From assembly GCA_040954595.2 (NCBI GenBank), contig CM082581.2, positions 3,774,699-3,838,698 of the forward strand: DNA of 64,000 nucleotides, given 5' to 3'. The first letter of the stretch is position 1. Each line of letters opens with the position of its first letter. The notes under the pieces are model-generated. The model saw nothing but the letters and a program-made list of their open reading frames with translations. It had not been told where the DNA came from and ran no database searches. A program made the translations under genes and the position numbers. This document shows positions 1 through 64,000 of the stretch, piece by piece. This stretch comes from Balanoglossus misakiensis (taxonomy: Eukaryota; Animalia; Hemichordata).

Positions 1-59
1 ATGCAGCCATGTTGGATCGAACGTCAAAACAAAGTGATGTGAATCAAGTGCTTCCTTAC

Positions 60-3000
60 CTGCCATATACACCCCACTGTGAGGCACTGTACATGTCAGC
101 CCAAGCAGGTCGATCACCTCTATAAGATGCATTGTAGACATGGGCATCACAGCTGTACCAAACCGTGTGATCTGTTATTTTGTCCTTTCTGTCACGCCAG
201 CGGCCATTTTTCCGTAGGAAAGTGTGACCTGAAAAATGGTCACAATGTTAACAAACAGATGAAAGTTTTGGTATCATTTGTCAATACTAATTCAAATATG
301 CAAAACATTGTAAAACTCTGAGCATGTACATGTTAATCAGATTATTAATTTAAATTTTCGAGTGTATGGGCACACCATTGCTACATCAGCTTTTCTCCCT
401 TTTTCTGATTTCGCTCAGTAATGAAGTCGAACTATACTACAGAATACTGTAAAACGGGTTATTTTCGCGAGCAATAAATAAAACACGCGAGAGCCAAAAA
501 AACACGAAAATAAATAGTCGCATAAAAGTGTTGTTTTCTGGGATTTACAGAGAAATATGAGAATGTGAAAATTAATCCTGGCATAATAGTTTACTCTTTT
601 GATATCGCGAAAATTTCCTGTTGCAAAAATAACCTGTTTTACAGTACATCATCATTGTGTGTCAATTATGACCAGGTCATAGCTTTGTAACATCATTAAA
701 TTTGATGTACCTCTAGCAGGGGCTAATGAAGCAGCCACATCATCCATGTCTCTGATTGGCAGATCAGCACCACTTAAATTAATTGTGAAATCCCATGATC
801 CCATTCTCAAAAGTTCTTCAAAACACTGCAAAGAACACAAAGAGTGGTGAAAATGGCAATATCACAATTCATCTGTCAATGGCATCAAATTAAAAAGCAT
901 TTAGTGAAATTACAATAACGCTTGCCTGAATTTACACCAGAACGATTTTTTTATAAGGCCTTAACAGAATAGGATGTCAATAGATGGTAAAAACTGATAA
1001 TTGAAATGCTATAGTGAATATATTGAAATACTCTATGATTATTTGCATAAAAATAACATTAAATCTGCCCACCAACAGATAAGAATCAAGCCATCAAAAG
1101 TTCAGTTTTTGACCGAAAAGCTGTTGGGGTTTCACTACAGAAATTCATTAGAATTTTTATTTGTTTCGAAAATCCCCTTTCAAACTGAGTTTTCTTTGAT
1201 ACATGCAATTTAACAATTTCCAAACCCTGTAAAAAACAACTTTTCTTACTTAAATGCTATAAAATACCTTTAGATCTTTGGCAAAACATTTTGTGATATC
1301 AAGTTTTTAGTTCATGTTGCTGTAATCTTTCAGATGTCTCAAATATTCCCTGCGCAATATACAGGAACTGTGTTGAATAAATACGAGAATACAGAGAATT
1401 TGGAGCAACTTGGGTTCTGTTGGCCCATCGAGATTCACTTTCTGAAGATCAAATGTTCAGCACTGACACTTACTAACTAAACTAGGGTGTCTTAGACACA
1501 TTTGATTTTCTCCATGTCATCACACAAAAACGATCAGGAGGTGAGAACACATATTAAACACCTACAAGTACCATGCAATACTGTAATGCCCCTCAGAGCA
1601 TTTGGGTCACACTACTTACAGATTTGATGACTTTGAGCATGGACCTTTAGGCTGGCTTAATTGCAACCATCTGATTTTAACCATGTACGTGATATAGTTT
1701 GCACACAGGCAAAAATAGCAATGACCTGACTGACACACTGCATGAGTGACTTTAAGACTTTTCAAAATGGGGGATAATTATTTCAAGAACTTCGCGTTCA
1801 TGGTAAAAATACAGACAGCACCATATATGAAGTCATTGTCAATGACGATTTTTGCCTTACCTCAAGTTCGGCCCGGACAATTTCATAAGAGCCCCAGGAT
1901 GCAACAAAGGATCGATCTTTCGGCAGAATGTGAATATTATCAGCAAACTGAGTCTTCTCAATCAAGACCTGCAAAGACAGTGTCAGATTTCTTTAATACT
2001 TGCCATCCTGTATTATGAACAACAACCCCATCAGAAAGACTTCATCAAGCAACCCAGTGGTCAATAGACCTCTACTGTGATATCTGACATTATATCCATG
2101 GGGAATGTTTGTGAATAATCTATAGTCAACTGAGCTGTTGATTAAGTTTTCTTCAATGGTGATTCTTATAACAAAATCAAAACAGATGAAATAGAAAACA
2201 CATGTAGGAAGCTGCATACAAATTTCAAAGCGATGGGAGCTATTAACTGAAAAGTTCACAGCAAATGTCTGAAAATGTAACAATTATTTGCTTCATTTAT
2301 GAAAATATTATAACATTCAACCCTTGTCCTGCCATGGGTGCGCCACCTTGCCAAGTAGTTAAAGGGACAAAGTCTCTCTCTCACTGCCCCTTTTTCCAAT
2401 AATTATGTTTGATACAAGACACCGCTATGTTATTAATACATGCGGATATATAGTGAATCAATGTTCAATCACACACACCTTCCATCCCACTTGTAGACAC
2501 GAGAGTGAAAAACTCGCCAAAATGAATAATCGGTCTCTACCATTTATTCATTTTGGGCGAGATTTTTACTCTCATATCCTACAAACGGGGTGGAAGTTTG
2601 TGGTTGAACATTGATTCACTACATGTACATTGAGTGTCTTGTATCAAACATAATTATTGAAAAAAAGGCAGTGAGACAGAGACTTTGTCCCCTTAAGGAG
2701 CTTCTCTTGAAAAAAGCTGTCAGGAATAAATAAATATAGACATAAATATGAAAATTTTATGATCATATGCATTACTGGAAACATCTGTATTAGTACGTAA
2801 TACACGGTGTGGTTTATTGCATGTCAACCCAATTTTATCATATCTATTTATTTTTATATCTTTGAGAGAATTGACTGAGTTACAAATTCTTAAATTCTAT
2901 TTATCGCACACATCATCACAAATAAGCATGACTTTTTTATTGGTGATATACGCTAGGACCCAGTTTTTTATAGAAATTTTTTATTTTTATATCTTATAGG

Positions 3001-6000
3001 TGAGAATTGACTGATTTGTGAATCCTTAAATTCTATTTACTGCATACATTGTCATAAATAAGCATGTTTTCTTGTTAGTACACTAGGAAACTGGGACCCA
3101 GTTTTCTCTAAATAGATACTTCATACTGCATAAATGTAAATCAAATTATATATGTTTAAAAGGTGCATGAAAGTTTATCATGTTGTATCCGTCATGCGAT
3201 TTTGGTCAGGTCTGAATCCAGCTCTTTTCAATTCATGAATGTCTACACTACATTTACACATCTTTTACTGTGTGAAGGAGTATGTAGTCCAAGATACCCA
3301 TGTGCGACTGCAACTGACTCAGTTCATGGCCAAGGATTGAAATAATAACGTTTTCAAAGGAAATAATATTTAAAGCCCAATGAAATGCCATTATTTGTAT
3401 TTCTTTAATGATAAAATACTTTAATCTTCTCCTTAGCCAACAACAAATGTCTCCCATTTAAATTTGTCAAGACTAAAATATGCAAGTGGACATACCATAA
3501 TAGTTGTAAGTTCTTGCAATGGGAAAGCAGGGCAATGTTCCAATAGGTTAATTTACTTTCACTTCCCCAAAAAGCAGAAGACGCGAGTTGAAAGTACTAC
3601 AGGAAGTGACGTCAGCGACTTGTTTTGCAGTCAACGTGCACTGTTGTCACATATATGATAGTACGAGTTTAAAAGTAAAATCATAAAAACAAGGCAAAAA
3701 TTGGCAAGCTCATAAGGCTTTAATGACAAAAATTCCAAACAAATCTCCGAGTGTTTAACCTTAACCACAAACAACTTCCAACCCATTTGTATGATATGAG
3801 TTTGCCCAGAATGAAGAAATGGTAGAGATCAACCGATTATTCATTTTGGCGAGTTTTTTCACTCTCCTATCTACAAGCGAGATGGAAGGTGTGTGTGGTT
3901 AACGTTTATCAACTATATATCCACATGTAGAATAACATAAACGGTGTCTAGTATCAAACATTATTAATGGAAAAAAGGCTGCAAAAGAGAGACTTTGTCC
4001 CTTTAAAGTCAATACTCAACTGAACATCAACCATTGCATTCCGGCTACTGTGCATGTATGGCCAAACTTACATGTAGGGATATACCATATGATATCCCTA
4101 GGGAGTTCAGCAAAATTTACACTGTACAAGAAATGTCACAATTGTACAAGCAACCTACAGTACAGTACGCAGCCAGTCCATCAATGATATTGTCAATTCA
4201 TGATCATATGAAAAGTTTAATATCCAAAGTGCCCTTCAAAACTTTCAAGAAGTATTTTCAAATACACCACCAAAAAAATTGAGAATGTACTTTTGCAAAA
4301 AATAAAGCTGAAAGACCAATTGTTATGTAACTTAAAATATCTTTTGTCAAATAATATGAAAAATAAAATGTTAATTAAAATATGTACACCTTTAAAATTT
4401 GCTGCTTGTAAATTTGGACTGTGAGAAATATTGGTAGTTAAGAAGGTTTTAGTTTCGAAAATTACCTGTAAAATACATCCAGCACTGCCTCTGGGCGCGG
4501 TAAAGAGGGGAAAACTTTGGACCCTCCCCCTAGGATTCTACACAATTCCTTAAAATTACTAAAATAGAAGTATAACAACTGCTTCAAACTGGTTGTAATA
4601 TTAGTTTTAACCACAACCAATTGCTAATAGCCACACAACCGATTGAGTTATAAATAACAGCCTAAGGTATATAAGTCAGTAACATAGTCTAGCATTTCAC
4701 TTTGCACTGTGCTGGAAACAAGCCCCTGTAAAACCATGAAAGGTGTATTAGTTGCTGCTATATTCGTGGTGTTGAGCATTTGTCAGGCTCAGGCAGGTAA
4801 GTTTGTGCATTTTGACTTGCATGTTCGCACACATTAGTTAAAGGGAAGGGGTCGTTGTGCCGTGTGGGTGTCCCCCTTGATGAGAATATGTCCACCCATA
4901 CCAGCACAAACTCCAATGCAGTCGCAACGACTTACTAGGATCTTCAGTTGCTGTCATGCCCAGTCTACACTACGGTTGGCTGCTTCGTTCATTCTAAGAA
5001 TTCGATAATTACTTCTAAATATGATATATTGACCCCTACACCTTGTAAATGTAAATTCTAGCCTGCATATTAATTAATAAACAAAACTATACTGACGTTG
5101 AATATAACATTAGAAGTAGATTGATCCAATGAAACAGCTATGTTATTGTGATGTCATCTGCTTATTTTGCATTTAGTGTTGACTTAATTGTACTTTTTCG
5201 GGTCGTTGTGCCAATTGCGACAGCTGATATATGTCACCTGTTGTGCCTCATTTATCCTGGGTGTTCATGCACTTTCTAAAAAGTAGAACAGCCCAACTTA
5301 ATACAGTGATACTAAACTGTAAACGTCCTCTTTCCAGAATTTTCAGTGTATCATATTGAAGGATCTGATGGAAGGTACACCTTGGATTACAAGGCTGCAG
5401 AAAAGAGGTGTAAATTGAGGGGTGACCCTATTGCAACATATGAGGACTTGGAAGAAGCATGGCAGGAAGGATATCAACTTTGTCGTAAGGGCTGGTTAGA
5501 TGGGCAAAGAGTTGCATATTCCATGCAGACAGCCAAAACAAACTGCGGAAACACAGTGGGCATTGTGGATTATGGGATACACAGACCCTATGAACGTTAT
5601 GATGTATATTGCAAAAAGAACGGTAAGACAATTTACCATCAGAAGAATTCTTTAGTCTCTATATGCCAATATATGAATCTGATGTGGAGAAGTTCGTCAT
5701 GTGTGTGTTTGTATGTGTGTGAGCCTTAAATAGGTTTTACTACATGCTAGGGGATCAAATCACACTATAATAATTGCATTCTGGGTAGTCTCGGTTACCC
5801 AGAGCCCTCTGCTTCTTCCGTTGGGCACTCCAGAAAGAGGGTCTGGGGAAACCCGGTAGACAAATCGCCAGGCGGAATCGGGACAGCTGCGATGCATGAC
5901 AGGAGATTAATATTCCAAAATGGCGACGTCCTGCGCGCGAACCTCACGGCCGACATGTATGACATACGATAAAGAAAACATGCTGAGAAGTGCTAGACCT

Positions 6001-9000
6001 GCTAAAACTGTATACAAATTGAAAAGAGAGAGAGAAGTTTGGTAAATAGTTTTCTAATATCGTCATATCATAATATCGTATCGAATATTAATCTCCCGTC
6101 ATGCATCGCAGCTGTCCCGATTCCGCCTGGCGATTTGTCTACCGGGTTTCCCCAGACCCTCTTTCTGGAGTGCCTAACGGAAGAAGCAGAGGGCTCTGGG
6201 TAACCGAGACTACATTCTGGGTAAAATGTTGACAACTCACTGTAGTAAGAGATAGAAGAAATTTCATGACTTCCTTTGGTCAAACATTTCTGTCTTTGAA
6301 GTTAGCATGTTAAACTCATTTGACGTTTTTCACATTTTGTTTTTTCTTCTGTTACAAAGTTTCATAATGACCAAGCATCACTTTAGCCTATGAACTTCCA
6401 TTTCTTAAACATGGCAAAAATCGGCCATCTTGAAATTGTGTGAACCACATGACATTTTCATCACTCACCCAGGTAGCAAAACCCTAAAGGTAGAGAGAGT
6501 TCAGAGTCATTTGCCTACAATTGAAATGGTTGACTTTGTCTCTAATCATCATCTTTGTATTTCTCCTTCCAGCTTAGGAAGTCGGTGAAGAGTAAATGAT
6601 AGAAGATATTAAACGTTATTCGGAGATGTTAACAACAGTTTTTGCAAATTATTGTAGACTTGCATTGTTTTCTCCAAAGAATAAAGTAAGACACTCAATC
6701 ATAAAAAGTGCTTTTGTCATTTTTAAGCTGAACCAACCAAAATGTCTACAACATTGCTAGAGCACAATAGGTCTTTGCAGTTGTCAGAATTAAGTTATAT
6801 GTAGTCTTACCATCAAAACGTAAGAAAAGAGAAATAGCGATACATCAGAAACTTTTGGAAAAATGAGACTAGCGAATAATATATCCCCAAGATTTTTTAT
6901 CCACTCAAAACCATGTGAAATCGACACAGTGGTTATCAGGACACTGGTAATAACTTTGACCATAAACGTTTTGCTGAACATACTGATAGGTGTTTTGCAT
7001 AGCATGGATGCTGATGAGAGGAAATAAAGTGCCACACGCTCTACAATCTGATGACACAAAGAAAGAACAGCATAGCGGTAGACACAGACAAGCAACAACG
7101 GGCCTAATGCAATAAAACTAGTACCATCTGGATACATGTACAATGTCTATTCTTCGATATCAAACGACGTCAGACGCGCTCAGGCAGCAGTTATGTTCGC
7201 ATTCAAATTTCCAGATGACGGGCAACTTCAACAACGTGGTCCAGACAAAGACTGTGCAGCCGAAACTCCATGGGGCTGATGAGGCAATATTATACCTGAT
7301 ACATGTTACGTGTTTGGCGGTTTTAAAGTAAAAACATATTCGGAAAAGCTTTTACTGGATGCCGAATATTGCTTGCCCGTCATCAGGAAATGAAAACGCT
7401 GTGGGTCACATGGCCAGATCACGTGATTGATAGTAAAGAATTGCGTCTGTACTGCAATCATACATGTGGATTTTCCATTCAATTTTCCTCAACAAACTTT
7501 GACTTTAAAGCAATGTACACGTACACACTGATGTGACTGTTAAAAACACTACAGCTGACTTCATGCTTTACACAATCAAAATGAAGAGTTCTTTTTTCTC
7601 TACGGCAAACTGACTTTTCATTTCATCATGTTTCATTTCTGGGGGAGCCAGTTTCAAAAGGCTAACGAAGCAAGCAGGTTGCTAAGCAACATCACAGCTC
7701 AACATCCATTCCCCTCTCACTGTACAGAGTGACTTAGCACCAGTTCTTCTCAGCGGGGCTATACATGTCTTGAGGTCAGTGACAATGCAGTCATTCCCAA
7801 CCAGTGATATTTCACTCTGAACTTGTGAAGGTCATAATGCAAACCAACAGGGATTTTTTAGTGGAGGTGGTGGGCACTTCTTTTCATACTCTGGTACATG
7901 ACTTGTAACAATTTTCTTTGAAACTCCTCCAGCCTGGCACATTTCAAATAGTCCACCCCAATGTCGGACAAAGATTAAAGTGGAGACAAAGGTCGGTCAA
8001 TACAAAGAACCCCAGGCATTCCATTAACAGTGGTAGGAACATATCCTAGTCTTGCATTACTATAACCATTTAGAAAATTGAAGAACGGTGCCAGCAGTCA
8101 AACTCAGCAAGCTTGTACAATGTACTAAGTAAAACCCTGCAGTGAACAGGATAGAGGACTGACTGACATGACTAACAACAGCCTGCTTGCTGTGTGCAAC
8201 TCAATTCACTTGAGGTTAAGATAATACCAGCATTCTGTAATTGTTCGGCTATTGACTTTGCATAGATATCAAGCATACCTGTCTGATTTCTTCAGCTCTT
8301 CTGTCAATGTGCACACAATAGAAGAAGTAAGGCTTGTAAATAGATTGTAGTAACTGCATCTGTAATACAGTATTGAAATTCATGTTTTAATAAAATAAAG
8401 TAATTACCCACTGTGACCTTAAAGAAATGTCAAAAAGAGATATACCCCTGGGGTTATCCAATTATTGCTTCAAACTTCAACTAAATGAATGGACTCAAAA
8501 TTGGTGGCTGGCAGGCTTTATATAATATAAGATTCACTACAATATTACCAACAAGAAAATATTCATTAGGAAAATACTGTAAAACGGGAAATTTTCGCGA
8601 GAGATAAATTTTTGCAAACTACACGAGAGTCCCAAAAATACGAAAATAAAAAATCGCGTAAAATGTTTTTGGCAGATAACGTTGCAGTGAAATATGAGAA
8701 AGCGAAAATTAATAATCGCGCAACAGTTGCCTCTTTTGATATCACGAAAATTTCCCGTTTTACAGTATACTGACGGACAATATGCTCTGAAGACAATCAT
8801 AAAACTACCTACCACTGTCTCTGGATATTCGTGTACAAGCAAAGTGAAAGCAAGTCTTGCAGGAATCAGTTTAGCATAGGGAAGGGACATCACTGAAAAC
8901 AAACACAGTACACTGCATCAGTATTTCTCTACAACAGAATACTGCAATATTCATGTTAAAAACTAAGGCATAATTGACAAATTTTGGGGACATTAAATTT

Positions 9001-10881
9001 TCTGTCAATCCCAACAGGTTCACTTTTTATTGTAAGCATAAATAATTATATAATTTGAATAACAGAAAAAATGTTAGAATGACAACAGTCAATTGTAAGA
9101 AATGCAGATTAGAATAGTAATCCATAGTTCACCGCACGAGCCTATGTTTCTGTGAGTGGTCAATCTGTGAATTCAAAAATCATAGAAATATATTACAACT
9201 GTCAAATACTCACAATGTTCATGCTGGGACATGTCTGGTCTGGCACCAGGAGATGGCAGACTTTTAAATGAAAACCTAAAGTTATTTTCTCCTGGAGACA
9301 ATGGTTGCTTTCCCTGTAAGGATAAATATGAATAGAGGTTAGACTTGAGTGGACAGGATGTGCACACAGTCATTATCAATGATTTAGTTCCTACTGGATC
9401 CTACTGAAACACACACGGGAAGGAGTCATGTTTGAAGAAATCAATTGAAGATAACAAGTATCAAAGTGGCTACCTAGAAGCTTCAATGAAAATGTTACAA
9501 CGATAAAAACTGACATGCAGATATATGCTCTGGCATTCAGTCATTTAACTATACTGTGAATCTTGTTCATGACCAAAAGAACAACCCGCCAACATGCAAA
9601 TTCATTTCACATGCCTCACACAAATTGAGAGCAGTTTTTTAGACCAGTGCATTCTCTAGGATTGTATCCAACTTAGTGGATCTTGTTAGGTGACATACAA
9701 GTGCCTCCCAAAAGGTGCATTTCCAAGGAATTCCTGATTCCATACTCAAGGCAAGTGTCATGTAATTCAATTGAAATACACAGCCAAAGTACCTTGATCA
9801 AGTGTCACAAGCAGTGATCACAAATCCATTACCTCCTTCATTTTACCATTTACACAATTAGTAACCGTCGACAACAGAGATCAGGTTAAAGGTACTCCAG
9901 AATGAGTTAGCTTCAAACCGCAGTTGCAATTTACTGATCCAGTTACATTTGACATTTCCACCATGATGCTGACAGTAGACCAGTAATTAGGTTCTCAATG
10001 AAGTGACTCTATTCCCTTGCACCATACATGTACGTACAATCAACAGATTTTATAAAGATAGTACAGACCACCAGATAATATACAATCTTTACTAAACAGC
10101 ATAAATGTGTCCAATGCCATCATAGTCAGCTCGTCTATATCCATTCTGTCCATCAACACATGTGGAATGTTCATCATATCATGTCATAGAGGTTTACCGG
10201 TACTCTAGATCTGAGTTAACTTTTTGATAATTTTCATTAACTTTCAAAGCACCTAGTACATGTACCTACAATGATTCCCCCATTCGAACGAAACAAGAAA
10301 AAAAAGAATCATCCAAACAGGAACCTTACTACAATGCAAATCACCATGATTATTACTACATGTACATGTGTGATTGTTACTACATTATCCTTTGGCTTAT
10401 ATCAAAAATAAGCTTCTGGCATATCTAAACAATGTACCACCCACAGCTTTCTTTTGACATCAAAAATCAATAAATCTGGCTGTATTACTAATACTATTAA
10501 AGCATGGTTGAACTTTCATCTGCAAATCTGAAACATGAAACACACAACCGCCTTTATCGACATACAGTAGCTTCAGTCATGCGGTGCAATTCCTGATTCC
10601 CGAATATCTGATCTGTCAACAGTTGAAACTGTTGAAAACACCTGGGTTTTTCAATATGCCCGCAAGCAATATACACAACATTGAAATCACTGCTCCAGAA
10701 ATAGATGTGGGCAGTAAAACGACTACATGTGGATGTGATATGCCACATCCTGAAATTGATATCAGGAGCCTGTTTTTGACAAGCTGTAAATCCCACAAAG
10801 TCCAATTTCCCCCGGATATGATTAGTGATTTAATTTATATGCAATGCAGGACTACTGAACATTTGGCAGCTTGGAGTTATC

Positions 10882-10926
<45 letters not shown>

Positions 10927-12095
10927 TAGATTTGTTGATTTCCAGACTTATCAAATACCACAGACATTAGTAAAATTTTGTCAATGTAAGGACACAAAAC
11001 TGAAAATAAAATGGCATGAAATGACAGAAAGAACACACAAGGTGAGAAAACAGCAAACGGCCTATAGAGGGCTCCCACCTGCAGACGACACAAGCTTAGA
11101 AATTAACAAAAATACTGTATTCCAGCAAATTTAACAGATTTCGATTATTTAACCCTCACAGGTTTGAATTTCTGGTAATATACTCAAATGTACCACCAAT
11201 ATATACATGCACGGTACATCTAGGGGCTTGGGCCTGAAATGGTAAATCTCTATGCTATTCTGCCTTTTAAAATACACCTCTGAGCTGTATAGACACAGTC
11301 TGATCACTGAGTATTTTAAATTGCTTGTTTATTAGTTATGGCATCAATCTGATCTGGCAGGTGGGCCAGCAAGTTTTTAACTGGTCCATGGCAAATGACT
11401 GGTGTCAGACCAGACATCATATTTATCCCTTCAGAGATGCTGCTAACATTGACCATCAGAAAAGATAGTTCTACTCAAGTTCAATTTTTCAGCAAACAGT
11501 GAAATAATAATGAACAGGAAGTAGAGAAAAGCGTGACTTACCCCCGGATGTTGAAGTAGTGCAGGTGGAATACATCCACCACTTGTGTTGTAATGATATG
11601 AACAATAAGCCTCAACAAGATTTGTTCGACATTCGGCACTTGGCACTCTATAAAGTGAAAGTGACAAAACATTTATGCATGTGGCTATGATTCAATTTCT
11701 GCATAGTACATAGTGATTAATTAATATATGTCTCACATCATACATTTGTTATCTTCCACTTAACCAACCACGTAAACATGTACGAACATACATAAATTCA
11801 TTTATTTTGCAACAATTAATGAAAATTCATGCTGATCCATTTTTTTGTTACATTGGAAATAGTATTTATCTTAATGTCTGGTTCTGTTTTTGTAAAACAG
11901 TTTTTTTCAAGTAGTATCCAGTTAATTTTTGAAAATTAAAAAATGAGCTACATGTACTGTTGCAGCAAATTAGTTTGTAATTATATAAATTTATAAAGAG
12001 TATAAATCCTTAGAGCATACCTTCCTAAAATAGACCAAAGAGTGTTGACTGTTTGCAGTTGTGAAGGTGGATTAACTGTACAGATACCACCATAC
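60..12095 (-). CDS. Xylosyltransferase-like (GT14, Core-2/I-branching family) gene, internal exons 12021-12095, 11542-11647, 9214-9313, 8813-8892, 8279-8359, 1861-1968, 711-825, 60-228; continues beyond the left edge
   Basis: All exons have AG/GT boundaries and compatible phases. Spliced translation: YGGICTVNPPSQLQTVNTLWSILGR-VPSAECRTNLVEAYC...PARLAFTLLVHEYPETV-MQLLQSIYKPYFFYCVHIDRRAEEIRQ-VLIEKTQFADNIHILPKDRSFVASWGSYEIVRAELE-CFEELLRMGSWDFTINLSGADLPIRDMDDVAASLAPAR-GHTFLRKNG...CDAHVY...SASQWGVYG. This is collinear with XYLT motifs recalled from memory (RIAFVLVVH, IYHKDHFYYIHVD, WGG, WDFFINLSAADYPIR, CDAH, GSDW). A divergent paralog is more likely than the XYLT1/2 ortholog. Confidence 0.9.
447..644. 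mobile_element. TA-target MITE (Tc1/mariner-type), TIR CTGTAAAACGGG
   Basis: TA|CTGTAAAACGGGTTATTTT...AAAATAACCTGTTTTACAG|TA; related copies at 8577, 14524 and 26428. Confidence 0.8.
2363..2692. mobile_element. TTAA-target fold-back MITE (Kolobok-type purine-purine termini), TIR AGGGACAAAGTCTCT
   Basis: TTAA|AGGGACAAAGTCTCTCTCTCACTGCC...GGCAGTGAGACAGAGACTTTGTCCCC|TTAA; palindromic over most of its length. Confidence 0.85.
3810..4002. mobile_element. Right half of the same TTAA fold-back MITE family
   Basis: Matches 22970-23158; ends GAGACTTTGTCCCT|TTAA. Confidence 0.75.
4668..4674 (+). promoter_or_regulatory. TATA box of the Link-module gene
   Basis: TATATAA ending about 60 bp upstream of ATG 4736. 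Confidence 0.5.
4736..6577 (+). CDS. Secreted single Link (Xlink, hyaluronan-binding-type) module protein, 116 aa; exons 4736-4796, 5338-5622, 6573-6577
   Basis: Signal-peptide exon MKGVLVAAIFVVLSICQAQA|gtaag. Exon 2 is EFSVYHIEGSDGRYTLDYKAAEKRC...ATYEDLEEAWQEGYQLCRKGWLDGQRVAYSMQTAKTNCGNTVGIVDYG...YDVYC, with the four Link cysteines and GWL/YDVYC motifs. Exon 3 completes Ala then TAG. TATATAA lies at 4668 and AATAAA at 6680. Confidence 0.92.
4842..5010. mobile_element. Truncated TTAA-target MITE (family of 15077-15311) in intron 1 of the Link gene
   Basis: TTAA|AGGGAAGGGGTCGTTGTGCCGTGTGGGTGTCCCC...; reverse-complement match to 15145-15311. Confidence 0.75.
5786..6212. mobile_element. Non-autonomous DNA transposon, TAGTC termini, TIR about 125 bp, 9-bp TSD (AcademH-type), in intron 2 of the Link gene
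   Basis: CATTCTGGG|TAGTCTCGGTTACCCAGA...TCTGGGTAACCGAGACTA|CATTCTGGG. Confidence 0.9.
6680..6685 (+). terminator. Polyadenylation signal of the Link-module gene
   Basis: AATAAA about 100 nt after stop codon 6577, followed by T-rich sequence. Confidence 0.55.
8577..8765. mobile_element. TA-target MITE, same family as 447-644
   Basis: TA|CTGTAAAACGGGAAATTTTCG...CGAAAATTTCCCGTTTTACAG|TA, in the GT14 gene intron. Confidence 0.85.
10883..10926. repeat. (CAGA)11 microsatellite
   Basis: Direct reading; it explains the RQTD repeats in the ORF track. Confidence 0.95.
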
Positions 12096-14151
12096 CTGAA
12101 AAATACAATAATTGACACAACATTGAAAATACTTTTATTTCTTAGTTGACTGTCATGATTTGGACTATCACCAAGAACCAAGATTGATCTGAAGTTTGAG
12201 AAAAAAGTTTCAACAGTATGCAATTTTACATAACAAAAACATTATTTTCCAACAGACATGCCTACGGTATCTCTGGAGCATATCTTTACTTTCAGGGCCA
12301 ATAGACACATGACTATAATATATGTACAACCTTCAGAACTCTATTTACACTGAATTGATTTTAAAAAGTAATGATTCTCAAAAACTGCCGAGGGAAATGG
12401 TCGCGATTGAATCCCCGGAATTAGAAATGTTCACTGTTGGACCAGACCCTCAAAGTGATGAGACAGACAATTTTTTTTTTAATTTAAATTTCATTAAAAT
12501 ATCCAGAATAACTTACAAATTTGAGATTCAAAAATACAAGAAAAAATTATGAGGATCGAAAAGTATGTGAAAGAAAAATGATGATGTAAATTATAATATT
12601 TCGTTTAATTTGTATTAGTACTTCAATTTTATAGTCAGCTGATGTATTCCAGAGATGTCACCTCTTTTAACAACTAATGAGCCATCATGTATTCATTAGT
12701 GGCTAAACACTTGTATAAAATAACTTCTCAAATATTTAAGTGGAATAAATTCTCAAATAAGTGGAAACAAGGATCTCACGCAACAGGAACTTCACTCTTT
12801 TGACAGAAAAAAAAATTCAAGCAATTCACAAATTGCACAAAAGACATCACCAGCAGATATGTTGGATTCTTAACTACCGGTACTTGACCTTTGAAATCTC
12901 AATACCCAGAGAATGACTGTTACTCAGAAAATCCCATACTTTTAAACCTGAGTACATCTCACAACACTCTCACACAGACACCTACAGTTAGCTATTTGAT
13001 ACATCTAAAGCTCTTTCTTTTTTGATGGCTTAGATGACTTCCTGAAACGGAGTACAGCCTGCAGGTAGCTGGCAATTAAGTGAGGATTACAGACTGGAAA
13101 CTGATGTCTTCTGCTGACTAGAAATTACAAACCTGTATTGTATGAAAGGGAATAATAAACCATCCCTCTAAGCCTCTCCGCATGATACACATAATACAAC
13201 AATCCGATCAGAAAAAAATGCCCAGTGGCTGAGAGGAAAAGCAACCTGTTTAGACTTCAGTGCACAGTAAGCACATCATCAAATAATTAAGAAATGTCAC
13301 TGTTGATGACATAGTGCCCACTGAGAAATTTTAAATGTCAAACTACCACACACAAAAAAACATCAATTCACCATGCAACAAAAGAAAAGCCGACACTACA
13401 ACAGAAACAAATAAAACTTCATTAGTTAAAGTGACAAAATGTTCATTTACTTTATCAAAGTCAACAAGCAAATGAATTGTACTGGTATTCAACTGTCATT
13501 TATACAGTAGAGTTCCTCTACATGGCAAAAAAATGTGAATACCATTTATCAAAATCATGTAAACTTTAAAAAAATGATATTAAAATGCAATGGTGATATT
13601 TTCATCAAAAATTTGGCACATCATAACAAGGACACCGCTTCCTTCACATCAAATTGCAAAGAAACTGGACCAACAAGCAGCAGACTCTGAAAAATCGGCC
13701 AGTGTCTGGGCATGAAAACAATATCGTCTCAGCCATGTTAGACTAAAACTACCACGCAATTTTGAAAATGTGCGTTGATGTAATGGTCACATGTAGTTAA
13801 GCTGCAGCTACATACATGAATGTGGATACAATGAGATTGTGTTCTTTATAATTTAATCAATGTCTGCATTCCAAAAAAATGTGCAACACAAAGTGTCTGG
13901 GATAATATCTAACCTTGATCCAGAGCTACATTGTATAAAAGTGTTCCACACAAAAAATACGTGCATTGTGACAAAAGAGGTTTTGGTGCAAGAGTAGCAA
14001 TTCATTAATACGCTTGTACAGTATGTATATAACCCTGGATGCATGTGGAGGTTGCCAAGAAATATTGACCCTGTGCTGTCAAATGTTTCAATGATGGCAT
14101 GTTTCACTGACACTGATTGGCTCATCATTATCATGGGGAGAACATATTATG

Positions 14152-14280
14152 AGGTTATTACGAAAATACCGTAAAGTATGCACGAGGACATTAGCGCTGA
14201 GTATCGCCCGACGCGCAGCGGAGGGCGATGCGCTGCGCTAATGTCCGAGTGCATACTTTGCGGTATTTTCGTAATAACCT
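14152..14280. mobile_element. Palindromic hairpin element (Crypton-like, tentative); degraded relative at about 29315-29427
   Basis: AGGTTATTACGAAAATACCGTAAAGTATGCAC...GTGCATACTTTGCGGTATTTTCGTAATAACCT with a GC-rich central loop; no clear TSD. Confidence 0.6.
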
Positions 14281-14523
14281 TATTATTATACATCTTACAT
14301 CTCCGTTAGTTCTTGTGTTGCATGTTACTTGTTTCAAAATGCCGATACAATCGATCGAAAACCGCTCAGTTGACTCAGTGAGCAGCCATCTTTCTTTTTT
14401 GTTTACGTGCGTTGGAGTGGGGCTGTCTTGAAACCTATTGTTCTCGGCACTAGATGTATAATAATATGCTATATACATGTAGTGTCGCCAAATTTTCAAA
14501 ATGACCCGAATACATCTCAAGTA

Positions 14524-14692
14524 CTGTAAAACGGGAAATTTTCCTGATATCAAAAGAGGCAACTGTTACGTGACTATTAATTTTTGTGTTCTCGTATTTC
14601 ACTGCATCGCTATCTTCGAAAAACATTTTTACGCGACTTTTTTATCTTTGGAGCTCTCACGTCGTTCGCAAAAATTTCCTGATTTAATACAG
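14524..14692. mobile_element. TA-target MITE, same family (opposite orientation, damaged right end)
   Basis: TA|CTGTAAAACGGGAAATTTTCC...ATACAG|TA; the interior is the reverse complement of the 8577 copy. Confidence 0.75.
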
Positions 14693-15076
14693 TATTAAAT
14701 GCTCAGTCCACATCAAATCAATATAGAGAATGATGTCAGGTGAAGTTGACATGATATAAACCTGGTACTTGGGCTTGAATTGCATATTTGTGTACTGCAC
14801 GTTGAAATATCACCAGAACTTGAGTTTGACATTCTAATTACAAAATGTGGTGTGGACATAGGAATACTGATTGCAGTTCGAGTTTAGAATTAATCTAGTA
14901 GCAAGACTTCGACCTTTATACGGCAAAACAGTAAGAATACAGTATACTGGTAGTAGTATTTTACCCACAATGTACATTCATATTCAACAGCAGGGCTAAG
15001 GACAGCTGAACTTGACAGCACGGAGATAGATAATTGGACATACATGTATGCCCTTATTTTTCTTTCTATAATTTAA

Positions 15077-15311
15077 AGCGAAGGGGTCGTCGCGCCGCGT
15101 TTGTTTGTTTATAAACATTACAATTCATCCACAAATCCCTGAAATTAGATAATTCTTAGAATGAATGAAGCGGGCAACCGTAGCATAGACTGGGCATGAC
15201 AGCAACTGAAGATCCTAGTAGGTCGTGGCGACTTCAGTGGGGTTTGTGCTGGTATGGGAGGACATAGTCTCATCAAAGGGGACACCCACGCGGCGTGACG
15301 ACCGCGTCCCT
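15077..15311. mobile_element. TTAA-target Kolobok-type MITE
   Basis: TTAA|AGCGAAGGGGTCGTCGCGCCGCGT...ACGCGGCGTGACGACCGCGTCCCT|TTAA. Confidence 0.8.
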
Positions 15312-15344
15312 TTAAGCTTACTGATCTCATCTGAACATTATTAA

Positions 15345-15947
15345 AGCCCCAGTATTTCTCGTGTGTATCCATTTTTCATCATCGAAAAAAGCCCGTTTTT
15401 CCCGTACATCCATCATGGAATACTATATAATGAAGATGTAAGAAAGGTTTGGGCAATTGTAGCTACATGCAAGCCGAAAATATCGCCCGTAACACTTGAA
15501 ATGATGCGCGGGTTTGTGTACAACGGAAATGTTGCACATGTCGATCAGCAAACGTGCCACTTTGACATTTTGATGGTCAGACCATTTTCGGATTTGATCT
15601 GGTTCCATCGACTGATTTCTCCCATAAAGTTATCTTCCCAAAATTTCGCCGAATTAGTGCGCATTTCTTCGCTGAGTCGCTTGATTTGGGGCGACCAAAC
15701 CTCTTCCGCATAGATTCACATTTGAGTGCGCATGCGCACTAGTCACGTGTGTCAACATAAGCCTGACTCACGTGACTTTCTGTCCGGACAGAAAGTCATT
15801 CTTCACTCGTTATATTGTAAATTGTATGAGTTTATCAGCAGAGCTGGGGATGATGACTGTTCGATTCAGTATCAATTATCATCTACTTTTAGAAATTATA
15901 GATGCCGTTTCAAACAAAATTTTGCCCCTACGAGAAATACTGTGGCT
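15345..15947. mobile_element. TTAA-target Kolobok-type non-autonomous element, long (603 bp) form
   Basis: TTAA|AGCCCCAGTATTTCTCGT...ACGAGAAATACTGTGGCT|TTAA; shorter derivatives at 50397 and 55231. Confidence 0.85.
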
Positions 15948-17156
15948 TTAAAGCTGGCAGAATGCTTTAATTTTATCACTGATAATCTTGAATGATAATT
16001 GCACAAAATTGACAAAAACCACAATATAATATGGTCAATCACTCTAATTATCTTATTATCATGATCAGATAATTATTTTATAGCTCCGTTTTTGACATCA
16101 CGAGGAGCCAGAAACTGCAATTTTATCATCAATTACGTCTCATAAGTCTACATTTCCTGTTAACGGTAATTGATAATATTTATTTTCTTGCAGGCTACTC
16201 AGGGAGAACATGGACTGCAATGACAGATCATGTTTTATTGTCTGATTAATTTATCAATGAGAAGCAAGATTTACCCAAGCATTCATCAATAAATTGGAAT
16301 CTTGTCTTGTATTGCACTCCTTACAAATTCGGCCACCATTTTATTCATCTTTAATGTTTCAGTTCATCATTTTGATCTGAAAAATTGTTAATCTCCTTCA
16401 AACGATTATTGTGATCTGTTACCATGACATTTCACTTCCTTTGTAGTAAATCTTTTTGGAACCCATGGATTTATAGCGCTATTTCATAATTCAAACATGA
16501 CTGAAATCTTCATAAATTATATACAAAGATGACCAATGTAAAGAGAAATAATGCAAACCAATTTCTTTCTACATGAAAACACATCACTGCAAGAAAAACA
16601 TGTTGATCATGTTAAAGGGAGAGAGTCATTTTAGTTTTTTTATAGTTTATTTATCTTGTTCTGTTCACTGACCAGTTATTAAAACTCAACTCTCGCCCAC
16701 AAAATTTAAGTATGATTATGTTGGCAAATATTTTCCTCAATTACAATAATACCTGCTTCATGACAATTTGCTCAGATTTCATAACAATTTGAACAGGTAA
16801 AAACAACCTAATTATTTATATAATTGTATTCTAAGAGTGAAACAACCATTTTGGAAGTTTTTTTACTAAAATGGAAAACATTAATTTCCTGCAAAATTAA
16901 ATATTTTGGACTCAATTTTAACAAATCTGACTTAGATCATCCATAGAGAGCTGGACCTGTATTCTGAATATTAAAAATGTATGACCAGAAGTCAACTGTT
17001 GATGGCTGGGCGGACATCGGATGCGTCTGAATAATCAGCTTATCTGATAGGCTCTGTATTGCTGACAGCAGAGTTTATAAAATACAGAAAAAACATACAT
17101 GAAAAGATTTAGAGGGAACAGATTATGCATTGCATGATTCAGTAATCTCCTCTTAA

Positions 17157-17503
17157 AGGCTGACAACCATCTTGTGTGCATGTGCGTAATTTCGTGTGTG
17201 CAAACAAGTTACATTCAATCCAAATGTTCTGCAAATTTTGCGTTCATCACATTCAAATAGTGGCCTGCCTTCGCTTCCTTCCAAATTTCATGCGCACTGT
17301 ACATAAGTACATTTTGTAGACTTTAGTTTTGTCCCTTCTTTTCACCCAATTTGCTGTCTTTTCCCGATCTCCGACACAGACTATGGTCACCACCATCTTG
17401 TCTGTTGTTAGGACAGCATGCTGCCTTAGGGCATTGGCTGTATACAATTTTTTGCAACCAGAGTCTCTGGTTTGGCACATGCGCATAAGATGATCATCAC
17501 CCT
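17157..17503. mobile_element. Degraded TTAA-target MITE
   Basis: TTAA|AGGCTGACAACCATCTTGTGTGCATGTGC...GCACATGCGCATAAGATGATCATCACCCT|TCAA, an imperfect TIR of about 29 bp. Confidence 0.6.
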
Positions 17504-17879
17504 TCAATTTTAGTGGATGAACTTACATGATTCTTCAATCTCACTTTTGGTCCAGAAATTTTGGCCTATCATAATTTTTTTCTTTTCATCAGATATAGTG
17601 CACATAAATAATTTATCATAAAGACAAAGATGGCAAAATCATGGAGCTAAGCTTACCAGTAGTAGATACATTTTTTATGCAAGTACACCGATTTACAGAA
17701 TAATCTTCCTATCCAAAATAATCCAACTAACATACAAATGTAATTTTCGGGATTTCAGCATGTTTTATTAAAATGCCTAGGGTATCACATCAAAAATTTG
17801 TGTCTTGTATAAACTGGTGATCATTGTCATCATATCTGAGCACCTCTTACTGGCAAATCACCACAAACAAATTGTGGTC

Positions 17880-17984
17880 GGGAAAGTAATTTCAAATAAA
17901 GCAATCACGTAGGCTGTTATGAAAAATTGGCTGACTAGGTGTTGTGACAGGCTATTTGATTGGCTTATCGGAAATTACTTTCCC
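17880..17984. repeat. Imperfect inverted repeat, probably a MITE relic
   Basis: GGGAAAGTAATTTC...GAAATTACTTTCCC with arms of about 40 bp. Confidence 0.5.
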
Positions 17985-18765
17985 ACAGTGTCCAAGCAAA
18001 AAGTACTCAACATGAAATGTGGTTCGAGTTGCAGTAATATCTTTCGGAACTCAGCGGTTTTTTTTTTGGCAATTTGGAAGAACGAGTAAATTATGGCTCA
18101 AAATGCGAGAGTGTATTTAATGATAGTTCACACCAGTAATTTTCATGTCTCTGGTAGTGAATTACGCATTATAGATACTGTTTGTGAGTTGAAATGTTTC
18201 TGTGTGACCTATTAGGTACATGTACTGTAGCTCAAATCCCTTGAGTATAAAGTATAGGAATATTATAGTGGTTGGGTAGAAAGTTTGAGTATAGGTCCAG
18301 GGCATTGTGTGTGTGATGTTCTCAGTGGTCTGGCTTTCATTTTACATTTTATGCTTTATTCATGTCTTTATTTAAACAAACATACATTTGAACTATTTAG
18401 CTATGTTGGTATTTACTCCATGTATTATGTATGTATTCATTAACAAACAAGCAAAGTTTAATACCAACACAATCAGTGCCTGTGTTCTCAGTGTGAATGT
18501 ACATCTGAGTTGTTAGTACAAGCTGTCTCCATAACGTAACAAATGCCAGTAAAATGCTCACTGACTAAGATCATTCAAAAACATCATTATAATTTATGTG
18601 ATCATCTGAATCAAAACCAATACTGTAATATTTACCATGTGCAGCGGCCGGTACAGGAACTGTAACAGATGCATGCTATAGCAAATCTGTATTACTGCAT
18701 GATCCGAAACTAAATAAACCTAATCTATTATTAATCCAAACTGGGGAATATTTGCAAAACTTTAA

Positions 18766-19121
18766 AGGGACCAAGTCTCACTCTCTGCCCTTTTTCCATG
18801 GCATTAATTATGTTTGATACAAGACACCGTTTATGTCTTTCCAAATGTGGATATACACATGTACATGTATAGTGAATCAATGTTCAACCACACACAACTT
18901 CCATCCCTCTTGTAGACACGAGAGTGAAAAACTTGCCAAAATGAATAATCAATCTCTACCATTTATTCATTTTGACAAGATTTTTACTCTCATATCCTAC
19001 AAACGGGATGGAAGTTGTGTGTGGTCGAACGTTGATTCACTATATATCCACATGTAGAATAACATAAACATTGTCTTGTATCAAACATACATAATGGAAA
19101 AAGGACAGCGAGAGAGAGACT
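18766..19121. mobile_element. TTAA fold-back MITE, same family (right tip lost)
   Basis: TTAA|AGGGACCAAGTCTC..., interior collinear with 2363-2692. Confidence 0.8.
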
Positions 19122-20643
19122 ATGCCAGATGCATAACACTTCATAGAAATGTTGCTATTCAATTGATCATGCTACAGTATCAGCAACAATGACAAGAGGA
19201 CCACGCAAACTGCCATTTAAAGATTACAGCAGGCAAATTGAAATGAATAACAAGATCTTTTGAAGAACAGCTAGGGCGTCCAATTTTCTAAACATGGCAT
19301 GTATGTAGAGTTTCTGGTGTCCTCAATAAAAATTGTCATCCTCTGTCAGAAATCACTCACCAAAAGTGTCCATAAAGTTATATTTTATAACAACACCAAT
19401 GGCAATCATCTTGGCTGAGTTGGAGAGGACTGATTGAACTTTTATAAAAGAAACAACATACATGTAGTGAGCACAGTGTGGTCATCCAGAGAGTTGGTAC
19501 ATGTACATGGTCCAATTTTGAACACAGTTTCTTTTTAACATCAATTAAACCTCACACAAGTCCCTTCTACGCCACAGCTTCCATTTTTATGCAAATTTAG
19601 GTGATTCTATCGCCATTCAACTCGTGGAAAAAATCAAAAATTCAGATTCTATGGAAAATCTTTGTTGTAATCCTGGGGTATCGATCGCACGGCCTGAACA
19701 TCGGATAAGCTCCTTATGTTGCAAATCTGCAGATCGTCTAAAGGTTACAGATTAAATGTGATTTTTTGTAGCCACTTCACAATAATAAAAGACTATCAAA
19801 GCCCCTAGAGCTGCCAAATTTCACATCTTTTTCCACAGTAAAATACTTCGAATATATTCCCTATCCTCTAAAATCCTCACCATATTACTTGTATTTGCAT
19901 CAGTTTGTCATCTCTTGGCGACGCGTACTATGATAGCTGCATACTGTTTGTATGGAGGCTGATTAAATTGACGCGGCACAGTTTTAATACATAGCGTGTT
20001 CAAATTGCAACATGCAGTCACAATCGGGCATCGATAAGGTGTTCATGTATACATTGATACCAGAAATACATTGATAAGGATATAGGCAAGAGTTCGTTTC
20101 ACTATTTGACACAGCATGGTGTCTGTTTACCAACTCAATTTTCAATTCATCAGCAAAGGGATAATTTTTCCCCCTAAAGCACATGGGCAGTTAAAATCAT
20201 GCCCAATATTGTTCAGTATAAAATTACTCTTCTGATTTGCTTGATATAAAAGTTTGTTGGGAGTAAAATGAAGTATACAATAGAAGATATGTGCGACTTG
20301 ATTACAGTGGGAGGCGGGGTCTGGAAAACAAGCTTACAAGTTCTGAGAAATCACAGAGGTCTGAGGAGATTTTGAAAACTGGCATTATGGAAATCAGATA
20401 CATATAAAGCTACATCCAGATGTAATCCACCCTTTAGGTAATTGTATTCAGTTACATGGCATTGATGCCAATCCCTGCAGAAGTCTGATAAGTTATTCAT
20501 ATTTGTCAAAATATCATCAATGTTTCCTTGGAAACTGTAAGAGGAAGATTATTTATAAGAAAGTGTAATGAGAATATTTTACATGTAATAGAAGCCATCA
20601 AAAAAGATTCACAACTTATCCATTTTGTCACTAGCTGTATTAA

Positions 20644-21305
20644 AGGGGAAGTATAGTCCGGCTGATTTCTACATAATTTGAGGTCACTGTTCGAAAAATA
20701 ACATTTTCGCCATTTTTTTTACAAAAATGAGGAAAAATTGGTAGAATTTCCAACATGGCGTTTACTGTAATTTTAATCATAGGAAATACATGTAAGCGCT
20801 AGGTCTAACTTTAGCCAAACATGATATGAGTGATACCATTTTCAGATTGGTATCACTGCACACCAATACATTTCTAATCAAATTCCTTGGACAAATAATT
20901 GTTTTTTTACAAAAGAGTTGTCAATAGTAAACCAATAGAAAGTTCTTTCAATGAATTTTATTGTGCTATTATCATCATTTCAGTACCAGAAGTGTTTGTT
21001 TGTTTGCTTTGGTTCTTAAAGGAGCAGATTTAAGAAAATTGACTTGAAGATTTATAACTGCCACCTAGCAATTGCAATGGTCAAAAATGTAACAAAACAA
21101 TCTGAAATTTGTTTGTTCTGTCAATATTAAATATCGTGCCTTACAAATTATTTTTTTTTACACTTTTGTCATTAGCAAATTTGCGTAATAACACTTACAT
21201 ATTGAGAAGACTTCCACACATTCTTTTTTACTTACACTATTTAGAAACAAAGACAATGTCAAAATGATAAACTGAAAAGAGACATGTATTTGATATACTA
21301 CCCCT
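20644..21305. mobile_element. TTAA-target Kolobok-type element
   Basis: TTAA|AGGGGAAGTATA...TATACTACCCCT|TTAA (short TIR only). Confidence 0.55.
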
Positions 21306-22823
21306 TTAACACATTTTCCCAAGATGACTAACTACATTCATAGCTTGCAGAATTTCAAATGATATTTCTTGTGAACATCACAAGCTGAAGGTATCTCGAT
21401 AATAGAATATATATGTATTTTGACATTTTTTGTTTTCAATAAAAAAAATAATCCAAAATTATGAAAAATTTTGGGTTTATCAAAAGTGTAGCAAGTTATC
21501 TTTCTACTCACTGAAATGTTCGATGTCTTTATTTAAAGCAAAATGTTTTATTTTAAAGTTTAATTAGCACAAAATAATATAAAAACACTTTTTGAATTTA
21601 TGCACATACTTTTTGAGGGACGGTCAAGAAATGTGTGCACAGCGCATTGTCTATTTTAAAGTATTCAACCACTCATTTCACTTTTGTAATCCCACGGCAT
21701 ATTTACATTTGTTTAGTTTGCTAGAGAGTCAGTTTATTTACTATGACCAAATGCAAATCACATCTACAGGGTACCTTGTTGTGGTGTTGTGATGGAAACG
21801 TAAACAAACATACAGATCTCCCTAGTTCTACTCCACTGAGTCAGAGGTGAATCATCTTGACAAAATATATATGCGGTCGGAACAGTACGGTTGTGTAGCT
21901 TCATATTAAATACAATGAACACAATGTAGAAACTGAGTCTGTTTGGATATTTGATGATATGGATGAGTGTTATCATGACATAGATTGACTAGAGAATAAA
22001 TCTGGGTATTTTCTGTTCTGCTTGTGCATGTGATAAGATGTCAAGACTGAATAATAACTACAAGAACAGGTAATCAAATAAATTCATAAACATGTCATAA
22101 TCATGACAAATAATCGCATAAAAATTAAAAGTTTAAATAAAGATATCACGCTAATTTTTGCTGTGTTTTCACCCCATACAGGACTGTCTTGAGACTTCTT
22201 ACAACTTTATGGGGCAAAAATATATCTTAATTTAGATAGAAATGTTTCACAAAATCACTGTTTTCTTCATGCTTTTGACATCTCTAGAAGCTTCAAAACC
22301 AACTTTCACAGCAAAAAAGAAGTACCGGTAGCTTCTAGTATAGGATTTTTACCTACGGTAACCAAAAAATGTCTAAAAACACTATTTTGCTAACTTTAGC
22401 ATATAATCATGTGTATCAGAGCAAAAGGGAGCTAAATACACAAAATATCCGACACATAAAATATGATACAGAAATACATGTCGACACAATCTGATGCAGG
22501 TTCCACATTTACCAATATGTCTTTTTTTTCTTTTGTCCTCAGACCCAGCTGGTGACATGTTAATCCATGGCATTGAAAGGGCTGTTCCTACAACACAGAT
22601 TTACATTTGACGTGATACATATATTGTAATCAAACATATTTGGCTGCATTTTTAAAGGGTGACAGCTGTCACACTACATGTACATGTGACCAAACCAACA
22701 AGTATGTAGGAAAAGTACACTGGAAAGAGTTAAATGTAACAATTTTTTGCATTATGAAAATATTATAACATTCAACCCTTGTCCTGCCATGGGTGTGCCA
22801 CCTTGCCAAGTACATGTAGTTAA

Positions 22824-23158
22824 AGGGACAAAGTCTCTCTCTCGATGCCCTTTTTCCAATAATTATGTTTGATACAAGACACCATTTATGTTATTTTACA
22901 TGTACATGTGGATGTTGACTTCACACAACTTCCATCCCGTTTGTAGGATATGAGAGTAAAAACTCACCCAAAATGAATAAATGGTAGAGACCATTTATTA
23001 ATTTTGGCGAGTATTTTCACTCTCGTGTCCACAAGTGGGATGGAAGGTGTGTGTGGTTGAACGTTGATTCACTATATATCCACATGTAGAATAACATAAA
23101 CGGTGTCTTGTATCAAATATAATTAATGGAGAAGAGCAATGAGAGAGACTTTGTCCCT
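22824..23158. mobile_element. TTAA fold-back MITE, same family
   Basis: TTAA|AGGGACAAAGTCTCTCTC...GAGAGAGACTTTGTCCCT|TTAA. Confidence 0.85.
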
Positions 23159-25164
23159 TTAAGGGAATTGTCGAATATTCTCTGTCAAAAAATGAAGAAA
23201 ACACCCCACATTTCAGGATAAATTGCTCTGTGATGAGGCTGCAATTTTTCTGAGTGCCCATTTCCTTTGCTAGGCAAATTGGTGCTGGTCATGTATGTGG
23301 ATAGGATCCCAACAGTAGACACTCATATATCACTGGAATAGATTACATCACCTGCTCAAAACAACAATTTTTTCCACAAACACCATCACGACTAGGAGAG
23401 GCTTTCTGGTTATATACATGTAAGGCCTGAGATTGATTTTCAGGTTAATGTCGTTTCTACAGGTCCTGAAGATAGTAAGATTAAACAGCATGCCGTCACA
23501 CATGCCGATTCTGAACTGTACATTGTACATGTAAGACTGAAGAACATTTCTGACAAGGTAGGACATCTAGCAGAAATATCTCAGAATCAGCATGTTTGAC
23601 ACCTGAGTAAAAAACGATGTGATCACGGAATCCGATAATCTACTTTAGGTCTCTGGACTACGTGTTTTTTCACACATTTGCTCACTCACAATTACGTCTA
23701 GCCATATGCCCAAGATACATTTTACCAAACCGATAAATATGGCTATTTGCATGTCAAATGACTCCAACCAAGGAAACCCCGGTCACTGCATCACCTGATC
23801 ATGATTATGACGTCATAGAAGTCAATCAGTCAACCTGAACCACATGCCATTTCTCAGCTTATACCAGAAACCATGTTGACTTTTCATTGAACCAAATTTC
23901 CAATTTGGGGTACCACATGACTAAAAGTCACAAACTTTAATTTTGATCTGCCCTTTCATCAGGCAATTTGTCACTGAAGCAAATATCACATGTCCTGGTA
24001 GTAAATTCAATTTCAGCAAATTTTATTTATACGTCTGGAAGCTGTGTTTGGATTGTAAGTCACAAAACCAGTCCAGCAGCTGTCACAGTAATCACAACAC
24101 GATTAGTTTTCTCGTCTATGCCCTACCACCAACTGCTGCTTCTTATATTTACAGTCGACTGCCTGCTTGGTTCAAATATGTAAAACTGCAATCAACAAGG
24201 ATGGGGTTAGTTTTTATCGAGAGGGATGGGGTTAGTCAAGGTCTTTATAAAAATATTATAAGTCTTTCCTCAGTTAAAGGGACATTACCTGTAACTTTTA
24301 GCTTTATTTCAAGTACATGTATGTGTGTAGCGACCATTGTTGTTGTTGACAAATGAATTCTAGTCCGGACTTGAATTCCAATTTTGCACAATAACAATGC
24401 TGACTATACACATAAGTTGGTTGCTAAGCTAAATGCTGGGTGTTTCATCTTATTTCATGCTTGAATTTGATCAAGAATCAGCAGTACATGTAGGCGCACA
24501 CAAAAAACACCGAAGTCATAGCAAAAAAGTTGCTCAGCTAATGGAGCTTTAACAAATTATTGTCACTGCAGACAAAGGAGAAGGTATGTTGGTGTGAAAT
24601 ATCCAATCAGCAGGCATGTCACACCTACCAACACTTGTACAAGTACAAGGCTGGAACAAATAAGTTTTGGCATGTTTCACACAGCATTTGTTTTAAACAA
24701 TTTTATCAAGTGTTTGACAACAGAGATGGCTATAAATTGTTGTGAAATCCTAAATTATCCCAACTTGTTCATGTTCCAGTACTTTTAATGGTGTCTACAG
24801 TACATTTTACCACTCAATGTTTGTGATTCAAACAAGACTTATCTCACGATTAGCAATAAAAAACTAATGTCAAGGGCACTTTACCATATACCGGTAGTTT
24901 ATCAGTTATAGCAATAGAGTGATGAATTTCCTGCACAAAATCACTCAACCACAGTGCCTTTAGAATAACCGTAGATAAACACAATGAATGAGATACATGT
25001 AGCTGATTAACAAATCTGATAGAAAACACCCTGCAACGCAAAGCAATTTATGACAATTAGAATTTTTCACTAAAACTTATCAAACATAAAACATCCCTGA
25101 GACAATGAAAACCAAATTCAAAGGCAATTGTGGTTGGCAATCAGACCCAAAATACAATATTTAT

Positions 25165-25288
25165 CTTTACGGCCCTGATACAGGATTTGTAGATCGAGGT
25201 TGTATGGCAGAAGCGCCGACTGCAGGGAAGGCGCGAACGCCTTACCGTAACAATCGAGGTCCACAAATCCTGTATCAGGGCTGTAAAG
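25165..25288. mobile_element. Palindromic hairpin repeat element
   Basis: CTTTACGGCCCTGATACAGGATTTGT...ACAAATCCTGTATCAGGGCTGTAAAG inverted arms. Confidence 0.55.
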
Positions 25289-25394
25289 GTTTTACCATAC
25301 TGGTACCATAAATATTTGGCACATGCGTATGACACGATCGTCACCCTTTAAAATACCATATATACCAAGAACTTATCATTGTACTGTCTTTTAC

Positions 25395-26210
25395 CGAAGA
25401 TAATGCTGCTAGAATGCTTTCAAAACGTTGCATTTCCAAAGTCAGGTATAGGATGTTTGCAAATTTCTTGAGTGTAAATGTCGATAAGACTGAATTTGTT
25501 ATTTTTTCTTCTATTTCAGGTCATCTGTCTGCCAGAGGGATTACATGTACAGTAATTGCTCTGACTCCCGTCCATTGTCGGACTAAGAGCCTGGAAGTCA
25601 TCCTTGACTCTTTGTCTGACAATGAAACCACATATTGCACACATCTGCCGTTCAGTTACTTTTCATTTGCGTCGTATTGCACTTGTCCGTAAACATTTAC
25701 ATGTATCTCAACCAGCCACAGAGCAATTAGTTCAGGCTTTTATTAAATCTTGAAAAGATTCATGTAATTCACTTTTATTTAGGCTCCCTAAGTACCAGAT
25801 GAGCCGTATTCAACGTGTTCGAAAGATTGTTGCTAGAATTGTAACTCGTTTCAAAATCACCTTTCACATCACTCCAATTTTTGTATCAGTTGCATTGGGT
25901 ACCTAGGCTGTTTCAAAATGTAATGTTTTCAAGATTTTACTTCTTATTTTCAAATCCATTCATAGGCTAAGACCAATTTATCTTTCAGATATGACCAAAT
26001 TATATGTTCCAAATCACAGCTTGAGGTCAGCTGATCAGTTCAAACTCTGTCCTGTTCAATCATGTACTAAGAAATATGGTGATCATGCTTTTACTTTTGC
26101 AGCTCCTATTCTTTGGAATAATCTCCTGTTAAAATCCGTCAGTCACCAAATGTATCTGCTTTTAATTCAAGTGTGAAAACTCTTACTTCTTAAAACTGCT
26201 TTAACTAATT
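25395..26210 (+). mobile_element. Degraded 3' fragment of an L2/CR1-group LINE (ORF2 C-terminus)
   Basis: Broken frames read LSVNVDKTEFVIF, KSLEVILDS, YFHLRRI, HITPI..QLHW, FKILLLIFKSIH, YVPNHSLRS, YGDHAFTFAAPILWNNL, with frameshifts and stops. Confidence 0.85.
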
Positions 26211-26427
26211 GTTTGTAGTATGTTTTTCTTTTGTTGCGTACTTTTTTGTATTTTATTGCTTTTTAACTTATTTTCATAGTGTATTTTTATATCAGCATCC
26301 TTGATCACATTTTTGTGGAGACTCACGCTTTAAAAATAATGATTGTTATTACTCCCTGTTATAAACCAGCAATGTCTCCCACTATAATGAAGACACCTAC
26401 CAGATGTCTGCTAAGCTCATTTAAATA

Positions 26428-26627
26428 CTGTAAAACGGGATCGGAAATTTAAGTGAATGATACATTGCGAATTTCACGAGAGCAAAAAATATGAAAATAA
26501 AAAGTCACATAAAAATGTTTTCCGGAGATATCGATGCAGTGAAATACAAGAAGGAGAAAATTAATCGTCACATAACGTTAACAGTTGCCACTTCTGATCA
26601 TTATCGTGAAAATTTCCCGTTTTACAG
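26428..26627. mobile_element. TA-target MITE, same family
   Basis: TA|CTGTAAAACGGG...AAATTTCCCGTTTTACAG|TA. Confidence 0.8.
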
Positions 26628-29600
26628 TAGTAAAATAAATGCATTATAATCACTAGCTTTGGGCAGATTTGGCAAATGTCTGACGAGGCCAATGTTCTCA
26701 AGTTTGCCATCAAGGTCTTGATCTGATTTTCTTTTGTAAATTCTCTACTGATGTACTCCATAAACATTCACAAGCATGTCAAAATCATTCATACCACACG
26801 TTCTACATGTAGTGCTGATTCAAGTCCGTTGGATAAAACCCTTTGTAAAACTGTCACTTTCCAATTCTCCTCTGAAAAGGAAAGGTCATTATCTGGAACA
26901 ATTTACCAGCCACAATTAGATCAGCTGCTTCACTTTCAGCATTTTGTCAGTTTGTTTGTTTGTTGTTCTTGTTTGCTGTATATTTCATTTCATTTGGGAG
27001 ACTGACTTTGTATAATGTCTACATATGGGTGATTTGCACCTGTTTCAGTCATCACATCCTATGCAGATATACTTTCTGCATTTTACATGGATGGATTATA
27101 AAAAATAAATAAATAAATAAACAAATAAAATCATCACTTTAGTCTTTAGTGACACCTACGGACCCCCACCCACACCCTGACACACACTGTCAAATGCACT
27201 TCACATCCATCACTCTAAATGATTTATTTTCCCCATCTCTGCAATTACTGGTAGGCCATAACCTTTATAACACTGGCAGCAATTAAGTTTTGATTTCCAT
27301 TAAATATATTCACCATCATTATTATTATTGGCACTTAAGTTAAATAGTTATTTCCAACTGCAATTAGTGAAAGCAATTACAGATGTACGGTAATTAGATA
27401 GCTACCTGTACCCAGTGTGGTTTGAATACTATTGACAGGAATCAGACAATCAAAGCCCATTAGCTGTATCTCTTTCTATTTTTTGGTACAATAGGGTGAG
27501 CTCAAAAGAAATGTTTGCAAAATTGTTAACCAAAGTATGATCACCAGTTCATTTTCAAACACTGGCGGTGAATGTACAACTTGGATTTCAACATATAATT
27601 TACATGTGTATGACTCACTTGCAAGACATATATGGTTGCCATCAGCCAATATAAAACAATACTTGAAGTTGATCAATCCCAACTATCAGGAAGGATTGCA
27701 ATAAGAAAACTTTCAAAGGGATAGTATGGCTTAATTAATGATGGGAATTCAAAACATATATTTAAGGTGGCATATTTTGGGTAAGAAAACTGGAAAAAAG
27801 ATACAGTTTGGCTAGGGGCTTATAAAAGTCACTTATTTCATACTTTAATAACTAACATTGAGTTAATACAGACAAGTCATTTATTTCAGACAGATAAAAA
27901 TGACATGTAGGATAGTACTAAAGGTGATATAAAAATATGACACTAATTTCAATAAACTTGCCAAAGCGCCATGAGCTGCAACTCGATAAAATTTGTTATG
28001 CTTTAAATAATCTCGAATATGCTTTTCATTGTGTCTATTAAATGATATTGCCTGATAGTATATCAAGATAACACTTATTTATGACAAAATGTCCAAAAAT
28101 TAAATGACATATCAGTACAGTCAAGAATTTCCACAATTTTTACAAAAGTGAAATATGCACAATGAAAAATTATAATGCAATGTCCCAATGGAATGCATAG
28201 TTTATGAAGTTCGAACGAGAGGAATGCAACATTTTCATTGAATTTTCCATTTTTCCACGATGGCCGCCGCATTATCTGGTAAAAACTAACTTAGGGTTTA
28301 TAAATATAATACTTGTATATACTTCAGTGCATACATCTGTATGGGATGATTGAAAAAAGTTTGAAAAAAAAATCATGATTATGGATAATATCCAAGTACT
28401 AGTAGTTGCAGCTCATTGGGCTTTCAGTACTACAGTTGTAAAGAAGGCAAGTCTACACATGAAAACATCAATTGAGAATGATGGACCTGAAAATTGTATA
28501 ACCACAACACATACCGGTATTTCCCCACTATGAAACTATTATTGATAAATTGGTAATTATTAATATTTACACTCTGAGCATGCCAGCAGGTGTAGATGTC
28601 AGGGACCATGAATTGATTGATCACTAGTGGACAGATTATGAAAATAATGATGTAAATAGTTTTCAGTGGCATTTTGTCTAATTCTCTTATCAATAACCAT
28701 TGGTACACAAACACTGGAGTGCACCCCTTGGAGTCGCACAGTAAATAAATTTTAAACAAATTAATCAATCTTGTATTTCTGCATGCATATACATTATTGA
28801 GAAAATACCATTTTTTTAGTTTCAAGAAATATTTTTAAATTTGTACAGAGGAATAATAGGTTAAAAACCTATAAATTGAGAAGAAATTCACACACCAATT
28901 ATTTGAAATAAAGTGTTATGTATACAGACACATAATCCAGCAATTTATCATAATATTTTTTATCTACAGTTGTCAGTTGAGAACAGTAAAAATCAGTGTT
29001 CACTAAAATCATATCATGAAACTCTAGCACTGTAACACTATTGGGACAGTTTCAAGTCACCTCACTCAAATTACTAACATGTCCCTGTTTGGCAACTCAT
29101 TCTCTAAGTTCACTTTTAAACGGTTTCAAGGAACCCCAATGCACATTTTAATATTTATTTCCTATCCATACTTCAAATAAATATACAAGCATGAATATAA
29201 TAATCAGCCCATGCTGACTTTTTAGAATGTTTTATTCCCTCATTTTAGATGCCTGGGTCTGACCAAGACTGCACTGGGGTAAGAAATCGGTGTCACAGGA
29301 CTCACATGTATAACAATAAGATTATTGCGAAGATACGGTAAAGTATGCACTCAGACATCAGTGCTACACACTGTGATTTGCTGCACTGATGTCTTTATGC
29401 ATATTTTGCTATATTTTCGTAATAATATTGTACTGTAGGTGAATTTAAAATATTCCAACTTGTGCAGAAAAAAAGTTTCTTTGAATCTTTCAAGCAGAGG
29501 CAAATGACACTACCACTTTTCTTCATCTTTGGCCCTGGTTCTAACCTAACCTCTTATTTTTCTGTAAGGAAGTGTAACCTTTTCCTTTAATTCCTTTCTC

Positions 29601-30887
29601 AGTTTCAAAATATCCTTTTTCCGGTTTACTTGTAAACCATGTAGGTATTTATAACTTTGTATGTTCTTACAACCCTCATAGGTTGTACCATCAGTTATTT
29701 TTTTTACTCCAAGAATTTTTTCAATTTTAAAAGATCACAGGTAGTTAGCCCCAGAAATTAAACCCAGAACTCATTTGCATATATATGTGCATATAAATTG
29801 ATATTTGTACATATATTTTGTGACAATTTTATTCAATCCTTCATTTTGATTTCATGGCAGACAAATTGCTCCTCAAAGTTTATTACAAAATGGCATTATG
29901 AAGGAACTGTTTTCACTAAACATTCTCATGATATGTGGCTACTACCTCCATACTAGGTCTTCTGATTGACCACTTGTGGAGTTCTCATCCACATAATGAA
30001 AATATTTTAGGAATACAAAGTATAATGTACTCAGACTGAATGTCTAATCTCTCAACGTCCTTGCACGTTTATAAGACTCTGATACCGAGAATTATCTCGG
30101 ATACTGAGAATCATCATACTATTAAATTCCAAGGGTTACAGCAGCAGGTGTGTATGTGAATTATCTTGATATTCACTTGATGAATAAAATTCAATTCTGA
30201 CTTTGACAGTGTGGGTGTGTGAAGGACCAATTAACCCTGAGTGTGTGCACACATGGGTTACCATTTAGTGGCACTGGCCAAACATAACTGTCAAGGGGAA
30301 CAGGTATAATGGGCAGTAGAATGGCAATTAGACCTGGGTTTCATTTTTCTCTGTGTGCAATTATAGACAGCCCTTGAGAGGAAGCCCTTTAATTCAGCAT
30401 GACCCTAAGGGGATGGTCAGTGCATTAATTGATTGGGTGATTTGTAATGTATTTTCCATGCACCGTTCTTTCAGCATGTCCTGCGATTATATTAAGCAGC
30501 TATACAATTCATATCACCGTTGTCAGGGGTGACATCAAGACGAGATTAATTTACAGTTCTCCCATGTAACAGGTTGCACTACCCAACCCCTGGCCCCCAA
30601 TCTTCGTGGAGAGTGGATTGAACCAATTATTAAAACTCTGACGCTGCGGGTACATGTATTGTAATTAGGTTTGTCTTGGCCTGTGGTATATTGTGTGAAA
30701 ACGTTAAATCACCAAGGGTGAATGTGCGTTCTTTCTATATAAAAAAATACCTGTGTGTTCGAACGTAGCCAAAGCAAATGGCCATTACATAATCAGTGTT
30801 TAGTCAGGCAGTCTGTAGTCTGTTTGTAAATGTGACAGCTATTGTCAACATCTCACTCTCTCTCAGCAAACCCAGTCATACACTCAC

Positions 30888-31666
30888 CCTGAACTGTAAG
30901 CTTCTCTTGGTGATGGACAACTAACACCAAAAATTTCTTCTTCGGGAATAAACACTTGTAAAAGCGACACGGCTACATCGTCTGTGTTATCGTCATTTAC
31001 GTAAATATACAACACTTGGTCACGTCGTCTGCGGACACTTTCGGTCCACTGTTTGTTTGTGTTGTCCTCTATGTAATATTGAGAAAACAAAGTGTCTTTT
31101 GCACAAGTCACCCTCATATCAAGCAGTTTCCTCTGTCCGGGCATCGGGTCGTTGGCACACACCTCTATTGTCGCCTTAAAGAGGCAGGCTTGGTATCCAA
31201 GACAGAAGAGTACGGGGTCACAACTTGACAACGTGTCATCCATGTTATCACCAACATTGGCATTCCAGAATCCCCGAGACTTCTTCTCGCCCGACTGCCT
31301 TTTCAGGACAATTTCCCTGTTCGTGATACTCAGCCGGGGAATGTCGTTCAACTTGAAATGTTGCAGTGAGCTGCCGTAGTATTTCTTCATGCCAGAGAAC
31401 ACGTACGACAGCCCGGAAATAAACGTACCCCTGGGACACAGCACTGCGACTCTCTTGTTTTCTTGCCATTTGTAAGTTTCTTCGTGAACGCTATCAACTG
31501 TCTGCTCGTACTTCACTTTCGGTGGGTCCACGAAGGCTCGACGATTGTGGTTCGGATCGCCGTTCGCCGCTGCCCTCTGAGGAATCTTCACTGCTGGTAT
31601 GGGCTGGAAGCCCTGAGAGGTGGCTACAACCAGTAGACAGACTACTGGGAGACATACCTTCCACAT
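30888..31666 (-). CDS. First coding exon of a secreted or lumenal protein (signal peptide, degenerate SUEL/rhamnose-binding-lectin-like domain, RRRR site); probably exon 1 of the GT14 gene
   Basis: 779 nt from ATG 31666 (MWKVCLPVVCLLVVATSQG) to a strong donor GG|GTGAGT at 30888/30887, phase 2. CLGYQACLFKATIEVCANDPMPGQRKLLDMRVTC resembles the SUEL C-x-G-x3-C...DPxPGxxKxL...C pattern. The phase matches the acceptor at 12095. Confidence 0.8.
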
Positions 31667-32506
31667 GGCCAACGGTTTTGGTTGGAAATAAAAGGACACG
31701 CGATTTCATCGCTAAGTAATCGGCACAACTCTCATCCTTTAGGTGATTGTACATTCATTGTTATTATAATAAGCACCCGTGAACGACACATGCGTAGTAG
31801 CGATATCCATATGCAAATAGGTAAAACGTCAATATTCACTTCCCATCGTTGCTTCCCATCGCAAGATCACTGTAACTATAGGCGTGCGCCCCCTCGTAGT
31901 GAAAGCTTGTCACAGTGACAAACCTACGGTTCAATGTCGTGTAAATGTTACCCTGCGTTACATTATTAACCTCAGATGTGTCAAGGGGCTTCGAGTTGTC
32001 GATTTGAGAGCATATGGTTTCATTCCAGAAATGGATGGATACATCACGTATTTTTATAGGTGATCTCGGTAAAAAAAAATCTTTAAAATCGTCCTTAAAT
32101 ACATGATATTCAAATTGATGCTTTTTGGTGATTATAAGATTAAATGTCTAATTTATGCTGAAGGTCTAGTTATTTCCTCTAATGCATCCTATGATCAGCA
32201 AATGCCAGTTGATACCAGTGGTAATTATGACAATATAAATTCAATATGTATTAATGAGGAAAAACGGCGTCTATAGGCACTATAGGCATATTATTTCAAA
32301 ACCAGTGGTCGAAAGCTCAAACCAGTTCCAATTAATTTTAATGGCCGATTCACTCGATTGCTCAATTATGTTTATGTTCATAAAAACCTTGGTCACCTAA
32401 TTGACCTAAAAGATAATGGTGATATGTAGGCTTGGGGCAGATTTTTCTATGCTTGAGGTAATGTCATTAAGGGATATCCCCAGGCCCAATCTGATTAAAA
32501 TCAAAT

Positions 32507-32565
32507 GTAGGGAACGGCGACGTGTTTTTTTCTGCTGTCGCCTACATCTGATTTTAATCAGATTG
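32507..32565. mobile_element. 59-bp hairpin mini-element with CAATC termini and 9-bp TSD
   Basis: CCCCAGGCC|CAATCTGATTAAAATCAAATGTAGG...CCTACATCTGATTTTAATCAGATTG|CCCCGGGCC. Read against the line numbering, the left terminus may lie about 20 nt further left (near 32487), making the element about 79 bp. Confidence 0.7.
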
Positions 32566-32574
32566 CCCCGGGCC

Positions 32575-32650
32575 TAGTCTAGTATATCTACCCGTACTTT
32601 GTCCACTTTGCTTACCCAAAGCGGACAAAATACGGCTAGATACTAGACTA
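32575..32650. mobile_element. 76-bp hairpin mini-element with TAGTC termini and 9-10-bp TSD
   Basis: CCCCGGGCC|TAGTCTAGTAT...ATACTAGACTA|CCCCCGGGCC. Confidence 0.75.
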
Positions 32651-34389
32651 CCCCCGGGCCTAATCCGTACGTTTGACATTTCGGGGAGAGGTTGGAGGAA
32701 ATGGATACAAAGCAATTTTTTATCATTGCGACGACAATGTTTCTCACAGTGTTACTTTGAAGAGAACGTTAACTGCAAATCATAAACAATGTTTTATGTA
32801 GGTCTTCATAGAGATGAGTGACTTGAATGACATAAATTTACTGCTCTAACGGGGCGTACGTTTAGGTACGGAAAAAGTGCCCGAACTTTTTGATTGAATG
32901 AAGTTTAGGCTACTGGTATTCGAGACTACATAAACGCGCCACCAACGTCAAACCCCGGTCGCGTTTGTCTTTATTTCGTGTATGTACAGTGCTACGTTTA
33001 TTGGTTTAGTCATACTGTCTATATGGTTTCCGTTTTACATTAACGGCTGTAACAAGCCCTGCCATGTCTGCGTATTTTATATCATAGCAGACAAGTTCAA
33101 CAGTTGATAGATTACCATTTTCAAAATAGTTTTCCAAAATTCTGAAATCTTGTTTATGGTAAACACGATCAGGACTCGTATATCTTCCATTGCTCGGCCC
33201 CAAGGATCAAGAGAAACAGTTTCAGTGTTGCCTAGGCCTATGCCTCAGTTGCATGGGAAATAATTGAATTTGGGGAAATACTAGTTCTCTCAGCTCATGA
33301 GCTCGGGAGAACCGACAGGATAATGGAAATGAATGCAAATGAATTATTTTTATCACGTCCGTTCGCGAGTTTCCATGAAACGTTTGAAGAATTTCTGTCC
33401 ATTTTCTATAACCTGAATAAGTTGCGTTGCGAATTATCAGTTCAATGAAGGATTTGTCATTTGTAGTTTCAAGTTTTTTGTGTTTCAACGTCTTTTTATT
33501 TTAATTTCAGTATGTTAGTGTCTAGTGTCTTGATATCTTCACACAGCAAAACACATCACCTATCTATCTTGTAAAAAAGAAAAACAGCGCTCCCATGAAT
33601 AGAATATGAAACTGATGTTTTCCCTCATCAGTGGGTATTAAAACTGAACATTGTTTATATTTCTTAAGTATTTGTATTCTGTGTCGGCAGACATTGTAAA
33701 CTGAGAAGTGAAGGGGGTGGGTTTGGGAGGGGGTGTCCCCCTCCAACGTCAGAAAATTTTATAAAATACAGAGCTCAAAGCAGCATTTTAATGAACCCAA
33801 AAGCAAATTAACTCAACTACCGGTATGTTGGGGAGGACAAATTTAACCTTCGCCGCTCAAAGTTAGCATGGGGGGGGGGGGGGGGCAAGTCCCCTGACCT
33901 GGAGTATGCACTAGATAAACCAGTCAATGATTGAAATGTGATGATGAATGACGGGGGTGGGGTGAAAAATTTGGGTTCATTAAAAAAAATTGTATTATGA
34001 AGGGTTCAAAACTGCATTTTTGTGGACTCAAAATAAATATTTAGTCCTCAAAGTTTTCAAGTCCCCCCTTTCAGTCCCTAAATTATTTCAAATCCCCCCT
34101 TACATACCCTCAAATTTTTCAAATCCCCCCCTAAATTCTCCCGCCCCCCCCCCCTCCAGAGGTGTTTGTGAATGCAGCCTTAGTTTGAAAGATGAGGTAT
34201 AACCGAATCTCATTTCGTAAACACTGATGGCGGATGAGAAGTATATATATTGCTCCTTTTCGTAAATTTTATGCGGAAATTCTACTCTGTTGTTTTAATT
34301 ATATGCAAACTGCAGTTGTCTGGTTCACCGTTTGCTGTTGGTGGAGTAGGGTTGGGTTCATCGCCTGAACTCATTGACTGAGTCGTCAG

Positions 34390-34481
34390 TAGTCTGGTTC
34401 CCTGCCCCAATCCCACCGCTGGCTGCGCTACCCTTTAGCGTAGCGCAGCCAGCGGTGGGATTGGGGCTGGGAACCAGACTA
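34390..34481. mobile_element. 92-bp hairpin mini-element with TAGTC termini and 9-bp TSD
   Basis: AGTCGTCAG|TAGTCTGGTTCCC...GGGAACCAGACTA|AGTCGTCAG, a near-perfect palindrome. Confidence 0.85.
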
Positions 34482-37400
34482 AGTCGTCAGTGGTGGTGTG
34501 AGATTGACGTCAATTAAAAAACCTTCAGACGTAAACAACGAAAGAAAGATGCACATGATGGCGTTAAGTCAATGAAGATACGGAGAGGAATGAATTTCAA
34601 CACGTCCCTTGAATTGAAAGAACGGAACGCTCAGGATCACGAAGAGCAAGTCGGGTGTGCGCATGTCCAGCAGGGCTTTCCTTTTGACAGGAGCGATTGC
34701 TCCACTCACCTACCGCTCGAGCAATCGGAGTTCACAAGAGCGATATCGGCGCTCGAGTGGAGCCCAAGGTTGTGGCTGCTTCGTTCAGTTGAAGCGGTTT
34801 GTGGTACATATACATATTTGCATGGTACCAACTATGCGAACATCTCTCACAGTCTGTGGCAAACAAAAATAATTTTGCATGATGTGACCTTTATACGAAT
34901 AAAGTTCTCTTTTATACACAGTACACGTTGCATGGTGGTATGCTTAAATATAAAAGTGGTATATATTCATTACACATTACTGCTAATTTAGATATTTAAT
35001 GAAAAATAGAGTTTTGCAGTGTAATGACAATATCAAAAACGGCTTTGCACTTGGGGATAGGGACCATTTTCCATAACAATTGTGCTAAAATTTCCGACAC
35101 TTGCCTATCGGAGTGTACACGTACAGTCACTTTACTGGTCTACATCCACAAACTCACACTGACAAACAAAAGTCCAACCAAAGCTAGTTGACATAATTAT
35201 GGTATCAAAAATGCTCTTGGATTCCACTTCAATCTGTACATTAGGACTCTCCTATTAATCGAAATCGAAAAGGGCTTTCATTCCAACCTGACTGCATTGA
35301 CTTCTAAATACTGCTTTTGGCTTAAGCTACTTTGGCCAATTTCGTCATACTTGTGTTTCGTATCACTCCCATGGTCCGGAAATATCCGGGTTGGAGAATT
35401 AAACCATATGCTCGATGTTTACGAAGAATTTAAGGCACAATTTATGAAGTTAATAAATCATGAAGTATGTGCGCACTGGCCTGTTAGTATTCAAACAAAT
35501 GAAACCTGACACGTCAGCCTGGTAGTCAATTTGGTTTGGAAACCGGTATCAAGTAACAACAGGAGCCTGGAGTCCCCTGTTGTCATACGGCGTACAACCT
35601 GGTACAAATGGTCGGACAACACACCGTGTTGAGTCTATACAGCTTGACGGGGTTCTTATTTATGGAATATGTTAAATTATTAATGGTTGAATTGTCAGCA
35701 TTTTAATTAACAAAGCAAACTACCGGTCCACTGCAGGGAAACAACAAATGTGTACAGACACTCCAGTACAGTTCACAAAGTAAACCAAAGCCAGCATTGA
35801 AGCGATATCTCCTACAGGACTGCAGGGCGAACACGATGACTATATTTTTCGGTAAACACACATGTGACGAATGTTAAAATACATATTTTGCTTCTGGGTT
35901 GTACTCAGGGTGTTCAATTTTTATCTTTTTGACAACAGAATTCAACAAGTAATTGGGATATGACACACACACACCAAATAAATTGATGTTGACAAAAATC
36001 AGAAAGAGAGAAATGCTGAAATTTTGGTGTATCAGAAAGAATAAGATCTTAATAGACAACATATGAGTATAAATGTACTGAACAGAACTGTTCTGAACAT
36101 ACTACTAGGAACAGTTATACCGGTACATGCAGAGAATGATTTGCGATATGAGTACGTATTTTTGAGAGGTCAACACGTACAATAAAGCCGGTTGGCCTGT
36201 TAACTATGTGGGTAAAACCGTTCGTCACCTTTTCTCAGAAAAATTTACGACAACCCGTGTACAGAAGCCAGTAATCTCATGGGGCGATCTGTGTAATTTT
36301 TTAATGCTTATATGGCTCAAAATTAACAGTGGTAGTCATGCATCCAAAAGTCCCCCACTTTTTCATTTTTGTCTACAAAATAATATCATTGGTGGTTTAA
36401 TTTTGACCACGACAAAAAATCTGCTTGGTTCGTAGTCTTGTGGCCTTGTTCAGCGCACATTTTAAACGGTACTTCTGTAATTGTGGTGGACAATTCCACA
36501 GCCAAATGAGTCATTTTTGCCACTCCCATCTGTCACTCATTTATTTAGTATGTCACGATCAAACACTGTTTCAAGTGTTGTCATACTACAGACATGTACC
36601 GGTAGTATGATTACAAGTTGCAGGGGTGCCATGAAACTATACGGCATATGAATATGTAATTATATACGTCATACTAGTATACGACGATACGCAGTACTGT
36701 TGGGTATCACCAATGGATATGATATTCAATACAAACAACCTTAGCATAAATTATGCCAATGGACTTGCAAGTTCTGCATGTGTTTATTTGTGCTTGCAAA
36801 GTTGTATGGCCAAACCCGGTGCTGACTATGGTTCGACATTTTAATAAGAGTGGTTTATATTTAAGTTTTGATTCCGCCAGTTAAGTTTCAAAGGCAACGT
36901 TATTGACCTTTTTGGTTGGTCCATATGGATCGACACATAAACAATTGAGCCTTAAGGATTGTGTCTTAAAATCCTCTGTCACCTTTGTTTGGTGACCAAT
37001 AATTTTGACAAACTACCGCAGTCCTGCCAAGGTCAATTCGCAAACTCAAAATAATTTTTATCCATGAATTTGTTTTCGCAATAAACCTGTTCTAGTCTTT
37101 AACCCAGTACGTTATGTTCTGTATCAATACCATGTGACACGGTAACAGAATTCAGTTGGCAACATCTCAGTGTTAGTGGAATTTATGTTATAAAACATGT
37201 CTAAGTAGAAGTCTACAAAATTGACTTGATTAATTGTTTAAAAATATGTTTGTTAGAGGGCACACTGTCGCTGATATTAGTGGATGTCTTGTGCCAGAGT
37301 AGAATTCTGAGGTCAACAAATTTAAGTTGCACTTTAGTTCATGGACTTTGAAATAGTCTTTCATTTTCTTTTGAAACTTTTTCCAAGAGGCATTTCTATA

Positions 37401-38256
37401 ATAATTGTAACTTGACCAAGCATGAATTCCAATTGCCAAAATGACAACAAATGGTGAACCATCCTGTCCAGATGAAACACAGCACATACGTTTTTACGCA
37501 GAACAGGTCAAAAATCATATGACTAGCAATAAAAATTATATCTGCCTCACTGAGTCCTTCTTGTTCACCGAGACCTGTGCGTTTATCTAAACAACATGAC
37601 ACTGGTGACTAAATTTCACGCGAAGCATACGGTATAAAAACAAAGTATTTTAACATGTCCTAAACTCTCATAATGCCTAATAATGTTCAACTTCACAAGG
37701 AAAATGATTGTCATCTTTTCATATTTCTTTCATTTGATTGTGTCTTATACTTCAGTCATCTCACTCATATTGCCAACAATTATTATGAACTCTACAGTAC
37801 GACTTGTCGTTTGTAAGACTTAAAAATTCACACAAAACCATCAAATTGTCACCTTTGATAAGGTTATCTTCCCAATACATTAATGGAAACAAACACAAAA
37901 CTTGACAGTTCTCTGTAGGAAACAGTTTATATCCCATGCATGATGTCGACGATAAATTATTCCTGCCATGAAAAGTAATTATTTTTGGCCATACTTTCAA
38001 TTGTTTTTGTATTTTTGTAGCTCACATATCCACCTCAACGATAAATGAAAAAAAAATGGCTAATATGACGGGAAAAGTTTGAAGAACTTAAATAATATTT
38101 CGAAAACTTGTACCCCGTCTTCCATCATCTACGTAACAAAAATCACGAATGCCAAGGACTTTTTGGATGTGCATCACCAAGCTCGCAGATGAAAAAAAAT
38201 TAATAATACATTTCACATAACACAAAGTTTTAATGAAATGTCCAATTCAGAAATTC

Positions 38257-38263
38257 TATAAAA
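38257..38263 (+). promoter_or_regulatory. TATA box of CTHRC1-like copy 1 (equivalents at 44129, 48841, 53688, 58449)
   Basis: CTATAAAA(A)GTAGCG is conserved 100-120 bp upstream of all five ATGs. Confidence 0.65.
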
Positions 38264-38373
38264 GTAGCGAACTGAACGTACACAGTTAGGTTGCTGCCAC
38301 GAAGAGGAAGATTACAACAGTTTCAAACTGAACATTCACTGTTACAGTTACAGTTAGATTCACCGCAACGACG

Positions 38374-40793
<2,420 letters not shown>

Positions 40794-41491
40794 ACAGAAT
40801 TTTCCAGCTATATCAGATTTATATCTTTCTATCACTTTCTCCAAATTTTAGAAGTTATGTAAGACATTTCCTGAACTTTAGCGTAAATTTAGTATCTAAA
40901 TGTTGTGTTTTATTTATCGTTTGCTTCAATCCACTTTCATGCTAAATATTGCAATGATCATAGGGAGAATCTGTTAATTTATTCTTTTGCTCTTTTCTGA
41001 AAACAACAAATCTCTATAATGTGGTACTAATTGTACATTTTTGGAGTCTGCTGTTGAAATGGAATATTTCATTTGACGCATTTTTGCCTTGATGGATCAT
41101 ATGAATCTGCAATCTTTGAATTATTACAGACACCATAAAATGTTGGCTCTCTGCAAGGCAGATGTAACTTACATTTTGAACACTCATGTAGAACAGATAG
41201 GCTGGAAAACCTGTAACATAAACATGATTGTGGCTTATAATGTGTCACAGTGCTAAAAGAAACCAACATTTTTCAGCTTAAGATAAAAGATGATAAAAAA
41301 GCTATCAAAATGCCCCAAAATGCCAAAATATGAAGTTGCATCTGTATTGCATGGGGACAAGATGTAAGTTAAGTCTATTTATTCATGTACAACTTCTTGT
41401 ATTCCTGAGAATTATGACCATGCATACAGTGTGTATTTGGTCAGACGCTGTCATTGTCTCTTAGCTAGTGCCTGTAATAGCTCTTCAAATG

Positions 41492-41497
41492 AATAAA
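41492..41497 (+). terminator. Polyadenylation signal of CTHRC1-like copy 1 (equivalents near 46548, 51396, 56139, 61022)
   Basis: AATAAAGTTTGAA is conserved downstream of all five stop codons. Confidence 0.6.
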
Positions 41498-42013
41498 GTT
41501 TGAAATCACGCTAGATTTGTTATTGTTTCTTTTTTTTCACTGTCAAAGTAATATTAGTTTGTGTAGATGTATTAGTTATCACAAAACGGGAAGGCATATT
41601 CAAGAAAGTGTGTCATTTTTAAATCTTTGAAACAGAACAAAAGGGAACAATGAGCCCGTTCTGCATCCTTCACCAATAATTGTTAACGAACTTATAGTTC
41701 TGTCAATATCGATCCATACACAAATTCACTCTGGCAAGGGGGCCCGTACTAATATCTCTAAGGGGCGTTGCACGATCGCCCATTGACAAATTGCTAGGGG
41801 TGCCACAATGACAACAAATGGTGAACCGGCTCGTCAAGATGAAACACAGCACATACAAGAACAACTGAGTCAGAAATCTTATGACAAGCACTGACTAATT
41901 TTCTGTATAAAAAGTTAAAAATCACATCTTATCCATATAACATGATACTGGTACTAAATCGCCCATTGACAAATTGCTAGGGGTGCCAAAATGACAACAA
42001 ATACATGGTGAAC

Positions 42014-42445
42014 TAGTCTCGGTTACCCAGAGCCCTCTGCTTCTTCCGTTAGGCACTCCAGAAAGAGGGTCTGGGGAAGCCCGGTAGACAAATCGCCGGG
42101 CCGACTCGGGACAGATGCGATGCATGACGGGAGATTAATATTCGATACAATATTATGATATGACGATATTAGAAAACTATTTACCAAACTTCTCTCTCTC
42201 TTTTCAATTTGTAGACAGTTTTAGCAGGTCTAGCACTTCTCAGCATGTTTTCTTTATCGTATGTCATACATGTCATGTCTGCCGTGAGGTTCGCGCGCAG
42301 GACGTCGCCATTTTGGAATATTAATCTCCCGTCATGCATCGTATCTGTCCCGAGTCGGCCCGGCGATTTGTCTACCGGGCTTCCCCAGACCCTCTTTCTG
42401 GAGTGCCCAACGGAAGAAGCAGGGGGGTCTGGGTAACCGAGACTA
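42014..42445. mobile_element. Second copy of the 9-bp-TSD TAGTC element (inverted relative to 5786)
   Basis: ATGGTGAAC|TAGTCTCGG...CCGAGACTA|ATGGTGAAC; empty paralogous site at 57602-57610. Confidence 0.92.
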
Positions 42446-43009
42446 ATGGTGAACCAGCTCGTCGAAATGACACACAGCACATACATTTTAAAGCAGAACA
42501 ATTGAGTCAGAAATCTTAGACAAGCACTGACAAATTTTCTGTATAAAAAGTTATAAATCATATCTGACTCACTGCGCTCTTTCCTGTTCATAGAGACCTG
42601 TGCATTTTTCCATACAACATGATACTGGTAACTAAATTTAAAGCGAAACATATGTTATAAAAACAAAACATTTTAACGTGTCCTAAACACTCGTAATGCC
42701 TAATTTAAAAAATAATGTTCAACTTCACAAGGAAAATGATTGTCATCTTTTCATATTTCTTTCATTTGATTGTGTCTTCTACTTCAGTCATCTCACCCAT
42801 AGTGCAAAAAATATATGAATTCTACCGTATGAGGTGTAATTTGTACACAAAACCATCAAATCGATTGTCACATTTTATTAAACTTCCCTGTACATTAATG
42901 GAAACAAACACAAAACTTGACAGTTCTCTGTAGGAAACAGTTTATATCCCACGCATGATGTCGACGATAAATTATTACTGCCATGAAAAGTAATTATTTT
43001 AGGCCATAC

Positions 43010-43851
43010 TGTTACGTATTCTGCAAACTGCAAGTCAGTGCTGATTGGACATGTGTTACGTAGGTTCAGTCGGCTATTGTTTTGTGACCAGGTGTGTTTT
43101 TCGTGTGCGTTTCGTGTGCGTTTCGTTTGCTTTCTTTATTTGAATATTTAAGTGACCAGGTGTGAGGAATTAAATTTTGGCTAGTATAAAAGCCCGCTCG
43201 TTGCCACGTTGTGCGAGTGGATGTTAATTTGACCTGGAGGAGGTGCTGCTCGTTTGAACCGTCTTGGAAGCTGTGGCTGCTCTTCTGAACAAGTTGTAAG
43301 TCGTGCTGTTTCGTGTGGAGCAGACTTTTGCGGACTTTTGTGGAGCAGACTTTTGCGGACTTTTGTGGAACCAGTTGGAGCTGGACTTTTGCCTGGACCG
43401 CCGTGTCGCTGTGTCTACGCTGAACTGCCGCCGAGTTGGAGCTGTCGCTGTGTCTACGCTGAACTGCCGCCGAGTTGGAGCTGTCGCCGTGTCGCTGTGT
43501 CTACACTGAATTATCGCCGAGTTGCTGTGTCTACGTGTCCTCCGTCAAATCAGCGGAACGTTCTAGCGGACATTGGACTTGTTCTGTTTCAGTTTATGCA
43601 CACCTGGTCACGTTTAAAAAGGTAGTTCACTTGTTTCTTGTGTGTTTCTTTAGTGTATAATATTTAATGTTCACGATTACTTTAGTTATTATTAAATTCG
43701 TTATAAATAAGGTGATTTGCTGGTTGTTGTGACTTTTGTTGACCAACTTTGTTGCGTGCGGCGCTGGTTTGGTTCCTTACAAAGTACGCCATCCGGCTAG
43801 TGTGTTTATTGCTCGCCCTGTTTCGGCTGGAACGGCCAGCGTGTCGTAACA
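43010..43851 (+). mobile_element. Solo LTR (842 bp, Gypsy-type 4-bp TSD)
   Basis: ATAC|TGTTACG...CGTAACA|ATAC. Empty sites GGCCATACTTTCA lie upstream of copies 1 and 5. Internal TATAAAA near 43185, plus 22-bp and 36-bp tandem repeats. Confidence 0.88.
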
Positions 43852-44246
43852 ATACTTTCAAGTGTTTTTGTAATGTTGTAGCTCACATTACCACCTCAAG
43901 GATAAATGAAAAAAAAATGGCTAATATGATGGGAAAAGATTGAAGAACTTAAATAATATTTCGAAAACTTGTACCCCGTCTTCCACCATCTACGTAACAA
44001 AAATCACGAATGCCAAGGACATTTTGGATGTGCATCACCAAGCTCGCAGCGATTTGCAAGATAAAAAAAATGTAATAATACATTACACATAACACAAATT
44101 TTTAATGAAATGTCCAATTCCGAAAATCTATAAAAAGTAGCGAACTGAACGTACACAGTTAGGTTGCTGCCACGAAGAGGAAGACTACGACAGTTTCAAA
44201 CTGAACATTCACTGTTACAGTTACAGTTAGATTCACCGCAACGACG

Positions 44247-46276
44247 ATGGTATCTGTTCAACGCCTTTTCTGTACCTCTGTATTGGTTGCTTTGTTGGTA
44301 ACAGCAGATGGAAAAGATCCCACTTCAGAACCTTCCCAGGTTAGTAATGGTAATATGTCCTTAAACTATAACCACCTATTTTTTAAACTCAACATACTAG
44401 ATATGTTGACTCAGTATTTGTGTACTTGGGCTGTATTTTAATGCATTGCCATATTGTCACTTTCTCATGGTGGCCACTATGTGCATGAAATTTTCAATGT
44501 GAGGTGTGCTTATAGAAAGTTGTGAAATGTTAGAACAGCTGTGATATACATGTATATCGACGATATCTTACAGGCCTTCTGTTGATCACAGGGACAATTT
44601 CAGTTTACAGATCTTTTCAAACATTGCCAAAGACTGATCTTGCAACGTCGATATAAACCACAGTTCGCAAATTCTCAAATCAACAGAACACGTATGGTGA
44701 TGCATTTTTCAGCATGTTGTTACGATGAGAAGACATCCTCCAGCAAGTTTTATAGTCAGAAAATTTTTAATTAGGTTTTTCACGTAATTTCATGTCATGA
44801 TCTAATGCAATGCTTGCATGTATTGCTTGGTACAGGTAAGTCCTGATGATCGTCTCAACAGTTGTTTATCCCAATATGAAGATTTCCAGACATGTGCCTC
44901 ATTATTGATGTGCTAATTTTCCACTGTGTGTGAACTGTTAACATGGCAATAGGGATACTGTATGTGTAAGAACTATTATGTCCTCTGAAATGATTCACCA
45001 GAGCTAAATCTTGTCTGCTTTATTTCAGAATCATGACCACGGTTGTTTAGCTGGCTCTCCAGGTATCCCAGGCATACCTGGTACCCTTGGCAACCCAGGT
45101 CGTGATGGACGCGATGGGGTTAAAGGTGAAAAGGGTGAACCAGGCCAGAATGGTCAAAAGGGAGAAGAAGGAAAAGGATATCCCAATCTCATCTCAAACA
45201 ACATCAAGCAGTGTGCTTGGGATAAAATTAGCGATGGAAAAGAAAACGGAATTATAAAGGTGTGTTTGTTAATCCAAAATGTCTGATTGTAGTCAATTGA
45301 GATTATTGTATTCAACTCCTGTTCCCTTATCATATTTTGAGCGCAACACTGGACCAGATATATGAGTTTAAGTTTTCATTCCCAATACAAAGCGGTTGAT
45401 TACCGAGTTCATTCAGGAGGTTGAACTATTGTGCAATATAACAAATAAGGAATCGTTTCTAAAACAATCCTCATGAAAGTATCTGAAAGTATCATTGGGA
45501 GAACACAGCAGTGTTCCAAGAATGTTATTTGCCTCCTATTAATTCAGTGATCATGAACAAAACGGACATCTAAATAAATATCCTTATCAATTTTACTAGG
45601 ACTGCCAATTCGTCAAGTTGTCCAACACTACAGCATTACGTGTTGTGTGGTATGGTACCCTCCGTGCCTATTCAACTAGTGGTAGTTGTACTCGCTGGTA
45701 TTTTACATTTGACGGTATCGAGTGTAACAACCCTCTACCAATCGACGCAGTTATCTACACTCACACAGGACTTAACATGCATTTTGGAACATCAGGTAAA
45801 GTGATTCTCAATTATGAAATCATGTTGAACTGTGTTGGGCATACTGTGATCCCATGATAGGATATTTACAGCCCATTATTTAAAAAAAATGTTCTTACTA
45901 ACATTAAACGTTTTTTATATTCTAAAATGATTTTTTAGGAATCTCACATGTTGCCGATTGTGTAACATTTGTGTCATTTTGAATGCACACAGATCATGTA
46001 ACTAAATTTAGACCATGAAACCTTACACAAAGTTTTTCAATGTATCATACTCATTGTTCATGGGTCAGATGTTACTTTTATTTTCAAGTACTTATGTAGA
46101 TTGGCATTCTATTTTGTTATCTTATAGTTGAAGGAATATGCTTTGGTATTGGAGCTGGACGAGTAGATGTTGAGTTCAGAATAAAGTCTGGTTGCAACGG
46201 CCATGGGGGTGGAGACGCTACCACTGGTTGGGGATCGACCAGCAGAATGATTATAGAAGAAGTGCAGGAAATGTGA
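44247..46276 (+). CDS. CTHRC1: CTHRC1-like copy 2 (222 aa); exons 44247-44339, 45029-45259, 45600-45795, 46128-46276
   Basis: Same exon sizes and phases as copy 1; open frame; intact splice sites. Confidence 0.95.
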
Positions 46277-46824
46277 ACACAATTTTTCAACTATATCAGA
46301 TTATCATTCTATCATTTTCTCCAAATTTTAGAAGTATGTAAGACATTTTCTGAATATTAGCATAAATATAGTACCTAATATGTTTTGTGGCCCAAAATAT
46401 GAAGGGCCATGATCTGTATTGCATAGGGACAAGATGTAAGTTACGTTATTCATAACAACTTCTTGTATTCCTGAGAATTATGACCATGCATGCAGTGTGT
46501 AATTGGTCAGACTCTGTTACTGTCAATTTAGCTTAGCTCTTCAGATGAATAAAGTTTGAAATCACACTAGATTTGGCATTGTTTTCATTTTCTAACTGTC
46601 AAAGTAATATTAGTTCATTTAGTCTTTTAGCTGGATCACTGAATGGGAAGGCATTTTCAAGAAAGTGTGAAGATTAGTAAAAGACACTGGTGCTTCACTG
46701 AAATATGGCCACCTCCATGAAAATATGCAGGGGTTGGTGGGAATTGTGACATTGGAATTTCACAGACACATCTTTAGTGCCATAAACTGTCATGGAGTTG
46801 ATGAAGTGTTCTCCACTGTGATTA

Positions 46825-47430
46825 ATAGAATCTCACACTCCCAAGGACCTGGGATCGCATTTCGCACACGCGGCACGTGTGGGACAAAATATCCCCGACG
46901 AGTGTGAGAAATACGATCCCAGGTCCTTGGTGTGTGAGATTCTACTTCTCACACGACCACAAATTAGCGATATTCACGTTTATTTACAATCAAAGAACTA
47001 AATCTATAAAATACCAACTGACCAGTCATATATTGATCCGCCCCCCAAAACATAGTCCCCATTTCATCACGAGTTTACAGTGCACACATGCTACAAAAAT
47101 GTGCTCAACACATGAAAATATGGAGATTGTTTCCAGTGGCATAAATTCGCGGGATATCTAGAAAATACAACCGTTTTTGCGAGTCTGTCGCCATCCACGT
47201 ACACCACTGTCGTCTGCACATGACCTGATCACATTGTAGTTCCGGATCGTGTACAACACATCACACAATTGGATAATATTTGCTCGTTTTGAGGGGTATG
47301 AATATCCTTATCCAATCAGAGCTCGTGTCAAATAACAGTTGTCTGTGTGCGCATTGACACAGACTATGGGATCGTTTGATCCCACACTCTCTATCCCACA
47401 CTCCCAGCGGCCAGGAGTGTGAGAAGATAT
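46825..47430. mobile_element. About 600-bp element with a terminal fold-back and a distal partial inverted repeat (Crypton-like, tentative); duplicated at 51673-52278 and 56416-57020
   Basis: Hairpin TAGAATCTCACACTCCCAAGGACCTGGGATCG...CGATCCCAGGTCCTTGGTGTGTGAGATTCTA (46826-46944) and far end CCCACACTCCCAGCGGCCAGGAGTGTGAGAAGATAT. Confidence 0.55.
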
Positions 47431-48942
47431 TCTCTTTTGTCTTGATGAAATTAACCATTATATCTTTGCTTTTCTTAAATTTTGGGAAATGTAAAATGAA
47501 ATTAAAACTGTATTAATAATTTCTTGCTTGGTAGTTGATCAGTGTGCCCTCTAAGCCCAAAAGCGCGACTAACTATAAAACAACCTCACTGGTGACTAAG
47601 GAACATTTTTCACAATACATATAGAGGTATAGGACTGAGAAATTTTAGAAATGTTCAAATTGACTTGATTAAGCATTTAAACACTGTCGCTGATACACTG
47701 TCGTTGATACAAGTGGACATATTATATGTCATGCTTAGTGACATTTCAAAATTATTTTCATTTTAGGAAGACACATTACTGAGTCATTTTTAAATCTTCG
47801 AAACAGAACAAAAGAAAATGATGAGCCCATTTCGCATCCCCTGCTAATAGCAACCACAAATCGTTAACGAACTTATAGTTCTGTCAATATCAATGCACAA
47901 ATTCACTCTAGCAAGAGGGCCCGGACTAATACATCTGTGAGGGACTTTATTTAAGGGGTGTTGCAATGGTCGCCCATTGACAAATTGCTAGGGGTGCCAA
48001 AATGACAACAAATGGTGAAGCGTCCTGTCTAGATGAAACACAGCACATATAGGTCAAAAATGATATGACTAGCAATAAAAATTATATCTGAGTCACTGAG
48101 TCCTCCTTGTTTGCCGAGACCTATGTATTTATCCATACCACATGATACTGGTATCGATAAATTTCATGTGAAACATCTGTTTTGCTGGAAGATATACCAC
48201 ATAACATATGGTATAAAAAAGCATTTTAACATGTCCTAAACACTTGTAATGCCTAATAATAATTTTCAACTTCACAAGGAAAATAATTGTCATCTTTTCA
48301 TATTTCTTTCATTTGTCTTTTACAGTCAATATCTCACTCATATTGCAGACAATTATTATGAACTCTACAGTATGAGATGTCATTTGTATCATTTAAAAAT
48401 TAACACAAATCCATCAAATCAAACTGTCACCTTTGATAAGTTTATCTTCCCAATGCAATAATGGAAACAAACACTAAACTTGACAGTTCTCGGTAGGAAA
48501 CAGTTTATATCCCGCACAGATACGAAGAATTATTACCGACACGTAGAGTAATTATTCAAGGCCATACCTTCAATTCTTTTGTACATCGCAAACTCGTATC
48601 GCCACTTCAAGGATAAATAAAAAGAAAATTTAGCTTATATGATAGAAACAGTTTGAAGAACTTAAATAATATTTCGAAAACTTGTACCCAGTCTTCCACC
48701 ATCTACGTAACAAAAATCACGAATGACAAGGACTTTTTGGATTTGCATCACCGAGCTCTCGGCGATGTTAAAGATAAAAAAAATTAATAATACATTTCAC
48801 ATAACACAAAGTTTTAATGAAATGTCCAATTCAGAAATTCTATAAAAGTAGCGAACTGAACGTCCACAGTTAGGTTGCTGCCACGAAGAGGAAGATTACA
48901 ACAGTTTCAAACTGAACATTCACACTTAAGATTGCCGCACAG

Positions 48943-51122
<2,180 letters not shown>

Positions 51123-53789
51123 ACAGAATTTTTTCAGCTATATCAGATTATCAGTCTATCATTTTCTCCAAATTTTAGAAGTATGTGAGACATTTTCTGA
51201 ACATTAGCATAAATATAGTATCTAAGATGTTGTGTGCCCCAAAATATGAAGGTCCATGATCTGTATCGCATGGGGACAAGATGTATTAGTCTGTTTATTC
51301 ATGTACAACTTCTTGTATTCCTGAGAATTATGACCATGCATGCAGTGTGTAATTGGTCAGACTCTGTTATTGTAATTAGCTTAGCTCTTCAGATGAATAA
51401 AGTTTGAAGTCACACTAGAGTTGGCATTGTTTTCATTTTCTAACTGTCAAAGTAATATTAGTTCATTTAGTCTTTTAGCTGGATCACTGAATGGGAAGGC
51501 ATTTTCAAGAAAGTGTGAAGATTAGTAAAAGACACTGGTGCTTCACTGAAATATGGCCACCTCCATGAAAATATGCAGGGGTTGGAGGGAATTGTGACAT
51601 TGGAATTTCACAGACACATCTTTAGTGCCATAAACTGTCATGGAGTTGATGAAGTGTTCTCCACTGTGATTAATAGAATCTCACACTCCCAAGGACCTGG
51701 GATCGTATTTCTCACACGCGGCACGTGTGGGACAAAATATCCCCGACGAGTGTGAGAAATACGATCCCAGGTACTTGGTGTGTGAGTTTCTATTTCTCAC
51801 ACGACGACAAATTAGCGATATTCACGTTTATTTACAATCAAAGAACTAAATCTATAAAATACCAACTGACCAGTCATATATTGATCCGCCCCCCAAAACA
51901 TAGTCCCCATTTCATCACGAGTTTACAGTGCACACATGCTACAAAAATGTGCTCAACACATGAAAATATGGAGATTGTTTCCAGTGGCATAAATTCGCGG
52001 GATATCTAGAAAATACAACCGTTTTTGCGAGTCTGTCGCCATCCACGTACACCACTGTCGTCTGCACATGACCTGATAACATTGTAGTTCCGGATCGTGT
52101 ACAACACATCACACAATTGGATAATATTTGCTCGTTTTGAGGGGTACGAATATCCTTATCCAATCAGAGCTCGTGTCAAATAACAGTTGTCTGTGTGCGC
52201 ATTGACACAGACTATGGGATCGTTTGATCCCACACTCTCTATCCCACACTCCCAGCGGCCAGGAGTGTGAGAAGATATTCTCTTTTGTCTTGATGAAATT
52301 AACCCTTATATCTTTGCTTTTCTTAAATTTTGGGAAATGTAAAATGAAATTAAAACTGTATTAATAATTTCTTGCTTGGTAGTTGATCAGTGTGCCCTCT
52401 AAGCCCAAAAGCGCGACTAACTATAAAACAACCTCACTGGTGACTAAGGAACATTTTTCACAATACATATAGAGGTATAGGACTGAGAAATTTTAGAAAT
52501 GTTCAAATTGACTTGATTAAGCATTTAAACACTGTCGCTGATACACTGTCGTTGATACAAGTGGACATATTATATGTCATGCTTAGTGACATTTCAAAAT
52601 TATTTTCATTTTAGGAAGACACATTACTGAGTCATTTTTAAATCTTCGAAACAGAACAAAAGAAAATGATGAGCCCATTTTGCATCCCCTGCTAATAGCA
52701 ACCACAAATCGTTAACGAACTTATAGTTCTGTCAATATCAATGCACAAATTCACTCTAGCAAGAGGGCCCGGACTAATACATCTGTGAGGGACTTTATTT
52801 AAGGGGTGTTGCAATGGTCGCCTATTGACAAATTGCTAGGGGTGCCAAAATGACAACAAATTGTGAACCGTCCTGTCTAGATGAAACACAGCACATATAG
52901 GTCAAAAATGATATGACTAGCAATACAAATTATATCTGAGTCACTGAGTCCTCCTTGTTTGCCGAGACCTATGTATTTATCCATACCACATGATACTGGT
53001 ATCGATAAATTTCATGTGAAACATGTTTTGCTGGAAGATATACCACATAACATATGGTATAAAAAAGCATTTTAACATGTCCTAAACACTTGTAATGCCT
53101 AATAATAATTTTCAACTTCACAAGGAAAATAATTGTCATCTTTTCATATTTCTTTCATTTGTCTTTTACAGTCAATATCTCACTCATATTGCAGACAATT
53201 ATTATGAACTCTACAGTATGAGATGTCATTTGTATCATTTAAAAATTAACACAAATCCATCAAATCAAACTGTCACCTTTGATAAGTTTATCTTCCCAAT
53301 GCAATAATGGAAACAAACACTAAACTTGACAGTTCTCTGTAGGAAACAGTTTATATCCCGCACAGATACGAAGAATTATTACCGACACGTAGAGTAATTA
53401 TTCAAGGCCATACCTTCAATTCTTTTGTACATCGCAAACTCGTATCGCCACTTCAATGATAAATGAAAAGAAAATTTAGCTCATATGATAGAAACAGTTT
53501 GAAGAACTTAAATAATATTTCGAAAACTTGTACCCAGTCTTCCACCATCTACGTAACAAAAATCACAAATGACAAGGACTTTTTGGATTTGTATCACCGA
53601 GCTCTCGGCGATGTTAAAGATAGAACAAATTTAATAATACATTTCACATAACACAAAGTTTTATTGAAATGTCCAATTTAGAAATTCTATAAAAGTAGCG
53701 AACTGAACATACACAGTTAGGTTGCTGCCACGAAGAGGAAGATTACGACAGTTTCAAACTGAACATTCACACTTAAGATTGCCGCAAAG

Positions 53790-55963
53790 ATGGAATCTGT
53801 TTCATGCCTTTTCTGTACTGCTGTACTAGTTGCTTTGTTAGTAACAGTGAATGGAAACGACCCTACTTCAGAACCTTCACAGGTTAGTAATTTGTCCTTA
53901 ACTATAATCACCTATTATTTTAAACTCAATATACTAGGTATGTTGACTGAATATTGGTGTATGTGGGCTGTAATTGACTTCATTGCAATAATTGTCACAT
54001 CCTTATGGTGGTTAGTAGGTGCAGGATATTTTTGAACAATTCTTTCCACCATGGGAAAAATTACTACATGACTTAATTGTGTAATTCACTGATGGCCATC
54101 TCAACAGTCAGGTATCTCTTGCGAAGATTCCCAGACATCCTGGCTGATTTTTTAACATGCATTTGTGAACACGCATGCGTAGGCACAGATTATTGATGTG
54201 CTAATTTTGTGTTATGCGATAAATGTGTGTACAAAGTGGATGAACTCAATGTATAGAAACTGTTTTGTCCTCTGAAAAGTATTCACCAGAGCTAAATCTT
54301 GTCTGCTTTATTTCAGAAACATGACTACGGATGTTTAGCTGGCTCTCCAGGTATCCCAGGCATACCTGGTACCCTTGGCAACCCAGGTCGTGATGGACGC
54401 GATGGGGTTAAAGGTGAAAAGGGTGAACCTGGCCAGAATGGTCAAAAAGGAGAAGAAGGAAAAGGATATCCCAATCTCATCTCAAACAACATCAAGCAGT
54501 GTGCTTGGGATAAAATTAGCGATGGAAAAGATAACGGAATTATAAAGGTGTGTTTTAATCCAAAATGACTAATCGCAGTCAATTGAGATTATTGTATTCA
54601 ACTCCTGTTCCCTTATCATATTTTGAGTGCAACTCTGGACCAGATATATGAGTTTAATATTAGTTTTCATTCGCAATACAAAGCGCTTGATTACCGAGTT
54701 CATTCAGGAGGTTGAACTAATGTGCAATATAACAAATGAGGAATTGTTTTTAAACACCTATGTAAGACAGACAACATCCTCATGAAAGTATGTGGTGTTT
54801 ATATCATTGGGAGAACACAGCAGTGTTCCGAGAATGCTACACATGTATTTGCATCTTATTAATTCGATGATCATGAACAAAACGGACATCTAAATGAATA
54901 TCCTTATCAATTTTACTAGGACTGCCAGTTTGTCAAGTTGTCCAACACTACAGCATTACGTGTTGTGTGGTATGGTACCCTCCGTGCCTATTCAACTGAT
55001 GGTAGTTGTACTCGCTGGTATTTTACATTTGACGGTATCGAGTGTAACAACCCTCTACCAATCGACGCAGTTATCTACACCCACACAGGACTTAACATGC
55101 ATTTTGGAACATCAGGTAAAGTGACTCTCAATTATGAAATCATGTTGAACAGTGTTGGGCATACTGTGATCCCACTATAGGATATTTACAGCCCATTATT
55201 TCAAATAAAAAATGTTCTTACTAACATTAAAGCCCCAGTATTTCTCGTGTTTATCCATTTTTCATTATCAAAAATTGCCCGTTTTTCCCGTACATTCATC
55301 ATGGAATACTACATAAATGAAGATAGAAGAAAGGTTTGGGCAACTGTAGCTACATGCAAGCCATAAATATTGCCTGTAACACTTGAAATGATGCGCGGGT
55401 TTGTTTACTTTGCATTCCGTATGTCAACAGAGCCTGACTTTCTGTCCGGACAGAAAGTCATTCTTCACTCGTTATATTGTAAATTGTATGTGTTTATGAG
55501 CAGAGCTGGGCGTGATAACTGATCGATTCAGTATCAATTATCATCTACTTTTAGAAATTGAAGATGACGTTTCAAACAAAATTATGCGATAAACGAGAAA
55601 TTCTGTGGCTTTAAACATTTCTTTTATTCTAAAATGTTTTTTTTTAGGAATCTCACATGTTGGCGATCGTATAACATTTGTGTCATTGTGCATGCACACA
55701 GATCATGTAACTAAATTCAGACCAGGAAACCTCATACTAATTGTTCATAAGTCAGATGTTACTTCTATTTTAAAGTACTTATGTAGATTCGCATTCTATT
55801 TTGTTATCTTATAGTTGAAGGAATATGCTTTGGTATTGGAGCTGGACGAGTAGATGTTGAGTTCAGAATACAGTCTGGTTGCAACGGCTACGGGGGTGGA
55901 TACACTATCACTGGTTGGGGAGCGGTCAGCAGAATGATTATCGAAGAAGTGCAGGAAATGTGA
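53790..55963 (+). CDS. CTHRC1: CTHRC1-like copy 4 (222 aa); exons 53790-53882, 54317-54547, 54920-55115, 55815-55963
   Basis: Same exon sizes and phases; near-identical to copy 3 except for clustered C-terminal changes. Confidence 0.95.
55231..55610. mobile_element. Kolobok-type element (380 bp) in intron 3 of CTHRC1-like copy 4
   Basis: TTAA|AGCCCCAG...CTGTGGCT|TTAA; the empty site ACATTAAAC in copies 2 and 5 has a single TTAA. Confidence 0.9.
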
Positions 55964-58565
55964 ACACAATTTTTCAACAGTTACTATATCATATTATCAT
56001 TCTATCATTTGTAAGACATTTTCTGAACATTGGCATAAATATAGTATCTAATATGTTGTGTGCCCCAAAATATGAAGGTCCATGATCTCTGTCTCATGGT
56101 CAGACTCTATATTGTCAATTAGCTTAGCTCTTTAGAGGAATAAAGTTTGAAATCACACTAGATTTGGCATTGTTTTCATTTTCTTACTGTCAAAGTGATA
56201 TTAGTTCATTTAGTCTTTTAGCTAGATCACTGAACGGGAAGGCATTTTCAAGAAAGTGTGAAGATTAGTAAAAGACACTGGTGCCTCACTGAAATATGGC
56301 CACCTCCATGAAAATATGCAGGGGTTGGTGGGAATTGTGACATTGGAATTTCACAGACACATCTTTAGTGCCATAAACTATCATGGAGTTGATGAAGTGT
56401 TCTCCACTGTGATTAATAGAATCTCATACTCCCAAGGACCTGGGATCGTATTTCTCACACGCGGCTTGTGTGGAACAAAATATCCCCGACGAGTGTGAGA
56501 AATATGATCCCAGGTCCTTGGTGTGTGAGATTCTACTTCTCACACGACCACAAATTTGCGATATTCACGTTTATTTACAATCAAAGAACTAAATCTATAA
56601 AATACCAACTGACCAGTCATATATTGATCCGCCCCCAAAACATAGTCCCCATTTCATCACGAGTTTACAGTGCACACATGCTAAAAAATGTGCTCAACAC
56701 ATGAAAATATGGAGATTGTTTCCATTGGCATAAATTCGCGGGATATCTAGAAAATACAACCGTTTTTGCGATTCTGTCGCCATCCACGTACACCACTGTC
56801 GTCTGCACATGACCTGATCACATTGTAGTTCCGGATCGTGTACAACACATCACACAATTGGATAATATTTGCTCGTTTTGAGGGGTACGAATATCCTTAT
56901 CCAATCAGAGCTCGTGTCAAATAACAGTTGTCTGTGTGCGCATTGACACAGACTATGGGATCGATTTGATCCCACACTCTCTATCCCACACTCCCAGCGG
57001 CCAGGAGTGTGAGAAGATATTCTCTTTTGTCTTGATGAAATTAACCATTATATCTTTGCTTTTCTTAAATTTTGGGAAATGTTAAATGAAATTAAAACTG
57101 TACTAATAATTTCTTGCTTGGTAGCTGATCAGTGTGCCCTCTAAGCCCAAAAGCGCGACTAACTATAAAACAAACTCACTGGTGACTAAGGAACATTTTT
57201 CACAATACATATAGAGGTATAGGACTGAGAAATTTTAGAAATGTTAAAATTGACTTGATTAAGCATTTAAACACTGTCGCTGATACACTGTCGTTGATAC
57301 AAGTGGACATATTATATGTCATGCTTAGTGACATTTCAAAATTATTTTCATTCTAGGATTAAGACAAATTACTGAGTCATTTTTAAATCTTCGAAACAGA
57401 ACAAAAGAAAATGATGAGCCCATTTTGCATTCTTTGCAACTACTAATCGTTAACGAACTTATAGTTCTGTCAATATCAATGCACAAATTCACTCTAGCAA
57501 GAGGGCCCACACTAATATCTCTGTGAGTGACATTATTTAAGGGGTGTTGCAATGGTCGCCCATTTACAAATTGCTAGGGGTGCCAAAATGACAACAAATG
57601 CATGGTGAACCAGCTCGTCGAAATGAAACACAGCACATACATTTTAAAGCAGAACAATTGAGTCAGAAATCTTAGACAAGCACTGACAAATGTTCTGTAT
57701 AAAAAGTTATAAATCACATCTGACTAACTGCAGTCTTCCATGTTCACAGAGACCTGTGCATTTATCCATACAACATGATACTGGTAACTAAATTTAAAGT
57801 GAAACATATGGTATAAAAACAAAACATTTTAACGTGTCCTAAACACTTGTAATGCCTAATTTCAAAAATAATGTTCAACTTCACAAGGAAAATGTTTGTC
57901 GTCTTTTCATATTTCTTTCATTTGATTGTGTCTTCTACTTCAGTCATCTCACTCATAGTGCAAAAAATATGAACTCTACCGTATGAGGTGTAATTTGTAA
58001 CATTTAAAAGTTTACACAAAACCATCAAATCGATTGTCACATTTGATTAAACTTCCCAATACATTAATGGAAACAAACACAAAACTTGACAGTTCTCTGT
58101 AGGAAACAGTTTATATCCCATGCATGATGTCGACGATAAATTATTACTGCCATGAAAATTAATTATTTTTGGCCATACTTTCAGTTGTTTTTGTATTGTT
58201 GTAGCTCACATTACCACCTCAACAATAAATGAAAAAAATGGCTAATATGATGGGAAAAGATTGAAGAATTTCAATAATATTTCGAAAACTTGTACCCAGT
58301 CTTCCACCATCTACGTAACAAAAATCACGAATGACAAGGACTTTTTGGATTTGCATCACCGAGCTCTCGGCGATGTTAAAGATAAAAACAATTAATAATA
58401 CATTTCACATAACACAAAGTTTTAATGAAATGTCCAATTCAGAAATTCTATAAAAGTAGCGAACTGAACGTACACAGTTAGGTTGCTGCCACGAAGAGGA
58501 AGATTACAACAGTTTCAAACTGAACATTCACTGTTACAGTTACAGTTAGATTCACCACAACGACG

Positions 58566-60798
<2,233 letters not shown>

Positions 60799-61914
60799 AC
60801 ACAATTTTTCTGTTCTATTAGATTATCGTTCTTCTTTTGAGAATTTATGTAAGGCATTTTAAGATTCACTTTTCTTCCTAGATTAGTCAAAAGCAAAACT
60901 CTTTTACAGTGACAGGCTAAATATTGTCATGTGCAATGAAAACTATCCTCTTATCTCCTATGAATTACAAATTTGCTCCTATTCTGTTATTACACCTAAG
61001 TGCCTTTTAACTTGTCAAATAAATAAAGTTTGAAATCACTCAATATGCAGCATTGTTTTTATGATTTACTCTCAAAACGGATTTTAGTTCATAGATATCA
61101 TGAATAGCAAGGCATGTGAATATTGGTATCATTCACCAATCAACAGCAATAAGTTTAAAGAAGGTAGGCAATAAATGTGTGTCCCACTCAAATATGGCCG
61201 CCTCCATTTAAAATATGCAGAGGATGTAGTGGACATTGTGGTATACATATATTAACTTCACAGATAAATATCTTAGGATTTTCCTATTCAGAAAATGTGC
61301 CGATGTATACAAATACAATCTACACATGGTACTTTTCAGAAATGATGTATTTATCTGTGGAGAAGAGGGAACTCTTCATTAAGTTTCATTTGAGATGGAT
61401 CGAATAAATTCAAGACTGTGCAAATGGTGCTGATGTGAAAATAAACACCTCTCCATGTCATGACTGTCGATATTGACAGAAGTAGATTATGTTGGTAAAG
61501 TGTGTATTTAATTTTAAGAGTTGTAATTAATTTGTTTGCGTTAGAAACCAGATATGAACTGATAAGGGGAAGGGTCACATTTTACAGTCCAGGTGTACGC
61601 TGTATCCCCCGCCCCCCCCTGTAATTACTGGATGCTCCCTTAACTCTCTTATCAAATTCTCTCAGACCTGGGTTTCAACATTTGCACTTTAAAAATATTC
61701 AGACAGTATCGGTTATTATTGCTACTATCACCTAGTATCGCCCAAGTTTCAAACTAGACAATTTTTTATTACCATTTTTTCCCCAAAGATGTCACACCTA
61801 GAAAATATCCTATAATGTCCATCCACTCTGCATTCAAACTAACACATGCAAATACATACACAAACACAATAAAGGTTACTTTTAATACATGAGGAACGGC
61901 TCATGTGCTTTATT

Positions 61915-63725
61915 GGATGAACTAAAAATTTACCCCGCACCAAAACCCAGAGATAAAACCCTTATTTCGAGATAAGGGAAACCCTCTGGGAAAGCGTAAG
62001 TAACTATAAAGATTCACCAAATTTACAAATAATTGTATTTGAATCAAGCCTCTTGAAAACTTAAGTTTTCATGCTAATTTGGAATTCAAAATAGTAGGTT
62101 TAGAGAGCCTGTGTCTGTAACTTTAGGCACAGAATATTGTTATTATTTGCAAATGTATTCAATTCTGGACTTGAATACAAATTGTTAACAATAACAATTA
62201 AACTGTTCAAAAGTTATTGGAAGAATTTCATTAAAGTCTCCCAAACATTCAGGGGAAAAAAGGCAGACACAGAATGAAATTTCAAATGTAAAATAACTGA
62301 AAATGTGTAAAAAATAGAAAACTTGTAAATACCACAATGTAATGTTTTTATCGTTAAAAAGTGTAAATAATGTGTTGCCTGTAAGCCAGGTTGCATAGGC
62401 TCCTTGCTATTCAATTTATGAGCGAATTTACTGCTATTATGCCCTTCTCCACTAAATGGAATAACAGAATTATGCCCATAAGGCTTTTGCAAACACATTA
62501 TTTATGTATTTATAAAGAAAATACTCAACAAAAAGTCTCTAAGCACTGTAAACACTCACACAATGCATAAGCATCATGGATGAACTGAAAATTTACCCTG
62601 CAACAAAACCCAGAGGTAAAACCCTTTTTGGGAAAAGGGAAACTCTCTGGGAAAGCGCAAGTAACTATACAGATTCACCAAGTTTACAATAAATTGTATC
62701 TGAAATTCATTCCTCTTGAAAACCTAAGTTTTAAATGAACATGCTAATTCGGCATACAAAAAAGTAGGTTTAGAGAGCCAGTACCTGTAACTTTAGGTAC
62801 AGAACATTGTTATTATTGGCAAATGTATTCAATTCTGGACTTGAATACAAATTGTTAACAATAACAATTAAACTTAAACTGCTCAAAAATAATAAATATC
62901 AAGCAAAAGCAAAAACCTTCTCATCTGATATAGTTATCAGAAAAATTTCACTAAAGTCTCCCAAACATTCAGGGGAAAAAAGGCAGACACAGAATGAAAT
63001 TTCAAATGTAAAATAACTGAAAATGTGTAAAAAATAGAAAACTTGTAAATACCACAATGGAATGTTTTTATCGTTAAAAAGTGTAAATAATGTGTTGCCT
63101 GTAAGCCATGTTGCATAGGCTCCTTGCTATTCAATTTATGAGCGAATTTACTGCTATTATGCCCCCCCCCCCTCAATAGAATAATCAAATTATGCATGTA
63201 AGGCTTTTGCAAACACATTATTTATGTATTTATAAAGAAAATGCTCATCAAAAAATCTCAAAGATCCCCAAATTGGGGAAAAAGGCATTATCACTGAGAT
63301 GAAAGTTGAAATCTTCATGTGCACAAACACACACTTAAACTGTTCAAAAATAATAAAAACTTTGCAATGTCAAGCGAAAGCAAAAATCTTCTCATCTGAT
63401 ATAGTTATTGGAAAAATTTCATTAAAGTCTCCCAAACATTCAGGGAAAAAAGGCAGACACAGAATGAGTGTTCAAATGTAAAATAACTGAAAGTGTGTGA
63501 ATTATAGAAAACTTGAAAATAACACAATGTAAACTTTTTTATTGTTAAAAATATATAAATAATGTGTTGCCTGTAAGCCATGTTGCATAGGCTCTTCACT
63601 ATTCAATTTTTGAGCGAATTTACTGCTATCATGCCCCCCCCCCCATAGAATAATCAAATTATGCCTATATGGCTTTTGCAAACACATTATGTATATATAA
63701 AATAAATTCTCATCAAAAATTCTCT
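61915..63725. repeat. Non-coding tandem repeat, about 2.5 units of about 660-720 bp
   Basis: GGATGAACT(A/G)AAAATTTACCC at 61915 and 62578. The AAAGTCTCCCAAACATTCAGGG...GGCTTTTGCAAACACATTA block recurs at about 62230, 62950 and 63420. Confidence 0.85.
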
Positions 63726-64000
63726 AAATATGCAAAGAAAAAATGTGTCAAATAATCAGTGATGTCAAGCAAAAGCAAAATCATAAACTTAATATTAAAA
63801 TGTGAAGAATAAAAGAGATATACCGGTATATCAAACTAAATGTTGAACACCACCCACGCACGTGAGAAGCAACTAATGAACTGATCCCAGGAAACTATAC
63901 TGGACTTGAAGGATCTATTGCAAGTGTTTTTTTCATCATCAAATGCATATGGTATTATCAAATATATTGCAAATTGACACCTTCTTATCTGTTATAGCCA

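Follow-up and report, generated by a model that had tools for sequence, protein, structure and literature searches.

A predicted lectin-fold domain joined to a xylosyltransferase-like GT14 enzyme in the acorn worm Balanoglossus misakiensis

The DNA analysed here (the window) is a stretch of 64,000 nucleotides from the acorn worm Balanoglossus misakiensis (contig CM082581.2, positions 3,774,699 to 3,838,698). Nine of its exons would encode the first half of one GT14 glycosyltransferase that starts with a domain predicted to have the SUEL fold, and this combination of a lectin fold with a GT14 enzyme is an old bilaterian family. To our knowledge, the known animal GT14 enzymes are type II proteins of two kinds only, the xylosyltransferases and the branching GlcNAc-transferases. 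The family forms a third animal GT14 architecture, retained in animals as far apart as shrimp, horseshoe crab, starfish and amphioxus, in which the key residues of the lectin-fold module are nearly invariant. From sequence and predicted models, we put at about an even chance the complete reading of one GT14 protein that carries the SUEL-fold domain and a C-terminal anchor and transfers xylose from UDP-xylose to protein while its lectin grips a sugar on the acceptor.

Gene model and the long first intron

The nine exons lie on the minus strand from position 31666 to position 60, and their joined frame is open for 538 codons with 0 stops. The gene runs off the window at position 60, with about 600 further codons beyond. 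The exons and the first intron are the following.

30888 to 31666, minus strand: exon 1, coding part, phase 2 end; signal-peptide-like start, flexible spacer, SUEL-like domain, then a helix and two-strand linker (homology to Ptychodera flava P0002)
12096 to 30887, minus strand: intron 1, 18,792 nt, phase 2, GT-AG; position apparently conserved family-wide
12021 to 12095, minus strand: exon 2, 75 nt, phase 2 to 2; beginning of the XT1-like N-terminal helices (homology)
11542 to 11647, minus strand: exon 3, 106 nt; Cys-containing helix with the C276 equivalent (homology)
9214 to 9313, minus strand: exon 4, 100 nt; linker ahead of the GT-A core (homology)
8813 to 8892, minus strand: exon 5, 80 nt; first strand of the GT14 domain (homology)
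8279 to 8359, minus strand: exon 6, 81 nt; HID motif region (homology)
1861 to 1968, minus strand: exon 7, 108 nt; W392 equivalent in SWG (homology)
711 to 825, minus strand: exon 8, 115 nt; Branch/GT14 core with NLSG (PF02485 and homology)
60 to 228, minus strand: exon 9, 169 nt, phase 2 end; SQW motif at the XT1 D494/W495 position (homology)

Exon 1 (31666-30888, 779 nt) starts with an ATG and ends in phase 2, its final GG preceding the donor gtgagt, while the exon at 12095-12021 follows a pyrimidine-rich acceptor (...ttttcag) and opens in phase 2. The codon for the R270-equivalent Arg is divided between exons 2 and 3. An earlier note on this DNA had joined the exon ending at 30888 to the GT14 exon at 12095, and this long-range join holds. 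A phase match alone is weak evidence for it; the join is taken as real because homology decides. Of 536 aligned residues, 466 are identical between the window model and P. flava P0002 (87% identity; 83% over exon 1), the sole gap being one of two residues near the N-terminus, so that the junction itself is gap-free. In addition, residues of four homologues are colinear by tblastn over exon 1 and the downstream exons. Homologues covering both halves, suggested earlier as a check, were found as well, with named proteins of seven phyla spanning the junction. On this homology, exon 1 is joined to exon 2 across 18,792 nt.

A reading in which exon 1 forms a gene of its own for a secreted lectin, the GT14 exons having another first exon, is barely credible. 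It could appeal to the fact that exon 1, read past its donor, meets a stop after two codons, and to the many database records of 190-460 aa that hold the exon-1 part only and end here. However, 16 of 23 short homologous records end at the same Gly, several of them on long genomic contigs, as would be expected of ORF calls that run into a conserved phase-2 donor; the intron 1 position accordingly appears conserved across the family. The junction is moreover spanned both in the named proteins and in probable transcripts. Within intron 1, tblastn with homologues gave no match beginning between 12.5 and 30.5 kb, and none of 115 stop-to-stop ORFs of at least 48 aa matched Pfam. Neither a second gene nor an alternative first exon was found there. 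An intron-retained short isoform of exon 1 is still compatible with these data. Scanning the window for Rfam families and tRNAs gave 0 matches.

The N-terminal domain and its putative sugar site

The features of the exon 1 product are listed below.

31610 to 31666, minus strand: signal-peptide-like segment, residues 1-19 (hydropathy, predicted helix)
31094 to 31492, minus strand: SUEL/RBL-like domain, residues ~59-191, six cysteines (AF2 model, Foldseek, VIA, and ESM Atlas on homologue P0004)
31460 to 31462, minus strand: E69, equivalent of latrophilin-1 Glu42 (offset from the alignment range to 6ska_D)
31127 to 31138, minus strand: G177 to K180, loop 2, equivalents of latrophilin-1 Gly117 and Lys120 (alignment offsets)
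31022 to 31033, minus strand: RRRR, residues 212-215, non-conserved, within a predicted helix (sequence, AF2 model)

Residues 4-14 have a hydropathy of 3.25 and the AlphaFold model places a helix at 5-18; judged by eye, cleavage would fall after G19. The AlphaFold (AF2) model of exon 1 (pLDDT 82.6) adopts the RBL fold, bearing out the SUEL-like fold that had been proposed from sequence. When compared by VIA with 48,161 chains, its top six matches were all SUEL/RBL domains at Z 5.9-6.8, always below 8, the best (Z 6.8) having an rmsd of 1.8 A across 81 of 98 residues, and the first unrelated fold came at Z 3.7. The best Foldseek match was the LAT-1 lectin (prob 1.0, E 7e-4), and an ESM Atlas query with the homologue P0004 gave SUEL features at 0.85-0.89. 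Sequence methods register far less: exon 1 of the window had 0 Pfam matches, 16 of 61 homologues reached 14-17 bits with Pfam SUEL (PF02140), below its cut-off of 31.4, and a sequence-profile search of the PDB found no SUEL structure. A canonical triple-SUEL protein (P0096) gave a weak profile match, with 42.6% probability over 43 columns of the C-terminal half only.

The domain shares with SUEL/RBL domains (PF02140; latrophilins, CSL3, SUL-I, the C-terminal domain of rice beta-galactosidase 1) the fold, the Glu42, Gly117 and Lys120 equivalents and an Asp-Pro in loop 2, and in rice beta-galactosidase 1 the fold is likewise appended to a carbohydrate-active enzyme. It departs from them in having six cysteines instead of eight, a loop-2 Cys placed ahead of the Asp-Pro, no YGR motif and a long variable insertion (~93-148), in scoring below the Pfam cut-off and in being joined to a glycosyltransferase.

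In latrophilin-1, sugar is bound by Glu42, Tyr63, Gly117 and Lys120, the Glu and Lys being needed (PMC2430599). The equivalences used here come from the end-point offsets of one structural alignment together with sequence spacing, not from coordinates. By this correspondence, the Glu, which precedes the Cys by 8 or 9 positions, is kept in 62 of 62 homologues, the Gly in 53 of 69 and the Lys in 64 of 69, whereas Tyr63 is retained in 3 of 69 and mostly replaced by Phe or Leu. Neither Arg65 nor the C41-C71 disulfide is present, and the YGR and DPC motifs occur in 0 of 69 aligned homologues. New near-invariant polar residues are found in or near the loop-2 segment, namely Q159 (69/69) and R179 (66/69).

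These losses, and the long variable insertion in place of loop 1, would also suit a xylosyltransferase-like enzyme whose SUEL fold binds no sugar and serves as a structural lid, or docks a partner or substrate protein in the manner of latrophilin RBL domains. It has been argued that receptor RBL domains bind non-sugar ligands, and noted that the Lys is structural as well (PMC2430599). The closest structures include RBL domains solved with bound proteins (teneurin, TOL-1), and the whole-protein pTM of 0.79 would fit tight packing onto the enzyme. However, in non-binding receptor RBL domains the Glu is replaced by Asp (PMC2430599), a change never seen in the 62 homologues; loop 2 retains its Gly and Lys, and Q159 and R179 lie in or near that same segment. 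We regard this reading as rather improbable, and prefer one in which the lectin-fold domain would grip a sugar.

The earlier note had also suggested that a proprotein convertase could release the lectin at RRRR, a suggestion that found no support. Cleavage there, freeing the lectin domain or activating the enzyme in a pro-domain-like manner, might be read from the RRRR of the window, from the RKRR of Saccoglossus and from the basic residues that this helix commonly holds. Yet an R-X-K/R-R motif occupies the site in 3 of 66 aligned sequences, and is missing in Glandiceps and even in P. flava, despite its 83% identity. The RRRR moreover sits in a confidently predicted helix (205-216, pLDDT 88-96) that is followed by two more strands. 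A conserved, exposed convertase site is not supported, and release by this route is very unlikely.

The catalytic part, the third lobe and the C-terminal anchor

The family belongs to GT14/Branch, with a predicted GT-A fold (Z 26-30 for the P0002 model) and a catalytic Glu; homologues P0002-P0005 score 80-92 bits with Pfam Branch (PF02485; curated cut-off 23.4), while window exon 8 alone scores below it (21.4 bits, E 2.1e-4). This Glu (XT1 E529, C2GnT-L E320) was read on homologues, its codon lying beyond the window. XT1 and XT2 (XYLT1/2; Drosophila Oxt, C. elegans SQV-6) are the peptide O-xylosyltransferases of CAZy GT14, the human XT1 structure being 6EJ7 (PMC5992326). Enzymes of this kind put xylose on Ser-Gly sites in the core proteins of proteoglycans and thereby begin the proteoglycan chains. 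The family profile scored XT1 at 178 bits and C2GnT-L at 90. The earlier description of the catalytic domain as xylosyltransferase-like is supported, the domain being closer to XYLT than to the core-2 GlcNAc-transferases.

With XT1 numbering taken from alignments and PMC5992326, the catalytic part retains most of the human XT1 active site. Among 33 long sequences, equivalents were found for W392 (32), W495 (33), E529 (33), R598 and K599 (32 each), D570 (32), R270 (30), and C563 and C572 (32 each). The Arg-Lys pair that would hold the UDP diphosphate is thus present, as are the two Cys-anchored N-terminal helices with their R270-D570 pair and, at least in part, the flap hairpin. In contrast, the full XT1 xylose pocket of W392, W495 and D494 fails at D494, where none of the 33 has Asp and 27 have Gln. 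C561 and C574 are missing in all 33, and with them the C561-C574 disulfide, one of the two in the XT1 flap. On the donor-contacting strand, C574 and S575 are replaced by Gln/Lys and Gly, and the K461-Q462 constriction is unconserved.

The same architecture could therefore serve another chemistry, with UDP-GlcA, UDP-GlcNAc or UDP-Gal as donor or with xylose added onto a glycan that the lectin binds. In XT1, D494 contacts xylose and is needed for activity (PMC5992326), and its replacement, like those at C574/S575 and K461-Q462, argues in this direction. So does the low identity to XT1 in structural alignments (16-21%), and so does the place of the core-2 GlcNAc-transferases within GT14, as the GT-A domain of C2GnT-L (2GAK, 3OTK), which is metal-independent and shares the catalytic Glu, superposes on ~280 residues of the model (Z 26.2, rmsd 3.0-3.8 A). 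Against this, W392, which excludes hexoses in XT1 (PMC5992326), is kept in 32 of 33, and C2GnT-L lacks three features of XT1, namely the flap, the Arg-Lys pair and the N-terminal helices; it also has neither the C-terminal lobe nor the lectin domain. Another chemistry is a possibility to be taken seriously, though an unlikely one.

The region behind the GT-A domain can be aligned, in the same order, with Xylo_C, the domain by which GAG-initiating xylosyltransferases are recognised (PMC5992326), and in the P0002 model (pTM 0.79) the strand order of this third lobe fits cystatin-like and Ig-like parts, so that the lobe is predicted to be Xylo_C-like. VIA aligned model residues 245/269-990 to XT1 253-959 over 436-527 residues, but at an rmsd of 18.6-20.9 A, the lobe being placed elsewhere in the model. 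Pfam Xylo_C had no match in the homologues, unlike in XT1/XT2, and an ESM Atlas search with the P0004 C-terminal lobe gave no usable match.

XT1 and XT2 are type II proteins, held by one N-terminal anchor that is followed by a stem, whereas hydropathy gives the family a signal-peptide-like start and, in 27 of 35 long homologues, two C-terminal hydrophobic segments, with no C-terminal helix in 7 of 35. In the P0002 model the terminal helices span 1083-1105 and 1117-1141. This two-helix end, newly described here, is predicted to anchor the protein by its tail.

The enzyme would probably reside in the secretory pathway, held by its predicted two-helix anchor, the predicted order being signal peptide, lumenal body and two helices joined by a short basic loop. 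The likely reaction is transfer of xylose from UDP-xylose to a protein acceptor, by a metal-independent inverting mechanism as in XT1, with the E529-equivalent Glu as base and the Arg-Lys pair gripping the diphosphate. Xylose is the probable donor because the W392 gate is retained, and an extended peptide the probable acceptor because the flap hairpin is retained; the sequence preference would differ from that of XT1, since the K461-Q462 constriction is unconserved. Meanwhile the lectin-fold domain, still attached, would hold a sugar that the acceptor carries beforehand. The ppGalNAc-transferases (GT27), which are metal-dependent type II proteins, carry a C-terminal ricin-type beta-trefoil lectin. 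They too are peptide-modifying GT-A enzymes with a lectin able to steer them to glycosylated substrates, but they belong to another GT family and their lectin fold is unrelated, so that the analogy, although plausible, is one of function. By it, the domain may stay attached and select or densify glycosylation sites.

Distribution and descent of the family

Named proteins with the fusion come from hemichordates, echinoderms, amphioxus, arthropods, annelids, a nemertean and a brachiopod. A profile search found both domains in 31 of 33 matches, and in 17 of the 19 not used in building the profile. Full-length ORFs of 1081-1314 aa lie on contigs of 4.4-6.3 kb, which are probably transcripts because they are too short for introns. 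In a quick tree of 30 hand-picked family members only, built from the first 1000 residues, deuterostomes group together (SH-aLRT 100), as do arthropods (99), as vertical descent predicts. Among the named matches (19 of 74 looked up), no vertebrate, insect, nematode or mollusc name occurred. The earlier note did not recognise the architecture, and it missed both the old bilaterian family behind it and the two hydrophobic helices at the end of the homologues. Our literature search found no paper on this SUEL-GT14 combination. According to the earlier note, Drosophila Oxt carries a WSC domain; a literature search on this point found no relevant paper.

Being present in seven animal phyla, the fusion probably points to a step of protein glycosylation that has gone unstudied in invertebrates. 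More tentatively, and somewhat against our expectation, the family might be an ancestral bilaterian second O-xylosyltransferase, lectin-guided and C-terminally anchored, that reads a sugar mark on proteins and initiates or lengthens a type of glycan which vertebrates, flies and nematodes do not make, having been missed because those lineages lost the gene. If active as predicted, the enzyme would define a glycosylation route without a known enzyme in marine invertebrates, including farmed crustaceans and sea cucumbers, and would show for a second time, independently, how a lectin steers a peptide glycosyltransferase. Members are labelled "uncharacterized" or "xylosyltransferase" in databases, labels that hide the lectin-fold module because Pfam fails to detect it. 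In Holothuria leucospilota, where the NCBI models are split, the break falls inside the GT14 domain and leaves the lectin junction intact.

A lectin-like exon and its GT14 partner

The GT14 gene on the minus strand of the window can be read as nine exons, whose joined frame runs for 538 codons with no stop up to the window edge.

Exons and first intron of the GT14 gene
31666-30888, minus strand: exon 1, ATG start, phase-2 donor
18,792 nt, minus strand: intron 1, between exons 1 and 2
12095-12021, minus strand: exon 2, phase-2 opening after a good acceptor
11647-11542, minus strand: exon 3, GT-AG, phase-compatible
9313-9214, minus strand: exon 4, GT-AG, phase-compatible
8892-8813, minus strand: exon 5, GT-AG, phase-compatible
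8359-8279, minus strand: exon 6, GT-AG, phase-compatible
1968-1861, minus strand: exon 7, GT-AG, phase-compatible
825-711, minus strand: exon 8, GT-AG, phase-compatible
228-60, minus strand: exon 9, GT-AG, phase-compatible; the gene then exits the window

The earlier note had spliced exon 1 to exon 2 across this long intron, and the join holds, with matching phases and homologues that span the junction; it is on these homologues that the join rests. The nine-exon model shares 466 of 536 residues with the Ptychodera flava protein, with one 2-residue gap that lies away from the junction, a closeness that likely places the source among acorn worms near P. flava. With exon 1 alone as query among longer proteins, four matches were obtained (P. 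flava, 83% identical, Glandiceps, Saccoglossus and krill), all carrying the Pfam GT14 domain Branch. Homologues covering both halves, the check proposed earlier, were found as well: 33 proteins matched a family profile with an E value of 1e-40 or lower, and the exon-1 and GT14 domains occur together in 31 of them (17 of the 19 kept out of domain-profile building), the two exceptions being a protein that begins just ahead of the GT14 domain and a 370-aa fragment. Beside such proteins, the alternative that exon 1 and the GT14 exons belong to two genes is scarcely credible.

Named members come from Hemichordata, Echinodermata, Cephalochordata, Arthropoda (chelicerates and malacostracans), Annelida, Nemertea and Brachiopoda. 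Further complete reading frames, 1081-1314 aa long, sit on 4.4-6.3 kb contigs, which are probably transcripts because they are too short for introns. Among 23 short homologous records ending no more than 40 residues from the last exon-1 cysteine, several of which sit on long genomic contigs, 16 stop at exon 1's terminal glycine, and this common stop is read here as a putative conserved phase-2 intron. In a quick tree of 30 members the deuterostomes group at an SH-aLRT support of 100 and the arthropods at 99, which would fit a family inherited vertically since a bilaterian ancestor. Two paralogues occur in P. flava and two in Capitella. The second P. flava member (P0043) is divergent from the full-length homologue P0002, and their contigs of equal size suggest probable tandem paralogues, as do the equal-sized contigs and adjacent accession numbers of the Capitella teleta pair (P0049 and P0064).

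Source databases label the members as uncharacterized or, automatically, as "protein xylosyltransferase". A search of titles and abstract openings, covering few subscription journals, found no paper on the SUEL-GT14 fusion or its subfamily, which supplements might name. The ppGalNAc-transferases are a plausible analogue of such a lectin-tipped GT14 enzyme, and Drosophila Oxt carries a WSC domain.

The N-terminal SUEL-like domain

A Pfam search of exon 1 gave no match, and Pfam SUEL appeared in 16 of 61 homologues, always below threshold. An AlphaFold2 model of the domain, built from 69 sequences (pLDDT 82.6, pTM 0.74), was compared with 48,161 chains; the top six were all SUEL/RBL (latrophilin lectin domains, CSL3, SUL-I and the rice beta-galactosidase C-terminal domain) at Z 5.9-6.8, values below the Z of 8 that the tool takes as safe for a single match, with the first unrelated fold at Z 3.7. 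The best rmsd was 1.8 Å across 81 of 98 residues. Foldseek (E 7e-4) and the language-model features of one homologue (SUEL clusters, 0.85-0.89) concur, so that the SUEL-like fold suggested earlier is supported as a predicted structure. Six cysteines and a long insertion of variable sequence characterize the domain, and the YGR and DPC motifs are absent. Spacer and in-domain insertion lengths differ greatly across the family; in P0040, an exon-1-like ORF of 879 aa, about 600 Gln/Pro-rich repeat residues separate the signal-like start from the SUEL-like domain.

According to PMC2430599, latrophilin-1 contacts sugar through Glu42, Tyr63, Gly117 and Lys120, and E42D or K120R nearly or wholly abolishes binding. 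The end points of the latrophilin-1 alignment (model 62-190, chain 35-130) place E69, F90, G177 and K180 at these positions. The Glu, at -8 or -9 from Cys, is kept in 62 of the 62 sequences that reach it (the segment is missing in 7 of 69 rows), Lys in 64 of 69, Gly in 53 and Tyr in 3. Sugar binding would therefore be no more than plausible, since the same paper gives the Lys a structural role and questions whether receptor domains have sugar ligands; a SUEL-fold module that binds no sugar is rather unlikely.

Catalytic part, topology and proposed activity

Human XT1 reaches 178 bits with the family profile, in a match that takes in both of its N-terminal helices, versus 90 for the core-2 enzyme C2GnT-L. 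XT1 is also the structure nearest to the P. flava protein modelled at full length (pTM 0.79; Foldseek E 3e-28; VIA Z 29-30), in agreement with the xylosyltransferase-like domain originally recognized. Pfam Xylo_C gave no match in any family search. The alignment of the model continues as far as the XT1 C-terminus, covering 436-527 residues at about 20 Å rmsd, for which reason a Xylo_C-like lobe is likely present, either placed differently or wrongly positioned by the model.

In the XT1 numbering of PMC5992326, the 33 long members keep W495 and E529 (33 each), W392, R598, K599, D570, C563 and C572 (32 each) and R270 (30). The D494 position holds Asp in none and Gln in 27, the C561, C574 and S575 positions differ, and the K461-Q462 constriction is missing in P. 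flava. The enzyme is a GT14 member and most likely works like XYLT; a different donor, or a glycan acceptor, is a possible but less likely alternative.

Topology and D494 set it apart from the XYLTs themselves. XT1 and XT2 are described in that source as type II proteins, whereas the lectin-GT14 family combines a start resembling a signal peptide with C-terminal hydrophobic segments, a tail that lies beyond the window and is known from homologues. Two such segments with a short, mostly basic loop between them occur in 27 of 35 long homologues, one in 1 and none in 7, these last being possibly incomplete models. The protein body would be lumenal whether the first segment is cleaved or not.

Of the fusion interpretation, the join, the SUEL-like fold and the XYLT-like domain are supported; what lacks support is the proposed liberation of the lectin by a convertase at RRRR (residues 212-215). 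R-X-K/R-R occurs there in 3 of 66 aligned sequences, being absent from P. flava and Glandiceps, and in structure models the site lies inside a helix predicted at 205-216, with two strands after it. Regulated release is unlikely, and convertase cleavage as the explanation of the architecture very improbable. The favoured reading, held with about even confidence, is a lumenal enzyme kept in place by its tail anchor, which would transfer xylose from UDP-xylose to an extended peptide by a metal-independent, inverting reaction while the attached lectin-fold domain would grip a sugar on the acceptor.

Neighbouring features in the window

Features around the GT14 gene
5316-5729, plus strand: exon-like ORF, antisense in intron 6, encoding a complete Link module (PF00193, E 8.5e-26)
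37400-60800, plus strand: tandem array, unit of about 4.85 kb, copies 82-96% identical
61914-63728: local repeats of about 300-370 bp, 86-94% identity
2273-2696, 3764-4009, 5786-6212, 18762-19124, 22732-23162 and 42014-42445: dispersed repeats, some with inverted arms

In the Link-module ORF, sequences resembling an acceptor and a donor stand near 5338 and 5623, respectively, and no second Pfam-detectable exon was found among 63 of the 71 plus-strand ORFs of at least 40 aa below 12095; the ORF probably belongs to a gene, nested or overlapping, whose product binds glycosaminoglycans. The array, with collagen-repeat and CTHRC1 C-terminal exons at 39017, 49450 and 50076, represents several clustered CTHRC1-like genes, oriented divergently with respect to the GT14 gene. 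The dispersed repeats are probable non-autonomous DNA transposons, the element at 5786-6212 being 95% identical to its inverted copy at 42 kb.
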